A stretch of DNA of 64,000 nt from Candidatus Omnitrophota bacterium (GTDB lineage Bacteria > Omnitrophota > Gorgyraeia > Gygaellales > Profunditerraquicolaceae), in the NCBI GenBank assembly GCA_050012075.1, contig JBEKHW010000003.1:14690-78689 (forward strand). The letters run 5' to 3'. The translations under genes were made by a program, and so were the position numbers. This document shows positions 1 to 64,000 of the stretch, piece after piece. The notes beneath the pieces were generated by a model. The model was not told the origin of the DNA. It did not search any database and worked only from the letters and a program-made list of their open reading frames with translations. Within the stretch, counting starts at the first letter, position 1; each line of letters starts with the position of its first letter.

Positions 1-310
1 TCCTTAATTCATAAAGCAGGTTTTCCAGGAGGTTAGTTTCATCGGCAGTCAGGTTTCCTTTTGTTTTCTCTTTGAGTATCCCCAGTGTATCGATAAGGAA
101 CCTGGCCTGGGTTATATCCTCCTCTATTTTATTAGTCGCCGGGTTTGCCACCTGGCCTAAAGAAATAGATGCCTGCAGCGCAAGTGTGGTGATAAAGAAG
201 TTAAAGTCCGGCTCAGGCGGGATAAACTTATTTTCTTTTTTTAATGTCTCTTTTTCATTGGCTACTGCGTCTTTCCAGCTTTCATCAATGTTCTTTTTGA
301 TCTCATCCAT
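1..310 (-). CDS. DUF1844-family protein, 5' part only (the 3' end runs off the window start)
   Basis: Manual minus-strand translation from the ATG at 308-310 gives MDEIKKNIDESWKDAVANEKETLKKENKFIPPEPDFNFFITTLALQASISLGQVANP..., which matches the conserved DUF1844 signature PEPDFNFFITTLA. It abuts the stop of the upstream gene at 311. Confidence 0.55.
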   Translation of the reverse strand, partial: MDEIKKNIDESWKDAVANEKETLKKENKFIPPEPDFNFFITTLALQASISLGQVANPATNKIEEDITQARFLIDTLGILKEKTKGNLTADETNLLENLLYELR

Positions 311-1126
311 TTAGTATATTATCACCCCCGCGTAACCTACTACGCTTTCAGTGTCTCCTGTAGAGGAGCCGCTAGTCTCATATTTAACAAGAGTTGCGTT
401 TTTCGCGCCCAATAACTTTGCCGCTTTTAACATCGCCACTACCGGTGCCCAGCCGCACATGGATATATTCAGCTCCCGTATCTTTTTTATAAGCGTATCT
501 GCATCCAGTTGTAAGATTGCAGCGATTGCTTCTTTATCTTTAAATTCAGCTTCCGTTTGGCTTTCATAATGTGTCATATCGGAGCTGGCGACTATAAGAG
601 AATTTTCTTTTCTGTTTTCTAAACTATGCGCAATTGCCGTACCTATCTGGTTAAGCTCTTCTACATTCTCGGACATAAACGTTATCGGCACGATTTTAAA
701 ATCAGGTTTAAAATATTGCAGGAACGGTAATTCTACTTCCAGGGAATGTTCATATACATGCGCAAGGGGATCTTCTTTCAGGAGTTCAGAGCCCGCCAGT
801 ATTTCCTTTGCCAAAGGAGAATCTACGAGTATCTGGCCAAGGGGCGTCTCCCAGCTACCCTCGGTCATAATACTATAATCGCCACCATAACCGGTGTGGT
901 TCGGGCCAAGAAGGATGATACTGTCTTTTATTTTGATTGATGATACGGTCTGCCCTGCCACTCTTCCGGAATAAGTGTAGCCTGCGTGAGGTAAGATGCA
1001 TGCTATGGCATCTATCTTCTCGGCTTTTTCTTCAACAAGGCCTGCAATCTGTTTTTCCAGGGCTTGCCGGGGCCGCGGGTAAAACTGTCCGGCAACTGCC
1101 GGTTTTCTTACTATAGGGCTAACCAT
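311..1126 (-). CDS. AmmeMemoRadiSam system protein B (MEMO1-family)
   Basis: 271 aa. N-terminal AGQFYP motif, a His-rich LPHAGYTYSG segment and overall MEMO1 organisation. Confidence 0.8.
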   Translation of the reverse strand: MVSPIVRKPAVAGQFYPRPRQALEKQIAGLVEEKAEKIDAIACILPHAGYTYSGRVAGQTVSSIKIKDSIILLGPNHTGYGGDYSIMTEGSWETPLGQILVDSPLAKEILAGSELLKEDPLAHVYEHSLEVELPFLQYFKPDFKIVPITFMSENVEELNQIGTAIAHSLENRKENSLIVASSDMTHYESQTEAEFKDKEAIAAILQLDADTLIKKIRELNISMCGWAPVVAMLKAAKLLGAKNATLVKYETSGSSTGDTESVVGYAGVIIY

Positions 1127-2036
1127 TTAAGAGTCCTGAAATATACTTCGTTGCTTCTTTAATATCTCCTGCCGTAGCAGGTTGATGAATCTCCAGGATT
1201 TTTAATACTGCGCTATTCAGGTATTTTTTCAGGATACGAAAATCAAACTCGCCTTTTCCCGGAGCCTGGTGGTCCCTTCCTTTGGTTATATCGTGTAAAT
1301 GTATGCCAAGCATCGAGCTGCCGTATAAGTCCAGGTATTGCATGTGCCGCCAAAAACCCAGATTCTCCATAAGCTGGGCATGCCCTGTATCGTGCCAGTA
1401 GGATAAATTACCGCCTTTGAATTCTTTAAGAATTATCCCTATTTCTTCTATGGATGGTATCTCGCGGTGATAAAAGCGCGTTTCTATGCCAAGCCGCACG
1501 CCTTTTTTCCGGGCATAACTGTTCAGGATGTTTAGGCTGCGCAAGGTATTCTGGAAAAATGGCCCGGAGCTTACCTTACGCTCTTTTTGCATCGACGACT
1601 TTTGTGCCCTGAATTCCCCTGTGTCTTTAAGGCCGGCTTCGTAAAGCGCTATAAGAGCGCGTGTTTTATCGGGTATCTGGACCCTGCCACAGTGTAAGAC
1701 AACGGCTTTCGCGCCTAACAGCGCTGCCGTATCAATGGTTTTCCTGGTGTATTTTAAGGACAGGGCTCTTTCATCTTCATCCAGAGAACTCATGGCGTAA
1801 TAGTCAGGCAGGACAATATTCCTTTTAAGCCCTCTGGGTATAGGGCAGAAGTTATGGATACTTAGAATCCTGACCTCACCTTTTTTCTGCAATTTCGCAG
1901 CATCTGTTACCATTAAAGGGCTAAGGTTGAAGCCAAGCTCCACATCCCTAAAACCCAGCTTTTTTATCTCAAAGAGCATATCTTTTGCATTGTCGTGACG
2001 GAAGGCGTTCCAGGAGGTGGATAATGCAAAAGGCAT
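1119..2036 (-). CDS. Sugar phosphate isomerase/epimerase (xylose-isomerase-like TIM barrel)
   Basis: The track ORF 1119..2096 has TIM-barrel AP-endonuclease/xylose-isomerase-like motifs. The start is moved to the internal Met at 2036 because the upstream 60 nt encode the conserved rpsU C-terminus. Confidence 0.65.
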   Translation of the reverse strand: MPFALSTSWNAFRHDNAKDMLFEIKKLGFRDVELGFNLSPLMVTDAAKLQKKGEVRILSIHNFCPIPRGLKRNIVLPDYYAMSSLDEDERALSLKYTRKTIDTAALLGAKAVVLHCGRVQIPDKTRALIALYEAGLKDTGEFRAQKSSMQKERKVSSGPFFQNTLRSLNILNSYARKKGVRLGIETRFYHREIPSIEEIGIILKEFKGGNLSYWHDTGHAQLMENLGFWRHMQYLDLYGSSMLGIHLHDITKGRDHQAPGKGEFDFRILKKYLNSAVLKILEIHQPATAGDIKEATKYISGLLNG

Positions 2037-2040
2037 ATGT

Positions 2041-2217
2041 TTATCTTTTATTACCCCCCCGCGCTTTTTTTCTCCTACGTTCGCTGGGTTTTTCATAATG
2101 CTTGCGGTCTCTTACTTCCCGTAAGATGCCTTCCTGCTCAATCTTTTTCTTAAAACGCCTCAATGCCACTTCAAACGGCTCATCTCTTTTAACCTCTACT
2201 TCGGACAATAGTATCAT
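2041..2217 (-). CDS. rpsU: 30S ribosomal protein S21, 58 aa (below the ORF-track cutoff)
   Basis: Manual translation gives [58 protein letters not shown], which matches the S21 consensus (...NEPFDVALRRFKR...EVRRREFYEKP...). A perfect AAGGAG RBS sits 6 nt upstream of the ATG. Confidence 0.8.
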
Positions 2218-2261
2218 CTCCTTTCAATAAGGTATTTTTCCGGAACTCTTTGCGAACAAAT

Positions 2262-2290
2262 AATATACCACTAAATAAACAGAGTGTCAA
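2262..2290 (-). promoter_or_regulatory. Sigma70-like promoter for rpsU
   Basis: On the minus strand: TTGACA, a 17 nt spacer, then TATATT, about 45 nt upstream of the rpsU start. Confidence 0.4.
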
Positions 2291-2378
2291 CCAAAGAAAC
2301 AGGGACGGTTCTCAATCTAATCGGAAAAGTGTCCCCGTAGCGGGGACACTTTTAGCTTTGATTTCAGAACCGTCCCTG
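2291..2378 (-). terminator. Compound hairpin terminator after tonB
   Basis: A perfect 12 bp inner palindrome AAAGTGTCCCCG-TAG-CGGGGACACTTT is nested in a roughly 14 bp outer inverted repeat (CAGGGACGGTTCTCA / TCAGAACCGTCCCTG). On the minus strand it is followed by a UUUCUUU run, immediately 3' of the tonB stop at 2381. Confidence 0.5.
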
Positions 2379-2380
2379 GA

Positions 2381-3091
2381 TTATTCTACTTCGAAGGTAA
2401 TGGCGACGTTAAAAGTAAGTTGGGGATAATCTAGCAACCCTTTGGGAAATTTGGGAAAAGGCGCGGCTTCTTTTATGCTATTTAGGGCGATTTGCCGCAG
2501 ATAGGCGCTAAAGGTTTTATTCTCCACAAGGTGCATACCTTTTACGTAGCCATCCTGCGATATCGAGAAAGAAATGATTATTTCCCCTGTCTCTGAGCCG
2601 GTATAATTCTGATAGGCCGCGCGTTTAATCTTTTCCCGCACAATCTGGTAGTAGCTTATGTAAGAAGGGTTGTTGATTTTATCGGCGTCGAGTAACGGCA
2701 GGGAAACCTTCTTTTTAATCCCGACCAGCCCCGTTTTGATAAGAGCCGGCTTATTAAAGATGATCTCCTGGTTCTTCATGCCTGCGCCAGGGCCGCTATT
2801 TTGGATAAATGGCGGAGGCGGCCTCATTGCGGCTACCGGAGTGACCCTGGAAGTATCTAAAAGAGGTTCCCTGGGAAGGGATGGCGGCCGGCTTAATGCG
2901 GGAGGCCGCATTTGCGCCTGCTGGCTAATTTCGATATCCTGAGGCAGTTTTTTTATATAACGGACCTCCAATTCCCGGGTTTTGGTAATTTTGTTAAAAA
3001 CAGAGCCGGAAACGATCTTATGGGTAAGGATAAATATATGCGCAAGCAGGGAAACCACCAGCGCCAGTTGTAATTCTCGCTCGATAACCAT
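2381..3091 (-). CDS. tonB: Energy transducer TonB-family protein
   Basis: An N-terminal TM anchor, a proline-rich spacer (RPPALSRPPSLP...RPPPP) and a TonB C-terminal domain, located downstream of a TonB-dependent receptor. Confidence 0.7.
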   Translation of the reverse strand: MVIERELQLALVVSLLAHIFILTHKIVSGSVFNKITKTRELEVRYIKKLPQDIEISQQAQMRPPALSRPPSLPREPLLDTSRVTPVAAMRPPPPFIQNSGPGAGMKNQEIIFNKPALIKTGLVGIKKKVSLPLLDADKINNPSYISYYQIVREKIKRAAYQNYTGSETGEIIISFSISQDGYVKGMHLVENKTFSAYLRQIALNSIKEAAPFPKFPKGLLDYPQLTFNVAITFEVE

Positions 3092-3114
3092 AAGATTATA
3101 ATACCATAAATAAA

Positions 3115-4968
3115 TTAAAATTCCACCTTTGCCCCGCCAGTAAAAGAAAATCCGGGCATTGGATAGTCATGTATGACCTGGTATTTCCGGTTTAAGAGGT
3201 TATCTATATAGGCAAAACAGGTAACTCCGTGGTTAAATTTCTTTGATACGCTAAGCCCCAGGACAAAGAAATCCTTTACTTTGATTGTATTTTTCGCGTC
3301 AGCGAATCTTATGCCGGTAAATTGCCCTTTAAGTTCAGCTGTTAGCCCGTTATGGTCGCTATATTTTAAAGAAGAGTCGATCTTATAGTTCGGCTGATAG
3401 ACAAGATATTTATGCGTATTCTCATCCTTGGCGATTAAATAACTATAGTCGATTTTTAAATCGAGATTATCGGCTATGGATACAGTATTCTCAAGCTCCA
3501 ATCCGTCGATTGCCGCAGTGTTGATATTCTCCGGTTGCGTCATCCCGGTGGATGCGTCATAAGACCATTGTATAAGCTCTTTATAATTGCTATGGTAATA
3601 AGTCAATCCCGAAGTAAGGTATTTGTTGATTATTATATCGGCCCCGACTTCTTCGGTTAACCCTTTTTCCGGTTTTAGATTAGAGTTTCCTTTTAAACCA
3701 TCTCCCATATCCGGCCAATACAGGTCGTTAAATGTAGGGACACGGAAAGAACGGCTGACCAGGCCGTGGAATTTAACCGCGTTATTGAATTTATAGAGGA
3801 GGCTTATGGCTGGATCGACCTCTGTCCCGAAGTTGGAGTAATCATCTATGCGCGCGCTTAAATTAATATTCAGCTTGTCATCCAGCATGCCTAAGCGGTT
3901 TTCAAGGTATCCGGAGCGCAGGCTGTATTCATGTTTTGCGGTAGACGTACTGTCATTTAAATTCTTTGCGTAATCAAAACCGTAAACAAGGCTGTAGTAT
4001 TCGGAAAGTTGATTGTCAAGCTGCAGGTTAAACCCTCGCACCGTAGTGGCATGGATATCTTTTTCATTAGCAGTTTCCCAGGGCAACTCTGCGTTATTTT
4101 CCATAAATTCCAGCCGGTTGTAATTCTGGTAAGCTTTGACCAGGATCCCCGTTTGTTCATTTGGTTTAAAGCTCCAGTTTAAATCAAAGAAACGCTCCAG
4201 GGTATTTTGCTTGTCGTCAGGATCGGGATAGGTTAGTGAGCCGGGTACGCCTACGCGGCTTGTATAAAAACCGGAGTTAAGGCTGATATTGTTTTGGCTG
4301 TTGAGCTCATATTCCAATTTGAGATTGGAATCTTTGGCATTTAGAGCTGAATTCTGCCGGAAACCCTCTGAACTTTGGTATCCACCGCTTAAAAGGTAAC
4401 CGAATTTTGAAACCTTAGCCCCATATGACATACGCTCAATATATGTGCGGGCAGTGCCGAAACTTGAATAAAGTTCTGCTTCCTGGCCGGAGATTGGCGG
4501 TTTTTTGGTAATGATATTTACCACTCCCCCCATTGCCGAGCTGCCATATAAGCTTGAACCAGGGCCATGCATCACCTCAACCTTGGCTATATTATCCAGG
4601 GGTATAGTGGATAGGTCTATCTCCCCGTCCCTAGGGTTATTTATCGGCCTGCCATCAATCAGGACCAGGACTTGAGCAGCGGTAGAGCCGCGCATCCTGA
4701 TTGTTTTTGTGGCACTGGGACCGCCGTAATCGCTTATATCAACGGACGTAAGGTCAGTAAGTGTATCAGCCAGGTTTTGCGTCCCGCTCTTCTCCATCTC
4801 CGTAGACGTAACTACATCCACGTTACGCGAGAGATTCCCAGGGTATTCTTCTACTCTTGAAGCCGTAACCACTATTTTATCCAGGTCAACATTTTCTGCC
4901 CTGACAATTCCCGGTAAAGCAAAAAGCAATAACCATAAAACAAGCGAATTTTTATTAATATTTTTCAT
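3115..4968 (-). CDS. btuB: TonB-dependent outer-membrane receptor, likely cobalamin transporter BtuB
   Basis: 617 aa with a signal peptide, a TonB box (DKIVVTASR), a plug domain, beta-barrel and a C-terminal aromatic residue. It is preceded by a cobalamin riboswitch and adjacent to the cob/btu operon. Confidence 0.8.
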   Translation of the reverse strand: MKNINKNSLVLWLLLFALPGIVRAENVDLDKIVVTASRVEEYPGNLSRNVDVVTSTEMEKSGTQNLADTLTDLTSVDISDYGGPSATKTIRMRGSTAAQVLVLIDGRPINNPRDGEIDLSTIPLDNIAKVEVMHGPGSSLYGSSAMGGVVNIITKKPPISGQEAELYSSFGTARTYIERMSYGAKVSKFGYLLSGGYQSSEGFRQNSALNAKDSNLKLEYELNSQNNISLNSGFYTSRVGVPGSLTYPDPDDKQNTLERFFDLNWSFKPNEQTGILVKAYQNYNRLEFMENNAELPWETANEKDIHATTVRGFNLQLDNQLSEYYSLVYGFDYAKNLNDSTSTAKHEYSLRSGYLENRLGMLDDKLNINLSARIDDYSNFGTEVDPAISLLYKFNNAVKFHGLVSRSFRVPTFNDLYWPDMGDGLKGNSNLKPEKGLTEEVGADIIINKYLTSGLTYYHSNYKELIQWSYDASTGMTQPENINTAAIDGLELENTVSIADNLDLKIDYSYLIAKDENTHKYLVYQPNYKIDSSLKYSDHNGLTAELKGQFTGIRFADAKNTIKVKDFFVLGLSVSKKFNHGVTCFAYIDNLLNRKYQVIHDYPMPGFSFTGGAKVEF

Positions 4969-4974
4969 TACAGT

Positions 4975-5120
4975 CCTTTCTCTCCCTGCGAGAGTACTTA
5001 CCTGCGATAGGCAATCGACCGGGCTAAGTTAATCGTTAGTATCTAAAGCTATCGATTAAACTATTACCGTTGCGGGGCAGCGTGAGAAATCCCATCTCCA
5101 CTTCCTTTGCCTATCCGGTT
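4975..5120 (-). promoter_or_regulatory. Cobalamin (AdoCbl) riboswitch in the btuB 5' leader
   Basis: The minus-strand RNA reads ...GAUAGGCAAAGGAAGUGGAGAUGGGAUUUCUCACGCUGCCCCGCAACGGUAAUAG...UUAGCCCGGUCGAUUGCCUAUC. This fits the cobalamin aptamer core (GGAA..GGUG.AA.UCC...GC.G.CCCGC.AC.GUnA) with a P1 pairing GAUAGGCAA/UUGCCUAUC. Confidence 0.65.
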
Positions 5121-5153
5121 TTCTCGTTGTAGAAAATTTCTGCCAGAAAGATT

Positions 5154-5828
5154 TTATGCGTATTTTTTAATATCTAAGAACCAATGCCTCCAGAAACTTT
5201 CCTTAATTACAGGTTCGGCCTCCAATATTTTAATCGGCCTCCTGAATATTGGCCCATCAACCACTAATGTATGGAACTCGCCTTTCTCCCCACAGGGACA
5301 GATACCTCTTTTTTTAAGTTCTTCGACTAAACTTTTATCGATATAGCGGCCAAGAAACTCCTTGCCCATTATGTCTGCCTTACAGCTGACAATAATGGCC
5401 TTAAATCCGGCACTTATGAACTCGTCAATAATATTATCCGGCGGTCTGTTCCAGAGCGGCTCCAGGGCTTTAATATTTAAATCGCCGCAGACGCGCTCAA
5501 TCCAGCTTTCGTGTTCCAACAGGTATATATCCCCGAAGACCATCGTTTGGATATCGCTACCTCTTAGTTCGGTAACTGCAGCTTTAAATTCTTCCTCATA
5601 TTTTTTCATGTCTGGGCTGACTTCTTTTTGCACGAGCGGTATGCCGATTAAATCCGCCTGAAACTTAAGTAGCTTTCCCTCGAGCCCATGAAAACAACCG
5701 CGTTTTGATTCGCGGGAAATAAAGTTTAAAAGCATCCTTACGTTATAGCCCTGCTGGATTGCCTTATAACAAGCCAGGCAACTATCTTTGCCTCCGCTCC
5801 AGGAAGATATCGCTCTAATACTATCCAT
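5154..5828 (-). CDS. PP-loop ATP pyrophosphatase, diphthine-ammonia ligase-like (MJ0570/DUF71 family)
   Basis: 224 aa with an SGGKDS PP-loop motif near the N-terminus. It overlaps the cobS stop by 8 nt, so it looks translationally coupled as the last gene of the cob operon. Confidence 0.7.
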   Translation of the reverse strand: MDSIRAISSWSGGKDSCLACYKAIQQGYNVRMLLNFISRESKRGCFHGLEGKLLKFQADLIGIPLVQKEVSPDMKKYEEEFKAAVTELRGSDIQTMVFGDIYLLEHESWIERVCGDLNIKALEPLWNRPPDNIIDEFISAGFKAIIVSCKADIMGKEFLGRYIDKSLVEELKKRGICPCGEKGEFHTLVVDGPIFRRPIKILEAEPVIKESFWRHWFLDIKKYA

Positions 5829-6573
5829 ATACTGCCCCCCTTTGATAAATACAAATAATGAATAAAGTAATGATTTCCGTCAATTCAATGGTAGCCCCCA
5901 GCGTATCTCCGGTTATCCCGCCAATTTTTCTGCTTATCAACTTGGAAAATAACCAGGCGGTAAAACCCGCGACAAGAAAAAGGAATAAGCCCTTTACCCG
6001 CCAGATTAAAACAGCAAAGATTAATGTAATAATCGTGGCCAGCAGAAATATCCTAAAGGTTATATTATTCATAAATATCTTTGCTTTACCTTCGCTACGG
6101 GCATAGGGGAAGAAAAACATCACCTCAACCAGCGACCAGCGGCTTAAGGTGCACACTAAGATTAAAACTATCGGTCTGTCCTGAGGCCGTAAAGAAAAAA
6201 TAAACGCTGCTTTCAATAACAGCGCGCATACTATACTGATGACTCCCATTACCCCGGCATGCGAATCACGCATAATCTCTAAGCGCTTCTCTTTGTTTTT
6301 TCCGCTCATCAACGCATCAAATGTATCGGATAGACCATCAAGGTGCATACCCCCTGTGATTACTGTCAGCGCTACAACTAAAATTACCGCTACCGTGAAC
6401 TCATAAAAATGCAGGTCAAATAACACAATGCCCAGGCCCGCCAAAATCAATCCGATCAATAACCCTACCAAAGGAAAATAGATAAGCGAATTAGCGAGCT
6501 TACGCTCATTAACATCACTGATTTTAAGCGGGAAAACAGTCAAAAACTGTATCGCCAGTAAAAGGCTTGTCAT
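5821..6573 (-). CDS. cobS: Adenosylcobinamide-GDP ribazoletransferase (cobalamin synthase)
   Basis: 250 aa polytopic membrane protein with CobS-family motifs (HLDGLSDTFDAL). Confidence 0.85.
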   Translation of the reverse strand: MTSLLLAIQFLTVFPLKISDVNERKLANSLIYFPLVGLLIGLILAGLGIVLFDLHFYEFTVAVILVVALTVITGGMHLDGLSDTFDALMSGKNKEKRLEIMRDSHAGVMGVISIVCALLLKAAFIFSLRPQDRPIVLILVCTLSRWSLVEVMFFFPYARSEGKAKIFMNNITFRIFLLATIITLIFAVLIWRVKGLFLFLVAGFTAWLFSKLISRKIGGITGDTLGATIELTEIITLFIICIYQRGAVYG

Positions 6574-7628
6574 TTTTTCTTCTCCGAGACATTTGCGCTT
6601 TGAAATGTAGCCATCTCGGTGAGTATTTTTATTGAGGCATCGGATAAGCTCATTGCTAACGCTGCCCCTGTTCCTTCACCAAGCCTTAAATCCAGGTCAA
6701 GCAGGGGTTTTAATCCAATATGTTCTAAGATATATTTATGCCCCTTCTCTACTGAGTTATGCGCGGCAATCATATAGTATTTTGATTTTGGCTCAATCTT
6801 AAAAGCAATCAAGGCAGCAGCAGTGGAAATAAAACCATCAATAACTACCGGGATTTTCTTGGATGCGGCAGCCAGGATTATCCCGGTTAATCCTGCAATT
6901 TCAAAACCGCCCACCTTGGATAAAACATCAATGGGGCTAGAAGGGTCAGGTTTATTTAAAGAGAGCGCCCTATTTATAATATCAATCTTATTTTTCAATC
7001 CTTTCTCGTCTATACCCGCACCTCTTCCGGTAACTTCTTCAACTGGTTTGCCGGTGATGCAGGCTGTTATTGCGCTGGCCGCAGTAGTATTACCTATCCC
7101 CATTTCACCAGTCCCTGCAATATCAATCTCGCGCCTGAATTCATCTTCAAATATCTCAATGCCGGCAGATATTGCCTTTATGGCTTCTTCCATTGTCATT
7201 GCCGACTCGTCAGCCATGTTTTTTGTACCGTAGTTTATTTTTTTAATCACCAGCTGTGGATGGGGTTTAAGGTCGCTTGAGACCCCCATATCAACAATGA
7301 CGACCCGCGCCCCAACATGTTTTGCCAAAACATTTATGCCTGCCCCACCGGAAAGAAAATTGTAGACCATCTGCGCAGTCACTTCTTTTGGATAAGCGCT
7401 GACGCCTTCAGCGGTAACCCCGTGGTCTGAAGCAAGGGTAAATATGACTTTATTGCGTAACAGTGGATTTTCTTTTCCGGTTATGCCGCAGATCTGCTTG
7501 GCCAATTCTTCCAGCCTTCCTAAGCTTCCGAGCGGCTTAGTTAAATGGTCAAGCCTATCCTGGGTTTTTGTTATAATTGCTTGATCTGGTATTGAAATGC
7601 CTGAGATTATGCGTTTTATTATTTCCAT
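6570..7628 (-). CDS. cobT: Nicotinate-nucleotide--dimethylbenzimidazole phosphoribosyltransferase
   Basis: 352 aa with CobT motifs (LGSLGRLEELA, SDHGV, MGIGNTT). Confidence 0.85.
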   Translation of the reverse strand: MEIIKRIISGISIPDQAIITKTQDRLDHLTKPLGSLGRLEELAKQICGITGKENPLLRNKVIFTLASDHGVTAEGVSAYPKEVTAQMVYNFLSGGAGINVLAKHVGARVVIVDMGVSSDLKPHPQLVIKKINYGTKNMADESAMTMEEAIKAISAGIEIFEDEFRREIDIAGTGEMGIGNTTAASAITACITGKPVEEVTGRGAGIDEKGLKNKIDIINRALSLNKPDPSSPIDVLSKVGGFEIAGLTGIILAAASKKIPVVIDGFISTAAALIAFKIEPKSKYYMIAAHNSVEKGHKYILEHIGLKPLLDLDLRLGEGTGAALAMSLSDASIKILTEMATFQSANVSEKKK

Positions 7629-7678
7629 TTTTCCCTTTCTAAGTAAGCAGTTTTACTTTGATGTAAGGATTCTGTTTC

Positions 7679-8194
7679 CTATTTTATTCTTAAGGGTATC
7701 CCCGATACCATAAAGAATACTTTCCTGGATTCTTTTGCCAGTATTTGATTTACCCTGCCGGCGATATCGCGAAAATCCCTACTCAGTTTATTATCCGGGA
7801 CTATCCCTAGGCCGACTTCATTAGAAACTAAGATTATCCTTGCTTTCTTTTTCTTCAACTGCCTAAGGACCGCGCAGATTTTATTTATAATCTCCTTTTC
7901 CTTATTCCCGCAGAGAATAAGGTTAGAAACTAAAAGAGTAATACAGTCAATGATGATGCATTCAGACTTATTCCCCATCCTGCTCAATATTTTTTCTACT
8001 TCTTTCGGCTCCTCAAAGGTTTTCCAACTCTTTGGCCGGGATATTTTATGTTTAAGAATACGCTCTTTCATTTCCTTATCCCGCCCCTGACAGGTGGCAA
8101 TAAAAGCCACTTTCTTATGCTTTTTAGCCAAGCCCACAGCATAAGTGCTCTTGCCGCTCCTTGCCCCTCCTAAAACCAGGATTATTTTACCCAT
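7679..8194 (-). CDS. cobU: Bifunctional adenosylcobinamide kinase / adenosylcobinamide-phosphate guanylyltransferase
   Basis: 171 aa with a P-loop GGARSGKS and CobU/CobP-family organisation. Confidence 0.85.
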   Translation of the reverse strand: MGKIILVLGGARSGKSTYAVGLAKKHKKVAFIATCQGRDKEMKERILKHKISRPKSWKTFEEPKEVEKILSRMGNKSECIIIDCITLLVSNLILCGNKEKEIINKICAVLRQLKKKKARIILVSNEVGLGIVPDNKLSRDFRDIAGRVNQILAKESRKVFFMVSGIPLRIK

Positions 8195-8214
8195 TTTTAC
8201 CTCGAATATTCTTT

Positions 8215-8808
8215 TTAGTCCTCAAGGGGACCCACCCCTGCTTTGATTTGAAAACCGTTCCTGGAATGGTTGACTATAGTTATTGTTCCCGCGGCGGGAA
8301 CATAGCGCCAGAAATTACAGCTTTTTAATATGCTGCTTAGGAAAATACCGATGACTCCTCCATGACAGACAATGGCAATCGTTTTTCCCGGGTTAACCCG
8401 CAGGATCTTTTTTATGGCAGAATTGACCCTTTTTTTAAATTCATCCATCTTTTCTGCCTTCGGTATGCGGTTAGAATAAGGGTTTTTCAACCATTCGCGG
8501 TAAATCTTCCCGTATTTTTTTATGATTTCTTCATGGTGCAACCCTTCCAGGACCCCGAAATTAATCTCCCTTAAGGCCTGTACTTTAGTAATCTTTCTTT
8601 TACAAAAGATTATGCGTGCGCTTTCGAGCGCCCGTTTTTTATTGCTTGAATAAAACCGGTCAATCTCGATTCCCTTGAGAAGCCGGCGCAATTTTCTTGC
8701 CTGTTCCCTGCCCTGCCGGCTTAATGGGATATCCCTGTGCCCGCAGTAGCGCCGCTGGATATTCCATTGCGTTATCCCGTGCCGTATCAATATTAAGCGT
8801 GTAGGCAT
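8215..8808 (-). CDS. cobC: Alpha-ribazole phosphatase (histidine phosphatase family)
   Basis: 197 aa with the RHG catalytic motif (LILIRHGITQWN), in cob operon context. Confidence 0.75.
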   Translation of the reverse strand: MPTRLILIRHGITQWNIQRRYCGHRDIPLSRQGREQARKLRRLLKGIEIDRFYSSNKKRALESARIIFCKRKITKVQALREINFGVLEGLHHEEIIKKYGKIYREWLKNPYSNRIPKAEKMDEFKKRVNSAIKKILRVNPGKTIAIVCHGGVIGIFLSSILKSCNFWRYVPAAGTITIVNHSRNGFQIKAGVGPLED

Positions 8809-9596
8809 TATTTTTCTCCAGGCACGAGCATTACATTTGGCTTTCCGGTAGCCCTGTTAGTATTTACGAGGACTACTGTTTTGTACACTGCTTCGATATT
8901 CTGATAGGTCAGGACTTCTTCGACATGGCCTTCCTTGAAGATTCGTCCTTTATCCAACAAGGCAATACGATTACAATAGGCGCCGGCTAAGTTAAGGTCA
9001 TGTAGGATCATGGCAATGGTCAGGTTCTTATCGTGGTTCAACCTTTTTAGCAGGTCCATGACCTGTATCTGGTGGCCGATGTCCAGATGGGAGGTTGGCT
9101 CATCCAGGAGCAATAATTCTGGTTCCTGGGCCAGGGCCTGGGCAATGGTTACCCGTTGGCGTTCACCCGCGCTTAATTCATTGATATGCCTGTTTTTGAG
9201 CCTTAAGGTATCGGTTAGCCGTAGCGCCTCTTCGGCAATCTCTATATCTTTTTTTGTCTCAAATTGCAGGCGTTTCAGGTGGGGTATCCTGCCCATAAGC
9301 GTAATCTCCATCACTGTAAAAGAGAAATCCGTGGCAATATCCTGGGAAACAAAAGCGACTTTACGGCAGAATTCCTTTAATTCCATGGCGAGGATATCTT
9401 GATTGCGAAAATAGACTTTTCCTGATGAGGGTTTTAGTATGCGTGTTGTCAGGCGCAGCAGCGTGGTTTTCCCTGAGCCGTTTGGCCCAATAATACCCAT
9501 AAAATCACCGGAAACCACATCAAGAGAGACATCTTTAATCACCTCTTCCTTATAATAGCCGCCTGCTAGATTCTCTATTTTAAGCAATATGCTCAC
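8808..9596 (-). CDS. btuD: ABC transporter ATP-binding protein (BtuD/FecE-like)
   Basis: Walker A GPNGSGKTT, an ABC signature LSAGERQRV and Walker B LLLLDEPTSHLD. Confidence 0.8.
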   Translation of the reverse strand: MSILLKIENLAGGYYKEEVIKDVSLDVVSGDFMGIIGPNGSGKTTLLRLTTRILKPSSGKVYFRNQDILAMELKEFCRKVAFVSQDIATDFSFTVMEITLMGRIPHLKRLQFETKKDIEIAEEALRLTDTLRLKNRHINELSAGERQRVTIAQALAQEPELLLLDEPTSHLDIGHQIQVMDLLKRLNHDKNLTIAMILHDLNLAGAYCNRIALLDKGRIFKEGHVEEVLTYQNIEAVYKTVVLVNTNRATGKPNVMLVPGEK

Positions 9597-10555
9597 GTGG
9601 CCTTCTTTTTTCGCTTAAGCAGGATAATAAATACAGGCGCCCCGATTATGGCAGTAATGACTCCGATAGGTATCTCTAAGGGGCCAAAAAACGTGCGCGA
9701 GATAAGGTCGCATCCAAGCATGAATATTGCCGCAGCCAGGCATGTTGTGGGAATGAGGATTTTATGGTTTGGCCCGACAATTGAGCGCATCATATGCGGC
9801 ACAATCAGCCCTACAAAGCCGATTATGCCGCAGATAGATATAAGGCTTGCAGTAATCAGGGCAGAAATGAGGATTAAGAGTTTTTTGATATTCTGTGTGT
9901 CTATCCCCAGATGTATCGCTTCTTCTTCACCCATGCTTATTGCGTTTAAATCCTGGGCAAAAAGATATATTACGAATATACCCAGGAGCACAGGTATGGC
10001 TACCAGTAACACCAGTTTATAATCATAAACCTGTAAGCTCCCCCACAGCCACCAGTTCATTTCATGCATAGCTTCATTGCCGAATAAGGAGACCAGGAAT
10101 ACGATGATCGAAGAAAATGCCACGGAGATGATTACACCGGAAAGAATCAGGGATTTGTCGCAGATTTTCTCATTCTCGCGCGAAAGATTATAGACGATGA
10201 GAATGCTCGCTACTGCTCCCAGGAAAGCTGCCAGCGGCATGTAGAGCCGGGAGATACCTAGGATTACCGCAATTACCGCCGCCAGGCCTGCGCCGCTGGA
10301 GGTGCCTAAAAGATACGGTTCAGCAAGAGGGTTCCTTAATATGGCCTGCAAAGCTATCCCGGCAACTGCCAAACCGCCTCCTGTCAGGATTGCAGCCAGG
10401 ATTCTAAGGAGCCGCATATTCAAGATAGGCTGGTTTTCCTTTAGAAAAAGATCAGCCACAGGAATATTTACTGTTCCTTTTATGGTTGCCAAAATCATGG
10501 CGGCACAAAGCAACAGAAACAGCACGAACAAGCTTCTTTTTAAATCCCTAATCAT
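9593..10555 (-). CDS. btuC: FecCD-family ABC permease (BtuC-like)
   Basis: 320 aa polytopic permease with FecCD/BtuC topology. It overlaps the neighbouring genes. Confidence 0.8.
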   Translation of the reverse strand: MIRDLKRSLFVLFLLLCAAMILATIKGTVNIPVADLFLKENQPILNMRLLRILAAILTGGGLAVAGIALQAILRNPLAEPYLLGTSSGAGLAAVIAVILGISRLYMPLAAFLGAVASILIVYNLSRENEKICDKSLILSGVIISVAFSSIIVFLVSLFGNEAMHEMNWWLWGSLQVYDYKLVLLVAIPVLLGIFVIYLFAQDLNAISMGEEEAIHLGIDTQNIKKLLILISALITASLISICGIIGFVGLIVPHMMRSIVGPNHKILIPTTCLAAAIFMLGCDLISRTFFGPLEIPIGVITAIIGAPVFIILLKRKKKAT

Positions 10556-11432
10556 TTTTAGGGTACAGCCTTTTGTAAATTTCTCGTAAGCCCTCGGTTA
10601 TCCTTGGCCCGGGCCTTAGCAAAATATCGGGGTTTATATCATTAAACACCCGTTTGTTCCTTACGGCATTGATATCCGACCAGCCGAAACGGCCGGCAAC
10701 CAGTTTCAACGGCATTTCTCTATCCATGTAAGCCAGTATGATGCAGTCCGGGTTAGCATTAACCACTTTTTCAGCGCTATAGTTACTGTATGGCCTAGTG
10801 AGGTCATACGCGATGTTTATGCCGCCTGCCAGGGTAATTAACTCGTCGATAAACGAACCTCTGCCTGCAGTCATCAGGGGGTCACGCCAGATTTCAACAA
10901 AAACTTTTGCTTTCTTGCCCTGCTGGATAGCACTTACCTTAGAAGTTACTGCTTTAATATCCCTTCTCATATTATCTATTAATACTGCGGCTTCCCTGGA
11001 TTTGCCGGTGATTCTTGCTATCTCGCTGATAGAATTAAGTAATTCCTCGATATTTGAAGGGTCAGAAACAAATACCTTTAATTTAAGCCGCCTTAATTCT
11101 CTTATAACCGGAGCCTGCTCCAGGCCGGTACAGAAGATGTAATCGGCCTTAAGGGATAGTATCTTTTCTATACTGGGATGGCTGAAATCCCCAACCCTTG
11201 GTTTATTTTTTACAGCCGGAGGGTAATTGCAATAGGAGCTTATTCCCACAATTTCTTCGTTTAGGCCTAATGCAAAAAGTATCTCTGTTGTTGAAGGCGC
11301 CAGGGAAATATATCTTGCTGCTGCCTGCGCCTTGCTTAAAAATAAAAGAATAAATACCGCGGTTAAGATTATTTTTTTCACAGGATAGCGCAAATAAAAA
11401 ACCCGCCACTTTTTCTGGCGGGTCGCACCCAA
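10548..11432 (-). CDS. btuF: Periplasmic cobalamin/siderophore-binding protein (BtuF-like)
   Basis: Class III substrate-binding protein with a signal peptide KKIILTAVFILLFLSKAQA. The true start may be the GTG at 11381. Confidence 0.75.
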   Translation of the reverse strand: MGATRQKKWRVFYLRYPVKKIILTAVFILLFLSKAQAAARYISLAPSTTEILFALGLNEEIVGISSYCNYPPAVKNKPRVGDFSHPSIEKILSLKADYIFCTGLEQAPVIRELRRLKLKVFVSDPSNIEELLNSISEIARITGKSREAAVLIDNMRRDIKAVTSKVSAIQQGKKAKVFVEIWRDPLMTAGRGSFIDELITLAGGINIAYDLTRPYSNYSAEKVVNANPDCIILAYMDREMPLKLVAGRFGWSDINAVRNKRVFNDINPDILLRPGPRITEGLREIYKRLYPKND

Positions 11433-11477
11433 ATATTTGCTTGGCCCTTTCCACGAGGCTTTTCATATAGGTAGGTC

Positions 11478-11660
11478 TTCTGGCTCAGGCTTTAACCTAC
11501 TTACTGCGTCTTCCCATCCCAAATTACCGGGACAGTGACTCTTGCAGCTTTCGTCTGCCTCTACAGCGGCGGGACCGCATCCGATTAACGGCTTTGGCTT
11601 ATCGGAAGCCAAACCATGGCCTACTGGCCAACGGATTTCCCTTAACCTATAATCCAAAAT
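11478..11660 (-). promoter_or_regulatory. Second cobalamin riboswitch, in the leader of the btuFCD-cob operon
   Basis: The minus-strand RNA reads GGUUAAGGGAAAUCCGUUGGCC...GCGGUCCCGCCGCUGUAGAGG...AGUCACUGUCCCGG. This gives the cobalamin core (GC.G.CCCGC..CUGUnA) and a B12-box-like GUCACUG. Confidence 0.55.
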
Positions 11661-11668
11661 GTCTTTTT

Positions 11669-11696
11669 ACTTTAACACTTTAAAAGGATTTGTCAA
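11669..11696 (-). promoter_or_regulatory. Putative sigma70 promoter upstream of riboswitch 2
   Basis: On the minus strand: TTGACA, a 16 nt spacer, then TAAAGT. Confidence 0.3.
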
Positions 11697-11799
11697 ATAT
11701 TTTTTGCCCACGGGGGCAATACTGGCGCAATACCGATTAGCGCCAGGTATATAACCTCTCGTGGTGTTGCCGCGTCACCCCTCGGATAAGCGCGTTGAT

Positions 11800-12300
11800 T
11801 CAGAATTCAATTCCCCTTCTTGCCTTTACGCCTTTCCTATAGTAATGTTTCCTTTCTTTTATTTCGCTTACGAGGTCTGCCATTTTTATGATCTGCGGAT
11901 GGGCATAGCGGCCGGTAAGAATAAGTTCCGCTCCCCGGTTTTCTTTGATGATACCCAGCAGTTCTCCTAAACTAAGGAGGTTAAGTTTGAGGGCGATATT
12001 GATTTCATCCAGGATAACCATGGCATATGTATTCTTTCGCAGGACTTGCCCTACTTTCTTTAAACCTTTTTTGGCGAGCATTATATCTTTAGGCGCAGGA
12101 GATTTCTTTATAAAACATCCTCTTCCAAACTGCTCGATTTTTATATTTTTTATTTTTCTTAACGCTTTTATCTCTCCGTAATCCCTACCTTTGGCAAACT
12201 GGGCAATGTAAACCTTAAGGCCGTTTCCTGCCGCCCTTAATGCAAGGCCGAATGCCGCCGTACTCTTTCCCTTGCCGTTACCGGTATATACCTGGATCAT
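11800..12300 (-). CDS. cobO: Cob(I)yrinic acid a,c-diamide adenosyltransferase
   Basis: P-loop YTGNGKGKSTAAFG and CobA/CobO/BtuR family organisation. The likely start is the internal Met MIQVYTG. Confidence 0.8.
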   Translation of the reverse strand: MIQVYTGNGKGKSTAAFGLALRAAGNGLKVYIAQFAKGRDYGEIKALRKIKNIKIEQFGRGCFIKKSPAPKDIMLAKKGLKKVGQVLRKNTYAMVILDEINIALKLNLLSLGELLGIIKENRGAELILTGRYAHPQIIKMADLVSEIKERKHYYRKGVKARRGIEF

Positions 12301-12944
12301 TTTTTCTCCTCCCACCCGAATTTACCTACGAGCGGAACGAATACGCAGCCGCAAATGCGGCGTGTTTGCAATTTACCTTCTTTTTTATCTATCACGGTAA
12401 GCACCTGGCTTAAGGTTTCGCCCAGGGGCACGACCATTTTTCCCATATCTTGAAGCTGTTCGGCAAGCGGCAAAGGGATGCGAGGGCTGGCAGCGGTGAT
12501 GATAATGCGGTCAAATGGCGCTTCTTCCGTCCAGCCGAGGGTGCCGTCTCCGACTTTTATTTTTACATCGTGATAACCGGCCGCATCCAACGCTATTTGC
12601 GCTTTTTTTGCGAGGGCCTCAAACCTCTCAATAGTATAAACTTTTCTCGCTAATTCTCGCAGGATCGCTGCCTGGTAACCAGAGCCGGTTCCGATTTCGA
12701 GCACCTTTTCTTTTCCGGTTAAGCCAAGGGACTCCGTCATAAGCGCGACCATATAGGGCTGAGAAATAGTTTGGCCTTCTCCGATAGGAATAGGATAATC
12801 GGCGTAGCTACTTTCCCGCCATTCTTGAGGGACAAACTTATGCCGCTCTACCTTGGAAAAAGCATCTATAACGCGCTTATCCTTTATACCCCTCAGGATA
12901 AGCTGCTCTTTTACCATCCGTTTTCTTAAGGTTTCGTAGTCCAT
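12297..12944 (-). CDS. pcm: Protein-L-isoaspartate O-methyltransferase
   Basis: 215 aa with a SAM-binding VLEIGTGSGYQAA motif and the TISQPYMVA motif. Confidence 0.85.
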   Translation of the reverse strand: MDYETLRKRMVKEQLILRGIKDKRVIDAFSKVERHKFVPQEWRESSYADYPIPIGEGQTISQPYMVALMTESLGLTGKEKVLEIGTGSGYQAAILRELARKVYTIERFEALAKKAQIALDAAGYHDVKIKVGDGTLGWTEEAPFDRIIITAASPRIPLPLAEQLQDMGKMVVPLGETLSQVLTVIDKKEGKLQTRRICGCVFVPLVGKFGWEEKK

Positions 12945-13633
12945 ATCTCTCTTATGATAAATGCGATGAATCTTAAGGTATCCAGCACCGGATTGATCCT
13001 ACTTTTTTCCTTTCCATACACCGTCTTGATCGGGACGGATTCAATCTTAAAACCGGCCTTGGCACCCTTAATAAGCAATTCCGATTCTATTTCATATTTG
13101 TCAGTAGAAAGATTTATTTTTTCCAGCGCCTCCCTTTTGATAAGGCGGAAACCGCATTGGCTGTCATTGATTTTTTGTTTCGCGATAACCGAGATGAGCC
13201 AGGACATGAATTTATTGGTAAACAGGCGCACGAAAGGCATATCCTTTACGGTTTGCATCCTGTCTCCGATAAATATCTTGCTGTCGGAAGACCCGGCCGC
13301 ACGTAAAAAAGACGGTATCTCTTCTGCGAGATGCTGCCCGTCTCCGTCCATGGCTATGACAGCGTCAAAATTGTTTTGCAGGGCATAAGCAAACCCCTTT
13401 ATTAACGAGGCGCCCTTGCCTTCATTGTTTTCATTTCTTATCACTACCGCCCCTGATTTTTCGGCGATGCCGGAGGTATCATCTCCTGAACCGTCGTCTA
13501 TCACGATAACAGGGAGGTTTAAATTTAACCCTTTAATCCGGCCTATCAGCCAACCGATTGTTTCGGATTCATTATATGTCGGTATTATTATGCAGGCCTT
13601 CATTCTTTCCAGAATCTCCGGAACATAAACCAT
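12926..13633 (-). CDS. GT2 polyprenol-phosphate glycosyltransferase (dolichyl-phosphate mannosyltransferase-like)
   Basis: IIIPTYNE and VIVIDDGSGDDT motifs. Confidence 0.75.
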   Translation of the reverse strand: MVYVPEILERMKACIIIPTYNESETIGWLIGRIKGLNLNLPVIVIDDGSGDDTSGIAEKSGAVVIRNENNEGKGASLIKGFAYALQNNFDAVIAMDGDGQHLAEEIPSFLRAAGSSDSKIFIGDRMQTVKDMPFVRLFTNKFMSWLISVIAKQKINDSQCGFRLIKREALEKINLSTDKYEIESELLIKGAKAGFKIESVPIKTVYGKEKSRINPVLDTLRFIAFIIREIWTTKP

Positions 13634-14490
13634 TGATCGGGATATTCGGTTATGTATCTTTCAAAAATTTTAAGGTAAGTTTTCATGATTTCTACGGTAT
13701 CGTTCCTCCTGTTTCCGGAAGGTGTTACTACAATAGGCGGCTCCATCCGCAGGGTGAAACTATCGTCTTTATTGCGCAGCATAAATCCCGCAACAATCGG
13801 AGCGCCAGTCCTTAGGGAAAAGGCAGCCGGGCCCTCTGGAAAAACCGTGGGTTTTCCGAAAAAAGGTAAAATCGCGCCGTCTTCGGTAAAGTCCCTATCT
13901 CCTACCAGAGCTACTGACTCATTTTTCTTAAAAACCGCAAGTGACTCTCTTACTGCTTTGGCAAGAGGGATAACTTTCACACCCTTACTTTCCCGTTGGG
14001 CATTGAAAAAGGAATTCACTTTCTTGTATTTATGCGGTAGGGCAACCACCCAGAACGGATACCCTAAAAGCGCAATGGTTATTCCTCCTAGCTCCCAATT
14101 CCCTATGTGCGCGGTTAAAATCACAATACCTTTCCCCTTTTTAAAAGCTTCATCAATATAATGGGTATTTTCTAACTGGACATTCTTTTCTATCCACTTT
14201 TTATCTATTTCCTGGAAGCGGAAGAAATCAACGAGGTATTTTGCGAAGTTGCGGAACATGTTGATTTGTAACTCCCGTATTTCTTTCTCTGTTTTATTGG
14301 GGAAAATAACCCTCATGTTTTCTGTTGCATACCTGCGGTCACGGAATGTCAAGAGAGACCGGATATCGGAACAGAATACAGCGATCCTGTACCCCCATTT
14401 TAAGGGTATATGTAAGGCCAGGAATTGGCCTATCCTGTAGAGGTAGTAATCAAGCATGCGGTAGTCCGAGAAGTAGCTTGGCGATATCAA
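13600..14490 (-). CDS. Lysophospholipid/lipid A acyltransferase (LpxL/HtrB-like LPLAT)
   Basis: 296 aa with LPLAT_LABLAT-like organisation, including the HIGNWE (HX4E-type) motif. Confidence 0.7.
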   Translation of the reverse strand: MISPSYFSDYRMLDYYLYRIGQFLALHIPLKWGYRIAVFCSDIRSLLTFRDRRYATENMRVIFPNKTEKEIRELQINMFRNFAKYLVDFFRFQEIDKKWIEKNVQLENTHYIDEAFKKGKGIVILTAHIGNWELGGITIALLGYPFWVVALPHKYKKVNSFFNAQRESKGVKVIPLAKAVRESLAVFKKNESVALVGDRDFTEDGAILPFFGKPTVFPEGPAAFSLRTGAPIVAGFMLRNKDDSFTLRMEPPIVVTPSGNRRNDTVEIMKTYLKIFERYITEYPDQWFMFRRFWKE

Positions 14491-15577
14491 GCGCAGCTTC
14501 GGGTTTGGCTATATACCTGCTGCATTCTCGCATAGTTTTTAATTTCTGCGGTTTATTGAGCAAATCTTCAATGGCAAGATGGGTATCTTTGGGGTTGTTT
14601 ACTTTTATAGCCGAGCCCTTTTCCATCAGGTAATCCGTATTGTGCATCTCCTGTCCAGGCAGGGGCTTTACGATGACCATAGGCAAATTATTACTTAAGA
14701 CCTCAGCCGTAGTTACTCCCCCTGGTTTTGTAATTATAATATCCGAGACGCTCATCAATTCATTGATATTGTTGACATAGCCCAGGAGTATTATTTTTTT
14801 CTTGCATCTTTTTATTTTTCTACGGAGAGAGCGGTAAAGTTTTTTATTGGTGGCGGTGACGATAATCTCTTCTAAGGGGCAGCTAACCATTTCCAGGGAT
14901 TTTACGATAGCCTTAATGGGCCCTAAGCCTTGTCCTCCCCCCATTATTAAAATAACGGATTCTTCGGCGCTTAATTTAAGTTTTTCTCTCAGGCGGTATT
15001 TATCCTGCGTTTCGTTAAACCGAGGGTCAAATGGTATTCCTAGGGCCCTGATTTTTCCCGCAGCCACCCCTTTCTTTATCAGGCGTAAACTTACATCTTC
15101 CGACGGGCTTATATAGTAATCTACGGCGTCATAAACCCAGTATGAATGCGGCACGTAGTCGGTAAGAACGCCGATAAGCGGAAGGCTAGAGTTATACGTT
15201 TTTTTATAATCTGCAACCATCCCGCAGGGAAACGCCTGGGTGCAGACCACGGCATCGGGATTAAAGCGGTCAAAAAGGTTCTTTAGCTTCGGGGAGTTGA
15301 ATTTATGGATTGTATCTTTCATCTTTTCTATGCTCTTTACGATTTTCGGGTTATCGTAAAGGTAATCCCAGAGTTTGGGAGTGCGTTTTATTACTTCCAT
15401 ATAAATGCGGTTTACGATTTTTTCAGAGATGGGATTGGTGTAATTGAAGGCGTTTATATTCAATATCTCGGTTTGAGGGGCAAGCATCTTTAACGCCTTT
15501 TCAATGGCAAGGGTAGCGCTATGGTGCCCGGAGATTTCGGAAATATACATTAAGATGATGCGCCTGCGGATGCCCAT
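14450..15577 (-). CDS. MGDG-synthase-family glycosyltransferase (processive diacylglycerol glycosyltransferase-like, GT28)
   Basis: 375 aa with an N-terminal MGDG-synthase domain (ISEISGHHSA) and a C-terminal GT-B domain (ITKPGGVTTAE). Confidence 0.65.
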   Translation of the reverse strand: MGIRRRIILMYISEISGHHSATLAIEKALKMLAPQTEILNINAFNYTNPISEKIVNRIYMEVIKRTPKLWDYLYDNPKIVKSIEKMKDTIHKFNSPKLKNLFDRFNPDAVVCTQAFPCGMVADYKKTYNSSLPLIGVLTDYVPHSYWVYDAVDYYISPSEDVSLRLIKKGVAAGKIRALGIPFDPRFNETQDKYRLREKLKLSAEESVILIMGGGQGLGPIKAIVKSLEMVSCPLEEIIVTATNKKLYRSLRRKIKRCKKKIILLGYVNNINELMSVSDIIITKPGGVTTAEVLSNNLPMVIVKPLPGQEMHNTDYLMEKGSAIKVNNPKDTHLAIEDLLNKPQKLKTMRECSRYIAKPEAALDIAKLLLGLPHA

Positions 15578-15579
15578 AA

Positions 15580-16746
15580 TCAGATTCTTCCTTCTTCGTA
15601 GAGTGAGGTAAAGGCCTTTACGATCCCGGGGTTGAATTGAGTGCCGCTTTTTTGTTTTATTTCGGAAATAGCATTTGATTTGGTCAATGCTTTCCGGTAG
15701 GGCCTGTCAGTAGTCATCGCGTCAAAGGTATCTGCAATGGAGATGATTGCCGCAATAAGGGGAATCTCTTCGCCTTTTAGCCCATCGGGATAACCTGAAC
15801 CGTCATATTTTTCGTGATGGTATTTTACCCCTAGAAGTGCATCCTGCAGTTCTTTTATCGGTGAAAGGATGTTTACGCCGATAAGCGGATGTTCGCACAT
15901 GCGTTTTTTTTCTTCTTTATCCAGAAAGTCCTTTTTGTTGAGTATGGATTCCGGTATGCCGATTTTTCCGATATCGTGTAAAAGACTTGCGATTTGAAGC
16001 TGTTCTAGGAAGTTTTCCTTTAACTTGGTTTTATTATCCCGGCTCATTTTCCTGGCGATTTCAAGGCTAAGGTTGGTTACCCGCGCAGTGTGGCCGTGCG
16101 TATGCGGGTCTTTGGCTTCGATTGCCGCAGCCAGGGCAATGGTAGTATGGATAAAAAGGCGCTTATTTCTCTGGAGCTCGGTTTCCAAATCCTGGAAAAG
16201 CCGGGCATTCCTGAGCGCCATCGCGACGTCAGAAGCAAGAGCGGCAAAGAAACCCAGTTCTTCTTTAGCGAATTTCTTATTAGTTTTCTTATTTCCCAGA
16301 AGCAGGAGCCCCAATAGTTCATTCCTGAAATAACTGGGGATACAGGCAATAGTTTCAAATATATCCATCTGATAGAGGATGCTATTTAGCAGCTTTTTAT
16401 CCTCGGGAGTTACATTTTTCCGTTTCAAGGCCTTTTTAATCTGTTCGTAAGTAAGCGCCCCGTCTCCCAGTATTTTTTTATCCAGCCTCTTGCGGAAGAA
16501 ATAAATCAGCGGATTATCCGCGTCCATGCGCGCAAAACCTTTGGGGATTTTAAGGCCTCTTGCGCCCCTTGAGACAGTCAGGATGTAGGTATCTTTTTCT
16601 TTATCGTGCAGGAGGATGCCGGCGTGCCGGACATTAAGTTTCTGGGTCATCATGCGCACTATCATCCTCATAAGGGTCTGCGGCTCATGCACAAGAATCA
16701 TGCTTTTTGCCGCGCCCTCAAGTTCTTTCTTATAGTCAATAGGCAT
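15580..16746 (-). CDS. GAF-domain HD-GYP phosphodiesterase
   Basis: HD motif LLHDIGKIGIP, the sequence HHEKYDGSGYP and an N-terminal GAF domain. Confidence 0.75.
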   Translation of the reverse strand: MPIDYKKELEGAAKSMILVHEPQTLMRMIVRMMTQKLNVRHAGILLHDKEKDTYILTVSRGARGLKIPKGFARMDADNPLIYFFRKRLDKKILGDGALTYEQIKKALKRKNVTPEDKKLLNSILYQMDIFETIACIPSYFRNELLGLLLLGNKKTNKKFAKEELGFFAALASDVAMALRNARLFQDLETELQRNKRLFIHTTIALAAAIEAKDPHTHGHTARVTNLSLEIARKMSRDNKTKLKENFLEQLQIASLLHDIGKIGIPESILNKKDFLDKEEKKRMCEHPLIGVNILSPIKELQDALLGVKYHHEKYDGSGYPDGLKGEEIPLIAAIISIADTFDAMTTDRPYRKALTKSNAISEIKQKSGTQFNPGIVKAFTSLYEEGRI

Positions 16747-16758
16747 TGGGATAAAAGG

Positions 16759-17133
16759 TTATTTTTTTGGAGGGAAAAGGTAATTCAAGACAATGCGTTC
16801 CAGTTCATCCAGCTCAAGGGGTTTATGTACATATGCGATTGCGCCCAGTTGCCGGCACTTCTCAAATACCCCTTCTTCATCCGGCTTTCTTCCTGTAACC
16901 ATAATGACCTTAAGCTCGGCCTTTAATTCTTTTATCCGGCGCAAGGTCTCTATGCCGTCCATCCCGGACATTTTAATATCCAGTAGCACCATATCCGGTT
17001 TTTGCGCCTCTACCAGCGTGCATGCCTCTTCTCCGGAAGATGCAGTGGTGACGTCGATTTTTCTCTTACGAAAAAAATTAGCGGCGAATTCGCGCACGTC
17101 TTCTTCATCATCCACTATCAAAAGCTTTACCAT
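16759..17133 (-). CDS. Single-domain response regulator receiver (CheY-like)
   Basis: LLIVDDEEDV, MVLLDIKMSGMDG and a conserved Lys, with no output domain. Confidence 0.8.
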   Translation of the reverse strand: MVKLLIVDDEEDVREFAANFFRKRKIDVTTASSGEEACTLVEAQKPDMVLLDIKMSGMDGIETLRRIKELKAELKVIMVTGRKPDEEGVFEKCRQLGAIAYVHKPLELDELERIVLNYLFPPKK

Positions 17134-17215
17134 TAAATAAACAATGCCTCCGGCGTTTATTGTTTATTTACTCCGCACTATGTGCGGAGTATCAGTCCGT
17201 TTCGTTACGTTCTTT

Positions 17216-17243
17216 ATTTTATCAAAATACCGACCAAGGTCAA
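17216..17243 (-). promoter_or_regulatory. Putative promoter for the receiver/HD-GYP operon, with a 10 bp perfect hairpin in the leader
   Basis: On the minus strand: TTGACC, a 16 nt spacer, then TAAAAT. Downstream the leader carries the palindrome TACTCCGCAC-ATA-GTGCGGAGTA (17180-17202) and a GGAGG RBS. Confidence 0.3.
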
Positions 17244-17245
17244 TC

Positions 17246-19117
17246 TTATTCGTAAATTAAATTGATCTTAAATGTTTCTTCGGGCTTAGCCATTTTATCA
17301 GGAAAATGTCCAAAAGGAGAAGCTTCTTTTATAGCTTTTACTGCTGGCTCAACCAGTGAATTGTCCGTAGTATTGATTATATCGGGTTCACCGATAAGAT
17401 TTCCGTTTTGAAGTAGCCTGAAACTGAGCAATACCCGCCCTTTCATCTTTTTAGGCCCGGCTGATTTTGCAACATTCTGGATTTTGGCGATGATTGATTG
17501 CCGGTAGTCAGAGGGAATTCCAGCGGCTGCCATGGAGTTTAATGATTCCGTCTCTACAGAGGTGGAAAATCTTTCAGTTACGATTTCTCCGTTTACCATT
17601 TTTGAGATAAAGCCCTCTTTTGGTTTTATATCGGAGAAATTTGAGTAAGGTTCTTCTCCTGTAATGATGTGGGGCGTCAGGAGAATTACAAGTTCATCTT
17701 TGGTTACCACGTCGCTTACACTGCGGAAGAGGAATCCTAATCCGGGAATGTCTCCCGCAAGGGGTATCTTTTTTACTGTTTTTACGTGTTTATCTTTGTG
17801 TAGCCCGCCGATAATAATCGTCACGCCATCTTTAACCATGACCGTTGTTTCTGCTTCGGATGTTGTCAGGTCAGGGACATCGGTCCCCTGGTCGTTCACC
17901 TCTACTTTAACAAGGGTTCCCTCGCTTATTTCAGGTTTAATCTTCATGGTTATAAAATTATCTCTGTTAATGGTAGGAGTAACATGCAGCTTGATGCCGG
18001 TTTCCAGAGTATTTGGCGTTACCGTGGTAGTTGTTGTTTGCGCATTCACGACTGCCGAAGAGGTCAGGTATGTCTGTTTTCTTCCGACAAGAATACTTGC
18101 TTCCTGGTTATTTGTAGCTACAATTCTGGGGCTTGAGATGATTTTTGTGTCGCCGATAGTGCGCAGGGCATCAAGCACCGCTTTATATTGGCCTGCTCCT
18201 GTAAGAGTGGTATTTGCCGTCCCAAGGGTGAGTCCGCCGACAGAACCACCAGGCAGGCTGCTTAATACCTTGAAATATTTTTCAATCCAGTAACCCCAGT
18301 CCACGCCCATTGTGAATGAATCCGAAGGAGTAATCTCAATGATTTGCGCGTCAATCAGCACCTGCGGAGTTTTTTCGTCAAAGGCCTTTATAATTCGGGC
18401 TATTTCTTTTAATTTATTCGGATAGTCAGTGACGACTACCTTATTTGTCCTCTCATCTTTTTTGACGCTGCCAATCCCTTTTGTGACCGCATCCTGGAGT
18501 TTTTCGCTTAACTTATCGGCTACGGCATAGTTGAGGCTAAAAACCCTGGTTTCCAGTGGCACATCTGCCTTAGAGATAAAATCCTGCATCGCTTTTATAG
18601 TTTCCGGAGAATCCATTAAAACCAATGTATTTGAACCGTCATCCGGCACTATCCTGCCGACATTAGTTTTCATCTGGGTCAGTGCCCGCGATAAATCCGC
18701 GGCCTTGGCATATTGGAGATGGACTATCTTTACTTCCTTTCTGTCTTTAAAGCGCCCGCCGTATGTCAGTTCATAATCCCTCTGGGTCATTACGTTAATG
18801 ATATTACCTTCCCGTATGTATGCCAGGTCATTAGCCAGGAGGATTATCTCAAAGGCGTCGAAGATATCTACATCCTTTAAAAAGAGCGTGACCTTACCGG
18901 TTACATTCTTACCGATAGCTAGGTTCATCCCCGAACGGTTTGAAATCATTTTAAGGACGTCTACGATATCCATCCCTTTTATATCCAGAGAAATCTTATT
19001 TTGCTGGCTGGCTGTGGGCGGTTGTGGAGCGGTCCCGGTTTCGTAGGCCTGCGCTAAGGATGGCATAGCGCCAGATAAAAATAAAATGAGAACAAAGATA
19101 AATTTATTTTTCATCAT
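17246..19117 (-). CDS. Secretin (GspD/PilQ family) with a C-terminal TonB-C-like domain
   Basis: 623 aa with a signal peptide, N0/N1 domains and a secretin core (IIGGLHKDK...IPLAGDIPGLGFLFRS). The C-terminal roughly 100 aa resemble the TonB C-terminal domain of ORF 2381-3091 (AIKEASPFGHFP...FKINLIYE vs SIKEAAPFPKFP...FNVAITFE). Confidence 0.8.
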   Translation of the reverse strand: MMKNKFIFVLILFLSGAMPSLAQAYETGTAPQPPTASQQNKISLDIKGMDIVDVLKMISNRSGMNLAIGKNVTGKVTLFLKDVDIFDAFEIILLANDLAYIREGNIINVMTQRDYELTYGGRFKDRKEVKIVHLQYAKAADLSRALTQMKTNVGRIVPDDGSNTLVLMDSPETIKAMQDFISKADVPLETRVFSLNYAVADKLSEKLQDAVTKGIGSVKKDERTNKVVVTDYPNKLKEIARIIKAFDEKTPQVLIDAQIIEITPSDSFTMGVDWGYWIEKYFKVLSSLPGGSVGGLTLGTANTTLTGAGQYKAVLDALRTIGDTKIISSPRIVATNNQEASILVGRKQTYLTSSAVVNAQTTTTTVTPNTLETGIKLHVTPTINRDNFITMKIKPEISEGTLVKVEVNDQGTDVPDLTTSEAETTVMVKDGVTIIIGGLHKDKHVKTVKKIPLAGDIPGLGFLFRSVSDVVTKDELVILLTPHIITGEEPYSNFSDIKPKEGFISKMVNGEIVTERFSTSVETESLNSMAAAGIPSDYRQSIIAKIQNVAKSAGPKKMKGRVLLSFRLLQNGNLIGEPDIINTTDNSLVEPAVKAIKEASPFGHFPDKMAKPEETFKINLIYE

Positions 19118-19123
19118 TCCTCC

Positions 19124-19723
19124 TTACAGGAAAAGTTCGAATTTCTCCCCCCTGTAATTTAAGATTATTTTTCCGTCCATGATTTTCTCAACCTGTATTT
19201 CTCCGATAAATTGCCCCGCGGTCAGATAGTATGTTTTCTGAGATCTCTTGTCTTCGATAACCGCCTGAGGGTTATCTCCGGAGATGATTCCTACAAGGGC
19301 GATATCCTTGACCATATCCGAAGTAGCCGCATTTATAGGCGAGCCCATCCCCTGCGTGGTTTGCGCCCCGAATATATTACGGTTTTTTAAATCACCGGCA
19401 TAAAATTCATACGGCTTTATTTCCGGCTTATCTGATATTTTGTTTTCGGCAGGGTTTTCTTTTGTGCCCTTGAGCATTTCAATTCTTTTGGAGCCGAAAA
19501 AAGGATAAACCAGTGAAAAGGAAAGATAAATACAGGAAATAATAAAGATCGTCCAGATTGCTTTATCCGTATTGAAATCAGCGGGGAGAAAAAAATTGAA
19601 GCGCGGTTTATTTCTTTCTTTAGATGCCTTGCCTTCTTTATTTAAAAGTGTTTCTTGCGGCTGTTTTTTTGGGCCTCGGATTAGTTTTAATAGTTTTTCT
19701 TCCGGTGCACTGGAGTCTCTCAT
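19124..19723 (-). CDS. PilP/GspC-like secretin-interacting protein
   Basis: 199 aa with an N-terminal TM segment, a C-terminal beta-domain, and a position between exeA and the secretin. The assignment rests on context and architecture only. Confidence 0.4.
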   Translation of the reverse strand: MRDSSAPEEKLLKLIRGPKKQPQETLLNKEGKASKERNKPRFNFFLPADFNTDKAIWTIFIISCIYLSFSLVYPFFGSKRIEMLKGTKENPAENKISDKPEIKPYEFYAGDLKNRNIFGAQTTQGMGSPINAATSDMVKDIALVGIISGDNPQAVIEDKRSQKTYYLTAGQFIGEIQVEKIMDGKIILNYRGEKFELFL

Positions 19724-20538
19724 GCGCCTGTCCTCTCTGAAATCAGCTTCCTGATCATTTCTCCGTCTACTGACGGGGCATCTTTTATCACGGCTGTTTC
19801 AAGCGCATCGTGGCAGAGCATGGATATCCTGCGGGGATAACCTTGAGTTTGCTGGTAAATAAGTTTTATTGCTTCATCGCTAAATAGCGTGGGTGCGCCG
19901 TTATATCCTGCCTGTTTGAGGCGAAACACTATCATTTCCCTGGTTTCTTCCTCATCCAGGGGGTTGATAGTGTATTTTAGGGCAACTCTATCCATAAAAT
20001 TGCGGACCCTGGTTATCCGGGGGAGTAATTCCACCTGCGCCAGAATTATTAGCTGCAGCAGTTTATATTCATTGGTTTCGTAATTCAGGAGCATCCTTAA
20101 GACCTCTAGATTCTCAGGGGTTATTTTTTGTCCCTCATCAATAAGCAGGACAATGGTTTTATTTTCATCTACGCCTTTCTGAAATAAATATTTTTCCAGG
20201 GCTTCCTTGAAATCCAGCGTGGATTTAAAGGGCGGAGTAATGCCAAACATCTTGACCAGGCTAAATAGGAATTGGAATTCCGATTTATATCCGGGGTCCA
20301 GGATCATGTGGAAGATATAATCATTTTCGTCTTTGAACGCCTGTAGAAGCGTGCGGGAAAGCGTGGTTTTTCCTGTTCCAACATCGCCTAGGATGACACA
20401 GAGCCCGCGGCGTAGCCTTACGGCAATCTCAAGCCGTTTTAATGCGGTATTGTGGCTGGTTGAATGATAAAAGAAATCAGGGTCAGGGCTTGTGGAAAAG
20501 GGTTCTTTTTCTAATCCCAGTACTTTAAAGTAGCTCAT
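19720..20538 (-). CDS. ExeA/GspA-like AAA+ ATPase
   Basis: Walker A GDVGTGKTTL and Walker B LLIDEGQ, in the 272 aa ExeA-type AAA module. Confidence 0.75.
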   Translation of the reverse strand: MSYFKVLGLEKEPFSTSPDPDFFYHSTSHNTALKRLEIAVRLRRGLCVILGDVGTGKTTLSRTLLQAFKDENDYIFHMILDPGYKSEFQFLFSLVKMFGITPPFKSTLDFKEALEKYLFQKGVDENKTIVLLIDEGQKITPENLEVLRMLLNYETNEYKLLQLIILAQVELLPRITRVRNFMDRVALKYTINPLDEEETREMIVFRLKQAGYNGAPTLFSDEAIKLIYQQTQGYPRRISMLCHDALETAVIKDAPSVDGEMIRKLISERTGA

Positions 20539-20758
20539 CTTTAATCTGTTTAAGGGATTTCTTCTCTTTTCTTAAGGTATGTATTTTATTTAATCTTTCT
20601 ACTGTAGAATCATCAAAATAACGAAAGCGCGTCTCAGGGCTTCTGCTAATCTCCTTAATAAGGCCTATCTTGAGATAGAATTTTAAGGTATGAATAGAGT
20701 AGCCAGTCGAACGCGCTAAGTCTTTAATTAAAAATATGTTAGGAGTTTTTATGTCCAT
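20525..20758 (-). CDS. MerR-family HTH transcriptional regulator (small)
   Basis: HTH sequence IKDLARSTGYSIHTLKFYLKIGLI. The track start at 20785 is a TTG, and the ATG at 20758 (MDIKTPN) is preferred. Confidence 0.6.
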   Translation of the reverse strand: MDIKTPNIFLIKDLARSTGYSIHTLKFYLKIGLIKEISRSPETRFRYFDDSTVERLNKIHTLRKEKKSLKQIKDELL

Positions 20759-20824
20759 GCTCTCTAAGTAGAGAGTAGACCACAAAATCCGGGTTTTGTC
20801 AAGAAGTTTTTAATGGAATGATTC

Positions 20825-21337
20825 CTAATCCAAAAGGATTTGGGAGATGGAAAATGCGGCTTCCAGGCCTGCGGTTTCCGGCTTACTGCTAAATTGAAGC
20901 CTTTTAATCTGCAGAAGCGCCAGGGAGGTCTCCACATCATAGATGAATTTCATAAAATCCTCTAATGCGCCTTCTGCCCTTAAATCAACGACTACTTCTT
21001 TGCTTCTGGTAGTGGCCTGAGGCCGTATATCAATTATACGAATATTGGCATCTTTGGCTAAGCTATCTAGCTCAGCAAGGGTTAGCGCCAAGGGGTTTTC
21101 CGCTATACCTTCAGGCGCATTTAATCTGCCGGTATATTTATTTTTAATCTGTTCCTTCTGGTTCAATAACCTTAGATATCTCTTTAGTTTACTCCGGGCA
21201 GTATTGATTTCTTTATTAAGCGCGGCATTCCTGCTTAAGAGTGGAGAAATAATAAAATTAAAACATACTGCTATCAGGAATACGGATACCGCCAGATATA
21301 AAATACCCCTCTCTCTTTTGTTCAGTACTTTTATCAT
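20825..21337 (-). CDS. PilO/GspM-like inner-membrane assembly protein
   Basis: 170 aa with a single N-terminal TM, a coiled coil and a C-terminal alpha/beta domain. It overlaps pilMN by 4 nt. Confidence 0.5.
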   Translation of the reverse strand: MIKVLNKRERGILYLAVSVFLIAVCFNFIISPLLSRNAALNKEINTARSKLKRYLRLLNQKEQIKNKYTGRLNAPEGIAENPLALTLAELDSLAKDANIRIIDIRPQATTRSKEVVVDLRAEGALEDFMKFIYDVETSLALLQIKRLQFSSKPETAGLEAAFSISQILLD

Positions 21338-22776
21338 TTTCTTAAGCAGCCTATTTCAAAATCTATGATTTCTCCCGTAGAACTCTTTCTTTTGCTGGCA
21401 TACTTCGGCTTTATATTAAAAGCCTTAAAAACTTTTGATTTTTCCAATTGGTCGACAAACGCAAGGACGCCATCCATTGCGGTTGTTTGGCCGCGCACGG
21501 TAATCGAACTATTCTCTTCGTAAGTGAGGCTGGTGAGGCTTACTTGCGCAGGTACGATCTGATAAAGCTCGTGCAGTATCGTTAAGGTAGAAGGTTTTTG
21601 TAAACGGCCCTGTAAGAACCTGGATCTTTTTTCTAATAGCGCAAGCGGCTGGGCTTCTTTTTCAATCTTGACTAACTCCCGATTCAGCCGCTTAAGATAA
21701 TCGGCTTTATTGCTCATACTCTTGGCCAATCCTAAGGCCGAAATTAAGATTATCCCGCATAATAGCATTAGCCTCTCTAGCCGCTTCTTGAGCAAAAGCT
21801 TTTTCTTGGCCTCTTCTTTTTTATCTTGAGGCAGGAAATCAAGTGAAAGAGGAACTTCTTTTAAGGCAAGGCCTATAAGGGCGGCGAAAGATTTTTCCGT
21901 GCCGGAAAGTTTTTCTACGAAATCTTTTTGGGCATTTATTTTAGCCGCGTAAGGCAGGTGGGTAACAGCTAAATTAAGCTCTGGTTTCAACCGGTCAGCT
22001 AACGTAGGGGCATTAGCCGGAGAACCTAGAACAATGATCTTTGCCGGAGGCAGGGTAGATACCTCCTTTAAATACGCCTCTTTAGTTTTATTTATTTCTT
22101 CTGCCAAAAAGCGGCAAGGATCTTCATTTTGAGGAATCCTGACGTATCTGCTTAAGAGTAGTTTCTGCGAGCCGATAACGGCTATTTCTGCCTGAAAAGA
22201 GTCGGAATCGATAAGGATAACCGGTTGCTCTTCTCTTGCCGCGCAGAAATTATATAAATTGCGGATTCCGTAAGAACCTAGGGTAATAGAGAAATTGCTG
22301 ATTTTTAACTTCTGGAAATTATTTACAAGACGGTTGATTACGTCTTTATGCATGATATTCAAGGTGATGTTGGTATATCCCTGTTTATCCGTAGACACAA
22401 CCTGATAGCCGGTAACGAGCTCATCCATCGAATATGGCAGGTATTTCGGGGACTGGAACGTCGCGATCCTTTCTATCTCTTCGGGTTTTTGCGAAGGCAC
22501 TTTTATGTATCTGGAAGTGACATTCTGGCGGGATAAAGAAACAATCAAGCGGTCATTATTGTATCCTAAGGTTTTTAGGATCTGATTCAAGCGGCCAAAA
22601 AGATTCTCTTCATTCGTATCCGCAGGAAGCTCTTCGTAGGCCAGGGCAATAAACTCTCTTCCTATGCCGCTATGTAGGCATTTAATGACCTTTATGGAAT
22701 TCTGGTTAAATTGGCAGACGAAAAGCGATTTTTTCTTAAAGGAGAATAACTTGTTAAGGATATTTTTCATTCTCAA
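21334..22776 (-). CDS. PilM-PilN fusion (actin-like ATPase domain plus PilN TM/periplasmic domain)
   Basis: 480 aa. The N-terminal roughly 330 aa are PilM-like. The C-terminal part has a TM helix (LMLLCGIILISALGL) and a PilN-like fimbrial assembly domain. Confidence 0.65.
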   Translation of the reverse strand: MRMKNILNKLFSFKKKSLFVCQFNQNSIKVIKCLHSGIGREFIALAYEELPADTNEENLFGRLNQILKTLGYNNDRLIVSLSRQNVTSRYIKVPSQKPEEIERIATFQSPKYLPYSMDELVTGYQVVSTDKQGYTNITLNIMHKDVINRLVNNFQKLKISNFSITLGSYGIRNLYNFCAAREEQPVILIDSDSFQAEIAVIGSQKLLLSRYVRIPQNEDPCRFLAEEINKTKEAYLKEVSTLPPAKIIVLGSPANAPTLADRLKPELNLAVTHLPYAAKINAQKDFVEKLSGTEKSFAALIGLALKEVPLSLDFLPQDKKEEAKKKLLLKKRLERLMLLCGIILISALGLAKSMSNKADYLKRLNRELVKIEKEAQPLALLEKRSRFLQGRLQKPSTLTILHELYQIVPAQVSLTSLTYEENSSITVRGQTTAMDGVLAFVDQLEKSKVFKAFNIKPKYASKRKSSTGEIIDFEIGCLRK

Positions 22777-22836
22777 TGCGTTCCATAAGTTTAGGCTTCA
22801 TTTTATACTATAACTTCTGTTTATCCAATTGCAAGA

Positions 22837-23775
22837 TTAATTTTGGTGCCAGTAAACTATATTCTTGGCGGTGCGGTCGTAAACCACGGAGATTCTTTTA
22901 GTCGTATTCCTGAATCCTCCCTTTGCCTCTATCCTTAGGTTACTAGGTATAGCGGTGAAATAGGGAACAGAACGGTCAATTATTTTAGTCTGGTCGTTAA
23001 TCTGCCCTGCTAATCCAAGCGCTTTTTTAATAGCTTCCTGATTTATATCTGTGCTGGAAAATGGCTCGATACCTGCTTTCTGTGCGCCCTGCCTGTAGCC
23101 ATCTATGGCGGACAATAAATTAGGAATAGCGCCTTCTATGGTTTTATCAGCTTCCCCGCTATCAATCATTTCTTTGGTAGTGGTCCCGAAGATAACCTCC
23201 AATACCCGTAACGGCGCAGTGTTTAAATCTATCTTGTTATCACCGTAGGTAGTAATAAAATCCTTAACTTTGGCGAAAGCTTCCTGCGCCTTGTTACGGT
23301 AATCAAATATTCCTTTCGACTGATAGAAATATTCCAGGATCAGTAACAATTCTTCAGGCTTCTTCAACGGTTCTTTTTTAGCGAGTTCTATTGTCGTAAC
23401 GGGATTCATCCAATCTATTATGACATTGGTTAATTCTGCGGCATCCTCTACTTGCGCAAGGATAAGCAGTATGGACAATTTATCACGGTCAAAATCAGAG
23501 TGGCCGTTGATATTTAGCTTTCCCTCTTCATTGCTTAGCGCGCATTCAAAATATCCGCCGTCATCCCAGTTTTTCTTTAATGGGTTATCGGGTTTGGCCG
23601 AAATAATCGCCTGGTTTATTCCTGCCTTTGCCAGATAATAGGCCTTTAAGCTGTCTCTCTGGTATCTGGCCAGGGTAAGGTTTACAGAGGCCCGGTAACC
23701 TAATCCCACGACGAATACGGCCAGGATCGCCAGTATCCAGAGGGTAATCATGAGAATCGAGCCTTTTTTATTCAT
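22837..23775 (-). CDS. Type II secretion minor pseudopilin GspK-like
   Basis: 312 aa with an N-terminal hydrophobic helix MITLWILAILAVF typical of GspK, and the expected size. Confidence 0.6.
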   Translation of the reverse strand: MNKKGSILMITLWILAILAVFVVGLGYRASVNLTLARYQRDSLKAYYLAKAGINQAIISAKPDNPLKKNWDDGGYFECALSNEEGKLNINGHSDFDRDKLSILLILAQVEDAAELTNVIIDWMNPVTTIELAKKEPLKKPEELLLILEYFYQSKGIFDYRNKAQEAFAKVKDFITTYGDNKIDLNTAPLRVLEVIFGTTTKEMIDSGEADKTIEGAIPNLLSAIDGYRQGAQKAGIEPFSSTDINQEAIKKALGLAGQINDQTKIIDRSVPYFTAIPSNLRIEAKGGFRNTTKRISVVYDRTAKNIVYWHQN

Positions 23776-23780
23776 AGCAG

Positions 23781-24392
23781 TTATTTTATTTCAAGCGGCA
23801 CAGTCTTGTTAAACTCTACTAAATCTCCTCGTTTCTCTCCTTGCTGCAGGGTTAAGGTTATTTTAACGGCGATAGGCACGAGATTAAGCTGGCTTTCTTC
23901 GGGCCAGCTCTCCTGCCATTCATAAGGGCTAGAAGGGTTTCTCGTGGCATAGGCATAACGGAAAGAAAGTGCTTTTACATTGCCGCATATTTCATCCGGC
24001 AGTTGCGTAAGTGCCTCTACTTTTTTTAAAGAATCAATTCCTTTATAGCAGTAACGCCTTAAAATCCCGTCTACAAGTTCATACTTTATACGGCAGATAT
24101 CCGGGTTTAATTTACCGTTGGCGTATGTATCAAGTAAACTGATAAAATCCATGGAGCCGGCTGTCCCCTTAAAATGGGAATCATTCTGGGTATATTGAAA
24201 GGAATTTTTTAGATCCAATTCTATTCTGTTAAAGGCAATCCTTGCGTTTGTGGATACCTCAAATACGGAATCAGCCCTCTTATAGCTTGAAATCCCCGTC
24301 TGGAACGCCGAATACAAACTTAAAATAATAATAGTGGCGATTGACGATGCTATAAGAAGCTCAACAAGCGTAAACCCCTGTTTATTTCTCAT
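23781..24392 (-). CDS. Minor pseudopilin GspJ-like (prepilin-type N-terminal methylation domain)
   Basis: GFTLVELLIASSIATII prepilin motif. Confidence 0.55.
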   Translation of the reverse strand: MRNKQGFTLVELLIASSIATIIILSLYSAFQTGISSYKRADSVFEVSTNARIAFNRIELDLKNSFQYTQNDSHFKGTAGSMDFISLLDTYANGKLNPDICRIKYELVDGILRRYCYKGIDSLKKVEALTQLPDEICGNVKALSFRYAYATRNPSSPYEWQESWPEESQLNLVPIAVKITLTLQQGEKRGDLVEFNKTVPLEIK

Positions 24393-24754
24393 TTATTTAT
24401 AAGATAGGTTAAAAAATCCAGGGAATACTCCTCCTGCCTTTTTTGGGGCCATGAGACAGAGAAATGGAGTTCCTTGAGGTCAGGGATATCTGCTTCGGTT
24501 AAATCAGTTATATTGTAATTCCATTTAAATACGCCCTGCTGGCTGGTTACGTTTGGAAAACCTTTTTCTATCTCCCAGATTTTTTCTTCAGCTATATAAC
24601 AGGCGCGGCCTATATTTTGGGCAAATACCGCGGCAGATAGTGATGCGGTAAAGGAACGGAAGATAAAGACGATTGCCGTGCTCAAAATTGCCAGGGCAAT
24701 CAATACCTCCAGTAACGAAAACCCTCTATTCTTTTTTAATAGCAATTGTCGCAC
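24389..24754 (-). CDS. Minor pseudopilin GspI-like
   Basis: GFSLLEVLIALAIL prepilin motif, 121 aa. Confidence 0.55.
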   Translation of the reverse strand: MRQLLLKKNRGFSLLEVLIALAILSTAIVFIFRSFTASLSAAVFAQNIGRACYIAEEKIWEIEKGFPNVTSQQGVFKWNYNITDLTEADIPDLKELHFSVSWPQKRQEEYSLDFLTYLINK

Positions 24755-25205
24755 CTTTGATTGAGAGGCAAAATTTTTGCTGGTTACTGTTTTGGAAACA
24801 TATTATAGCATTATCCGCGCTTGAGTCAGGATAAAAATAAACTCCCTGTGTTTCTTCGGGCGTAATTGAAGAAATGCTGATGCCGCGGGGGGTTTCGTAT
24901 ACGCCTGAAAATCTTCCCTTTATTTTTTCTAACGTGCTCTCTTGCGTTACGTAATATGCCTGGAATTGCGCTTTCTCCTCATCGCGGTTTAACCCAAGGT
25001 AGAAAATTTTCTCTTGTGAGATGGCGCTTGACTGCAGGTAGCGTGATAAGTAATAGATTTCTTTAGTGAAATTCTCCAGCTCAAGGCTTGAGAATGTATT
25101 GCGGAATCTTGGAATTGATACCGTAGAGAGGACCCCTATAATAACTATTACGATAAGCAGTTCTATAAAGGTAATTCCGCGCCGCCATTTAATTGCAGAT
25201 GTCAT
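24726..25205 (-). CDS. Minor pseudopilin GspH-like
   Basis: GITFIELLIVIVIIGVL prepilin motif. Confidence 0.55.
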   Translation of the reverse strand: MTSAIKWRRGITFIELLIVIVIIGVLSTVSIPRFRNTFSSLELENFTKEIYYLSRYLQSSAISQEKIFYLGLNRDEEKAQFQAYYVTQESTLEKIKGRFSGVYETPRGISISSITPEETQGVYFYPDSSADNAIICFQNSNQQKFCLSIKGATIAIKKE

Positions 25206-25602
25206 CTTCGGCTTTGGTTTCGTCAGGTCCCTTGGAGCAAAGTTTATAATCCTTATCAGCGCTGCTGATCAGCTCATATTCATAATCCCTTCCCCAGGGG
25301 TCTTTGGGTTCTTTTTTCAGGTAAGGGCCTTTCCATCCGGCTACTCCGGGGTTTGTCCTTAACTCCTGTAAACTGTTAGGGAAATGCCCTGTATCCATTT
25401 CAAACATATCCAGGCCCAGGGCGATACTACCCTGTATATCAGATTTTGCCGCGGTAACACGCGCCTGCTCCGAGCGGCCGACAAGCCGCGGCATAACCAT
25501 TGCCGCAAGTATGCCTATGATGATTACGACGAGCATAAGTTCAATCAAGGTAAATCCGTTCGCGTTGTGGGTTGTGGGTTGTGGGTTGTGCGTTTTATTC
25601 AT
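25189..25602 (-). CDS. gspG: Type II secretion major pseudopilin GspG
   Basis: G|FTLIELMLVVIIIGILAAMVMPRL followed by the GspG-specific SDIQGSIALGLDMFEMDTGHFP. The leader (MNKTHNPQPTTHNANG) is unusually long. Confidence 0.8.
   Translation of the reverse strand: MNKTHNPQPTTHNANGFTLIELMLVVIIIGILAAMVMPRLVGRSEQARVTAAKSDIQGSIALGLDMFEMDTGHFPNSLQELRTNPGVAGWKGPYLKKEPKDPWGRDYEYELISSADKDYKLCSKGPDETKAEDDICN
25564..25591 (-). repeat. Heptanucleotide tandem repeat (GTTGTGG on plus, CCACAAC on minus), about 4 copies inside the gspG leader-peptide codons
   Basis: gttgtgg gttgtgg gttgtgg gttgtgc read directly from the sequence. It encodes HNPQPTTHNA. Confidence 0.8.
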
Positions 25603-25966
25603 TAGGGCCTCCTTCTACTGCTTGGATAAATTTATTAAGCTTTCTGCCTAGTTTATCATACTCTTCTAAGAAATACGCGTATTGTTCTTTATCCTGCATA
25701 GATTTCGTTCCAAATAATAACTGTAAATGTTCAATAGTTTCATTACATGAAGAATGTGCGAATATTAAGAATCTTGCATATTCTTGAGGATACTTCTTGC
25801 GCCCAAAACCCTCTACGATATTAGCTGAGATTGCCTTGGCTGATCTGCGTATCTGTGAACCTTCTTCATACATTTCTAATTGAGGCAACTTTAATGTCAT
25901 GCTATGTATCTCAACAGCTAGCTTGTGCGCAAGTTGGTATATTTCTAAATCGCTATAATTCTGCAT
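25595..25966 (-). CDS. Four-helix-bundle protein (TIGR02436 / 23S rRNA-intervening-sequence protein family)
   Basis: About 123 aa (MQNYSDLEIYQLAHKLAVEIH...SAKAISANIVEGFGR...ETIEHLQ). It sits between gspF and gspG. The ATG at 25966 is preferred over the track start. Confidence 0.7.
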   Translation of the reverse strand: MQNYSDLEIYQLAHKLAVEIHSMTLKLPQLEMYEEGSQIRRSAKAISANIVEGFGRKKYPQEYARFLIFAHSSCNETIEHLQLLFGTKSMQDKEQYAYFLEEYDKLGRKLNKFIQAVEGGPNE

Positions 25967-26017
25967 ATATATTTTTTCTACGCCTAACGCATGACGCATA
26001 ACGCCTAACGCACAACG

Positions 26018-27226
26018 CTATTTTACGATTAAGTTGATTTGGAAAATGGGCAGTAACATCGACAGGACAATAAACCCGACGACAATCCCCATTACCAGGA
26101 TTATCACCGGCTCAAGCAGCCGTGTCAGCGCCTTAATAGTCCTTTGGGTATCCTTTTCGTATTCATTGGCAATGCGTAAAAGCGATTTATCCAGAGAGCC
26201 GGTTTCTTCTCCGATCGCGGTTATATTAGTCACAAATTCCGGGAAAAGCCCGGAGTCCCTAAAACAGGTATACAGAGTTGCTCCGTCGGCAATCTTACTT
26301 TTGATTTTTTTCATTTCCTCTTTTAAAACCTGGTTATCCAATACCGTAGCTGATATATCAAGCGCGGAGGTAATCGGGATTCCGCTGCCAAGCAATAAAG
26401 AAAGCGTGCGGCTCAAGCGTCCTATTTCGGTCTTTAAAATAATCGGGCCAAAGAGCGTCATTTTCAGCTTGAACCTGTCTACGGATAACCTTCCCTGCGG
26501 GCTGCGGTATAGCCGCTGGTATACGAAAATCAATAGTGAAACCATGATGATGATAAGCCACCAGTAACCGCGTATAAAAGCCGAAGTAGAAATCAGGAGT
26601 TGCGTGGGTAAAGGCAGGGCTTGTCCCATATCTTCAAACATACTTACGAGGCGTGGTATGACGAATACCAGTAACACTATTACGGTAGCGATACCTACGC
26701 AAAGGACAAAAAGCGGGTAAGTTAAACTCGCACGCAGGGAATTCCTGAATTCGTCCTGCTCCTCCAGGAAATCGGAAAGCTCCTTAAGGGCGCTGTTTAA
26801 TTTACCGCTGGACTCTCCCGTGTGCAGTATAGAAGTATATAAATCAGAGAAAGTATTTCTATGAGTGGATAAACTTTCTGAAAGCGAGCTGCCGTTCCTG
26901 ATTTTGTCAATGACGTCTTTGAGTAATTCTTTTAAATACCTGTTATCGGTTTGTTTGGTGAGGATATTAAGGGCGTTGACTATGTTTATCCCTGAATCTA
27001 TCAGACTTGAAAGCTGCCGGGTAAAAAGCACAAGGTCCTTGCTTGAAACTTTTTTGAAGCCAAATGTTTTTTTGGATGCCAGGGCAAGGGTTGTGGGAGT
27101 TACCGAGACAGGAAAAAGCTGCATCCCGGACAATTTATGAATGGCGTCCTGTTCTGATTCTGCTTCTATCTCTCCTTGGATAATTTTATTCGGCGCGGAT
27201 TTTGCGGTATAGGTATATGTGGGCAT
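26018..27226 (-). CDS. gspF: Type II secretion / T4P inner-membrane platform protein GspF/PilC
   Basis: 402 aa with two T2SSF repeats and three TM helices. Confidence 0.85.
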   Translation of the reverse strand: MPTYTYTAKSAPNKIIQGEIEAESEQDAIHKLSGMQLFPVSVTPTTLALASKKTFGFKKVSSKDLVLFTRQLSSLIDSGINIVNALNILTKQTDNRYLKELLKDVIDKIRNGSSLSESLSTHRNTFSDLYTSILHTGESSGKLNSALKELSDFLEEQDEFRNSLRASLTYPLFVLCVGIATVIVLLVFVIPRLVSMFEDMGQALPLPTQLLISTSAFIRGYWWLIIIMVSLLIFVYQRLYRSPQGRLSVDRFKLKMTLFGPIILKTEIGRLSRTLSLLLGSGIPITSALDISATVLDNQVLKEEMKKIKSKIADGATLYTCFRDSGLFPEFVTNITAIGEETGSLDKSLLRIANEYEKDTQRTIKALTRLLEPVIILVMGIVVGFIVLSMLLPIFQINLIVK

Positions 27227-27228
27227 GC

Positions 27229-28947
27229 TTATTCAGGAAGTTCTTCCTGTTGCGTGACGCGGATTACCTCGGTAAGCGTAGTCAGCCCCTTGGCGACCTT
27301 CTGCAGGCCGTCGTGGCGCAATGTGCGCATACCTTGGGATATGGCTTTCTGTTTTATCTGCTGGCTGGAGGCATGGGTTAAAATCAATTCGCGGATCGGC
27401 TCGGTAATGGTAATGATTTCATAAATGCCTGTCCTGCCGCGATAGCCCGTAAACCTGCATTCCTCGCAACCTTTGCCTTCATAAAATTCTATTTTGTGCG
27501 CGTCAAAAGACAACTCTTTGATCTGCGCCAGTATTTCTTCGCTGGGTTTTACAGGGGTTTTGCAATGCTGGCAGATAAGCCGCACCAGCCGCTGGGCAAT
27601 AAGGCATTCTAAAGATGAGGATACAAGGAACGGCTCAATCCCCATATCCAGTAACCTGGTTACTGCTCCTGCCGCGTCATTGGTATGTAGTGTCGAGAAA
27701 ACCAGGTGGCCGGTAAGAGCAGACCTTATGGCAATCTCGGCGGTTTCGTAATCCCTTACCTCTCCTACCATCATTATGTCAGGGTCATGCCTTAACATGT
27801 GGCGCAGCGCCACCGCAAAAGTGAATCCGATTTGCGGATTTACCTGAATTTGGTTAACGCCCCGCAACTGATATTCAATAGGGTCTTCTATGGTGATGAT
27901 TTTTACTGCCGCGGAATTTAGCTGCGCCAGGGACGCATACAGCGTCGTGGATTTTCCTGAGCCAGTCGGCCCGGTGACAAAGATTATTCCGTGCGGTTTC
28001 TTGATTACTTCTCTTATTATCTTAAGGTCCTCGGGAAACAGGCCCAATTTTTCAAGCTCGAGGAAGAAACGTGAACCAAGGATTCTGATATGCACTGCCT
28101 CTCCGAAAGCAGTAGGAAGTGTAGAGACACGTAAATCAACCTCTTCGTCATTGACCCTTATTTTTATCCTTCCATCCTGCGGCATCCTGCGTTCAGCTAT
28201 ATTAAGCTTAGCCATGATTTTTACGCGCGAGACGATTGCCGGGTGGAAATATTTTATGGTCTCTGGTATGTTTATATCATAAAGCACGCCGTCAATCCTG
28301 AACCTGCTGCGTAATTCATTCTGAAATGGCTCAAGGTGAATGTCGGTTGCCCTGTCTTTGATTGCCTCTGATAGCACCTGGTTTACAAACTTGATAATCG
28401 AGGCGTCTTCCGCAAGGGCCTCCAGGTTTAAGTTCTCGGCGGTGTCCGTTGACATCTTTAACTCTTCTGTAGGCGGCTTCTGCGCAATCATCTTCTCCAG
28501 GGTCTCGGCACCTACGCCGTAATATTTACGTATTGCCTCGAGGATTTCTATTTCACTTGCCAGGACACCCTTTATCTCAAACCCTAAGAGCAGGCGGATA
28601 TCATCAAGGGTCCGTATATCCAGGGGGTTTGTCATGACAATAGTCAGGACATTATCCTCAAATTTTAAAGGTATTATTTTATAGTGGCTGGCGAATTTCG
28701 CGGGAACCTTCTGGATAACCAGCGGCTCAATATCCTTATCCGCAAGCTTTACGTAAGGGATATTTAAGTGGCGGGAAAGCAGGTTAAATATCTTTTCTTC
28801 CGAGGCAAATCCGAGCTTGACTAAGGTGGTACAGATGAATTCCCCTGTTTTACGCTGCTCTATGAGCCCTACTTCAAGCTGCTCCGGGGTAATTACCCCC
28901 TCTTCTACCAGGAATTCTCCTATAAGTATATCGTCTCTTTCCGGCAT
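27229..28947 (-). CDS. gspE: Type II secretion ATPase GspE
   Basis: 572 aa with a T2SSE N-terminal domain, Walker A GPTGSGKST, Asp box, Walker B, His box, and a tetracysteine CQHC...CEEC. Confidence 0.85.
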   Translation of the reverse strand: MPERDDILIGEFLVEEGVITPEQLEVGLIEQRKTGEFICTTLVKLGFASEEKIFNLLSRHLNIPYVKLADKDIEPLVIQKVPAKFASHYKIIPLKFEDNVLTIVMTNPLDIRTLDDIRLLLGFEIKGVLASEIEILEAIRKYYGVGAETLEKMIAQKPPTEELKMSTDTAENLNLEALAEDASIIKFVNQVLSEAIKDRATDIHLEPFQNELRSRFRIDGVLYDINIPETIKYFHPAIVSRVKIMAKLNIAERRMPQDGRIKIRVNDEEVDLRVSTLPTAFGEAVHIRILGSRFFLELEKLGLFPEDLKIIREVIKKPHGIIFVTGPTGSGKSTTLYASLAQLNSAAVKIITIEDPIEYQLRGVNQIQVNPQIGFTFAVALRHMLRHDPDIMMVGEVRDYETAEIAIRSALTGHLVFSTLHTNDAAGAVTRLLDMGIEPFLVSSSLECLIAQRLVRLICQHCKTPVKPSEEILAQIKELSFDAHKIEFYEGKGCEECRFTGYRGRTGIYEIITITEPIRELILTHASSQQIKQKAISQGMRTLRHDGLQKVAKGLTTLTEVIRVTQQEELPE

Positions 28948-28967
28948 AAAAACTCCTTGAATGAAAT

Positions 28968-38139: not shown

Positions 38140-39600
38140 TTATTTAAGAATAATCATTTGCCAGGGCCAATCTTTCTTGAGATACCCTGAAGCTATCCTT
38201 GCCGCATTTCTACCTAAAGTAGCCACGCCGGAAATACCGCCCTCTCCCCCTATACCCGAAGTGCACCAATGCCCGGCTAAAATGAGGCCCTCTAAAGATG
38301 AAAGTTGCGGCACCAGTTTAGAGCTGATTTGTTCCAGGGTTGACTCCCATCCGTAAATCGCGCCATTATGATTAAGGGTATACCTATAAAAGGTATAGGG
38401 GCTCGCCCCTTCCATTACATCAACATGTTCATCTTTTAATCCGGGAATTATCTTCTTTACCTTTTGGAACATTTTGGCGATCAATTCGGTTTTTTGCTGT
38501 TTCCAGAAATCTTTTGACTCAAAAGGGGCATTTATTAGCGCCTGTATGGTATTAGAACCAAGTTTAACCGATTCATCATGCAAAGATGGGAAATATACTA
38601 AAATATACGGGAGCTCTTTTTCAAGCAGGTTTTTATTTAATGAGGAAAGCAATCCTATTATGTCGTAAGAGCCGATATGCCATATATTACACTCTTCTTT
38701 TATTAAGCTACTTAAATCAACGTTTATTCCTATATATAATGCCGCGGCAGAAGAAGAAGCTTTTAAGGATTCAACTACTGAAGATTCTTTTGTATCCTCG
38801 TCGGATAGCAGGTTTTTATAGGTTAAGGTAGCATCGGCACCTGAAACAACAATCCGGGAATTCAGGGTTCTTCCATCTTCTAATAGAACGCCGGTGACTT
38901 TTTTCTCCTTAGTGACAATTTTTGTGACTTTGGCGGATAAAATAAGCTCTCCTTTGTTTTTTTTAAGTTTATTGACAAGGGTATCAGTAAATGCCTGGAT
39001 TCCTCCAGCCGGGTAATATCCGGGGTCAAGTATAAATTCTTTAAGGAATATAACGCCGGCTAGAGCTGAAGTTTTGTCAGGCGAGGTCCCCATATTCGCT
39101 AAAAGAGCGCTTAAGGTTGCCTTGATTCTATCATCATTAAAATAGCTATTTAAGAGGCTACTAAAGGTCAGATTGGCTATTTCCGTGCGGATAGCCAGGA
39201 TATTTTCCTTCAGGATTTTTGTAAAGAATTTCTCAATATTCAGTTTTTCTTCAGGAAAGCTTTTCTTGAATTCTTCGATAGTGTCAAAAGGGGATGCCCT
39301 TACGTAGGTTACGTTATCAGGCATTATAATTTTGTCGGTAGGGTCGAATTGCTTAAATTTGAGTTGCTTTTTTAGGTCGAGCTCATCCAGGATTACGCTT
39401 AATGTCCCTCGCTTAACCGAACCAAGATAATGGACGCTGGTATCAAACCTGTATTTTCCTCTGGAAAAAGAGGTGCAATAACCTCCGGGGGTATGATGTT
39501 GCTCTATAATTAAAACATTAAATCCTAATTCAGACAGGTAACAACCGCAGGTTAACCCCCCTATCCCCGCCCCGATTATAATTACGTCGTATTTATCCAT
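38140..39600 (-). CDS. CrtI-family FAD-dependent oxidoreductase (paralog)
   Basis: YDVIIIGAGIGGLTCG motif, 486 aa. Confidence 0.75.
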   Translation of the reverse strand: MDKYDVIIIGAGIGGLTCGCYLSELGFNVLIIEQHHTPGGYCTSFSRGKYRFDTSVHYLGSVKRGTLSVILDELDLKKQLKFKQFDPTDKIIMPDNVTYVRASPFDTIEEFKKSFPEEKLNIEKFFTKILKENILAIRTEIANLTFSSLLNSYFNDDRIKATLSALLANMGTSPDKTSALAGVIFLKEFILDPGYYPAGGIQAFTDTLVNKLKKNKGELILSAKVTKIVTKEKKVTGVLLEDGRTLNSRIVVSGADATLTYKNLLSDEDTKESSVVESLKASSSAAALYIGINVDLSSLIKEECNIWHIGSYDIIGLLSSLNKNLLEKELPYILVYFPSLHDESVKLGSNTIQALINAPFESKDFWKQQKTELIAKMFQKVKKIIPGLKDEHVDVMEGASPYTFYRYTLNHNGAIYGWESTLEQISSKLVPQLSSLEGLILAGHWCTSGIGGEGGISGVATLGRNAARIASGYLKKDWPWQMIILK

Positions 39601-39648
39601 ATTGGCATTATAGGTTATAAATTATATTTATTATAGTTTATAACTTAT

Positions 39649-40209
39649 TTAATAAATTTCAAAGCTTAATTTAGCGTCCAGGCTATCCGTAATTTTCTTC
39701 AATGTCAGTAAAGAAATATTCTCTCTTCCTGATTCAATACGCGATATTACCTGTTGGGAAATTTTTAACCTTTTTGCCAGCTTGTTTTGGGTTAAGCCAT
39801 TTTGCACGCGCACAGCTTTAATCTTGTCCGCCACTAATTTGCAGAATTCGTTCTCCGGTCTTAACGCAAAATTATTTTTGGGGATAAGCAGGCCTTTAGC
39901 CTTGTGTTTTTCCCGCAATTTCTCGTATATGGCCTGCCAGAATTCAATTCTCGGGTCATTCCATGCATTTTTGCGCATTTGCCTCTTTATCGCATTCCAA
40001 TTATTCACAAAAATAGCGGGTTTTAGATAAACGTTAAAAACCTCTTTCGGGGAATTTTTCCTGGATAACAACAGGGATGCCAAAGATAAAAAATGGGCGT
40101 GTTTTGCGTCCTTTAATATTGCCTTGCTCATACGCAAGGAAATATTCCTGTCCCAAAGCCAATCGTTTTTAATATTAGCTTTCTGTAATCTTTTCGACAA
40201 TTTTATCAA
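39649..40209 (-). CDS. XRE-family HTH protein (candidate antitoxin/regulator partner of the upstream nucleotidyltransferase)
   Basis: C-terminal HTH NGLTQNKLAKRLKISQQVISRIESGR. The start overlaps the upstream gene by 35 nt, and an internal Met is possible. Confidence 0.55.
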   Translation of the reverse strand: MIKLSKRLQKANIKNDWLWDRNISLRMSKAILKDAKHAHFLSLASLLLSRKNSPKEVFNVYLKPAIFVNNWNAIKRQMRKNAWNDPRIEFWQAIYEKLREKHKAKGLLIPKNNFALRPENEFCKLVADKIKAVRVQNGLTQNKLAKRLKISQQVISRIESGRENISLLTLKKITDSLDAKLSFEIY

Positions 40210-40906
40210 CCTCTTTCTTAAAATGACGTTCTATTTCAGGGTAATTTATATCTTTTTTTATTTTTAGTTCCAGCAGGCCTGTTTTTACCTCGAAACGGCT
40301 ATATGTCCTGAACCACCTGATAATGGATTCGCGTATTAACTGATTGCCGTATCGAAAGGAAAAATCAGACAAGCGCATAAAAATCTGCGACAGGCAGTAT
40401 AAGTCATAAAAATCCTTTGCTTCCTGCCTGCCGCCTTCTGAAATCTTCCTGCCTATATAGTCAGTCGTTTGATGGGTGCCGGTAGCAGCATAAATTTTCC
40501 TCAGATAAATATCCTCTAAAGATAGAATATTAATCCCGTTAACCGATTTAAACGGTTTTATGCAATCCAGGTAGTCCTCAATAAAATCTATCTTTAAGGT
40601 ATCCTTTCTATCTATAACAAGGGAATAAACCAATATTTTTATCTTTCCTTTACGCGATTCCTCAGATATTAATTTAATTTTTCTATTTAAAGAAGCCGAA
40701 AGCGCCGTGATTATCTCTACTATCCTTTTTTTGCTGAAATCCTTTGTAAAGAAATCCAGGTCGAGCGATTCCCTGTGGTTAAAATAAAACAGAGAAAGCG
40801 CTGTTCCCCCGCCCAAATAGAAATCGTCAATTCTTCCAGTAAGGGCTTTTAATACCTTATTTTGCGCCTCTATAATTTTAGGTAGCATACCCAATATATA
40901 CAGCAT
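40175..40906 (-). CDS. Nucleotidyltransferase, AbiEii/AbiGii toxin family (DUF1814-like)
   Basis: LGGGTALSLFY...SLDLDFF minimal nucleotidyltransferase motif, 243 aa. Confidence 0.65.
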   Translation of the reverse strand: MLYILGMLPKIIEAQNKVLKALTGRIDDFYLGGGTALSLFYFNHRESLDLDFFTKDFSKKRIVEIITALSASLNRKIKLISEESRKGKIKILVYSLVIDRKDTLKIDFIEDYLDCIKPFKSVNGINILSLEDIYLRKIYAATGTHQTTDYIGRKISEGGRQEAKDFYDLYCLSQIFMRLSDFSFRYGNQLIRESIIRWFRTYSRFEVKTGLLELKIKKDINYPEIERHFKKEVDKIVEKITES

Positions 40907-40969
40907 AAAAGTTGTTTTGTCAAGTATTTTTACAACTTTCCTGCTGTTATTTATAGAGTGTATTTTATA

Positions 40970-42268
40970 TTAAACCTTACGGAATACCGCGGCGGCGTTG
41001 TAGCCGGCAAAGCCGCAGGAGAGTTTCATTACGGTGGTAAGCTTTTTATTTTGTTGTTTACGGATAAGGTTTATGTTGTAGCGGCTGTCAAAATCATCGC
41101 AGTTTAAAGAAGCGGGGATTATCCCGTTTTGTAGCGCAAGGATCAGGATTATTGACTCAAGGATTGCGCTACCACCCAGGTTATGGCCCACATAGGGTTT
41201 AAACGCGGAAACAGGGGTTTTATTGCCGAACATATTCGTAATTGCCTTTGCTTCGTATTGGTCGGTTATTTTGATACCTACACCGTGGGGGTTGATTAAA
41301 TCTATATCTTGCGCTTTAATTTCACTATTTTTAAGAGCTCCCTCTATTGCTTTCCCGTAAGAATTACTTATCGGGTTAGGTAATATCAGCTTCCAGCCCT
41401 CAAGAGAGAATCCACCTCCCGTATATTCAGCATAAATATTGGCTCCTCTTTTTTTGGCATGATTCAACTCTTCAAGAAGAATGGCAGAGTATCCTTCGCC
41501 GAAAACTATCCCGTCTGCATTCTTGGAGAAGGGCTTAATCTTTCCGTCTTCAGCGTAAAGATTGCGTTCTTTAAACCATAGGTGTTTAAGCATGCCGGCA
41601 GGGTTATCCCCCCCTGCGATAATCGCTACGTCGGTATCTTTAAATTTGATTTGCGTGTAAGCGGCATCCAGGGCAAAAAGCCCGGAGGCACAGGCATTAT
41701 TGGTAAACAGGGAGTATCCGCGAAAGCCCATTGCCTTTGCTACCAGATATAGGTACATAAAGCTTTGCAGCTCCTGGCCGTAATCGGAAAACTTGCTGAA
41801 AAGGTGCTGATAGAAACCAAACTCCGACGGATTTTCCTTAAGCCGGGATTTTTCCTTAAAATAGTTTAATCCTTCTTTGGTGAGAGATTCGCAGAATGGC
41901 TCAAAGCCCGGGTGCTCTATTGTCAGGAAAAAGCCTATATTGTTATCATCACGGTTATAATCCAATCCGCTGTCTTTTAACGCTAGTTGAGTAGCGGCTA
42001 AAGGGTAAAGAAAATCATTATCTTCTCTTCCCTGCCTGAAGCCGGAGATTTCTTTGAGCACCTCTTTATCTATGCCGAAATTATTTATGTTAAAATCCTT
42101 AATCTTATGCATCCAGAAGCTGTCCCACAATTGCTTATCCAGGAAAATCTCTTCTTTATGAAGCCCGGATTTTTCCCCAAGGATAGATTTCCACAAAGCT
42201 TCTTTACCAAAACCAATGGCGCATAGCGGCCCCAATCCTGTTATTACAACTCTTCTTTCTTTAGGCAT
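40970..42268 (-). CDS. Beta-ketoacyl-[ACP] synthase family protein (active-site Cys present, atypical N-terminal insert)
   Basis: NNACASG (Cys), HGVG and VGHNLG (His) motifs. Confidence 0.75.
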   Translation of the reverse strand: MPKERRVVITGLGPLCAIGFGKEALWKSILGEKSGLHKEEIFLDKQLWDSFWMHKIKDFNINNFGIDKEVLKEISGFRQGREDNDFLYPLAATQLALKDSGLDYNRDDNNIGFFLTIEHPGFEPFCESLTKEGLNYFKEKSRLKENPSEFGFYQHLFSKFSDYGQELQSFMYLYLVAKAMGFRGYSLFTNNACASGLFALDAAYTQIKFKDTDVAIIAGGDNPAGMLKHLWFKERNLYAEDGKIKPFSKNADGIVFGEGYSAILLEELNHAKKRGANIYAEYTGGGFSLEGWKLILPNPISNSYGKAIEGALKNSEIKAQDIDLINPHGVGIKITDQYEAKAITNMFGNKTPVSAFKPYVGHNLGGSAILESIILILALQNGIIPASLNCDDFDSRYNINLIRKQQNKKLTTVMKLSCGFAGYNAAAVFRKV

Positions 42269-43472
42269 ATTTTTTAATCACAAGGGTAGCATTGTTTCCG
42301 CCGAATGCAAAGCCATTTTTTAAGGCGATGTTTACCTTTTTCTTTCTGGCAACGTTGGGGACGCAGTCAATATCGCATTCAGGGTCTGCTTCCTCAAAAT
42401 TTATAGTCGGCGGGATAATATCTTCTTTTACCGACAGGCAGCAGGCAGCCGCTTCGATTACAGAAGCAGCTCCCATCGCATGGCCAAGCGCTGATTTTAA
42501 GGCGGTCACCGGGATATCTCTATAGCGCTCCTTAAACACATTTTTTATGGCAAGGCACTCTGTTTTATCGTTAAGAGTGGTCCCTGTGCCGTGGGTGCTG
42601 ATATAATCCACGTCTTTATAACTTATATTACTTTCCCGCATCCCCTTCTCTATTGCTTTTGCTATACCTTCGGCGCTTGGGGCGGTAGGATGAAAGGCAT
42701 CGCAGGAGAGACCGTAACCTAATATTTCCGCGTAAATTGGCGCGTTTCTTTTTAAAGCCGAATCCAGGTCTTCAAGTAGCAGGGCTCCTGCCCCTTCACT
42801 TAACATCATACCTTTCCTGTTTTTATCAAAGGGCTGGCATTTTTCAGGCGCCATGGCATAAATACGCTGAAACCCCGCAAAGGCAAAATAAGAAAAAGAA
42901 TCACTGCCCCCGCAGAGAGCAAAATCAAGCTCTCCGTTTTTTATAAGATCGAAGCCATAACCGATAGCATAATTTCCCGCGGCGCAGGCAGTAGGAAAAA
43001 GGTAATTCGGTCCCTTAATCTTAAAATGCAGGCCTACGTTGGCGGAGATATTGTTGACCCCGGACTGCATTATTCTTTGCCTGTCCACATCCTTAAGCCC
43101 TCCCTTTGCCCAAACCTGCATCAGCTCTTCAAGCGGCTTTTCTCCGTTTGTAGTCCCCATAAAAACTCCGGTTTTTGATTTCGGCAGATTTTTCAGGGGA
43201 AGCATCGCGTCAGTTATGGCTAAAGAGGAAGCGGCAATGGCAAATTGCGAAGCCTTGCCCAGGAATTTTATTCTCCTTTTCGGGATAAATTCTTCCGGCT
43301 TGAAATTTCTTACCTCTCCTCCCCTATGGCACCTGAAGGCGCTGGTATCAAAACTGGTTACTTCGCTTATCCCGGATTTACCGGAAATGACAGAACGCCA
43401 GAATTGCTCCTTGCCGATTCCTACGGACGAAACAACTCCTATACCAGTAACTACTACTCTCCTTTTATCCAT
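42261..43472 (-). CDS. Beta-ketoacyl-[ACP] synthase II-like (FabF-like)
   Basis: TACAAG Cys, STHGTGT and LGHAMGAA His motifs. It overlaps both neighbours. Confidence 0.8.
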   Translation of the reverse strand: MDKRRVVVTGIGVVSSVGIGKEQFWRSVISGKSGISEVTSFDTSAFRCHRGGEVRNFKPEEFIPKRRIKFLGKASQFAIAASSLAITDAMLPLKNLPKSKTGVFMGTTNGEKPLEELMQVWAKGGLKDVDRQRIMQSGVNNISANVGLHFKIKGPNYLFPTACAAGNYAIGYGFDLIKNGELDFALCGGSDSFSYFAFAGFQRIYAMAPEKCQPFDKNRKGMMLSEGAGALLLEDLDSALKRNAPIYAEILGYGLSCDAFHPTAPSAEGIAKAIEKGMRESNISYKDVDYISTHGTGTTLNDKTECLAIKNVFKERYRDIPVTALKSALGHAMGAASVIEAAACCLSVKEDIIPPTINFEEADPECDIDCVPNVARKKKVNIALKNGFAFGGNNATLVIKKYA

Positions 43473-43908
43473 TTTTTGGTTTAACCCCGAAAGTTAAACT
43501 TGCCTTTGCCACTAGTTTATCCCCGACACGCGCGACGGCGTCAACCACTCCTGCGGTATCCATAACTTTCACGCAAGATACTTCCAGAATAAGTTTATCT
43601 CCCGGAAACACTGGCGCCCTGAATTCAGCTTTTACCCTGCCCAGGTAATAAATGGGATGCGCCTCGGCGATTTTGGGCTTACGCACATAATAAAGGATTA
43701 TTGCAGTTTGGGCCATTGCTTCTACGATAAGCACCCCAGGCATAACGGGATTGCCTGGAAAATGGCCGCGGAAAAAATCTTCATTATGCCTAACATACTT
43801 TGCCGCTGTTACTTTATCCTGGTTCTCGACCGCTATTACTTCGTCTATAAGCAGGAATGGGTCGCGGTGCGGAAGGATTGTTTTTATTTTTTCTTTATCC
43901 CAGAGCAT
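43465..43908 (-). CDS. 3-hydroxyacyl-[ACP] dehydratase FabZ-like
   Basis: [11 protein letters not shown]...[20 protein letters not shown]. Confidence 0.8.
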
Positions 43909-43913
43909 ACTCG

Positions 43914-44159
43914 TTACTCCTTTTTGGCGTTTTTAAAATAATCAATTATTTGTTTCAAATTCCTGATTTTGGGGATATCTTTCTCCGGAACGATAATCTT
44001 ATACTTTTTTTCAAAAGCAGCCACAATCTCAATTGCCTTAAGTGAATCTACTCCAAGCTCTGTAAAGAAATCCGCCTCGGGAGTAAGCTTTTCAACCGGC
44101 ACCTCGGTAATCTCTGAAACCATCTGCGTTAGTTCTAAATCAATATTCTCGTTCGCCAT
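43914..44159 (-). CDS. Acyl carrier protein
   Basis: 81 aa with the LGVDSL phosphopantetheine attachment motif. Confidence 0.8.
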
Positions 44160-44170
44160 TTTTTTCTCCC

Positions 44171-45418
44171 TTAGCTGTGGGTATGCCGGGATATGACGGC
44201 AGAGGCGTTATTGCCTCCCGGCCCAAAATTATTGATTAAAATATTATCGACTTTACACTTGCGCGCGCCTGTAGTGACATAATCAAGGTCGCAGTCATCA
44301 TCTTTTTCTTTGTAATTTATGGTCGGAGGTATAAAACCCTGCTCAATGCTCCCTAACGAAGAGATAATCTGGAATATCCCGGAGGCGCTAAAACTTTCTC
44401 CGATCATGGACTTGATGGCGCTGACCGGTATTTTTAAGGCAGCGCTGTTAAACACTTCTTTTATTGCCATAGTCTCCAGTTTATCCTGTATGACTACGGA
44501 ATTAGCCGCCGCGTTTATATAACTTATTTTTTCTTTATCTATACCGGAGTTATTTAAGACGGAAGAAATGCAATTTTTCAGGCCCTCTGCTTCAGGAGAA
44601 TATTTTCCGCTACGGTAAGCGTCAAAGCAGCTTTTTGTGCTTTTTATGCTCGCGTAAATCTTTGCCCCTCTTTTTAAGGCGTCGTCTTCGTTTTCAATCA
44701 GGATAACGCCGGCGCCTTCTCCTAAAATAATCCCGTTCCTGCGCTTGTCAAACGGGCAGCATATTTCTTCTCCTTTTATTCCGGCAAGGAATTCAATTTT
44801 ATGGAATCCGGCAAAACTCTGAAAAGACAATCCCTCAAGCCCGGCGAGCAGTATCGCCTTTGCCTTACCCCACTTTATAAAGTCAACGGCGTATTTTAAG
44901 GCATCTAAGCTTGCGGTAAATCCGGTAGATATAGTGGTGTTAAAACCTTTAATCTTAAACCAGATGGAGACCTGGCTTGAAGGCGCGTTCATTGTGGTGG
45001 CGGGAAATATAGCCGGGTTTACGAATTGAGGGCCGTCCTGTTCCGCCTCTTTACTGAATTCCGCTATATTCCACATTGCCGATAAAGTCGTTGCCGTAAC
45101 TACACCTATATCATCAGTATTACCTTCATTAATGTTGAGATTTGCGTCATCAAGGCAGAGTTTTACCGCGGAGCATAGGAACCTGGTGCTGCGGTCAAGG
45201 TTACGTAGCCCCTTGGGCCCCAGAAATTTTTCCGCTTCAAAATCAGGCACTTCCCCGGCAAGGTGCGCTTTAAAAAGCACCGGGTCAAATACGGTAATCG
45301 GCCTTATTCCTGAGCGGCCTTCTTTTAAGGCCTGCCAGAACTCTTCTTTGCCTATCCCGATAGGCGATACTACCCCTATGCCGGTTATAACCGCTTTATT
45401 ACTAGCAGAATTATCCAC
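44171..45418 (-). CDS. Ketosynthase-like protein lacking the catalytic Cys and both His residues (chain-length-factor-like)
   Basis: It aligns to the KS fold, but the active-site positions read STGFTAS (Cys to Phe), INAAANS (His to Ala) and IGESFS (His to Glu). Confidence 0.75.
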   Translation of the reverse strand: MDNSASNKAVITGIGVVSPIGIGKEEFWQALKEGRSGIRPITVFDPVLFKAHLAGEVPDFEAEKFLGPKGLRNLDRSTRFLCSAVKLCLDDANLNINEGNTDDIGVVTATTLSAMWNIAEFSKEAEQDGPQFVNPAIFPATTMNAPSSQVSIWFKIKGFNTTISTGFTASLDALKYAVDFIKWGKAKAILLAGLEGLSFQSFAGFHKIEFLAGIKGEEICCPFDKRRNGIILGEGAGVILIENEDDALKRGAKIYASIKSTKSCFDAYRSGKYSPEAEGLKNCISSVLNNSGIDKEKISYINAAANSVVIQDKLETMAIKEVFNSAALKIPVSAIKSMIGESFSASGIFQIISSLGSIEQGFIPPTINYKEKDDDCDLDYVTTGARKCKVDNILINNFGPGGNNASAVISRHTHS

Positions 45419-46163
45419 TTTGTATTGATAACCCTCCGTCGATAACTAATGTTTGTCCTGTGATATAATTTGCCGCGTCACTTATCAGGAATTTTACTGC
45501 TTTCGCCACTTCTTCAGGCCTGCCGAATCTTCTTAAGGGTATATGTTTCATCAGCCCATCTTTCAGTGGTTCTTTGAGTCCGCTTACCATATCGGTTTCA
45601 ATGAAACCAGGGGCAACAGCATTTACCCTTATCCCGTATTTAGCTACTTCCCTTGCCAGGGATCTGGTAAAGCCGATTATCCCTGCTTTTGACGCGGCAT
45701 AATTGGTTTGCCTGGCAACCCCTGTTATCCCGCTTATCGAAGATATATTCACGATTATGCCGCTGTTTTGTTTTATCATGCCGGTTATTACCGCGCGGGT
45801 AAGGTTAAAAACACCTCCGAGGTTAGTGTCTATCACTTTCTGCCAGTCATTTTTTTCCATAAATGCCAGCGCCTTATCGTTGATTATCCCGGCATTATTT
45901 ATTACGATATCAAGCCCGCCGAAAGTTTTCTTTGTTTCTTCAACCCAGGCCGTAACGGCGTCAAAATCGCTGATATCTACGCGTGATGCCTTGGTTTTTA
46001 TTCCTAACCGCGTAATCTCGGCTAAAAGTTTATCCGCCTCTTCTTTATTATTCAGGTAGCTAAAGGCAATATTCAGGCCTTGGCGGGCTAACTCCAATGC
46101 AATCTGCCTGCCTATGCCCCTGCTTGCCCCGCTTACAATCGCTATTTTATTTTTTAAGTCCAT
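45411..46163 (-). CDS. fabG: 3-oxoacyl-[ACP] reductase (SDR)
   Basis: IAIVSGASRGIGRQIA, NNAG, and a YAASKAG catalytic triad. Confidence 0.85.
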   Translation of the reverse strand: MDLKNKIAIVSGASRGIGRQIALELARQGLNIAFSYLNNKEEADKLLAEITRLGIKTKASRVDISDFDAVTAWVEETKKTFGGLDIVINNAGIINDKALAFMEKNDWQKVIDTNLGGVFNLTRAVITGMIKQNSGIIVNISSISGITGVARQTNYAASKAGIIGFTRSLAREVAKYGIRVNAVAPGFIETDMVSGLKEPLKDGLMKHIPLRRFGRPEEVAKAVKFLISDAANYITGQTLVIDGGLSIQSG

Positions 46164-46539
46164 CGGTATCTATATTCCTCCTGACTGCTTCCAGAAAATC
46201 ATGGGTATCAAAGGGTTTTAATATGTATTCGGCGACTTTAAGGTCAAGCGCGTTTTTATAACTTTGCTCGTCGGCGTAGCCGGTAATCAGTATTTCTTTT
46301 ACCGGCGGCTTACCGGAGTCTTTGAGCGCCTGGCGTATCTTTTTAATCGTCTCTATGCCGTCTAAATGTGGCATCCTGATATCGCATACTATCAAATCCA
46401 GCTCTGTGGTTCTTGATTTTTCCGCCGCGTCCTCCCCATCGGCGGCAACCATGGCATTGTAGCCCTCTTTTTGCAAAAGCTTATGCAGCGTCTTGGTTAT
46501 CAGTCCCTCATCGTCGATTATTAAAATATTCTTTCCCAT
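46147..46539 (-). CDS. Single-domain response regulator receiver
   Basis: ILIIDDEG and LIVCDIRMPHLDG motifs, no output domain. Confidence 0.8.
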   Translation of the reverse strand: MGKNILIIDDEGLITKTLHKLLQKEGYNAMVAADGEDAAEKSRTTELDLIVCDIRMPHLDGIETIKKIRQALKDSGKPPVKEILITGYADEQSYKNALDLKVAEYILKPFDTHDFLEAVRRNIDTDGLKK

Positions 46540-46540
46540 T

Positions 46541-48709
46541 CTAACTCTCCTTCTTCGGCAGGGATACCGTAAAGACCGAGCCCCTTCCTTCTTCTGAATG
46601 AACGGTAATCGTCCCTTTATGCTTATTTATTATTGTTTGACAAATAGACAGCCCTAACCCGGTTCCTTTTCCCACTTCTTTTGTGGTAAAGAAAGGGTCG
46701 AATATTTTCGGCATTGTCGCTTTCGGTATGCCCATTCCTTCATCTTTAACCGACATATGGATCCACTTGCCGTTTTTTGAAAGCGATATGCAGACCTCTC
46801 CGGTTTTTTTAACTGCCCTGATCGCGTCGCGGGCGTTTAAAACCATATTTGTAAGCACCTGTTCCAGTTCATGTTGATTGCCGTTGACCAGATAATCGTC
46901 TTTTTTGGCGTCGATAATTATGCCGACGTTTTCCTGGTGGAGTTGATAGCCCAGGAACGCTTCCGCATCCTTGATTACATCCAGCAGGTTTACTTCTGAA
47001 AAAGGAGTGTCTTCAAGGGGTTTCTTGGCATAAGCCATGAGTTTCTGGACGATGGTGCGGCAACGCTTGGTGGCTTCTTCGATAAGCCCCAGAGATTCTT
47101 TTGAATCCGCGTCCAGGTTAGTCCTTTCGTCGATAAGCATCTGGACGTTAGTGAGAATCGCAGTCAGAGGGTTATTGATTTCATGCGCGACTCCTCCTGC
47201 CAGGGTACCTACGGTAGCAAGTTTCTCCGCATGGGTGAGTTGTTTTTGCACGTCAACTAATTCTTTAGTACGTTGCCTTACCTGCTCTTCTATATTTTCA
47301 TAAAGAAGTGAATTTGAGATGGCAATCGTCGCCTGGTTTTTCAGTGTCCTTAAGAAATGCAGTTCTGCCGCGTCGTAACGTTTAAGGTTTGATTTCCTCG
47401 CCAGGTTTATTACGCCAAGAAGTTTCTCGTTAAGGATAACAGGTATGATTACGACAGCTCCTGTAAGGTTGAAATATTCTCTTGCCCTGTCTTTTATGGA
47501 TGAATAAATTGGGTCTATCTCGATAAAATCGCGATGTAGTATCTTATCTCTTTTTGCAAGCCATGACAGGAATTCACTTTCCGTGCTCATTCGCGTGATT
47601 TTACTTTGGTTTGTGCTGGCATTAGCCAATATGTACTCTTTCCTCTGTTCGTTATAAATCAGTATATCTATATGTTGAGGGTAAAGCGTATCGTAAATAG
47701 TAGATTCAATGCGTTGGATGAGCTGGTTTAGGCCTTTCAGGTGCACGAGGTCTTCGGTAAACTTACGCGCGATTTCATCAAGGTCAGCCTGCCTCCTCTG
47801 GAAAAAATGGTCGATCTTTGGTTGTATTTCGCGTAAATACAGCGCCAATATCAGGAAGCCGGCAAGCCAGAATAACGTCTCAAGTAGAGACGAACCTTGT
47901 ATATACGGATAGGCCCATCGGTAGATAAGAAAAAGCGGTATTATTGCCAGGGAGAATGTAAGCAGCCACATCGTGGTTTTATGGATAACCGTCTCTATAT
48001 CAAAGGTCCGGTATTTGACGATGGAATAGGCAACTATCAGGATATAAATAAGCATCGAGATATATCCGAATGGATATAAAGGGTAATGTAAGAATTTCGG
48101 TACGAAGTCAAGGGATGCGGTAAATGCGATGAGCGTGGCTATGGTTACCACCTGCATCTGCCTTTTTTTTGCCGGAAGAGTTTCTTTTCTGTAGGAAAGA
48201 TAGAGCTTCCCGAAGCCCGCAAAGAACTGGAAGGCGAAAAACCCCAGGAATAATATCGTCTCCGGACGGTAAACAGGGTAATATCCCCAGAAATATCTTG
48301 TCGCGGTATAGGGCAGAATGAATTTATCCGTGGTCACGGCCAGAAAATAAAACAGGAAAGATATGCCGTAATTTAAGAGGACTAGCGCCTTCTTCTCTTC
48401 AAATTCCTGCGACCAGGCAACCGCGAACAGGTAGACACTGGGCATTATATTCACTACACCGAAGAAGGTAAAATAACGGTACCAGAAAAGAGCGGTTTCC
48501 GGAGCACGGCTTGAATAGACCACGGAACTCATAAGAAGCCAGAAGGTGACGCTAAAACACTGCAGGAAGAAAGCTATGTTTATGATTGATTTTCTGTTTT
48601 GGGCCAGGACAAAAAGGCCGATAAAAATAATGACCGCGCTTACTGAAAATACCGCAAGCGCGTAAGGGTTGAAATAGTAGCTTGAGATCTGAAGAAGAGG
48701 GTTATGCAT
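46541..48709 (-). CDS. Sensor histidine kinase (multi-TM sensor, GAF, HisKA, HATPase_c), a paralog of the 34392-36575 kinase
   Basis: H-box HAEKLATVGTLAGGVAHEINNPL and G-box GTGLGLSI. Confidence 0.8.
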   Translation of the reverse strand: MHNPLLQISSYYFNPYALAVFSVSAVIIFIGLFVLAQNRKSIINIAFFLQCFSVTFWLLMSSVVYSSRAPETALFWYRYFTFFGVVNIMPSVYLFAVAWSQEFEEKKALVLLNYGISFLFYFLAVTTDKFILPYTATRYFWGYYPVYRPETILFLGFFAFQFFAGFGKLYLSYRKETLPAKKRQMQVVTIATLIAFTASLDFVPKFLHYPLYPFGYISMLIYILIVAYSIVKYRTFDIETVIHKTTMWLLTFSLAIIPLFLIYRWAYPYIQGSSLLETLFWLAGFLILALYLREIQPKIDHFFQRRQADLDEIARKFTEDLVHLKGLNQLIQRIESTIYDTLYPQHIDILIYNEQRKEYILANASTNQSKITRMSTESEFLSWLAKRDKILHRDFIEIDPIYSSIKDRAREYFNLTGAVVIIPVILNEKLLGVINLARKSNLKRYDAAELHFLRTLKNQATIAISNSLLYENIEEQVRQRTKELVDVQKQLTHAEKLATVGTLAGGVAHEINNPLTAILTNVQMLIDERTNLDADSKESLGLIEEATKRCRTIVQKLMAYAKKPLEDTPFSEVNLLDVIKDAEAFLGYQLHQENVGIIIDAKKDDYLVNGNQHELEQVLTNMVLNARDAIRAVKKTGEVCISLSKNGKWIHMSVKDEGMGIPKATMPKIFDPFFTTKEVGKGTGLGLSICQTIINKHKGTITVHSEEGRGSVFTVSLPKKES

Positions 48710-50273
48710 TAACGGCTTCCTTTATACTTTCTACCATCGCAGTATCTATCTGTTTATGCCCCCAGTAGAAATCCGCGAGGACAAAACCGTGTTTTTCTCC
48801 GAGCGACTTTATCTCCTGCATCTTTTCAGGGGTGATATTTCCCCTTCCGAAGCTGAAGTTTTCATAACGTTTTTCAAGGGCAAGTATTATTGATTCGGAA
48901 AAACATCCGTAAAGGGCGTTGGTAGCGGGAAGGCCCACGTCAATGGGAAAAAGAATCGACGTAGGAGGTTTGCTTAATCCTCCGGAAAAAATGAAAATAT
49001 CCTTTCTGTCCGTCGGGGTGTAAGAGATATTTTTCGGGTATCCTACGTCGCAGATTATTGAGCCGGACTTAAACCAATCAACTTTCAGTATTGAAGAAGT
49101 GGCGCTTGCCGCTGAAATCACAATATCCGCATCCCTTACAGCTGCTTGGTTGTCGGTAGTCGCCACAATTTTAGCTTTTCTATGGCGGGAAAGCTCTTTG
49201 TTCATACGTGTAAGGTTAATCTTGGTCCTGCCGGTTATGGTAAGCTGCCTTACTTTATCCGTAAGGACCCTGGCGCAGGCGCTTCCGATATCGCCGGTCC
49301 CGCCTACTACAGCTATTTTTAATCCGGAGATATCTTTCCCCATGAGTTTAGTTGCTTTTAGCACCCCTTCTACTGCCATGGCCGCGGTAAAACTATTTCC
49401 TGTCGTCACCGCGACATCCACCTGTTCAGCTATCTCCTGGCCCACTCTTTCTGCCACAATAGAAGTGAATCCACCAAGGGTAACTATCCCCACGCCTTTT
49501 TTCTCCGCGAGCTTACAGGCCTTGACTACTTTGGAGAATACGACCCAGATATCTTTTTCTATCATATCTGGGATGAAGGTAGCGATTATAAACGTCCCGT
49601 TAACAGAATCTCCGGTTTTAGATTTGAAATCCAGGATGTCGTAAAGTTTAAATGACGGCGTAAGGTGGAAAAGTTGCCCGAGGAATTCTCGGGAAGGAAG
49701 TTTTATCCCAGGATTCAACACATGGAAACAGCTTTCCAGGTGATGATAATTATAAAGATGGCCGATAATTCCGAAACCGGCGATTTTTTCCGTATTCCCT
49801 TTCCTGTAACTTATGTATTTCAGTGATATGAGTTTTCTTTCTATCGCCTCAAGGATCGCTTCAAAACTCAAAACGATAAGTTTCCTTATATAATTATCGG
49901 CGAAATCCTTTATCGCTGGCACCCCGACCCTAAGGTGCACTATCACCGATACTTCTGTGCCTTCCGGATGCGGGCTAAAGCGCCATTCCCCGCTAAATTC
50001 TTCCAGGTCACCTTCTTTTAAGCGGAAAGAAATCTTATTTTGATTCAATTCCAGAGTATCCTCTTCTACCCAACTTATCGGCACTTTGTCTACCTGGATG
50101 CGCCACTTAGTAACCATTTTATTCCCGCTCTTGTTAAGTACCGTTGCCTCTCTAACAGAGGGTATAAAGGAAGGAAATTCCCAGACCCGGGTTAAGATAC
50201 GTATTACGCGCCATTTCTCGGCGGGTATTACGCGCGAAACTCTTATCTCTAGTAATTCGTTATCCGGCATCAA
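48702..50273 (-). CDS. SRPBCC (START/Bet v1-like) domain fused to a long-chain acyl-[ACP] reductase (cyanobacterial AAR, COG5322) homolog
   Basis: The C-terminal roughly 370 aa match the AAR block pattern: FGIIGHLYNYHHLE, TLGGFTSIV, TTGNSFTAAMAV, a Rossmann motif IAVVGGTGDIGSA, GYPKN, and FSFGRGNITPEKMQEI...HGF. The N-terminal roughly 145 aa is SRPBCC-like. Confidence 0.7.
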   Translation of the reverse strand: MMPDNELLEIRVSRVIPAEKWRVIRILTRVWEFPSFIPSVREATVLNKSGNKMVTKWRIQVDKVPISWVEEDTLELNQNKISFRLKEGDLEEFSGEWRFSPHPEGTEVSVIVHLRVGVPAIKDFADNYIRKLIVLSFEAILEAIERKLISLKYISYRKGNTEKIAGFGIIGHLYNYHHLESCFHVLNPGIKLPSREFLGQLFHLTPSFKLYDILDFKSKTGDSVNGTFIIATFIPDMIEKDIWVVFSKVVKACKLAEKKGVGIVTLGGFTSIVAERVGQEIAEQVDVAVTTGNSFTAAMAVEGVLKATKLMGKDISGLKIAVVGGTGDIGSACARVLTDKVRQLTITGRTKINLTRMNKELSRHRKAKIVATTDNQAAVRDADIVISAASATSSILKVDWFKSGSIICDVGYPKNISYTPTDRKDIFIFSGGLSKPPTSILFPIDVGLPATNALYGCFSESIILALEKRYENFSFGRGNITPEKMQEIKSLGEKHGFVLADFYWGHKQIDTAMVESIKEAVNA

Positions 50274-50853
50274 GCATTCCTTTTATTGCGTTCCTGACTT
50301 TAAACATGCCTTCCTGCAAATATATATCTTCAATGATGTCTTCCATTTCTTTAAGCATGTATATAGGCCTACCTACCTTTACCTTCAAGGGGAAAAGTTT
50401 CGGTAATTTTGCCGTTATGGGATAAGCCTCGAAAGTCCCTAAGATTGCCGCGGGCACAATGGGCCTGCCTGTTTTTATGGCTAAAAGCGCTGCCCCCCTC
50501 CTGAATTCCAGAAGTTTTCCTTCGTGGCTTACTCCGCCTTCAGGAAAGATACCGACGTTGCGGTTTTTAAGCAGTAATTCCAGGGCTTTATTAGAAGCGC
50601 TCCCCCCGGGAAGAGCCTCGCTTACATGCAAAAACCATTTTAGCAAGGGTATCCCGTAAAGCATCCTCATGGCTATGCAATGCACTTTTACGGGAAGCGC
50701 CACCATCATTACTAAAGGGTCCAGATAACTATTGTGGTTTGCCACGATGATAAAGTTACTTTTCTTAGGTAAATTTTCCAGCCCTTCAACCTTTAGCCTG
50801 AAAAATAATTTGAAAATAGGGGTAAAAAATGTTTTAAATATCCAGTACCACAT
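50260..50853 (-). CDS. PlsC-family acyltransferase (1-acyl-sn-glycerol-3-phosphate acyltransferase-like)
   Basis: NHNSYLDP (HX4D variant) and FPEGG motifs. The start is taken at the internal Met MWYWIFK. Confidence 0.7.
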   Translation of the reverse strand: MWYWIFKTFFTPIFKLFFRLKVEGLENLPKKSNFIIVANHNSYLDPLVMMVALPVKVHCIAMRMLYGIPLLKWFLHVSEALPGGSASNKALELLLKNRNVGIFPEGGVSHEGKLLEFRRGAALLAIKTGRPIVPAAILGTFEAYPITAKLPKLFPLKVKVGRPIYMLKEMEDIIEDIYLQEGMFKVRNAIKGMLDAG

Positions 50854-50857
50854 GTTT

Positions 50858-51769
50858 TTATAACAACGGCGCCTCAGGCACCCAGATTTCAAAGCCATGC
50901 CGTGCCGCGATATCAGCTATCTCCTCAAGGTTGTCCGGGTTTATAGCGTTGCCTAAATAATTCAGGAAAAACTTTTTTGCCAGGGTTAAAAGTATTGTTT
51001 CTGCAAGCTGAGTCCGGATAACAGCCCGCGGAAGGCGAGTCCTTATTTTTGAATCTAACGGATAAGGCAATTTTACCAATCCGCTCCTGATGCGGGCTAT
51101 GTCGTTACGGATTCCTTCGCGGGGTATCCCGTTACCAGAAAATAGTTCACAAAGGATTGCCCCGGGTTTCATCTTATCTATAATGTCGGCTGTTTTATCA
51201 AGGCATGCCGCAAGGTTTACGGCAATGTCCGCTTCGTTAATCGATTCGGCGGGCCTACCCGCGTAATTTGATAATTTTTTTTCACAGAGTCTACCCAGGA
51301 CACTTTCCCTTCCATTGATATAAAAAGACAGGTTTTTAATCTCCTTATCTTTTATCCTGACATAGCGGTAAAGCGCCTCAAGGACCGACCAGGCAGTGAA
51401 TGCGTTTCCGTCGGTAACGGTTACTTTTATTTTTTTGCTTATTTTATCGTGTATTTTTTCGGCAACGCAAGAGAGATGCTCATCCAGGCCTATCACTGCC
51501 ACTCCCAGCTTTTCGCAAAAAATAAGCGTATCTATAAGCAGGTTTTGTGAGTCCGTATCTGTGGCGCAAAGTCGTGGGCATAATACAATGTAGCCGGTTA
51601 TTTCTTCTCCTTGAAGTGATTTTATACCTTTAATATACCCTACCTTTATGGGCTTGTTTCTCTTTAGTATTGTTTTTATGATAAAAGACGGCAATAACCG
51701 CACAGAAGGCCAGATATCCTTTATATTCTCTATAGTCCCAGGGCTAACTATATAGGCAAAAGTGTCCAT
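50858..51769 (-). CDS. AAR/COG5322-like paralog lacking the NAD(P)-binding glycine motif
   Basis: It shares blocks with the neighbouring AAR homolog (VTVTDGNAFTAWSVLEAL, and a C-terminal ...PDNLEEIADIAARHGF), but the GxGxxG position reads FYINGRESVLGRL. Confidence 0.5.
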   Translation of the reverse strand: MDTFAYIVSPGTIENIKDIWPSVRLLPSFIIKTILKRNKPIKVGYIKGIKSLQGEEITGYIVLCPRLCATDTDSQNLLIDTLIFCEKLGVAVIGLDEHLSCVAEKIHDKISKKIKVTVTDGNAFTAWSVLEALYRYVRIKDKEIKNLSFYINGRESVLGRLCEKKLSNYAGRPAESINEADIAVNLAACLDKTADIIDKMKPGAILCELFSGNGIPREGIRNDIARIRSGLVKLPYPLDSKIRTRLPRAVIRTQLAETILLTLAKKFFLNYLGNAINPDNLEEIADIAARHGFEIWVPEAPLL

Positions 51770-51784
51770 ATTCGTTTCCTGTCG

Positions 51785-52000
51785 TTAGGCGCTCTCAATA
51801 AGCGATTTCCGTCTTTCTTTTGGCTGGAGGACGTAACTGGATTTTTCTTTAATCCATCTCTCGATATATTTCTTATGGAATCGCCAGTCAGTGCCGATTT
51901 TGAACGCCGGGATTTTTCCCTCCCTGGCATACTTGTGCACTGTGAGAGGATGAATCTTCAGATATTCCGCAACCTCTTTTGCAGTCAGAATTTCTTTCAT
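51785..52000 (-). CDS. Excisionase-family (MerR-superfamily) HTH DNA-binding protein
   Basis: 71 aa with LTAKEVAEYLKIHPLTVHKYAREGKIPAFKIG, the TIGR01764-type HTH. Confidence 0.65.
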   Translation of the reverse strand: MKEILTAKEVAEYLKIHPLTVHKYAREGKIPAFKIGTDWRFHKKYIERWIKEKSSYVLQPKERRKSLIESA

Positions 52001-52036
52001 ATCTCACCTCATTTAGGTATATTTACGATAATCATA

Positions 52037-52065
52037 TGTATACTAGGTAAGCTTCATGTTGTCAA
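52037..52065 (-). promoter_or_regulatory. Strong sigma70-like promoter for the HTH gene and the downstream lipid operon
   Basis: On the minus strand: TTGACA, a 17 nt spacer, then TATACA, and a GAGGTGAG RBS before the ATG. Confidence 0.45.
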
Positions 52066-52084
52066 GATGTATTTTGGATAACCA

Positions 52085-52116
52085 ATAAAAAAGGCGTGCT
52101 TCTATGCACGCCAAAA
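52085..52116 (-). terminator. Rho-independent terminator after the lipoyl-domain gene
   Basis: GGCGTGC-TTCTAT-GCACGCC hairpin, followed on the minus strand by UUUUUUAUU. Confidence 0.55.
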
Positions 52117-52144
52117 GAAATTATTACCCTTCTAAATCCTATTG

Positions 52145-52387
52145 CTACTTCTCTTCCTCTTCCACTATCCCTAACACAGCGCCTACAGTTACGGTGTCTC
52201 CTTCGTGAAAGACAATTTCTCTGAGTATACCGTCACAGGGGCTGGTGACATTGAAAGTTGCCTTGTCTGTGGTGATTTCAACCACGTCTTCTTTCTCGTT
52301 GACGCTATCACCTTCCGTACGCATCCAGTAGGAAACCGTTGCTTTCTCAATACCTTCGCCTAATTCTGGTAAAATAATCTTTGTCAT
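52145..52387 (-). CDS. Stand-alone biotin/lipoyl attachment domain protein
   Basis: MTKIILPELGEGIEKATV...ITTDKATFNVTSP, a lipoyl-lysine motif. The start is taken at the internal Met. Confidence 0.7.
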   Translation of the reverse strand: MTKIILPELGEGIEKATVSYWMRTEGDSVNEKEDVVEITTDKATFNVTSPCDGILREIVFHEGDTVTVGAVLGIVEEEEK

Positions 52388-52401
52388 CTTTTGCCTACCT
52401 T

Positions 52402-53082
52402 TCAATAGACAGCAGGACAAGGATGGTTTTCAGCGTAAAATACAGCTGTCCCTAGTTTATAAACCGCTTTGATTTCAGAAATCAGGGATTTCTTGACATC
52501 ATCTATATCTATTTTTCTGCGCAAAATATCTTCCAGGGATGTCATTTCTATATCCATTCCGCATGGCCGTATCAGGCGAAAATTCCCAAGGTCGTCACTT
52601 GTGACGTTTATGCTCATCCCGTGAAAAGTAACCCAGTTTTTAACGGCGATACCGATGGATGCGAGTTTACGGTTTCTAAACCATACGCCGGTTAATCCGG
52701 CTTTTCTTTCTGCTTCTACCCCAAAACTTGCGGCAACCTTTAATGCCACCTCTTCCAGTGACCTCAGGAACCAATGAAGGTCTTTCTTCAGGAACTCCAG
52801 GTTAAATACAGGATAAGCCGTAACCTGCCCCGGGCCATGATAGGTAAAATCGCCGCCTCTTTCTACTTTATAAACCCTTATCCCTTTCTCCCTGGCATTC
52901 TTTTCCGTGGCTAAAATATTTTTTATACCCGCACTTCTGCCCCAGGTAAATACCGGGTAATGCTGACAGATAACCAGGTTGAAAGGGAAAGGGGAATTAA
53001 CAGTTTCTAGCAAAAGCTTTTTCTGAAAATCCCATGATTCCTGGAAATGAGTTACCCCCAGGTCAAATATCCTTATCTCCAT
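52402..53082 (-). CDS. lipB: Lipoyl(octanoyl) transferase
   Basis: RGGDFTYHGPGQ and KLASIGIAV LipB motifs. The start is taken at MEIRIFDLG. Confidence 0.8.
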   Translation of the reverse strand: MEIRIFDLGVTHFQESWDFQKKLLLETVNSPFPFNLVICQHYPVFTWGRSAGIKNILATEKNAREKGIRVYKVERGGDFTYHGPGQVTAYPVFNLEFLKKDLHWFLRSLEEVALKVAASFGVEAERKAGLTGVWFRNRKLASIGIAVKNWVTFHGMSINVTSDDLGNFRLIRPCGMDIEMTSLEDILRRKIDIDDVKKSLISEIKAVYKLGTAVFYAENHPCPAVY

Positions 53083-54370
53083 AAGCTGCTTCCTGTATTG
53101 CCTCAGATAAAGTCGGATGGGCAAAAATAGTATTTTTAAGAGCGGTGATCCCTAATCCTGAAGAGATTGTTAGTGTCAGGATATTTATAAGTTCTGTTGC
53201 GGCCGGGCCGATGATAGAAGCCCCGAGAAGCTGAGCCGTGTTCTTATCCGCAATTATTTTTATAAAGCCCTCTGCCTCTTCTTTAATCCTTGCCATTCCG
53301 TTTCCCAGGAAATCAAACCTGTAAATTTTGGCGTCTATATTGTTTTTAGCAGCCGTATCTTGGTCCATACCGACAAATGCAATCTCCGGGTCAGTAAAAA
53401 TACAGTTAGGCACCGCGTTATTTTGGGCCTTCTGCGGCTTATCCGGGCAAGAGATGTTATACGCGGCTAGTATTCCCTGGTAGCGCGCAAAATGCGCAAG
53501 CATTATCCGGCTGCTACAATCACCGGCAGCATAAATACTCGATATATTCGTCCTTAAATAATCATCAACTATGATCCTGCCCTTCTCGGTCTTTATCCCC
53601 AGATCTTCCAGGCCCAGTCCCGAGGTATCAGGAATTCTACCTACGCAAACAAGTATCTTTGCATAATTATTGACACCAAACCCGGAGGCATCCGTATTTG
53701 TATGGACCAGTATATTTTTCTTCTTAAAGATTATCTCAAGCTTCTTAGCTACCTCTTTATCTAAGCCGGGAAGTAACTGCGGCATTTTTTCAACCAGGGT
53801 TACTTTTACTCCGAAAGCGGAAAATAGCCCTGCGAATTCGCAGCCGATAACTCCCCCGCCTATGATTAAGATTGAATCCGGCATTTCCTGTAAGTTTAGG
53901 ATGTCTGTACTAGAGAGTATTTTCTTCCCGTCAAATCTAAAAGATGGCAGCTCAAAAGGCCGTGAGCCGGTGGCAATAAGAATATTCTTTGTTTTTAAAA
54001 TTTTGCCGTCAACTTTTATCTCCTCCGGAGACAGTATCCCGGCTCCGGAGTTTATAAAATCCACGCCTTTAGAGATAAACTGCATACCTTGGCGTAACTG
54101 CGCGACTATTTTTTCTTTGCGTGCCTGGATTTTCTGGAAATCAAACCTATACTCTTTTGTTTCTATGCCAAAAATCTGGGATTTCTTGATTGAGGTGTAT
54201 ATTTTTGCGGACTGGATAAGTGTTTTAGTGGGGATACATCCGGTGTTCAGGCAGGTTCCGCCAAGGAGTGCCTTTTCTATCAGGCAGGCTTTTAGGCCCA
54301 GTTTTTTAGCTTTTAATGCTGCATTAAAACCTGCCCAACCTGACCCGATTACACAAAGGTCATAATCCAT
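53063..54370 (-). CDS. lpdA: Dihydrolipoyl dehydrogenase
   Basis: YDLCVIGSGWAGF FAD motif, a GGTCLNTGCIPTK redox disulfide, an NAD-binding domain and a dimerisation domain. Confidence 0.85.
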   Translation of the reverse strand: MDYDLCVIGSGWAGFNAALKAKKLGLKACLIEKALLGGTCLNTGCIPTKTLIQSAKIYTSIKKSQIFGIETKEYRFDFQKIQARKEKIVAQLRQGMQFISKGVDFINSGAGILSPEEIKVDGKILKTKNILIATGSRPFELPSFRFDGKKILSSTDILNLQEMPDSILIIGGGVIGCEFAGLFSAFGVKVTLVEKMPQLLPGLDKEVAKKLEIIFKKKNILVHTNTDASGFGVNNYAKILVCVGRIPDTSGLGLEDLGIKTEKGRIIVDDYLRTNISSIYAAGDCSSRIMLAHFARYQGILAAYNISCPDKPQKAQNNAVPNCIFTDPEIAFVGMDQDTAAKNNIDAKIYRFDFLGNGMARIKEEAEGFIKIIADKNTAQLLGASIIGPAATELINILTLTISSGLGITALKNTIFAHPTLSEAIQEAAYGDKDI

Positions 54371-55296
54371 TAGAATAGTGGTTTAAGTGCCTCTTGGTTC
54401 TTTCTGACTGATTGAGCGGATTTACCAAAAGCTTCTTTTTCCTTGCTGTTAAGCTCAAGCTCTATAACTTTTTCTATTCCATTTCTTCCTATACGGCAAG
54501 GTAGCCCAATACAAATATCTTTCATACCGTACTCGCCGGTAAGATACGCGCATACACCTATAGTGCGTTTTTCATCCTTTGCGATTGCCTTGACCAGGAC
54601 CGCCGCGGCAGCCGAAGGAGCAAAATATGCGCTACCGCTACCTAATGCCGCGACGATTTCGGCTCCCCGGTTCACTGTTTTCTTGACGAGCGCCCCTATT
54701 TTTTCATCATCCATAAATTCCCCTAACTCCACACCCTTTATTTTCGTAAAACGCGGTAAAGGCAACATTTCTTCTCCGTGCGCTCCGATAACACAGGGCT
54801 CTATTTGGCTGGGTGCTACATTTAATTCTTTGCTGATAAGATTTGTAAAGCGGCTGGCATCAAGGCTTATCCCCATCCCTATAACTTTTTTGGGGCTAAA
54901 TCCCGTCGCCTTTAAAACAAAATAAGTCATAAGGTCAAGTGGGTTGGTCACTACTACAATTACTGCTTTCGGAGAAAGCTCTTTTATACTAGCACAGATG
55001 CCTTTTAAGATCTGCGCATTCTTTGCCAATAGTTCTTCTCTTGTCATTCCCGGTTTACGGGCGAGTCCCGCGGTAATAACTATGATATCGGAATCTTTTA
55101 TCCGGGTTATATCCTCACTGCCTTCCAGGCGGTAATTTAGCCGGCTCAAGAACTGCGCGTCTTCCATATCCATGGCTTTGCCATGGGCTAGCCCTTTTGC
55201 TATATCAACAAGGACGATGTCGTCCAAACCCGCCTCAGCAAGCCGCATCGCTAAAAGGGCTCCAACGTTTCCAGCTCCGATTATAGATATTTTCAT
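54370..55296 (-). CDS. mdh: Malate dehydrogenase (LDH-like family)
   Basis: KISIIGAGNVG, ITAGLARKPGMTR and VTNPLD motifs. Confidence 0.8.
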   Translation of the reverse strand: MKISIIGAGNVGALLAMRLAEAGLDDIVLVDIAKGLAHGKAMDMEDAQFLSRLNYRLEGSEDITRIKDSDIIVITAGLARKPGMTREELLAKNAQILKGICASIKELSPKAVIVVVTNPLDLMTYFVLKATGFSPKKVIGMGISLDASRFTNLISKELNVAPSQIEPCVIGAHGEEMLPLPRFTKIKGVELGEFMDDEKIGALVKKTVNRGAEIVAALGSGSAYFAPSAAAAVLVKAIAKDEKRTIGVCAYLTGEYGMKDICIGLPCRIGRNGIEKVIELELNSKEKEAFGKSAQSVRKNQEALKPLF

Positions 55297-56378
55297 TTCT
55301 TGATTTTTGAAATAATAGCGTCGGCCATTACGCTCGTGCCTACAGCCGAGGGGTCTTTGGGATTGGGTTTTAAATCGTAAGTTACGGATTTTCCTTCTGC
55401 TATGATTTCTTTTACGGCCGCTTCTAACTTATTTGCTGCCGCTTCTTCTTTTATGTGCCTTAGCATCAATACCCCGGAAAGGATCATCGCAGTAGGATTA
55501 GCCTTATTCATACCTTTGTATTTTGGGGCAGAGCCATGCACTGCTTCAAATACCGCAGCCTTATCCCCAAGGTTCGCTCCAGGGGCAACTCCTAATCCTC
55601 CGACCAAGCCCGCGCAAAGGTCGGAAATGATATCTCCGTAAAGGTTAGGCAGAAGCAGGATATCGAAATTATGCGGTTTCTGGACCAGCTGCATCGCCAT
55701 ATTATCGACAAGCGCCTCTTCAAATAAGACTTTTCCTTCATACTGTTTTGCGACTTCCCTGGCAGTATTCAGGAATAGCCCGTCTGTGAACTTCATAATA
55801 TTGGCCTTGGTAACCACGGTTACTTTTTTGCGCCCAAGCCTTACGGCATACTCAAACGCAAAGGCAGCTATTCTTTGCGTTGCTGATTTTGAAATGGGCT
55901 TTATGGAAATCCCGGAATCAGGACGGATTTTTTTTCTTGATTTTTTTTCGATCTCTGCGATAAGCTCCAGGGTATCGGGGCTACCCTCTTCAAATTCAAT
56001 CCCCGCATACAGGTCTTCACTATTTTCGCGCACAATAATAAGGTCTATATCCTTGTAGCAGCTTTTTACGCCGGGATACGTCTTTGCCGGCCTAAGGCAG
56101 GCGTATAAATCCAGGGCATGCCTTATGGCTACGTTTACCGAGCGAAAACCTGTTCCGATAGGAGTAGTAATCGGCCCCTTAAGGCAGACTTTGTTTCTTT
56201 TTATTGATTCCAGGGTTTCCTGCGGCAATAATTCCCCGATTTTTTTAAGGGCCTCTTCTCCTGCAATCGCCTCTTCCCATTCAATTTTTACACCGGTTGC
56301 ATCAATACATCTTTTTGCGGCGAGGCTGACTTCAGGGCCGATACCGTCTCCGGGTATAAGGGTGATTTTGTGCGTCAT
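55293..56378 (-). CDS. Isocitrate/3-isopropylmalate dehydrogenase family protein
   Basis: ITLIPGDGIGPEV, NLYGDIISD and GSAPKYKG motifs. Icd versus LeuB cannot be resolved from the sequence alone. Confidence 0.75.
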   Translation of the reverse strand: MTHKITLIPGDGIGPEVSLAAKRCIDATGVKIEWEEAIAGEEALKKIGELLPQETLESIKRNKVCLKGPITTPIGTGFRSVNVAIRHALDLYACLRPAKTYPGVKSCYKDIDLIIVRENSEDLYAGIEFEEGSPDTLELIAEIEKKSRKKIRPDSGISIKPISKSATQRIAAFAFEYAVRLGRKKVTVVTKANIMKFTDGLFLNTAREVAKQYEGKVLFEEALVDNMAMQLVQKPHNFDILLLPNLYGDIISDLCAGLVGGLGVAPGANLGDKAAVFEAVHGSAPKYKGMNKANPTAMILSGVLMLRHIKEEAAANKLEAAVKEIIAEGKSVTYDLKPNPKDPSAVGTSVMADAIISKIKK

Positions 56379-56379
56379 C

Positions 56380-56880
56380 TTAGACCTTTAGTTCTCCGTA
56401 CTTCTTATAATAATTAATAATGCCGCCCGCATTAAGCAATTCCTGCATAAATTTGGGGAAAGCAGTTACGGAAAGTTCAACATTGCGGGAAAGATTCTTT
56501 ACAACCCCTTTATCAAGGTCAACTTCAACCTGGTCGGCCTCACCTATTTTGTCGGTGTCAGTTTCTACCAGTAGCAGGCCTATATTAAAAGCATTGCGGT
56601 AAAAAATCCTGGCGAATGACTTGGCTAATACCGCCGTAATTCCGGCTTCTTTTATTACGAGGGGAGCCTGCTCGCGCGAGGAACCCATTCCGAAATTTTT
56701 TCCTGTTACTAGAATGGTTTTTCCAGGCTTAATCTTGGAAGCAAATGCGGGGTCAATATCTTCCATAATATGCTTGCTCAGTTCTTTTATATCGGTGATA
56801 GCGAATTTATACCTTCCGGAAATAATAAAATCCGTGTTGATATTGTCTGCGAGTTTTATCGCTTCTCCAGATATCTTCAT
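56380..56880 (-). CDS. leuD: 3-isopropylmalate dehydratase small subunit (type 2)
   Basis: 166 aa with DNINTDFIISGRY and GKNFGMGSSREQAP motifs. Confidence 0.8.
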   Translation of the reverse strand: MKISGEAIKLADNINTDFIISGRYKFAITDIKELSKHIMEDIDPAFASKIKPGKTILVTGKNFGMGSSREQAPLVIKEAGITAVLAKSFARIFYRNAFNIGLLLVETDTDKIGEADQVEVDLDKGVVKNLSRNVELSVTAFPKFMQELLNAGGIINYYKKYGELKV

Positions 56881-57923
56881 AGTTGTTTGAACTCTTCGAT
56901 ATCCTTTACTTTTGCCATGGCAGTATCAAGAGTAATTACTCCCCTTTGCACCAGCTCTTTCAGGGATTTGTCCATAGTTTTCATCCCGTATTGGGAGCCG
57001 GTCTGCATAAGAGTGGGTATCTGCTCAAGCTCCTGCTCGCGGATAAGGTTTCTTATACCAGAGGTAGCAATCATTATTTCGGTTGCCAGGACTCGGCCTT
57101 TTCCCGAAGCATGCGGCAATAAAAGCTGGGAAACCACTGCCTGAAGGCAGTCAGACAGCTGGAGCCTGACCTGTTGTTGTTGGTGAGGCGGGAAAACATC
57201 AATAATCCTTTCAATAGTCTGGGGTGCATCAGGAGTATGCAGGGTGGCCAAAACTAAATGGCCTGTTTCTGCGGCAGTTAAAGCCGTGGAAATTGTTTCC
57301 AGGTCGCGCATTTCTCCTACCACGATAACATTGGGGTCCTGCCTTAATGCGTGGCGCAGGGCTTCTGAAAAGGAGCGGGTATCGGCGAAAACCTCTCTTT
57401 GCTTGATAATGCTTTTTTTATTGGTAAAAATAAATTCGATAGGGTCCTCTATGCTTATGATGAGGCATTCCCTTTCATGATTAATCAGGTTAATCATTAC
57501 CGCAAGGGAGGTTGTTTTACCCATGCCGGTCGGGCCGGTAATCAAAACCAGGCCGTTAGATTTACGAGCCAGCTCCGGTATAATCGGCGGTAACCCCAGT
57601 TCATGTATAGAAGGTATTTCCAGGGGCACGCGCCTGAATGCGGCCTCAGCTGACCCTTTCTGCACGTGCAGATTCACCCTGAAGCGGTCAAGGCTTGGCA
57701 GGGCCAATGAGAAATCCAGTTCTAATTCTCTTTCGAATTTTTCTTTTTGTAAATCAGTTAAAGCTGTATAAATAAGCCTTTTTAGCTCATTCCTGTTTAA
57801 AGTAGCAAAACCTGTCCTGAAGATTTTTCCGTCTATACGTAAGATAGGCGGTTCATTTTCAGTCAGATGCAGATCCGAAGCCTTTTTATCGATACATAGT
57901 AAAAGCAGATCGCGCAGTTCCAT
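56877..57923 (-). CDS. pilT: Type IV pilus retraction ATPase PilT
   Basis: Walker A GPTGMGKTTS and PilT-specific sequence (AHLVLATLHT-like GHLVLATLHT). Confidence 0.85.
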   Translation of the reverse strand: MELRDLLLLCIDKKASDLHLTENEPPILRIDGKIFRTGFATLNRNELKRLIYTALTDLQKEKFERELELDFSLALPSLDRFRVNLHVQKGSAEAAFRRVPLEIPSIHELGLPPIIPELARKSNGLVLITGPTGMGKTTSLAVMINLINHERECLIISIEDPIEFIFTNKKSIIKQREVFADTRSFSEALRHALRQDPNVIVVGEMRDLETISTALTAAETGHLVLATLHTPDAPQTIERIIDVFPPHQQQQVRLQLSDCLQAVVSQLLLPHASGKGRVLATEIMIATSGIRNLIREQELEQIPTLMQTGSQYGMKTMDKSLKELVQRGVITLDTAMAKVKDIEEFKQL

Positions 57924-57933
57924 AGTTTACCTC

Positions 57934-58016
57934 CTTATTTAGTTCATGGTTCATAGCGGATAGTTCATAGTAAGATATTTTACCATGAACCATTAACTAT
58001 GAACAATGAACTAACT
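57934..58016 (-). repeat. About 83 bp palindromic GTTCAT/ATGAAC-rich intergenic element (copy A), in the pilT leader
   Basis: Sequence cttatttagttcatggttcatagcggatagttcatagtaagatattttaccatgaaccattaactatgaacaatgaactaactac. It contains the inverted repeats ATGGTTCAT/ATGAACCAT and is roughly 75 percent identical to the element at 62046-62118. Confidence 0.7.
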
Positions 58017-59286
58017 ACATAAATTCTCTTGGGTCGCTTATGTATCCCTTTAATGCGGAAGCTACTACCGTAGCCGGTGACGCCAGATAAATAAAAGCAT
58101 TGGGATTACCCATCCGGCCTTTGAAATTCCTGTTAGCTGTAGAAATAACAGTTTCTCCATCGGCAGGCACACCGTTATGCGTGCCTACGCACGGCCCGCA
58201 GCCGGGTGCCACAATCACAGCCCCTGCCCTGACAAATATATCGATGTAGCCTGCTTTTATGGTATCAAGATAAATCTGCCGGGAGCTGGGGGCAACGATC
58301 ATTTTTATTCCGGCGTAAACCTTCCTGCCTTTTAAAATTTGCGCGGCAACTTTAAAGTCATCCAGGCGCGCATTGGTGCATGTCCCCAGAAATGCCTCGT
58401 TTATCTTTATATCCCCTAGATCCCTTACCTCTTTCACATTATCCACGCTATGAGGGCAGGAGACCTGCGGGGCCAGTTTCGATATGTCGAATTTAATTGT
58501 TTTCTCATATTCCGCATCCTTATCGGCAATAACCGGTTTTAGATCCCTTGATTTAAGCATCCTCATCTTTAGCCACTTAAGAGTTTTCTTATCCGCAGGA
58601 ATAAAACCACACTTAGCACCCATCTCAACCAGCATATTGCAGATCGTGAAGCGTCCGTCCATATCCAGCTTATCAATCACTGGCCCGTAGAATTCCATAG
58701 ATTTGTAAGTAGCGCCGTCAGCTTTCAATGTATATATTATATGCAAAATTATGTCTTTTGCATAGATTCCTTTTGGTATATTGCCCTCTACTATTATCTT
58801 TATGGTTTGCGGAACCTTAAACCAGTTTTTTCCTGTCGCCAGGGCAATCGCAAGGTCGGTCGAACCGACACCTGTTGAGAGGGCACCAAGCGCCCCGTAA
58901 GTGCAGGTATGAGAGTCCGCGCCCAACACTAGATCGCCAGGAAGGATCTGTCCTGATTCCGGTATGACCTGGTGGCATACGCCGCAGCCGATATCAAATA
59001 AATCAAACCCATATTTATTGCTGGAATCGCGCATTTTCTTATGGACAGCTGAAACGCCTTCACTTGGGGAAGGCGCGCTATGGTCTATTACCATGCAAAA
59101 TCTGGTCTTTAATTCTTTCAGGCCAAGTTCATTTATGCGGTCAATGATTATGGCGGAAGTGCCATCCTGGCCAAAAGCAAAATCGACCCTGCATATTGCG
59201 AAATCGCCGGCTTTTAAATCCCTGCCGGCATGTCCGCTTAAAATTTTTTCCGCTATCGTTTTCTGGTTCATAACGTGTTCAGCCAC
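58015..59286 (-). CDS. leuC: 3-isopropylmalate dehydratase large subunit (type 2, aconitase family)
   Basis: 423 aa with Fe-S ligand Cys motifs (CNARLDDF... GTCTN, PGCGPCVG) and the aconitase fold. Confidence 0.85.
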   Translation of the reverse strand: MAEHVMNQKTIAEKILSGHAGRDLKAGDFAICRVDFAFGQDGTSAIIIDRINELGLKELKTRFCMVIDHSAPSPSEGVSAVHKKMRDSSNKYGFDLFDIGCGVCHQVIPESGQILPGDLVLGADSHTCTYGALGALSTGVGSTDLAIALATGKNWFKVPQTIKIIVEGNIPKGIYAKDIILHIIYTLKADGATYKSMEFYGPVIDKLDMDGRFTICNMLVEMGAKCGFIPADKKTLKWLKMRMLKSRDLKPVIADKDAEYEKTIKFDISKLAPQVSCPHSVDNVKEVRDLGDIKINEAFLGTCTNARLDDFKVAAQILKGRKVYAGIKMIVAPSSRQIYLDTIKAGYIDIFVRAGAVIVAPGCGPCVGTHNGVPADGETVISTANRNFKGRMGNPNAFIYLASPATVVASALKGYISDPREFM

Positions 59287-60443
59287 TCCTCTAACCTGTC
59301 CATCCCCTTCTGGAGCTGTTCTATGTTCGTCGCAAAGCTGATGCGCACGTAATCGTCCCTGCCAAATCCATCCCCGGGTATAATGCTGACGTATTTTTCT
59401 TCCAGCAGCCGCTGTGCAAAAACAGATGAGCTGATCCCTGTTTTGCCAATGTTGCAGAAAATATAAAAAGCGCCCTCGGGCTTATATAAACCAATCCCTT
59501 TCATTTTAGACAGCCTCTGGATGCAAAAATCCCTTCTTTTTTGGAATTCCTGGGCCAATTTTTTAATAAACTCCTCCTGGCTGCTTAACGCTTCAATGCC
59601 TGCTTTCTGCGCAATGGAATTGGGGCAAGATGTGGAATGGTCCTGTAGGCGTGACACTGCCTCCGCTATATCGGGTGCCGCACCCAGATAACCGAGGCGC
59701 CATCCGGTCATGGAATAGCTTTTTGAAAATCCGTTTATAGTTACAGTGAGGCCGTAGATATCCTTATTGAGGCTTGCGATAGAACAATGTTTGAGGTTGT
59801 CGTAAATCAGCTTCTCATATATTTCATCGCTTAAAACAAAGATTCTTTTCTTTACGCAAATTTGCGCTATTTTTTCCAGTTCCTCTTTCGTGTAAACGCA
59901 TCCCGTAGGGTTGGAGGGGCTGTTTAAAATCAGGGCTTTTGTTTTCTTGGTAATATGTTTTTCCAGATCACGCTCCGTGATTTTAAAACCATTCTCCGGT
60001 TGGGTATCTATAAAACGCGGTACCCCGTCGCAAAGATTGACCATTTCAGGGTAGCTGACCCAATAAGGCACAGGTATCAGCACTTCATCTTGCCTGCTTA
60101 CCAGTACAAAAAGGGCGTTAAAAATACTGTGTTTTGCGCCGCAGGAGACAACTATCTGTTCCGGGGTATATATAAGGGAATTATCCTTGCGGAATTTCTC
60201 GCAGATAAGCTTTTTTAACTCGGGGATACCTGTGGTGGGCGTGTATTTGGTAAATCCGCTCTTGATTGCCGTAATGGCCGCATCTTTTACCGCGAGAGGA
60301 GTGTCGAAATCAGGTTCTCCGGCAGCGAGATTCACTATATCTTTTCCTTCGGATTTGAGCTTCTTGGCTTTTGAGGTTATCGAGAGTGTCGGGGAGGGCT
60401 TTATCTTTCTTAGGCGTTCGGATAAACGTATCTCTATACGCAT
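59268..60443 (-). CDS. PLP-dependent aminotransferase class I (aspartate aminotransferase-like)
   Basis: LAAGEPDFDTP and SKSYSMTGWRLGY (PLP-binding Lys). Confidence 0.8.
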   Translation of the reverse strand: MRIEIRLSERLRKIKPSPTLSITSKAKKLKSEGKDIVNLAAGEPDFDTPLAVKDAAITAIKSGFTKYTPTTGIPELKKLICEKFRKDNSLIYTPEQIVVSCGAKHSIFNALFVLVSRQDEVLIPVPYWVSYPEMVNLCDGVPRFIDTQPENGFKITERDLEKHITKKTKALILNSPSNPTGCVYTKEELEKIAQICVKKRIFVLSDEIYEKLIYDNLKHCSIASLNKDIYGLTVTINGFSKSYSMTGWRLGYLGAAPDIAEAVSRLQDHSTSCPNSIAQKAGIEALSSQEEFIKKLAQEFQKRRDFCIQRLSKMKGIGLYKPEGAFYIFCNIGKTGISSSVFAQRLLEEKYVSIIPGDGFGRDDYVRISFATNIEQLQKGMDRLEEWLNTL

Positions 60444-60474
60444 AGCTCGCAGCTCTTATGGATTGATTCTTGAA

Positions 60475-61035
60475 TTATAAGGAATCTCTTTCCTTTTTAA
60501 AGATATTCCTTATCCCTCCCAGGAACTTCTTTGTCGGTTTCTTGGCGGCAGAGGGTTTTTCTTGAACACCTACGGCTGTTTCGGGCTTTTTCTTTTCAGG
60601 TGCCTTTTCTTCGGTTTTTTCCGGGGAAGGCAGTTTTTCCTCTTTCTCTTTCTTGGGTAATGGGCGCTCTTTCTTTTTTATTTCCGTCAGTTCCAATAAT
60701 GCCAAGGTAGCATTATCGCCTCGCCGGGGCCCTAAAGTGATGATCCTGGTATAGCCGCTGTTTCTTTTCTCGAAAAGAGGGCCGGTTTCCGTAAATAACC
60801 TGGAAACGAGTGTATGGTCGCTTAGAATACTGAAAGCGCGTCTTTTCGCGCTTAAGGTATTCTCTTTAGCGAGACTGATCAATTTTTCTGCCAGCGGCCT
60901 TGCTGCCCTGGCTTTGCTTAAGGTGGTCTTTATACTTTGGTGTATTAAGAGGTTTCTTGCCAGCGATATGGTTGTGGCTTTTTGCCAGCTTGTAAAACGG
61001 TTTAATAAAAGCCCTTTTTTCTTTTTATGTCTCAT
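60475..61035 (-). CDS. rplQ: 50S ribosomal protein L17 with a Lys/Glu-rich C-terminal extension
   Basis: MRHKKKKGLLLNRFTSWQKATTISLARNLL... Confidence 0.85.
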   Translation of the reverse strand: MRHKKKKGLLLNRFTSWQKATTISLARNLLIHQSIKTTLSKARAARPLAEKLISLAKENTLSAKRRAFSILSDHTLVSRLFTETGPLFEKRNSGYTRIITLGPRRGDNATLALLELTEIKKKERPLPKKEKEEKLPSPEKTEEKAPEKKKPETAVGVQEKPSAAKKPTKKFLGGIRNIFKKERDSL

Positions 61036-61040
61036 TTGTC

Positions 61041-62033
61041 TTAAGCCTTCTTTAGTTTTTTAGAATCGATCTGCATGCCGAGCGAAAGCGCCATACCTGC
61101 AAGCAGGTCTTTAATTTCAGTCAACGATTTCTTTCCAAAATTCTTAAAGTCGAGCATTTCATCTTCGTTTTTCCTCACCAGGTCGGCGATTATCTTGATA
61201 TTCGCTTCCCTGAGGCAATTGGAGCTCCTGACCGATAGTTCCAGTTCCGAGATAGGCAGGCGCAGCTTCTCATACAGCGAAACCTCTTCTTTCGTCATCT
61301 CCGGTTCTTCCTCGATAATATCTTCTGGGAGGGAACCAAAATTAACGAATATATCCAGATGCCTCTGCAGTATATTGGAAGCGTAGAGCAACGCGTCTTT
61401 GGGGCTGATCGCGCCATTTGTCCAAATTTCTATCATAAGCTTGTCGTAATCGGTCCTCTGCCCCACACGCGTATTCTCCACGTAAAAATTTACTTTCCTA
61501 ACCGGGCTAAAAATTGAATCTATCGGGATTACACCTATGGTGGTATCTTCCTTTTTATTCAATTCCGCCGTGACATAACCCCTGCCCCTGGCTACTTCCA
61601 TCTCCATGTTAAATTTCACGTCCTTGGTGAGGGTGGCAATATGCAAATCAGGATTATTTATTTCTATGGTTTCATCAACCGCTATATCTTTCGCCTTTAT
61701 TTCCCCTTTTGCGTTCTTCTTTATATAAATTGTCTTCGGGATCTTGGAATGCGAATTGATAATCAGGCTCTTGACGTTAAGTATTATTTCCGGTACGTCT
61801 TCCAGGATTCCCGGCAAAGCGGAAAATTCATGTTCTGCCCCGGCAATCTTGACTGAGGTTACGGCACTGCCTTCGATAGATGAAAGCAATACGCGCCTTA
61901 AGGAATTGCCCAGCGTTACCCCATAGCCCTTTTCGAAAGGTGCCGCCGAGAATTTCCCGTACGTATCTGTATAGGTTGACTCATCGCATTCTAGCCTCTT
62001 CGGTAACTGGAAATCGTGCCACTTTATGCCCAT
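61041..62033 (-). CDS. rpoA: DNA-directed RNA polymerase subunit alpha
   Basis: 330 aa with N-terminal, dimerisation and C-terminal domains and conserved motifs. Confidence 0.9.
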   Translation of the reverse strand: MGIKWHDFQLPKRLECDESTYTDTYGKFSAAPFEKGYGVTLGNSLRRVLLSSIEGSAVTSVKIAGAEHEFSALPGILEDVPEIILNVKSLIINSHSKIPKTIYIKKNAKGEIKAKDIAVDETIEINNPDLHIATLTKDVKFNMEMEVARGRGYVTAELNKKEDTTIGVIPIDSIFSPVRKVNFYVENTRVGQRTDYDKLMIEIWTNGAISPKDALLYASNILQRHLDIFVNFGSLPEDIIEEEPEMTKEEVSLYEKLRLPISELELSVRSSNCLREANIKIIADLVRKNEDEMLDFKNFGKKSLTEIKDLLAGMALSLGMQIDSKKLKKA

Positions 62034-62045
62034 TTTGCCCCCCCG

Positions 62046-62118
62046 TTATTTAGTCCATAGTTCATTGTTCATGGTCAGATATTTACTATGAACTATCCAC
62101 TATGAACCAAGAACTATA
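62046..62118 (-). repeat. Palindromic GTTCAT/ATGAAC-rich intergenic element (copy B), between rpsD and rpoA
   Basis: Sequence ttatttagtccatagttcattgttcatggtcagatatttactatgaactatccactatgaaccaagaactatatt. It is homologous to copy A and shares the TTATTTAGT and ACTATGAAC motifs. Confidence 0.7.
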
Positions 62119-62748
62119 TTATTTAGAATAAAGTTCAACTATCAACTGCTCTTCAATCGGCTGCTGGATATCTTCTTTCTCGGGAAGCCGCACTACTTTT
62201 GCCGTAAGAGCTGCGGCGTCAAACTCAAGCCATGAAGGCACGGTTCGTTCCTTTGAAATCTCCAGGTTCTCTTTTATTTTCTTCAAGGCCTTTTCTTTTG
62301 TCTTTACCTGGATAACATCGTCTTTATCTACGGAGTACGAAGGAATATTTACACGCCTGTTGTTTACATGGATATGGTTATGCCGGACAATCTGCCGGGC
62401 TTGTGAGCGGGAGATCGCTATTCCCATACGGAAAATAACATTATCCAGCCTTCTTTCCAGTGACTGTAGCAGCACTTTTCCGGTAACGCCTTTTGTTTTG
62501 GAAGCGATTTTAAAATACCTGCGGAATTGCCTCTCCAGGACCCCGTATATTCTTTTTACTTTTTGTTTTTCCCTTAACTGTAAGCCGTAATTAGAGAGTT
62601 TTGTCCTTCTTCTTTCACCATGCTGCCCGGGCGCATACGGCCTTTTTGCCATAGCGCATTTTTCAGTAGAACAACGGGTACCTTTTAAGAAGAGCTTTTC
62701 ACCCTCTCTCCGGCAAAGCCTGCAAACCGCTTCGATGTATCTGGCCAT
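62119..62748 (-). CDS. rpsD: 30S ribosomal protein S4
   Basis: [23 protein letters not shown]... Confidence 0.9.
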
Positions 62749-62751
62749 TGA

Positions 62752-63141
62752 TTATACTCTCCTTTTTTTCTTAGGACGGCAACCGTTATGAGGAATAGGA
62801 GTCACGTCTTTAATCGCGGTGATAATGAGGCCTGCTGCCTGTAGCGCGCGTATGGCCGATTCCCTACCGAAACCCGGCCCTTTTACCCGCACCTCCACCT
62901 CTTTCATGCCGACTTCTTTTGCCTTTCTTGCTGCGTCAGTTGCCGCGATCTGAGCGGCAAATGGTGTCGATTTCTTTGAGCCGCTGTAGCCGACTACCCC
63001 TGGCGCAGACCAAACCAGCACATTTCCCTCTTTATCGGTAATAGTGATTATAGTATTATTAAAACTTGCCTGTATATGGGCTATGCCCGACGTTATTCCC
63101 TTTGCTATCTTTTTCTTTTTTGCCTTTTCTTTTGTAGCCAT
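62752..63141 (-). CDS. rpsK: 30S ribosomal protein S11
   Basis: 129 aa, S11 family. Confidence 0.9.
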
Positions 63142-63166
63142 CCTGTATACTCCTTATGATTATGGA

Positions 63167-63571
63167 TTATTTCGCCGCAGGTTTTGCTGCAGGTTCTGCT
63201 TTCCTGACTATTGCCGTTCCGCTCTTACGCGGCCCTTTTCTTGTCCTGGCATTGGTACGGGTGCGCTGGCCCCTGACCGGAAGGCCCTTCTTATGCCTGA
63301 AACCCCGCCAGGAACCTATATCCATCAATCTTTTGATATTCTGCTGTATGTCCCTGCGTAGATCACCTTCCAGCTTAAGTCCGCTTTTCTGCAGTGTGCC
63401 GGTTATGCGGGAAATCTCCTCTTCGTTTAAATCCTTTGTCCGCCTGTTAGGTTCAATGCCGGCTTCCTTAAGGATTTTTTTGGAAAGGACGCGGCCGATA
63501 CCGTAAAGATAGGTTAAAGAAATGTCAATCCTTTTGTCTTTTGGTATATCAACACCCATGATCCTTGGCAT
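63167..63571 (-). CDS. rpsM: 30S ribosomal protein S13
   Basis: [26 protein letters not shown]... Confidence 0.9.
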
Positions 63572-63588
63572 AATTACTCCTTAAAATT

Positions 63589-63702
63589 TTATCCTTGTCT
63601 TTGCTTATGTTTTGGATTAGTGCAAATTACGCGCAGTACACCTCTTCTTTTAATTATTTTGCACTTGTCGCAGATTTTTCTGATGGACGCTTTTACCTTC
63701 AT
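63589..63702 (-). CDS. rpmJ: 50S ribosomal protein L36, 37 aa (below the ORF-track cutoff)
   Basis: Manual translation gives [37 protein letters not shown]. Confidence 0.85.
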
Positions 63703-63703
63703 T

Positions 63704-63922
63704 TTATTTGACCCTGAAAGTTATCCTTCCCCTGTTTAGATCATACGGTGAAAGCTCCAGCTTCACCTTGTCTCCCGGAAGAATCCTGATGAAGTTCATG
63801 CGCATTTTTCCGGAGACATGCGCCAGGACCATGTGCCCGTTTTCCAATTGTACTTTAAACATGGCATTCGGCAATGCTTCAGTTATTGTGCCTTCCGTTT
63901 CAATCAGCTCTTCCTTTGCCAT
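63704..63922 (-). CDS. infA: Translation initiation factor IF-1
   Basis: [41 protein letters not shown]... Confidence 0.9.
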
Positions 63923-63923
63923 A

Positions 63924-64000
63924 TTATTTTGTTAAAATTTCAGGGCCTTTCTCCGTAATCGCGACGGTATGCTCAAAATGCGCAGAGGCAAGCCCGTCTT
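63924..64000 (-). CDS. map: Methionine aminopeptidase, C-terminal fragment (the rest lies beyond the window end)
   Basis: Manual translation of the minus strand gives ...[24 protein letters not shown]. Confidence 0.7.

Follow-up and report, generated by a model that had tools for sequence, protein, structure and literature searches.

The Omnitrophota gene KSmut codes for a full-length homolog of the ketosynthase (KS) FabF that is catalytically dead. By analogy to a heterodimer from anammox bacteria, we consider it probable (roughly 0.78) that KSmut is a non-catalytic partner of the active ketosynthase KS2, resembling a chain-length factor (CLF), in a lipid pathway similar to that of the ladderane clusters. 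KSmut and KS2 have their best matches to the two chains of one and the same heterodimer, and their genes are neighbors in all related loci with sufficient flanking sequence. The coordinates of the operon genes in the window (the complete 64-kb stretch of DNA that was analyzed) are listed in Table 1.

Table 1. Genes of the KSmut operon in the order of transcription. Positions refer to the window.
Gene or product	Position	Strand	Assignment and remarks
AAR/PigE-like protein	50858..51769	minus	Divergent AAR/PigE-N-terminal-like protein; the run of overlapping genes starts here
PlsC-like protein	50260..50898	minus	PlsC-type acyltransferase; PF01553, 96 bits
SRPBCC/reductase fusion	48702..50273	minus	SRPBCC (Polyketide_cyc) domain fused to an acyl-ACP-reductase-like domain; candidate chain-release enzyme
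Histidine kinase/receiver	46147..48709	minus	7TM-GAF histidine kinase and stand-alone receiver domain; located within the operon
FabG	45411..46163	minus	3-oxoacyl-ACP reductase; TIGR01830, 308.7 bits (above cut-off); syntenic in related loci
KSmut	44171..45418	minus	Full-length FabF-like ketosynthase homolog with replaced Cys/His/His triad; putative CLF-like subunit
ACP	43914..44159	minus	Acyl carrier protein, cluster-dedicated; PP-binding domain
FabZ	43465..43908	minus	FabZ-type 3-hydroxyacyl-ACP dehydratase, amxFabZ-like
KS2	42261..43472	minus	Active FabF2-like ketosynthase, C/H/K/H/F intact; predicted heterodimer partner of KSmut
KS3	40970..42268	minus	Second, divergent active ketosynthase, C/H/K/H/F intact
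PDH-like A	38140..39600	minus	CrtI/phytoene-desaturase-family flavoenzyme; Amino_oxidase and NAD_binding_8 domains
PDH-like B	36588..38129	minus	Second CrtI-family flavoenzyme

The KSmut gene and its product

KSmut has 415 residues and is translated from a GTG start codon, which is overlapped by the 3' end of fabG (8 nt). Start/stop overlaps of 8-41 nt occur along the operon. The stretch 51769-36588 includes a toxin-antitoxin insert. The strand that the sequence-only reading gave for KSmut is wrong, since the ORF is read on the minus strand. The same reading placed two KS genes with an intact C/H/H triad upstream; the MAFFT columns confirm that KS2 and KS3 retain the triad, but by transcription both are located downstream.

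Both ketoacyl synthase domains are present in KSmut (PF00109, residues 10-247, 123.5 bits; PF02801, residues 255-369, 90.9 bits). The top NCBIfam model is that for FabF (TIGR03150), with a score of 345.3 bits, which is below the cut-off of 493.75. The AF2 monomer model has a pTM of 0.86. In the Foldseek "pdb" library (content up to 2026-04-08, without 9s5h), the best fold match is FabF from B. subtilis (4ls5; TM 0.86, 35% identity), which has also been reported as the closest structural neighbor of the inactive anammox subunit amxFabFmut (bioRxiv 10.64898/2026.05.19.726425). An assignment of KSmut as canonical FabF was rejected (345 bits versus a 494-bit cut-off; neither the Cys/His/His triad nor the gate Phe is present). 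Canonical FabF, in contrast, forms a homodimer in which both subunits have an active site.

Loss of the catalytic triad

KSmut was aligned to FabF from Listeria (3o04) with HMMER and to KS2 and KS3 with MAFFT. Phe167 is found at the position of the catalytic Cys, Ala304 at that of the first His (His-1) and Glu341 at that of the second (His-2). Both alignments thus bear out the triad loss that had been proposed, and the three motifs on which that proposal was based (GFNTTISTGFTASLDAL, YINAAANS and IGESFSASG) are all found in the protein. KSmut has only four His (positions 52, 206, 412 and 414) and eight Cys (82, 88, 220, 221, 264, 283, 376 and 388). None of them is close to the three sites, which argues against catalytic residues that are present but offset. 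KSmut is nearer to FabF (35% identity) than to the CLF of actinorhodin type (Act CLF, 28%) or to any other CLF.

The replacements are conserved among the 120 closest homologs (59-100% identity). The Cys site is occupied by Tyr (90), Phe (29) or His (1) and the His-1 site by Ala (67), Ser (51), Thr (1) or Pro (1), while the His-2 site is Glu throughout (120/120). Not only Glu341 but also Lys336, Asn306, Ser307, Asp312, Glu315 and Gln350 are kept in all 120 sequences, and the family as a whole shows no variation at Lys336, Gln350 and Pro400. The family alignment of 60 sequences contains 65 invariant columns. Lys336, Glu341 and Gln350 correspond to the Lys328/Glu333/Gln342 signature that has been tabulated for Kuste3606 and Kuste2805 (Rattray et al. 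2009, Table 2). In the helix-loop-helix region, Phe138 is found in 120/120 and Thr141 in 116/120 of the closest homologs, with position 142 being Thr (92/120) or Val (28/120). This combination occurs in all 19 full-length dead-KS loci that were examined, whereas canonical FabFs in the same scan have Val, Ile or other residues at these positions.

Compared to its closest ortholog (locus L001), KSmut has a dN/dS of 0.082, as against 0.073 (FabG), 0.082 (ACP) and 0.078 (KS2); owing to saturation of dS, the ratios are rough. Purifying selection on KSmut is as strong as that on the active neighboring genes, and the loss of the triad is old and maintained rather than due to chance or decay. KSmut is a catalytically dead FabF paralog that is folded and strongly conserved; it has a derived Glu341/Gln350/Pro400 signature and keeps the structural Lys336.

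Relationship to the inactive ketosynthase subunit of anammox bacteria

The best PDB match of KSmut is chain C of 9s5h (388 bits, about 50% identity), followed by FabFs (257 bits). We infer that 9s5h is the amxFabFhet heterodimer from Brocadia fulgida, with chain C being amxFabFmut, and that 9s5i additionally contains amxACP. This is based on the chain composition (two KS chains, with an additional ACP chain in 9s5i), on the V/N/K/E/R signature of chain C, which is identical to that of Kuste3606 (Rattray Table 2), and on residue numbers, which match those of the preprint (bioRxiv 10.64898/2026.05.19.726425) at constant offsets. In chain B, C170/H303/S301/A302 correspond to Cys165/His298/Ser296/Ala297 of the preprint; in chain C, F134/T137/V138 correspond to Phe135/Thr138/Val139. 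A full-text literature search for "9S5H" returned nothing relevant, and PDB codes are absent from the main text of the preprint.

The protein amxFabFmut (KustE3606, Broful02170, Scabro02228) is the inactive subunit of amxFabFhet, encoded in anammox "Cluster I" (bioRxiv 10.64898/2026.05.19.726425). According to the same preprint, amxFabFmut and amxFabF2 co-purify and form an obligate KS/CLF-like heterodimer. Neither subunit is active alone; both are needed. Mutation of Phe135 and Val139 in amxFabFmut alters the chain-length preference. The Scalindua protein was crystallized as a homodimer, in which an interface motif is disordered that is ordered in the heterodimer, and in the heterodimer a PEG molecule occupies the tunnel on the mut side. 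In vitro, only priming was seen and no elongation. Among the low-confidence segments of the AF2 monomer model of KSmut are residues 112-122, 133-143 and 203-229. They correspond to the interface motifs of amxFabFmut that lack order in the homodimer crystal and gain it in the heterodimer, which we count in favor of a heterodimer.

A neighbor-joining (NJ) tree of dead and active KSs, computed without PKS CLFs, sets 38 stand-alone dead KSs (including KSmut and 9s5h_C) apart from 52 active KS domains, with 100/100 bootstraps. Judged by sequence, KSmut is a member of a clade of FabF-derived dead KSs to which amxFabFmut belongs as well. Within this clade, the two are not immediate sisters.

The two proteins share many features. 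Both have a full-length FabF fold, have lost the triad and have kept the Lys. In both, His-2 is replaced by Glu, the His-tuning Glu (Glu349) is replaced by Gln and the gate Phe is lost, and the tunnel residues of the helix-loop-helix are Phe/Thr/(Val or Thr). The neighboring genes code for an amxFabF2-like KS, an amxFabZ-like dehydratase, a dedicated ACP and phytoene-desaturase-like flavoenzymes. They differ in the dead site (Val/Asn/Glu/Arg in amxFabFmut, Phe/Ala/Glu/Pro in KSmut) and in the host, an anammox planctomycete for the former and an Omnitrophota MAG for the latter. The gene order is KSmut-ACP-FabZ-KS2 in the window, while the mut gene of anammox bacteria is directly upstream of the F2 gene. 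Beyond the content of anammox Cluster I, the Omnitrophota operon has FabG, a third KS, AAR-like reductases, a PlsC-type protein and a two-component system. The cobalamin-dependent (B12) radical SAM enzyme of ladderane Cluster I, however, was not found in the 64-kb window.

KS2, KS3 and the other operon genes

The best PDB match of KS2 is chain B of 9s5h (477 bits), followed by the ishigamide KS Iga11 (6kxd_A, 351 bits); the best FabF is 1e5m (312 bits). In 13/13 related loci with enough flanking sequence, the KS2 gene follows that of KSmut at a distance of at most 3 kb, in several of them immediately. The gene order FabG-KSmut-(ACP-FabZ)-KS2 is conserved in the same 13/13 loci, which are from Omnitrophota, Nitrospirota/Thermodesulfovibrionales and "Planctomycetia" MAGs. 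This synteny and the matches to the two chains of one heterodimer favor, by analogy, the sequence-only reading of KSmut as a non-catalytic, CLF-like partner. The relation between KS2 and amxFabF2 is to be taken as a best-hit relationship; we do not claim one-to-one orthology because the five-member group of KS2 and amxFabF2 sequences has only 28/100 NJ bootstraps. The published electrostatic asymmetry was not reproduced when charges were counted by hand in the helix-loop-helix and the interacting helix of the 9s5h sequences.

KS3 has a region (residues about 107-175, the dimer-interface helix-loop-helix region) that does not align to known KSs. It is found only in a subset of the related loci (L001, L004, L009 and L011).

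The cluster ACP has anammox amxACP (7qv0_D) as its second-best PDB match and also matches 7auf and 9s5i_E. The five best PDB matches of the cluster FabZ are all amxFabZ (7qv0, 8ayb, 8ayi, 8ayc and 8ayd; 112-127 bits), with ordinary FabZ scoring 106.5 bits or less. PDH-like A matches the crtI_fam and carotenoid isomerase models below their cut-offs and is syntenic in L002, L008, L009, L011 and L015. The SRPBCC/reductase fusion matches PF03364 (56 bits) and TIGR04058 (AcACP_reductase, 173.8 bits, below the cut-off of 449.7) and is syntenic in L002, L005 and L006. The AAR/PigE-like protein has a weak match to the NCBIfam PigE model (40.9 bits) and a homolog in L011. The histidine kinase/receiver is syntenic upstream of fabG in L001-L006 and L009.

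Radical SAM enzymes were searched for by the CxxxCxxC motif in ORFs and by Pfam on the cluster genes. No ORF of at least 150 aa with this motif is found anywhere in the 64-kb window, and none of the cluster genes has a radical SAM Pfam match. The loci of relatives from Omnitrophota and Nitrospirota are devoid of a radical SAM gene. Such genes adjoin dead KSs only in loci of the Deltaproteobacteria/Thermodesulfobacteriota type (L016, L017 and L020).

Comparison with chain-length factors of polyketide synthases

Act CLF (1tqy_B) and Iga12 from ishigamide biosynthesis (6kxd-f) resemble KSmut in being inactive KS paralogs that form a heterodimer, shape the tunnel and retain the Lys. Act CLF scores 132 bits against 9s5h_C and 200 bits against FabF, which suggests that dead subunits of the amxFabFmut type and the Act type may each have evolved on their own from FabF-like ancestors.

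In ApeC, most of the second thiolase domain is missing (PMC8358021). KSmut, in contrast, is a complete two-domain protein of 415 aa and is set apart from ApeC by the published description of the latter. An assignment as ApeC-type CLF was rejected because of the complete C-terminal KS domain. The aryl polyene (APE) system is nevertheless informative with respect to its organization. One reducing type II cluster contains a KS/CLF heterodimer (ApeO-ApeC) and a stand-alone KS (ApeR) together with KR and DH but no ER (PMC8358021). This provides an analogy for a possible division of labor between KS2/KSmut and KS3. No aryl-starter genes were seen in the window, and the operon genes that were scanned include neither APE export genes nor genes of the glycosyltransferase/LolA type.

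Alternative interpretations

The sequence-only reading attributed the KS/CLF arrangement to type II PKS and aryl polyene systems. A CLF-like role in a specialized lipid or polyketide-like operon is favored by our results, but the family placement is imprecise (28% identity to Act CLF; a Phe in place of the CLF-typical Gln at the Cys site). That KSmut is a genuine type II PKS CLF (KS-beta) of an aromatic or aryl polyene synthase is highly unlikely, even though a dead KS beside an active KS is the hallmark of such systems, the operon codes for an SRPBCC/Polyketide_cyc domain and the second-best PDB match of KS2 is Iga11. The match to Act CLF (147 bits) is far below those to FabF (35% identity, 257 bits) and amxFabFmut (388 bits). 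Act CLF has the residues Q/D/K/R where KSmut has F/A/K/E, with Phe167 being aligned to Gln161 of Act CLF, and no CLF chain is found among the 60 best sequence matches or the 50 best fold matches of KSmut. ApeC is truncated while KSmut is full length. The operon codes for FabG and FabZ of the FAS type, and the SRPBCC domain is fused to a reductase and is not a stand-alone aromatase/cyclase. In type II PKS clusters, the minimal PKS comes with cyclases or aromatases and the CLF gene is immediately downstream of KS-alpha and coupled to it, whereas KSmut precedes KS2, with the genes for ACP and FabZ in between.

KSmut might pair with KS3 rather than KS2, with the KS3 interface being remodeled to fit and KS2 being an ordinary homodimer. 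KS3 shares the operon with KS2, its translation is coupled to that of KS2, and it keeps C/H/K/H/F even though its helix-loop-helix region is unalignable to known KSs. This option is improbable, however, as KS3 is absent from most loci that have KSmut and KS2 (e.g. L002, L003, L006-L008, L013-L015), KSmut and KS2 are directly adjacent in several loci without KS3, and the crystallized amxFabF2 resembles KS2 (477 bits) and not KS3 (172 bits). It is also unlikely, if marginally less so, that KSmut acts alone, as a homodimer or monomer, in a new non-condensing role (as carrier, scaffold, sensor or decarboxylase, with its retained second tunnel holding an acyl chain or acyl-ACP). The dead pocket is not degenerate, and its invariant residues Lys336, Glu341, Asn306, Ser307 and Gln350 (120/120) could serve such a role; the homodimer crystal of the Scalindua protein and the PEG in the mut-side tunnel are compatible with it, and Rattray et al. 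(2009) proposed another substrate and function for such paralogs. On the other hand, neither anammox subunit has activity alone, the interface motif is disordered in the homodimer, KSmut strictly co-occurs with KS2, and decarboxylation would lack both a nucleophile and a His. Finally, the loss of every catalytic residue might indicate a decaying, functionless copy of fabF. This is refuted for practical purposes: the frame is intact and full-length, dN/dS (about 0.08) equals that of the active neighbors, the substitutions in the former active site are conserved across 120 homologs from several phyla, and synteny is kept.

Proposed mechanism and product

By analogy to the anammox system, KSmut would form an obligate heterodimer with active KS2, which is encoded ~0.7 kb downstream, past the genes for ACP and FabZ. 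The helix-loop-helix of KSmut (residues about 112-143, with Phe138, Thr141 and Thr/Val142) would close the far end of the KS2 acyl tunnel and would in this way set the chain lengths or shapes that KS2 accepts. Only the heterodimer is predicted to be active, decarboxylating malonyl-ACP and producing acetoacetyl-ACP. It would then be self-priming and would not need FabH. KS2/KSmut would act on the ACP of the cluster together with FabG, for ketoreduction, and the amxFabZ-like dehydratase. The operon genes do not include an enoyl reductase, and two genes for CrtI-like flavoenzymes follow. The product is thus probably an acyl chain that is unsaturated or modified in another way, although this is speculative. 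We also speculate, with ApeR as the model, that KS3 may be an additional KS that acts as a homodimer on another range of chain lengths. The acyl-ACP-reductase-like proteins may release the chain in the form of an aldehyde or alcohol, or the PlsC-like acyltransferase may transfer it.

A more far-reaching proposal is tentative, and we rate it as possible rather than probable. The operon of Omnitrophota and Nitrospirota may be a radical-SAM-free sister of ladderane Cluster I. Its module of KS/dead KS, ACP, FabZ and CrtI-like enzymes might produce a non-ladderane chain of defined length, probably polyunsaturated or modified, which might be released by AAR-like enzymes as aldehyde or alcohol for unusual membrane lipids.

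Distribution and significance

KSmut is an Omnitrophota relative of a recently characterized inactive anammox subunit. Its novelty is limited because related clusters outside anammox bacteria were already seen by Rattray et al. (2009) and "ladderane" calls by antiSMASH are on record for Omnitrophota MAGs (PMC9902471). The anammox pair has been presented as part of a ladderane cluster and as the first CLF in fatty acid synthesis (bioRxiv 10.64898/2026.05.19.726425). This pair of dead and active FabF belongs to a large conserved clade. The dead-FabF clade also occurs in uncultured Omnitrophota, in Nitrospirota/Thermodesulfovibrionales and in Thermodesulfobacteriota, with the loci of the first two groups lacking radical SAM genes. 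The radical-SAM-free loci are a natural comparison set for distinguishing generic parts of the anammox clusters (synthesis of defined-length, probably unsaturated chains) from ladderane-specific ones. If the operon is a radical-SAM-free sister of Cluster I, subtraction of the shared module from the anammox clusters could isolate the ladderane-specific chemistry. The operon also points to an uncharacterized lipid pathway that includes AAR-like reductases and a PlsC-type acyltransferase, and this in a phylum for which hardly any lipid biochemistry exists.

In favor of a pairing of active and dead KSs, we also count about 45 fused proteins of about 800 aa among the distant relatives of KSmut, each of which joins an active KS domain to a dead one (KS(active)-KS(dead) didomain proteins).

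An Inactive FabF Paralog

The Omnitrophota gene under study (KSmut) codes for a conserved, folded and inactive FabF paralog, encoded together with an active paralog, an ACP, a KR and a DH. Its N- and C-terminal beta-ketoacyl-synthase domains are both complete (Pfam). FabF is the top NCBIfam model (345 bits), well under the cut-off of 494 bits. The ORF proposed in the sequence-only reading was found, but its strand had to be corrected to minus. Active-site columns were set by HMMER alignment to Listeria FabF and by MAFFT alignment with both neighboring ketosynthases (KS2 and KS3), with concordant results. As had been claimed, the catalytic Cys and the two His are replaced (Phe167, Ala304 and Glu341), and the three motifs quoted for these sites all occur in the translation. 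The structural Lys is retained (Lys336), and the gating Phe column holds Pro400. The residues are not present at an offset, because the few His (four) and Cys (eight) of KSmut are all away from the active-site columns. KS2 and KS3 have C/H/K/H/F at the five columns (MAFFT). Their intact triad had been recognized, but both genes are downstream of KSmut in the direction of transcription, not upstream.

P0001, a protein annotated for a Candidatus Omnitrophota MAG, is 100% identical to KSmut. Among its 120 closest database homologs (59-100% identity; named sources include Omnitrophota and Nitrospirota), the Cys position is occupied by Tyr (90), Phe (29) or His (1), and the first His position by Ala (67), Ser (51), Thr (1) or Pro (1). 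Glu replaces the second His in all 120, and Lys336, Pro400, Asn306, Ser307 and Gln350 are invariant. The dN/dS ratio to the closest ortholog (from the related locus L001) is 0.082; FabG, ACP and KS2, encoded in the same operon, have 0.073, 0.082 and 0.078, all being rough values with saturated dS. These patterns indicate that the catalytic loss is ancient and under selection, and that KSmut is a maintained pseudo-enzyme rather than a decaying gene.

Relationship to the Anammox Ketosynthase Pair

The top solved-structure match of KSmut is chain C of 9s5h/9s5i (388 bits, about 50% identity), which has no triad either (V/N/K/E/R); FabFs come next, with at most 257 bits. For KS2 the top match is chain B of these structures (477 bits), well ahead of the ishigamide ketosynthase Iga11 (351 bits) and of 1e5m, the highest-scoring FabF (312 bits). 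The top five structure matches of the cluster FabZ are the five anammox amxFabZ structures. For the cluster ACP, amxACP (7qv0_D) is the second-best match, and 9s5i_E also matches.

The heterodimer of amxFabF2 and amxFabFmut from Brocadia fulgida is described, both by itself and with amxACP, in a May 2026 preprint (bioRxiv 10.64898/2026.05.19.726425). Each subunit is inactive on its own; the two co-purify, and the pair decarboxylates malonyl-ACP and yields acetoacetyl-ACP. The acyl tunnel of the active subunit is lined by Phe135, Thr138 and Val139 of amxFabFmut, and Phe135 and Val139 mutants have an altered chain-length preference in crosslinking assays. The main text prints no PDB codes, but from chain composition, the V/N/K/E/R signature and agreeing residue numbers we infer that 9s5h/9s5i are these structures. 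The signature of Kuste3606 in Rattray et al. 2009 is identical to that of 9s5h chain C, and the Lys328/Glu333/Gln342 tabulated there for Kuste3606 and Kuste2805 corresponds to K336/E341/Q350 of KSmut.

The tunnel residues have counterparts in the KSmut family: Phe138 (120/120), Thr141 (116/120) and Thr or Val142 (92 and 28). They are kept in all 19 full-length inactive ketosynthase loci recovered from genomes; canonical FabFs in the same scan have different residues. An AF2 monomer model of KSmut is confident overall (pTM 0.86), with low-confidence segments including 112-122, 133-143 and 203-229. These are the interface elements (helix-loop-helix and interacting helix) that the homodimer crystal of amxFabFmut shows as disordered and the heterodimer as ordered (bioRxiv 10.64898/2026.05.19.726425). 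The closest fold is B. subtilis FabF (4ls8/4ls5), also the reported structural neighbor of amxFabFmut.

KSmut and its relatives were placed using a library of 50%-identity representatives, with matches sorted into three groups: stand-alone inactive ketosynthases with an x-x-K-E-x signature (e.g., FAKEP, FCKEP, YAKEP, MNKEN), active ones (CHKHF), and about 45 fusions of ~800 aa with an active N-terminal and an inactive C-terminal domain. The fusions (P0121, P0125, P0126, P0130 and about 40 more) have CHKHF in the N-terminal domain, and many of their inactive domains retain the K-E signature. Such fusions provide Rosetta-stone-like support for a pairing of active and inactive subunits. Neighbor joining separates 38 stand-alone inactive ketosynthases, including KSmut and 9s5h_C, from 52 active domains (100/100 bootstraps), which assigns KSmut to an amxFabFmut-type clade. 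A strict KS2/amxFabF2 grouping is weak (28/100), so that their relation is claimed as a best match alone. One clade member, P0140, has C-S-K-E-C, keeping the Cys but neither His, which could mark it as an evolutionary intermediate or as a variant still able to bind acyl groups to some degree.

Operon and Related Loci

Annotation used Pfam and NCBIfam matches, among others, and gene spacing was read from the window. From 51769 as far as 40970 or beyond, consecutive minus-strand genes either overlap or have almost no gap between them.

Features of the window and of related loci (L numbers)
Feature	Positions	Strand	Description
Operon gene 1	50858-51769	minus	AAR (acyl-ACP reductase)-like protein, 303 aa
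Operon gene 2	50260-50898	minus	PlsC-type acyltransferase
Operon gene 3	48702-50273	minus	SRPBCC + acyl-ACP-reductase-like fusion
Operon genes 4 and 5	46147-48709	minus	7TM-GAF histidine kinase, then stand-alone receiver domain
Operon gene 6		minus	FabG
Operon gene 7	44171..45418	minus	KSmut, 415 aa, GTG start
Operon gene 8		minus	ACP
Operon gene 9		minus	FabZ
Operon gene 10	42261-43472	minus	KS2
Operon gene 11	40970-42268	minus	KS3
Toxin-antitoxin pair	39649-40906	minus	AbiEii/XRE, 3' of KS3
Second histidine kinase	34392-36575	minus	After CrtI-like genes; similar to that of the operon
Cobalamin block	3115-12315	minus	Salvage and uptake
L002	12592-14008		Toxin-antitoxin-like ORFs, by eye
L004	3266-4523		Same
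L005	6420-7096		Same
L007	5150-5844		Same
L009	1705-2995		Same
L011	14571-16014		Same
L016	8173-11153		Radical-SAM-like genes
L017	3950-8664		Same
L020	6583-7932		Same

Past the toxin-antitoxin pair follow two CrtI-family flavoenzymes and the second kinase. The core order [HK-RR]-FabG-KSmut-(ACP-FabZ)-KS2-(KS3)-PDH, where PDH is phytoene-desaturase-like, is repeated in Omnitrophota, Nitrospirota/Thermodesulfovibrionales and 'Planctomycetia' MAGs.

The SRPBCC/Polyketide_cyc domain of the fusion protein is N-terminal; TIGR04058 matches with 173.8 bits, under cut-off. The 303-aa AAR-like protein is divergent and has no Pfam match. Instead of such reductase-like proteins, some related loci (L002, L008) encode a protein resembling, by eye, an NAD-dependent thioester reductase. 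Residues about 107-175 of KS3 (dimer-interface helix-loop-helix) align to no solved ketosynthase. The kinase and receiver genes have overlapping or abutting stops and starts, and L001-L006 and L009 share their synteny upstream of fabG; they would be a putative membrane-sensing regulator specific to the lipid pathway. The AbiEii/XRE-HTH pair interrupts the cluster, separating KS3 from the CrtI-like genes. Other MAGs of this cluster family have toxin-antitoxin-like ORFs, resembling AbiEii/AbiEi-type or nucleotidyltransferase/HEPN-type pairs by eye, at differing positions of the cluster.

Proposed Function and Alternatives

By homology to the anammox proteins, KS2 and KSmut would form an obligate heterodimer that self-primes by malonyl-ACP decarboxylation, with the KSmut helix-loop-helix (Phe138, Thr141, Thr142) closing the KS2 acyl tunnel and setting chain length. 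None of the operon genes was identified as an enoyl reductase (Pfam, NCBIfam). The lack of this enzyme and the presence of CrtI-like ones lead us to speculate that an unsaturated or modified chain is made. KS3 might be a complementary second ketosynthase, by analogy with ApeR. The AAR-like reductases or PlsC might release the chain; they hint at aldehyde/alcohol release or transfer into glycerolipids.

Homology to a pair with known structure and biochemistry supports a chain-length factor (CLF)-like role, as initially suggested, but not membership in the CLF families of type II PKS and aryl-polyene systems. That KSmut is a true PKS CLF is a minor alternative. The actinorhodin CLF (query identical to 1tqy_B) has 28% identity to KSmut (147 bits) and Q/D/K/R where KSmut has F/A/K/E, and FabFs give it a higher score (200 bits) than 9s5h_C does (132 bits). 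No CLF chain was found among the best 60 sequence and best 50 fold matches of KSmut. ApeC of aryl-polyene clusters has mostly lost the second thiolase domain (PMC8358021); going by this description, KSmut differs in being complete. Membership in either family was rejected on the identity, the active-site columns and the ApeC truncation, and KSmut is probably CLF-like in role only.

The remaining alternatives are also minor. KSmut could pair with KS3, whose triad is also intact, but KS3 occurs in some related loci only, while KS2 is at most 3 kb from KSmut in 13 of 13 loci with enough flank and directly adjacent in several. KSmut could also serve a stand-alone ligand-binding role. The lost triad would also suit a pseudogene, but conservation of the altered site argues for a maintained protein.

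Radical-SAM and Cobalamin Genes

The main added value is that the KS/CLF module is widespread beyond anammox bacteria, and that its Omnitrophota and Nitrospirota loci lack radical-SAM genes. The CxxxCxxC radical-SAM motif was absent from all ORFs of at least 150 aa in the 64-kb window. B12-radical-SAM-like genes occur beside inactive ketosynthases only in the remoter Deltaproteobacteria/Thermodesulfobacteriota-type loci L016, L017 and L020. There, two or three such genes (450-500 aa) are at most a few kb from the inactive ketosynthase, which has the signature E-[A/C]-K-E-N; sources are Deltaproteobacteria, Thermodesulfobacteriota and unclassified. We suspect B12-binding radical-SAM enzymes as in anammox and Desulfotalea clusters, and the neighborhood is reminiscent of the synteny that Rattray et al. 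2009 pointed out for Desulfotalea/Geobacter. Clusters of unknown function termed 'ladderane' by antiSMASH were previously reported in Omnitrophota MAGs (PMC9902471).

The window showed no B12-dependent enzyme. Its cobalamin block codes for a TonB-dependent receptor, CobS, CobT (DBI_PRT), CobU, a CobC-like phosphatase, a BtuD/BtuC/BtuF-like ABC transporter and a BtuR/CobO adenosyltransferase. All non-overlapping ORFs of at least 150 aa in the window are on the minus strand, and its GC content is 42.7%.

Follow-up and report, generated by a model that had tools for sequence, protein, structure and literature searches.

A predicted acyl-thioester reductase fused to an SRPBCC lipid pocket and linked to a 7TM histidine kinase gene in Omnitrophota

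A gene encoding an SRPBCC lipid-pocket domain fused to an acyl-ACP reductase (AAR)-like domain, present in at least 137 species-level genomes that are almost all Omnitrophota where named, is followed on the same strand by a gene for a 7TM-GAF histidine kinase in 56 of 58 related loci. From sequence and structural modelling, the fusion probably reduces acyl thioesters (acyl-ACP) with NAD(P)H in the manner of AAR and PigE, an enzymology that is well supported, and some functional coupling to the kinase is very probable. Our best explanation, to which we assign a rough probability of 0.45, is that this thioester reductase catches its aldehyde in the fused lipid pocket and supplies a lipid-signal circuit centred on the kinase. 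An acyl chain would pass from ACP to Cys456 and be reduced to a fatty or polyketide-like aldehyde; the N-terminal SRPBCC pocket of the same protein would bind this insoluble product and stand in for the separate ADO of cyanobacterial AAR. The lipid would move on to lineage-specific tailoring enzymes (in the window, the whole 64,000 nt stretch of DNA analysed here, probably the PlsC-like acyltransferase) and would be the input of the 7TM-GAF kinase encoded immediately downstream, which would in turn signal to a receiver-only response regulator or, in other species, to receivers fused directly to lipid enzymes. If true, this hints at an undescribed lipid-based signalling circuit in Omnitrophota, an essentially uncultured phylum; a literature search found nothing on an SRPBCC-AAR fusion with a kinase.

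RESULTS

The open reading frame at 48702-50273, given without a strand in the first-pass annotation, is present and lies on the minus strand (Table 1); ATG 50270 is its likely start because homologues open with MPD, and its stop and the kinase start share 8 nt on that strand (AATGCATAA). The fusion is no assembly artefact, since an Omnitrophota MAG at NCBI encodes the identical protein and equal length is kept in more than 120 clusters with 64-82 % identity. The proposed architecture, an N-terminal START-like pocket followed by an AAR homologue, was borne out by matches in Pfam, NCBIfam and Foldseek, and the linker from the SRPBCC domain to the N-terminal end of the AAR domain is about 15 residues long. 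An AlphaFold model of only moderate confidence (pLDDT 76, pTM 0.66) matched both AAR structures and the SRPBCC protein TTHA0849.

Table 1. Genes, domains and sites of the fusion operon (window coordinates)
Feature	Coordinates	Strand	Basis or remark
HTH_17 (excisionase/MerR-like) small DNA-binding protein, operon head	51785..52000	-	PF12728 E=5.7e-17
Degenerate stand-alone AAR paralogue, 303 aa, predicted pseudo-enzyme	50858..51769	-	BLASTP, motif table
PlsC-like (LPLAT) acyltransferase, 212 aa	50260..50898	-	PF01553 E=2e-27; overlaps fusion start
SRPBCC-AAR fusion gene	48702..50270	-	522 aa + stop
SRPBCC/START-like lipid-pocket domain (aa 8-149)	49824..50249	-	Pfam, phmmer 2d4r, Foldseek
AAR-like thioester reductase domain (aa 166-517)	48720..49775	-	TIGR04058, PigE N-terminal domain, 6jzq, Foldseek
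NAD(P)H-binding glycine motif GGTGDIGS (aa 323-330)	49281..49304	-	Alignment
Predicted nucleophile Cys456 codon (= SeAAR Cys294)	48903..48905	-	Alignment to SeAAR
Sensor histidine kinase, HisKA_7TM (aa 24-238)-GAF-HisKA-HATPase_c	46541..48709	-	Pfam
Single-domain response regulator, receiver only, 130 aa	46147..46539	-	PF00072 E=1.8e-26
FabG-type 3-oxoacyl-ACP reductase	45411..46163	-	TIGR01830 308.7 bits > 297.75 cut-off
KS1, ketosynthase fold without Cys-His-His triad, chain-length-factor-like	44171..45418	-	Pfam, motif inspection
Acyl carrier protein	43914..44159	-	PF00550 E=4.5e-15
FabZ-type 3-hydroxyacyl-ACP dehydratase	43465..43908	-	NF000582 151 bits > 113 cut-off
KS2, FabF-like ketosynthase with Cys-His-His	42261..43472	-	Pfam, NCBIfam, motif inspection
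KS3, divergent ketosynthase with Cys-His-His	40970..42268	-	Motif inspection

Kinases were counted in loci whose downstream sequence ran to at least 3 kb, as 7TM kinases of at least 600 aa encoded on the same strand within four ORFs of the fusion. The kinase was the first gene after the fusion in 28 loci, the second in 19, the third in 8 and the fourth in one; no such kinase lay upstream in any of 60 loci. Where the two genes adjoin, the median gap is -1 nt and stop and start codons often overlap, and the linkage is kept down to 27-43 % identity. The kinase of the window has about eight hydrophobic segments within aa 17-292. This most constant neighbour of the fusion had been missed by the first-pass annotation. 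A paralogue with a PilZ extension (L090) has no kinase within its 3.2 kb of downstream sequence, and such PilZ-extended paralogues appear to be c-di-GMP-controlled effectors, a point against the kinase-centred reading. Other 7TM kinases directly follow a gene for SRPBCC alone (L006) and one for SRPBCC fused to a LuxD-like acyltransferase and a methyltransferase (L036).

The genes between fusion and kinase encode tailoring enzymes that vary by lineage, a signal-like pattern of diversification: GMC oxidoreductase, B12-radical SAM, NAD_binding_4-type SDR, formyltransferase, BioF/SPT/CqsA-family oxoamine synthase, LuxD-like acyltransferase (NF052253, 75 bits) plus methyltransferase, ICMT/PEMT methyltransferase, Aas-like A-PCP-acyltransferase and a second, Cys-bearing AAR paralogue. 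At the distant locus L007 the gene next after the fusion encodes a PigE-like class III aminotransferase (439 bits to the PigE model), and since such an aminotransferase needs an aldehyde, this pair recreates the PigE reductase-transaminase. Response-regulator outputs also vary, from receiver only to fusions with guanylate cyclase, HD, KS, ALDH or HMG-CoA reductase; the aldehyde dehydrogenase fusion of L005 lies in the same cluster as SRPBCC-AAR.

The arrangement in the window could be read as a specialised structural-lipid pathway, in which the fusion would be the reductive off-loader of the operon's type II FAS/PKS-like system (FabG, CLF-like KS1, ACP, FabZ, KS2 and KS3), the PlsC-like enzyme would build the aldehyde or a derived alcohol into a membrane or storage lipid (a wax ester, ether-lipid precursor or acylated alcohol), the SRPBCC domain would be a solubilising carrier, and kinase and response regulator would be only regulators, sensing, for example, a membrane property. 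The PlsC-like, fusion, kinase, response regulator, FabG and KS genes are indeed translationally coupled, the FabG-type gene overlapping that of the response regulator, and the PlsC-like gene, whose product has intact HX4D (H55NSYLD) and FPEGG motifs, lies immediately upstream of the fusion in 41 of 45 clade-A loci. Response regulators that are joined to KS, HMG-CoA reductase and ALDH, or encoded beside them, suggest that the output of the system is lipid metabolism, and KecF offers an earlier example of a type II PKS product being released by an AAR-like domain (PMC6498172). We nevertheless consider a structural-lipid role rather unlikely, because the fusion-kinase pair persists in clade B (45-49 % identity) and in more distant members with no PlsC and usually no FAS genes, L008 consists only of the fusion, the kinase and a response-regulator-guanylate-cyclase fusion, the tailoring genes are too variable between species for a core membrane lipid, and the response regulators have no DNA-binding outputs. 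The absence of PlsC and KS/ACP from the clade at 45-49 % identity means that the pathway of the window is not generalisable; the KS/ACP set that had been described as the reductase's own is present in the window operon, yet it is a lineage-specific neighbour only, and the kinase is the constant partner.

The pocket domain belongs to the SRPBCC superfamily by its helix-grip fold and by Pfam scores above the gathering cut-offs, with PF03364 (Polyketide_cyc) at aa 8-145 (E=6e-15, 56 bits, cut-off 23.4) and PF10604 (E=4e-10, 40.6 bits, cut-off 27.4), features that it shares with TTHA0849 (2D4R) and the Coq10/RatA-type Polyketide_cyc proteins. Unlike these, it is covalently joined to an enzyme and falls short of the RatA equivalog (28 against 258 bits). 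The Pfam name, Foldseek matches to TcmN, ZhuI and WhiE ARO/CYC (TM 0.75-0.83) and the KS and CLF-like pair with ACP in the operon might point to a catalytic domain that works like TcmN- and ZhuI-type ARO/CYC domains, with polyketide cyclase, aromatase or dehydratase activity on the chain that KS/CLF would supply, either ahead of its reductive release or afterwards. The polar residues R24, D88 and E144 are invariant among 44 close relatives, and D88 is the only one still nearly invariant once distant members are added. Identity to ARO/CYC proteins is, however, only 15-16 %, the top match is TTHA0849, a START protein of non-enzymatic type (phmmer E=1.6e-11; Foldseek TM 0.90, 24 % identity), the presence of FabG and FabZ indicates that the chain is reduced and not poly-beta-keto, and most loci have no KS/CLF genes near the fusion, so that we think catalysis by this domain very unlikely. 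Hand-over of a hydrophobic product by the predicted pocket is plausible; in favour of the pocket standing in for ADO are the short linker that brings it to the N-terminal end of the AAR domain, the altered ADO-docking residues in that part of the protein and the lack of ADO homologues at the loci searched (see below).

The best NCBIfam match of the fusion is TIGR04058, long-chain acyl-ACP reductase (aa 166-497, E=5.8e-51), at 173.8 bits against an equivalog cut-off of 449.7, and region 47-354 of the PigE thioester-reductase model NF053554 scores equally (171 bits, E=3.7e-50). These scores make the protein an AAR-like reductase and not an AAR orthologue; its earlier description as a cyanobacterial-type AAR was correct as to homology and overstated as to type. 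Searches of PDB sequences with phmmer returned S. elongatus AAR 6jzq (E=7.5e-36 over aa 166-497) and PigE, 4ppm (E=1.7e-26), and Foldseek recovered the three-domain AAR fold in the model, for which pLDDT is only 76 (TM 0.75-0.79 normalised to 6jzq/6jzy/6jzz, E ~1e-21). The motif pairs quoted in the first-pass annotation (FGIIGHL, LGGFTSIV, TTGNSFTAA, VVGGTGDIGSA, VGYPKN and FSFGRGNITPEKM...HGF) were all seen in the 6jzq alignment. The catalytic Cys is retained, C456 aligning with SeAAR Cys294, the residue at the substrate-tunnel hinge, and position 456 is Cys in 60 of 61 family members. The GxTGxIG/GxxGxxG NADPH motif is likewise kept and is conserved across the family (G323 invariant; T325, G326 and I328 in 57-60 of 61), and E459 is invariant too.

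Clear AAR homology and the retained Cys would also suit a conventional AAR of the alkane pathway with an ADO partner gene at another place in the genome, a reading that is highly improbable in view of the equivalog shortfall and of the docking surface. The ADO-docking residues R73, R79, K80 and R118 lie beside the tunnel exit in the N-terminal domain of SeAAR (PMC9743570); in the fusion R73, R79 and R118 are replaced by D240, S246 and D285, themselves conserved within the fusion family, and K80 is kept as K247. As had been claimed at first pass, no ADO was found: tblastn with a reconstructed ADO query sequence gave no homologue, neither in the window nor at 88 related loci. ADO depends on O2, but Omnitrophota MAGs derive mostly from anoxic environments. 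Equally improbable is that the protein is no thioester reductase at all, being instead an amino-acid/shikimate-type dehydrogenase (COG5322) or a RatA-like toxin fusion, as its automatic NCBI names ('predicted amino acid dehydrogenase / RatA', 'shikimate dehydrogenase') and a Pfam Shikimate_DH-type Rossmann match suggest, because that match spans only aa 311-427 whereas the alignments to AAR and PigE run for about 330 residues and take in the Cys, the top HMM and structure matches are AAR and not amino-acid dehydrogenases, and the RatA/PasT toxin model NF007999 gives 28.4 bits against a threshold of 258.

DISCUSSION

It is synteny that suggests a signalling role for the fusion, and the chance that its product or a derivative is the kinase ligand is in our view a little short of even; that the product is a cell-to-cell signal seems unlikely. 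The same synteny fits equally well a two-component system that regulates the lipid pathway instead of sensing its product, and the fusion of response regulators to KS, HMG-CoA reductase and ALDH, by suggesting lipid metabolism as the output, argues against product-sensing.

Operons that pair a signal synthase with a membrane sensor kinase include PhcB-PhcS-PhcR of Ralstonia (3-OH fatty acid methyl esters), CqsA-CqsS, LqsA-LqsS and RpfF-RpfC. The Omnitrophota loci resemble them in placing a lipid-modifying 'synthase' gene beside those of a polytopic membrane histidine kinase and a response regulator, with the conserved co-oriented adjacency expected of such a pair (56/58 downstream, 0/60 upstream), and in some related loci a methyltransferase or a CqsA-family oxoamine synthase is encoded between fusion and kinase. 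The synthases, however, have no sequence relationship, and HisKA_7TM is a different sensor family. The LuxCDE system also makes fatty aldehyde from acyl thioesters, as is predicted here, and LuxD-like acyltransferases occur in related loci; LuxC, in contrast, is an ALDH-fold enzyme that is not AAR-like, there is no luciferase, and the LuxD-like proteins of these loci are fused to methyltransferases or SRPBCC.

With cyanobacterial AAR (TIGR04058; 6JZQ, 6JZU, 6JZY) the fusion shares its three-domain fold at 29-31 % identity, the position of the Cys nucleophile, the GxTGxIG, FG(L/I)IGH, LGGFTS, TTGN and GYPKN blocks, and presumably the need to pass a water-insoluble aldehyde to a partner. It differs in falling short of the equivalog threshold (174 against 450 bits), in the replacement of three of the four basic docking residues with no ADO found, and in its N-terminal SRPBCC domain, Omnitrophota host and adjoining sensor kinase. 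The first-pass view that AAR is normally a stand-alone enzyme paired with ADO needs qualifying, as AAR-like fusions without ADO are already known in PigE (prodigiosin; PMC8341465), TamH (tambjamine; PMC9594044) and KecF (koreenceine; PMC6498172). In these, as is predicted for the fusion, an AAR-like domain off-loads a thioester as an aldehyde, KecF drawing on a type II PKS-like system, and the fusion is as similar to PigE's N-terminal domain as to AAR, with L007 supplying a PigE-like aminotransferase as a separate gene. In Omnitrophota, however, the fusion partner is a lipid pocket of non-catalytic type rather than a PLP-dependent class III aminotransferase, profile searches found no aminotransferase in the window protein or operon, and the conserved neighbour is a histidine kinase.

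The stand-alone paralogue near the upstream end of the operon is related to the AAR domain of the fusion (BLASTP E=3e-19, 24 % identity), has Gln for the Cys, has lost GxGxxG and has a shortened Rossmann region. A Cys-less paralogue also lies upstream of PlsC in 8 related loci of the motif alignment, and the upstream paralogues listed comprise 9 distinct full-length sequences and one fragment. Equivalents of the HTH_17 gene occur in L001 and L003, and in one protein (P0134) HTH_17 is fused to SRPBCC-AAR.

Identity and fold of the SRPBCC-AAR fusion

The open reading frame that the first-pass annotation had read as an SRPBCC lipid-binding domain fused to a homologue of cyanobacterial acyl-ACP reductase (AAR) lies on the minus strand; translated from the plus strand, the same coordinates are riddled with stops. 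Because the N-termini of its homologues (MPD...) match the second codon, we place the start of the gene there, giving a protein of 522 aa. In the Pfam search, aa 8-145 matched Polyketide_cyc/SRPBCC (E=6e-15), and aa 311-427 fell in a Rossmann domain of the Shikimate_DH type. The top NCBIfam model was TIGR04058, long-chain acyl-ACP reductase (aa 166-497, E=5.8e-51), rather than any amino-acid dehydrogenase, with the N-terminal domain of the PigE model a close second (E=3.7e-50), and the strongest match among PDB sequences was the Synechococcus elongatus AAR (SeAAR; 6jzq, E=7.5e-36). Every motif block quoted in the annotation is present in the 6jzq alignment, which pairs SeAAR Cys294 (MFACFAEAM) with C456 of the fusion (LYGCFSESI); this codon and the GGTGDIGS motif corresponding to NADPH binding were both read directly in the window (see Table). 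Among 61 aligned fused family members, the nucleophile cysteine is present in 60, G323, E459 and the histidine of the FGxIGH block are invariant, and T325, G326 and I328 are nearly so (57-60 members). In an AlphaFold2 model built from 44 homologues, which is of moderate quality (pLDDT 76, pTM 0.66), the C-terminal two-thirds is predicted to resemble AAR structures (Foldseek E about 1e-21, target TM 0.75-0.79) and the N-terminal domain the START-fold protein TTHA0849 (TM 0.90). These results confirm the fusion far beyond chance and bear out the earlier interpretation, as far as it went.

Distribution of the fusion

A protein identical to the fusion, annotated as 'SRPBCC family protein', occurs in an NCBI Candidatus Omnitrophota MAG, and over 120 clusters made at 90% identity share its length of about 522 aa and are 64-82% identical to it. 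Among 1.84 billion representatives, searched exhaustively, 311 proteins scored E<=1e-30; fusions of SRPBCC to AAR turn up in several 50%-identity clusters, down to 27-45% identity, and AAR-like proteins of about 360 aa that stand alone are numerous. Stand-alone relatives come from Firmicutes, Armatimonadota, Endomicrobia and others and bear the automatic name 'shikimate dehydrogenase'. With one genome per GTDB species scanned, 137 genomes proved to encode a full-length relative (>=45% identity). The 80 loci retrieved from species-representative genomes with an 8-sequence alignment as query were nearly all from Omnitrophota MAGs, taxonomic breadth being taken from GTDB locus titles and source names. 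The fusion is phylum-wide in the Omnitrophota and is a variant of an already known kind of enzyme. Its retention in at least 137 genomes rules out an assembly or frameshift artefact. Literature searches for AAR with SRPBCC, for AAR in Omnitrophica/Omnitrophota, for fatty aldehyde and for SRPBCC with a histidine kinase found nothing relevant.

Organization of the operon

All genes of the window operon are on the minus strand, with ends mostly overlapping or nearly abutting, and the module from the HTH_17 gene to the third ketosynthase gene (KS3) spans about 11 kb (Table). Neither an enoyl reductase nor a malonyl transferase was found in the operon, although FabG and FabZ are there. The stand-alone AAR paralogue is 24% identical to the reductase domain of the fusion (E=3e-19); in it the cysteine is replaced by glutamine, the glycine motif for NADPH is lost and the Rossmann region is shortened. 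Paralogues lying upstream of the PlsC-like gene in eight other aligned species have alanine or serine at the cysteine position, whereas the cysteine is retained in AAR paralogues that other species encode on the downstream side of the fusion. Since the cysteine-less form is maintained upstream of PlsC across species, it looks like a pseudo-enzyme under conservation, with a presumed structural or regulatory role as a partner. Directly after the lipid operon, a type IV toxin-antitoxin pair closes the block. The gene run upstream of the operon encodes proteins of central metabolism (a lipoyl-domain protein, an LplA/B-like lipoate ligase, dihydrolipoamide dehydrogenase, malate/lactate dehydrogenase, isocitrate/isopropylmalate dehydrogenase and small and large subunits of the aconitase family), amid which a T2SSE/PilT-like ATPase is inserted.

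Location of the features discussed. Bare coordinates refer to the window; L and P designations are related loci in other genomes and individual homologous proteins, respectively.
Feature	Location	Strand	Remarks
Central-metabolism gene run	52145-59286	-	upstream of operon
HTH_17 DNA-binding protein	51785-52000	-	
Stand-alone AAR paralogue	50858-51769	-	303 aa
PlsC-like acyltransferase	50260-50898	-	HX4D and FPEGG motifs intact
Fusion, open reading frame	48702-50273	-	
Fusion, gene	48702-50270	-	
GGTGDIGS motif	49281-49304	-	
Cys456 codon	48903-48905	-	
Histidine kinase HisKA_7TM-GAF-HisKA-HATPase	46541-48709	-	downstream of fusion
Receiver-only response regulator		-	between kinase and FabG
FabG		-	between response regulator and KS1
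KS1	44171-45418	-	ketosynthase fold without Cys-His-His triad; chain-length-factor-like
ACP and FabZ		-	between KS1 and KS2
KS2	42261-43472	-	Cys-His-His triad intact
KS3	40970-42268	-	Cys-His-His triad intact
AbiEii nucleotidyltransferase toxin (243 aa) overlapping HTH_3 protein (186 aa)	39649-40906	-	
Insert: GMC oxidoreductase	L001, L011, L015, L049		
Insert: B12-binding radical SAM	L021, L031		
Insert: SDR, 'male-sterility'/thioester-reductase type	L013, L037, L047, L064		
Insert: formyltransferase	L037, L051		
Insert: BioF/Kbl/serine-palmitoyltransferase/CqsA-family oxoamine synthase	L051		
Insert: LuxD-like acyltransferase fused to methyltransferase	L041, L055		
Insert: ICMT/PEMT methyltransferase	L057		
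Insert: adenylation-PCP-acyltransferase	L030		
Insert: PigE-like class III aminotransferase	L007		439 bits to PigE model
Insert: second AAR paralogue			Cys-bearing
Soluble acyl-ACP desaturase	L005:8962-9957		PF03405, E=4e-120; directly upstream of fusion (40% identity locus)
Response regulator-ketosynthase fusion	L006:16622-18325		
Response regulator-aldehyde dehydrogenase fusion	L005:15464-17425		after kinases
Response regulator-HMG-CoA reductase fusion	L082:15232-17043		
Response regulator-guanylate cyclase fusion	L008		
Response regulator-HD domain fusion	L007		
SRPBCC, LuxD-like acyltransferase and SAM methyltransferase	L036:16040-18172		710 aa; second 7TM histidine kinase directly after
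PilZ-extended paralogous family	P0134-P0136, P0276-P0287; L089, L090		
Giant SpvB/TcdB/RHS-repeat protein	L001:1-5314		>2,500 aa

A 7TM histidine kinase is the constant partner

The most interesting property of the fusion is its near-obligate, translationally coupled partnership with a 7TM histidine kinase whose sensor is an orphan, together with a tailoring cassette that diversifies between lineages. In the window, the ATG of the kinase gene falls within the last codons of the fusion (AATGCATAA). When open reading frames were called in the 80 species-representative loci and classed by profiles made from the window proteins, a same-strand 7TM kinase of at least 600 aa lay within four open reading frames downstream of the fusion in 56 of the 58 loci with at least 3 kb of downstream sequence (at position +1 in 28 loci, +2 in 19, +3 in 8 and +4 in 1), with a median gap of -1 nt when the two were adjacent. 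The corresponding upstream control (four open reading frames, at least 3 kb of sequence) gave such a kinase in 0/60 loci. The pairing extends to the distant homologues that were inspected one by one, namely L005 (40% identity), L006 (43%), L007 (27%) and L008 (31%). A PlsC-like gene lies directly upstream of the fusion in 41/45 loci at >=53% identity (clade A) versus 2/28 in the 45-49% clade (clade B), and FAS/PKS-like genes are near the fusion in a minority of loci only. In the literature found, HisKA_7TM appears in domain censuses only, without a ligand.

Variable tailoring genes and a possible lipid signal

The genes inserted between fusion and kinase vary by lineage, and nearly all encode small-molecule tailoring enzymes (Table). 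Of these, the PigE-like aminotransferase is telling: its substrate must be a carbonyl compound, and with the fusion it makes up PigE in two pieces. The L005 desaturase, a di-iron ferritin-like enzyme but not an aldehyde-deformylating oxygenase (ADO), suggests that the acyl-ACP substrate of that lineage is unsaturated. Frequent neighbours include RND pumps (clade B) and FadL/Toluene_X channels. Receiver domains fused to lipid enzymes are an uncommon kind of two-component output, and they suggest that lipid enzymes of the Omnitrophota may be controlled by phosphorylation; the aldehyde dehydrogenase fusion suggests feedback on aldehyde level, and the ketosynthase fusion, together with the order of response regulator, FabG and KS genes in the window, suggests feedback on chain synthesis. 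The SRPBCC module also recurs independently, fused in L036 and alone in L006, with another 7TM kinase directly after both. The L036 locus represents a parallel module of pocket, acyl off-loading enzyme and kinase, from which a fatty acid methyl ester would be expected.

A constant pocket-enzyme and sensor with variable tailoring genes and outputs is the pattern expected if the fusion is on the input side, and the kinase pairing, variable tailoring and lipid-enzyme response regulators together suggest a lipid-signal or lipid-sensing circuit. Synteny would tie the species-specifically tailored product functionally to the 7TM kinase, whose ligand it would most simply be; comparative genomics leads us to place this ligand reading somewhat short of even odds (roughly 45%). 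The lipid might act intracellularly, in reading out acyl-ACP or redox state or in membrane homeostasis, or between cells, as do 3-OH fatty acid methyl esters, CAI-1 and DSF. More tentatively, the Omnitrophota may carry an unrecognised class of lipid-signal module, in which a START pocket and an off-loading enzyme (AAR-like here, a LuxD-like acyltransferase-methyltransferase in L036) would make and chaperone an acyl-derived molecule, finished as aldehyde, amine, alcohol or methyl ester by species-specific tailoring genes and perceived by the adjacent HisKA_7TM kinase, whose response regulators would act on lipid enzymes (ketosynthase, aldehyde dehydrogenase and HMG-CoA reductase fusions) or second messengers. 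If true, this would provide the first ligand class for the orphan HisKA_7TM sensor domain, and chemical communication or lipid sensing for a phylum of ultra-small, often host-dependent bacteria. The candidate ligand is concrete and testable, in a phylum without a cultured model. The module of about 11 kb could be studied by heterologous expression, without culturing.

The main alternative, in which the operon would produce a specialised structural lipid via PlsC and the two-component system would only regulate it, draws on the tight coupling to PlsC and on the lipid-enzyme outputs; clade B, however, is without PlsC and FAS genes yet keeps the kinase, and we regard this alternative as unlikely, although it is the most serious one. 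A second, more distant fused family, from Omnitrophota where named, carries an extra N-terminal PilZ or HTH_17-PilZ region before SRPBCC-AAR, and its PilZ domain would imply a c-di-GMP input. In L090 the PilZ-extended fusion lies between a FadL/Toluene_X channel gene upstream and genes for a GMC oxidoreductase and a PilZ-methyltransferase downstream; no kinase was found within the 3.2 kb of downstream sequence available. Judged by these paralogues, the fusion family has at least one branch that appears to be a regulated effector, so that a place for the fusion on the output side stays alive.

Chemistry of the fusion and its relation to the alkane pathway

Nearly all work on AAR has treated it as one half of the alkane pathway of cyanobacteria, in which the hand-over of an insoluble aldehyde to ADO is the central mechanistic and engineering problem. 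By analogy with the established chemistry of AAR and PigE, the acyl chain would pass from ACP to Cys456 and then be reduced by NAD(P)H to the aldehyde. About 15 linker residues connect the SRPBCC domain with the AAR domain at the latter's N-terminal end, and the aldehyde would plausibly pass to the SRPBCC pocket as it does to ADO, since the pocket is joined at the domain that in cyanobacteria docks ADO near the tunnel exit. The next Foldseek matches of the N-terminal domain were TcmN/ZhuI aromatase-cyclases and plant PYL receptors; a role for this domain as a catalytic cyclase we consider improbable.

In the N-terminal domain of SeAAR, the basic residues R73, R79, K80 and R118 dock ADO beside a hydrophobic tunnel exit (PMC9743570). 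The corresponding positions in the fusion are D240, S246, K247 and D285, and are kept so across the fusion family. The fusion also scores 174 bits against the TIGR04058 equivalog cut-off of 449.7 bits, and tblastn against the window and 88 related loci found no ADO homologue (best E=1.8), which agrees with the annotation's remark that ADO is missing but is indicative and not rigorous. On these three grounds, a conventional alkane-pathway AAR is most improbable; the description 'cyanobacterial-type' overstates the match, the protein being an AAR-like thioester reductase and not an enzyme of the alkane pathway. Precedents exist for AAR-like domains of COG5322 that work independently of ADO: joined to aminotransferases, they act in reductive release in PigE (PMC8341465), TamH (PMC9594044) and KecF of the koreenceine type II PKS (PMC6498172), whereas the partner here is an SRPBCC pocket. 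The fusion is of interest for enzymology and for engineering hosts that produce fatty aldehydes, alcohols or amines. The auto-annotated identities, RatA toxin or amino-acid dehydrogenase, are poorly supported and were rejected as scarcely credible, AAR being the best HMM and PDB match.

Among the related loci, the Omnitrophota contig L001 also encodes a giant toxin-like protein of the SpvB/TcdB/RHS-repeat type, about 5 kb upstream of the module.

Follow-up and report, generated by a model that had tools for sequence, protein, structure and literature searches.

Palindromic heptamer-repeat elements upstream of pilT and rpoA in an Omnitrophota genome are probably members of a dispersed repeat family

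Introduction

Two gene junctions in a 64,000-nucleotide stretch of a Candidatus Omnitrophota genome (the whole stretch is hereafter called the window) carry similar palindromes, one upstream of pilT and one upstream of rpoA, both on the minus strand. Why do two such junctions share this structure? A preliminary description of the locus offered a REP/MITE-like element, an RNA leader or thermosensor, or a shared operator. In Cyanobacteria, knowledge of heptamer repeats beside start codons dates from 1990. For Beggiatoaceae and Bacteroidetes it dates from 2015 (PMC4679880). What is new here is a well-delimited hairpin form of such repeats in a further phylum, the Omnitrophota.

Results

E1 and E2 are homologous inverted arrays of heptamers

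The two elements, E1 and E2 (Table 1; their boundaries are approximate), are homologous near-palindromes with 73.8% identity in direct alignment and 78.3% with one of them inverted, in line with the roughly 75% reported before. The earlier positions, 57934-58016 and 62046-62118, hold except that the first begins one base early: TTATTTAGT starts at 57935, and position 57934 still belongs to the Shine-Dalgarno complement, CCTCC, as its final C. The gene calls PilT, RpoA and S4 were confirmed as well, while the gene upstream of pilT, formerly labeled leuC, encodes an aconitase/HacA/LeuC-family large subunit. Each element fills its spacer from the upstream stop codon to the Shine-Dalgarno site of the next gene, and both spacers have a GC content of about 0.3. 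E1 and E2 are mutually inverted and lie in opposite orientations relative to their own mRNAs.

The preliminary description recognized the hairpins and overlooked the unit architecture of their arms. Each arm consists of 3-4 tandem heptamers, NGTTCAT on the first side and then ATGAACN, and Tandem Repeats Finder reported period 7 at 57940-57971, 57985-58011 and 62051-62072. An autocorrelation scan flagged E1 at period 7 and flagged no other period. The 3' arm of E1 terminates in a mini-frame, ATG-AAC-TAA.

Chance likeness of AT-rich, low-complexity spacers without common origin was refuted, and we give it practically no weight, even though both spacers are AT-rich and heptamer arrays can arise independently through slippage. 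The top inverted repeat of the entire window pairs the 3' arm of E1 with an arm of E2 (57937-57973 and 62083-62119; 37 nt, 92%). The motif GTTCATNGTTCAT was found 15 times in the window with at most two mismatches, compared with 5.35 +/- 2.5 times in shuffled sequences; none of 100 shuffles reached 15, and 10 of the 15 matches fall within E1 and E2. The two elements also share non-consensus features, namely an AGYGGAT unit and the loop GTAAA(A)TATCT. The covariance-model scores in Table 1 and the copies in another genome described below argue against chance too. With a covariance model built from family members, E1 and E2 were the only copies in the window.

Table 1. Coordinates of E1, E2 and the adjoining gene signals in the window
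Feature	Positions	Strand	Remarks
pilT Shine-Dalgarno site and start codon	57921..57934	-	GGAGG 57930-57934; start codon 57921-57923; both outside the hairpin
E1, complete palindromic heptamer element	57939..58014	-	Lies in the spacer of 91 nt that separates pilT from the aconitase-family large-subunit gene; canonical orientation is mRNA sense, with the ATCCGCT variant unit in the 3' arm; covariance model R1, 95.3 bits minus and 77.5 bits plus
E1 3' arm (mRNA sense)	57939..57971	-	ACTATGAAC TATCCGC TATGAAC CATGAAC TAAA
E1 loop region	57972..57981	-	AAAATATCTT (mRNA sense); near-identical loop in E2, L128 and L142
E1 5' arm (mRNA sense)	57982..58014	-	TTAGTTCAT TGTTCAT AGTTAAT GGTTCAT GGT; four NGTTCAT-type heptamers
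Stop codon TAG, aconitase-family large-subunit gene	58015..58017	-	Abuts E1 directly
rpoA Shine-Dalgarno site and start codon	62031..62044	-	GGGGGGG 62038-62044; start codon 62031-62033; both outside the hairpin
E2, second copy	62046..62118	+	Fills the 85-nt rpsD-rpoA spacer; in canonical orientation on the plus strand and so antisense to the mRNA of rpsD and rpoA; covariance model R1, 79.3 bits plus and 54.8 bits minus
E2 left arm	62052..62075	+	AGTCCAT AGTTCAT TGTTCAT GGT; period 7 at 62051-62072
E2 right arm	62085..62118	+	ACTATGAAC TATCCAC TATGAAC CAAGAAC TATA; family-specific ATCCAC variant unit
Stop codon TAA, rpsD	62119..62121	-	Abuts E2 directly

Further copies lie between unrelated genes of another Omnitrophota genome

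A search for further copies had been set beforehand as the refuting test, and further copies were found. A 20-nt arm pattern matched 21 metagenome stretches, where about 1-2 would be expected by chance (our own estimate, which assumes a collection of about 10^12 bases). Nine of the 21 lie on separate contigs of one metagenome, Ga0187886, whose organism is also an Omnitrophota member. Over 69-84 nt these copies share 87-92% identity with E1 and E2. They are found in the junctions gyrB>gyrA, guaA>dnaE, homocitrate/isopropylmalate-synthase gene>purA and lspA>lgt, and also ahead of ilvE and uppS, that is, beside housekeeping genes without a shared function. This dispersal, together with the filled and empty sites described below, supports the REP/MITE-like option of the preliminary description.

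Members of the family are about 75-80 nt long with a GC content of about 0.3. Nearly all of them have the termini TAGTTCAT...ATGAACTA, which are terminal inverted repeats. The left arm contains 2-5 GGTTCAT units, and length varies by whole heptamers. Relative to transcription, four copies are sense and seven are antisense. Nearly every copy has a stop codon adjoining its 5' stem base, the Omnitrophota copies stop 2-20 nt short of start codons, and the mini-frame seen in E1 closes most copies just ahead of the real start. Copy density is roughly 1 per 30-50 kb of genome (a rough estimate), with two in our 64-kb window. Two contigs terminate inside an element, as expected of a repeat that breaks assembly.

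Orthologous sites can be filled or empty

Comparison with relatives revealed presence/absence differences at two sites. E1 is absent from the closest relative (L126), in which the orthologous spacer measures only 29 nt; the aconitase-pilT spacer of L124 measures 18 nt. The gyrB-gyrA spacer, filled in Ga0187886, is 12 nt in L148. In these filled/empty pairs the flanking proteins are 9-10% divergent and the DNA at the pilT site about 25%, a distance at which exact junctions are unreadable. TA stands on both sides of most copies, and since TA is also the junction of consecutive heptamers, it could be part of a heptamer; no unambiguous target-site duplication was seen. E2 has an ortholog in the closest relative in the form of a decayed copy only (L122 4651-4730, 24.4 bits), and E2 has been kept at this site between species whose DNA diverges by about 21%.

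Neither a transposase or RAYT nor any other mobilizing gene linked to the family was found among the window and the other loci. A tblastn search with a Y1_Tnp protein gave no cognate gene there; the single Y1_Tnp gene observed, at L126 7742-8383, has GGGGTCAGATTTAT repeats on its flanks, not GTTCAT arrays.

In relatives the rpsD-rpoA spacer, whose length the preliminary description had proposed to compare, ranges from 47 to 164 nt and contains unrelated hairpins or none. Some hairpin is present at the pilT and rpoA junctions in nearly every relative; the spacers of L124 and L126 mentioned above are hairpin-free. The persistence of E2, together with these hairpins, could mean that a hairpin as such is under selection.

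The hairpins leave the ribosome-binding sites free

Folding supported the inverted repeats claimed for both elements. On the mRNA (minus) strand E1 forms a stem of about 30 bp with -40.4 kcal/mol (z = -7.4); the plus strand reaches -30.5 kcal/mol, since G-U pairs on one strand are A-C mismatches on the other. E2 is weaker on its mRNA strand (-21.4 kcal/mol, z = -1.9), and E2 and its ortholog fold only about 1.5-1.9 standard deviations from shuffled sequence at best. The centroid structures leave the Shine-Dalgarno sites and AUG codons of both pilT and rpoA unpaired; contact in the minimum-energy fold of E1 is limited to a weak outer helix of 5 bp that reaches the stretch following the Shine-Dalgarno site.

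These results do not favor the leader or thermosensor of the preliminary description. An RNA thermometer or a leader sequestering the ribosome-binding site was rejected on account of the free Shine-Dalgarno sites and AUG codons and of a structure that relatives do not conserve at their orthologous sites; the opposite orientations of E1 and E2 speak against it as well. In Rfam, no match reached the gathering score. The best, to plant microRNA precursor models, had 27.5 bits where the gathering score is 95, a generic hairpin resemblance that is noise. An intrinsic terminator was likewise rejected: a terminator scan gave no hit at either element, and the stems continue into AAATAAGGAGG and AAATAACGGGG without a T-tract signature, which leaves no U-tract after them. 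Overall, E1, E2 and their family do not fit a thermosensor, a riboswitch or a shared operator. The operator is not supported because the neighboring genes have no function in common and the closest relative lacks the element ahead of pilT.

Might the hairpin nevertheless be selected, as an intercistronic RNA stem-loop that sets the relative expression of neighboring cistrons? It could block 3' exonucleases, serve as an RNase III site or enforce translational coupling; in the last case a ribosome that terminates at the stop codon next to one base of the stem would open it and proceed to the start codon next to the other. The hairpins of REP sequences in E. coli operons and of Correia elements in Neisseria affect the expression of neighboring cistrons as mRNA stem-loops and provide a precedent. 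The length and stability of the E1 stem, the placement of stops and starts at the two stem bases, the mini-frame and the unrelated hairpins of relatives at the same two junctions are consistent with such a role. However, orientation shows no preference in spite of the stability gap between the strands of E1, no compensatory base changes were seen in the stem, E2 and its ortholog stay within about 1.9 standard deviations of shuffled sequence, and two aconitase-pilT spacers have no hairpin. We consider selection of the hairpin unlikely.

In Ga0187886, six of the seven copies precede genes without a Shine-Dalgarno site, including gyrA, dnaE and purA, while the empty gyrB-gyrA site carries GAAGGA. 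This fits a selected hairpin and is not easily explained if the element is a purely neutral passenger. It also invites a bolder idea, which we think quite unlikely: the hairpin would substitute for a ribosome-binding site, and ribosomes that have finished the upstream gene would start again on the far side of the stem, in a bacterial counterpart of shunting or termination-reinitiation. Folding would bring the upstream stop codon, at 0-3 nt from the 5' stem base, close to the downstream start codon, which comes after a terminal AUG-AAC-UAA and stands 2-5 nt from the 3' stem base. If true, this would explain the loss of Shine-Dalgarno sites at the filled junctions of essential genes such as the three just named in a lineage that otherwise uses such sites, as well as the near-invariant polarity of inverted pairs across phyla (see below), with TAG-containing units first and ATG-containing units last. 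Sequence-specific machinery acting on RGTTCAT shares these odds; a nuclease/transposase or a binding protein may recognize RGTTCAT arrays in many phyla and viruses.

RGTTCAT arrays form a wider class

The wider class of RGTTCAT arrays is real. At least 120 genome stretches contain them, compared with about 17 expected by our own estimate. Within 120 genome loci, 125 of the 136 arrays (92%) have no overlap with a long ORF and are intergenic. Inverted pairs favor the polarity GTTCAT...ATGAAC by 34:1. The arrays are also found in Bacteroidota, Cyanobacteria, other phyla and viral contigs; at one viral-contig locus, 5-11 units stand between near-identical flanks. No circular permutation of RGTTCAT/ATGAACY matches the described units CCCCAGT, TTGGTCA, CAACAGT and TAACTGA, and a full-text literature search for the array strings returned no relevant paper.

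Recurrence of one heptamer in distant phyla with such a polarity suggests sequence-specific recognition over mere slippage. The heptamers could be iterated sites for S1, a cold-shock or similar single-strand binder, or a DNA-binding regulator. A protein-binding role has been proposed for the TAACTGA repeats of Beggiatoaceae, which likewise stand a few nucleotides from start codons (PMC4679880), and for the heptamer repeats of Nostoc, for which a regulatory effect has been reported (bioRxiv 10.1101/2022.06.06.494920). On the other hand, no candidate protein was found, the units are base-paired in the inverted arrangement and so closed to a single-strand binder, and a 7-bp spacing does not place them on one face of duplex DNA. 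The unrelated neighboring genes and the empty pilT site count against such an array just as they do against an operator. A protein-binding array is, in our judgment, very unlikely.

Discussion

We propose that E1 and E2 are copies of a dispersed family of palindromic repeats, about 75-80 nt long, that spreads in a MITE/REP-like manner in a clade of Candidatus Omnitrophota, and we put the probability of this reading at about 0.6. It acts as a selfish or neutral insertion would, and not in the manner of a dedicated gene switch. The plan of the family comprises an (N)GTTCAT 5' arm, an ATGAAC(N) 3' arm, a short loop and one variant unit, GTGGAT/ATCCAC. Whole units appear to have been copied into new intergenic sites, and it is because the loop and the variant heptamer recur with them that the spread resembles that of a MITE or REP. 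The number of heptamers in the arms would then shift by seven-base steps, most likely through replication slippage as in a microsatellite. Copies would persist in places where their presence costs little, after a stop codon and ahead of the ribosome-binding site or start of the following gene, for the most part inside operons. Being co-transcribed, the element would add a stable stem-loop to the polycistronic mRNA; its looping out would draw the upstream stop codon near the downstream start and keep the start region free. We infer that the effects on the mRNA are likely neutral to mildly modulatory, for example protection of 3' ends, processing by RNase III or closer coupling of translation.

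Because the family combines filled and empty orthologous sites, insertions in essential operons (the alpha operon and gyrBA) and loss of Shine-Dalgarno sites at some filled sites, its junctions offer tests of a neutral passenger against altered mRNA processing or translational coupling. In practical terms, the repeats break metagenome assemblies, and they can mislead gene callers since their TAG and ATG triplets supply stops and potential starts.

Several known systems resemble the family in part. Heptamer 5' repeats tune expression at hmw of Haemophilus influenzae (PMC12721329) and at recF/recO of Nostoc (bioRxiv 10.1101/2022.06.06.494920). Their arrays also lie between a promoter or upstream gene and the start codon, with a proposed effect via mRNA structure or processing. 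However, those are direct arrays at single loci whose copy number is the switch, whereas the arrays of E1 and E2 are paired into a hairpin and gave no evidence for switching.

The REP/BIME/REPIN sequences of Proteobacteria are short multi-copy extragenic palindromes as well, located between operon genes, co-transcribed as stem-loops, found in both orientations and variably present between relatives. REPs are 20-40 nt, G+C-rich, marked by a conserved GTAG or CGTC tag at the 5' end and tied to a REP-flanked RAYT (Y1) gene (PMC3733652, PMC3116915). By contrast, the E1/E2 family has AT-rich heptamer arms, a length of about 75-80 nt, its own termini and no such tag, and no RAYT was associated with it in the window and the other loci searched. 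Correia elements (CREE) of Neisseria, bacterial MITEs that form mRNA hairpins, are about 80-150 nt long and have terminal inverted repeats of unique sequence, outward promoters and an IHF site. Tandem heptamers play no part in their make-up, and their TA duplication is demonstrable. The E1/E2 family is like them in its length range, terminal inverted repeats, TA ends, gene-adjacent position and co-transcription, and its long stems might, by analogy, be RNase III substrates. It differs in that its TA is indistinguishable from a partial heptamer.

The closest known relatives of the family are the cyanobacterial STRR repeats, the heptamer simple-sequence repeats and the TAACTGA repeats. STRR sequences were reportedly described by Mazel and colleagues in 1990 as intergenic heptamer tandem repeats. 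Among the "long simple sequence repeats" of Mrazek et al. 2007, heptamers are the commonest class, according to the account in PMC4679880. MacGregor 2015 (PMC4679880) described TAACTGA direct repeats in Beggiatoaceae, Cyanobacteria and Bacteroidetes, with 169 direct sets and a single inverted set. The likeness extends to the 7-nt unit, short contiguous arrays that are almost always intergenic, positions near start codons (including those of ribosomal-protein operons and often without a Shine-Dalgarno site), 7-nt indel steps and one heptamer common to distant phyla with no known vector. E1 and E2 fit this class, with at least three contiguous 7-nt copies in an intergenic position and 7-nt steps among family members. 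They differ in their unit, which is RGTTCAT and not TAACTGA, CCCCAGT or others, and in that the Omnitrophota arrays form an inverted pair around a loop, dispersed as a hairpin element of about 80 nt.

Two related palindromic elements precede pilT and rpoA

All genes in the 56-64 kb part of the window lie on the minus strand, in the order rpsM, rpsK, rpsD, rpoA, rplQ, aspartate aminotransferase, aconitase/HacA/LeuC-family large subunit, pilT, small subunit, isocitrate/isopropylmalate-type dehydrogenase and malate dehydrogenase. The preliminary description had placed two homologous palindromic elements upstream of pilT and rpoA. We confirmed both, here called E1 and E2, with a first coordinate that had been set one base too early. 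The longest inverted repeat of the 64-kb window joins E1 to E2 (37 nt, 92%). The double-heptamer motif occurs 15 times in the window versus 5.35 +/- 2.5 times in shuffles, and 10 of the 15 occurrences are inside E1/E2. The two elements are 74% identical directly and 78% identical when one is inverted.

In mRNA sense, E1 reads tag-TTAGTTCAT TGTTCAT AGTTAAT GGTTCAT GGTAAAATATCTTAC TATGAAC TATCCGC TATGAAC CATGAAC TAAATAA-GGAGG-taaact-ATG, and E2 reads taa-TATAGTTCTT GGTTCAT AGTGGAT AGTTCAT AGTAAATATCTGACC ATGAACA ATGAACT ATGGACT AAATAAC-GGGGGGG-caaa-ATG. Each arm holds three or four heptamers, with a period of 7 on which Tandem Repeats Finder and a period scan agree, and since the two arms are inverted they form a hairpin. 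The expectation of extended hairpins in the mRNA leader held well for E1 (-40.4 kcal/mol, z = -7.4 on the mRNA strand) and less well for E2 (-21.4 kcal/mol, z = -1.9).

A strong Shine-Dalgarno sequence (SD) is kept at both pilT and rpoA, and in the RNA folds these SDs and the start codons lie outside the stems. This speaks against the earlier suggestion of an RNA leader or thermosensor, and we rejected both an RBS-masking thermometer and a riboswitch. A permissive Rfam search of 56500-64000 returned no family above threshold, only sub-threshold, noise-like resemblance to microRNA hairpins. Scans for promoters and terminators gave nothing convincing at the elements, with counts no higher than the shuffled background, and neither stem is followed by a T-tract.

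Coordinates of the elements, orthologous spacers and neighboring features (L numbers are fetched loci; L122 and L126 belong to the closest relative)
Feature	Position	Length or content
E1, in the spacer from large-subunit gene to pilT (length: spacer)	~57939-58014	91 nt
E2, in the spacer from rpsD to rpoA (length: spacer)	~62046-62118	85 nt
rpsD-rpoA spacer, L122 (~79% DNA identity)		90 nt; decayed E2 homolog, weak fold (-18 kcal/mol, z = -1.5)
rpsD-rpoA spacer, L123		47 nt; small unrelated hairpin
rpsD-rpoA spacer, L124		51 nt; nothing convincing
rpsD-rpoA spacer, L125		164 nt; long inverted repeat of other heptamer-like units
Aconitase-pilT spacer, closest relative		29 nt; no element; reads CAAAAACACAAAAATAGAGGAGGTAAATTatg versus ...GAACTAAATAAGGAGGTAAACTatg in the window
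Aconitase-pilT spacer, L123 / L124 / L125		57 / 18 / 160 nt; unrelated hairpins or none
Empty gyrB-gyrA junction, L148	5989-6000	12 nt
Contigs ending inside the element at gyrB/gyrA, Ga0187886	L133 1-30; L141 1-61
CCACAAC array, minus sense, window	25564-25594	4.4 units
TATGCGT array, minus sense, window	25980-26018	5.6 units
23S_rRNA_IVP gene, window	25595-25966, minus	123 aa
Second palindromic repeat, window	2300-2378	arms 38 nt at 79%
Relatives of second repeat	L123 16755-16792; L125 16879-17052	L123: 38 nt, 87% identical
Spacer element in ribosomal-protein/rpoA operon, L125	4441-4498; 5152-5267; 10993-11052	three copies
IS200-like Y1 transposase gene (7742-8383) with adjoining repeats, L126	7742-8640	PF01797

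Further copies fill spacers in a second Omnitrophota genome

The preliminary description had proposed searching for more copies, and these were found outside the window. Searching metagenomes with the best-conserved arm, TATGAACTATCCNCTATGAAC, gave 21 stretches. Separate contigs of a single metagenome, Ga0187886, account for nine of these, and GyrA places their carrier genome in Omnitrophota as well. Two of these contigs hold elements 87-92% identical to E1/E2 over 69-84 nt, loop included. The Ga0187886 copies fill spacers of co-directional housekeeping genes (guaA>dnaE, a homocitrate/isopropylmalate-synthase gene>purA, lspA>lgt and gyrB>gyrA), and further copies lie upstream of ilvE and of uppS.

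When all copies were turned to put the ATCCRCT variant unit in the right arm, that arm was near-constant (TTACTATGAACTATCCACTATGAACTATGAACTA), a constancy partly built in by its use as the search query. The left arm contains two to five GGTTCAT units. In this canonical orientation GGTTCAT pairs with ATGAACT via G-U (or G-T), and these pairs turn into A-C mismatches on the opposite strand, which accounts for the more stable fold of E1 on one strand. Four copies are sense and seven antisense to transcription, with E1 sense and E2 antisense. A covariance model built from ten copies found only E1 and E2 in the window, and also matched the weak ortholog in the closest relative, one full copy (L137) and one half copy (L142). 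The family occurs roughly once every 30-50 kb. There were no compensatory pairs among the ten copies, a result that is uninformative both ways because the copies are too similar and were chosen via one arm. A related hairpin element, located between two tRNA genes, is kept in four independent metagenome contigs (L129, L130, L135 and L138).

The gyrB-gyrA junction could be compared in its empty and filled states. The empty junction, next to a GyrA that is 91% identical, reads TAA-AAGAAGGAAAAT-ATG and contains the gyrA SD. The filled junction in Ga0187886 reads TAA-C-TAGTTCAT...ATGAACTA-AAAC-ATG, and the GAAGGA SD is gone. Overall, an SD is missing from the genes downstream of six of the seven Ga0187886 copies; the start codons of these genes, at positions confirmed by profile matches, follow the terminal ATGAACTA by 2-5 nt, and this terminal sequence usually reads ATG-AAC-TAA. 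This ATG-AAC-TAA mini-frame ends most copies, 1-5 nt ahead of the real start codon. The first unit of the element supplies the upstream stop, a TAG, in four copies.

Orthologous spacers are labile among relatives

RpoA homologs at 83-90% identity all belong to Omnitrophota, and we compared the orthologous sites in five relatives. All five keep the same gene order, with pilT between the two aconitase-family subunits, which rules out pilT as a recent insertion carried in by E1. Within window 56380-59286, and in L123-L126, pilT lies between the large and small dehydratase subunit genes, and it overlaps the start of the latter by 4 nt. Despite this constant order, the spacers themselves are labile; at rpsD-rpoA, where a comparison of lengths had been suggested beforehand, they range over 47-164 nt. 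E1 is absent from its site in the closest relative and E2 is decayed there, so E1 is lineage-specific; E2 is older and has been decaying in that relative. Closer strains have 91-nt and 86-nt spacers at the E1 and E2 sites, as judged from gene coordinates alone. In the strain of sample ERZ1426817 (contig with P0004), whose PilT is at least 90% identical, pilT is followed by a gene that begins 148 nt downstream, and in the window the two overlap; these gene coordinates suggest a further insertion at the pilT/small-subunit junction.

Other repeats and mobile genes

Two heptamer arrays of other units flank a 23S_rRNA_IVP/four-helix-bundle gene (PF05635, E = 1.6e-26) whose own neighbors are a T2SS-F gene and a T2SS-G pseudopilin gene. 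The leader of this pseudopilin is unusually long, and the CCACAAC array encodes part of it (MNKTHNPQPTTHNANGFTLIEL). The idea that heptamer arrays mark insertions of such genes was unsupported: tblastn, with an insensitive single-sequence query, found no second gene in 1.15 Mb of array-bearing loci. A palindromic repeat of another kind, GGGACGnTTCT...GGAAAnGTGTCCCC, appears to represent a second family of intergenic repeats in the clade; its L123 relative lies downstream of an isocitrate-dehydrogenase-like gene. Another spacer element, ATTCGCACAATAACTTAC...GTTCGTAAGTTATGTGCTCATTT, recurs in L125, and the gene caller sets starts (atgtgctcattt) within it.

The only Y1 transposase gene encountered, that of L126, lies between biotin-lipoyl and HTH_17 genes, with GGGGTCAGATTTAT to one side of it and, to the other, three direct copies of AAATCTGACCCCAATTACA. 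We rejected it as the mobilizer of the E1/E2 family, as the repeat beside it is a different one and neither the window nor the other loci contain a homolog. Possibly by chance, the E2 loop AAATATCTGACC resembles the transposase-flanking repeat.

The wider RGTTCAT class

The looser genome pattern GTTCATAGNNNATNGTTCATNGT, which also matches pure (AGTTCAT)n arrays, was found in at least 120 genome stretches versus ~17 expected by chance (our estimate; 18 fixed bases, 596 Gb). The matches listed are mostly from Bacteroidota and do not include the window's own genome, so they indicate the breadth of the class rather than copy number in this organism. Among them, the main hosts are Mucilaginibacter, Chitinophagaceae, Saprospiraceae, Prevotella and Bacteroidales, and Cyanobacteria, with a few matches in Omnitrophota, Ratteibacteria, Poribacteria, Planctomycetota, Nitrospirota, Desulfobacterota and others. 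Many of the matches listed are plain direct arrays. In the same set, array pairs facing each other within 150 nt have the polarity GTTCAT...ATGAAC in 34 cases and the reverse in one; 92% of arrays lie between genes, whatever the arrangement of the neighbors, and the hairpin type often spans the whole spacer. Lineages in this set have their own variant units: GTTGAT in Mucilaginibacter and relatives, GTGCAT in Prevotella and GTGGAT in the Omnitrophota family.

Viral contigs contributed 26 matches. At one IMG/VR locus (L149, L158, L159, L169, L170 and L174; GC ~0.25, one labelled a giant-virus MAG), the number of ATGAACT/ATAAACT units varies from ~5 to 11 between near-identical flanks, a clear case of heptamer copy-number variation.

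Interpretation

The sequence comparisons fit a palindromic element that is dispersed and has arms behaving like heptamer microsatellites: whole units (loop plus variant heptamer) recur at unrelated loci, an orthologous site may be filled, empty or decayed, copies keep no fixed orientation relative to transcription, and the neighboring genes have no common function. The TA at both element ends is indistinguishable from a partial heptamer unit. Each copy would add to the mRNA a stem-loop reaching from the stop codon to just short of the next gene's initiation region. Such a stem would loop the insertion out, hold stop and start close together and leave the start region free, which may be why insertions survive even in the alpha operon and gyrBA. 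The element might also serve mRNA protection or processing, or translational coupling. Three observations leave room for a functional role, which we consider unlikely: essential genes have lost their SD at filled sites, E2 has persisted across species, and most relatives carry some hairpin at the rpsD-rpoA and aconitase-pilT junctions.

The element is real, and it belongs to an already described but poorly understood class. A full-text literature search for RGTTCAT array strings yielded nothing relevant. Cyanobacterial STRR sequences were reportedly described by Mazel in 1990, and small dispersed repeats embedded in heptamer arrays by Elhai in 2008. TAACTGA heptamer direct repeats occur in Beggiatoaceae, Cyanobacteria and Bacteroidetes, mostly a few nucleotides from start codons, often without an SD and sometimes inside ribosomal-protein operons; they show strain-to-strain indels in 7-nt steps, and their function is unknown (MacGregor 2015, PMC4679880). 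As cited there, Mrazek et al. 2007 reported that, among the long simple-sequence repeats of prokaryotes, those with heptamer units are the most common, and suggested polymerase slippage. In Nostoc, genome-wide heptamer repeats near start codons have been described in a preprint, with effects on recF and recO expression (bioRxiv 10.1101/2022.06.06.494920). The novelty lies in the form, inverted heptamer arrays dispersed as one unit, and in the host phylum.
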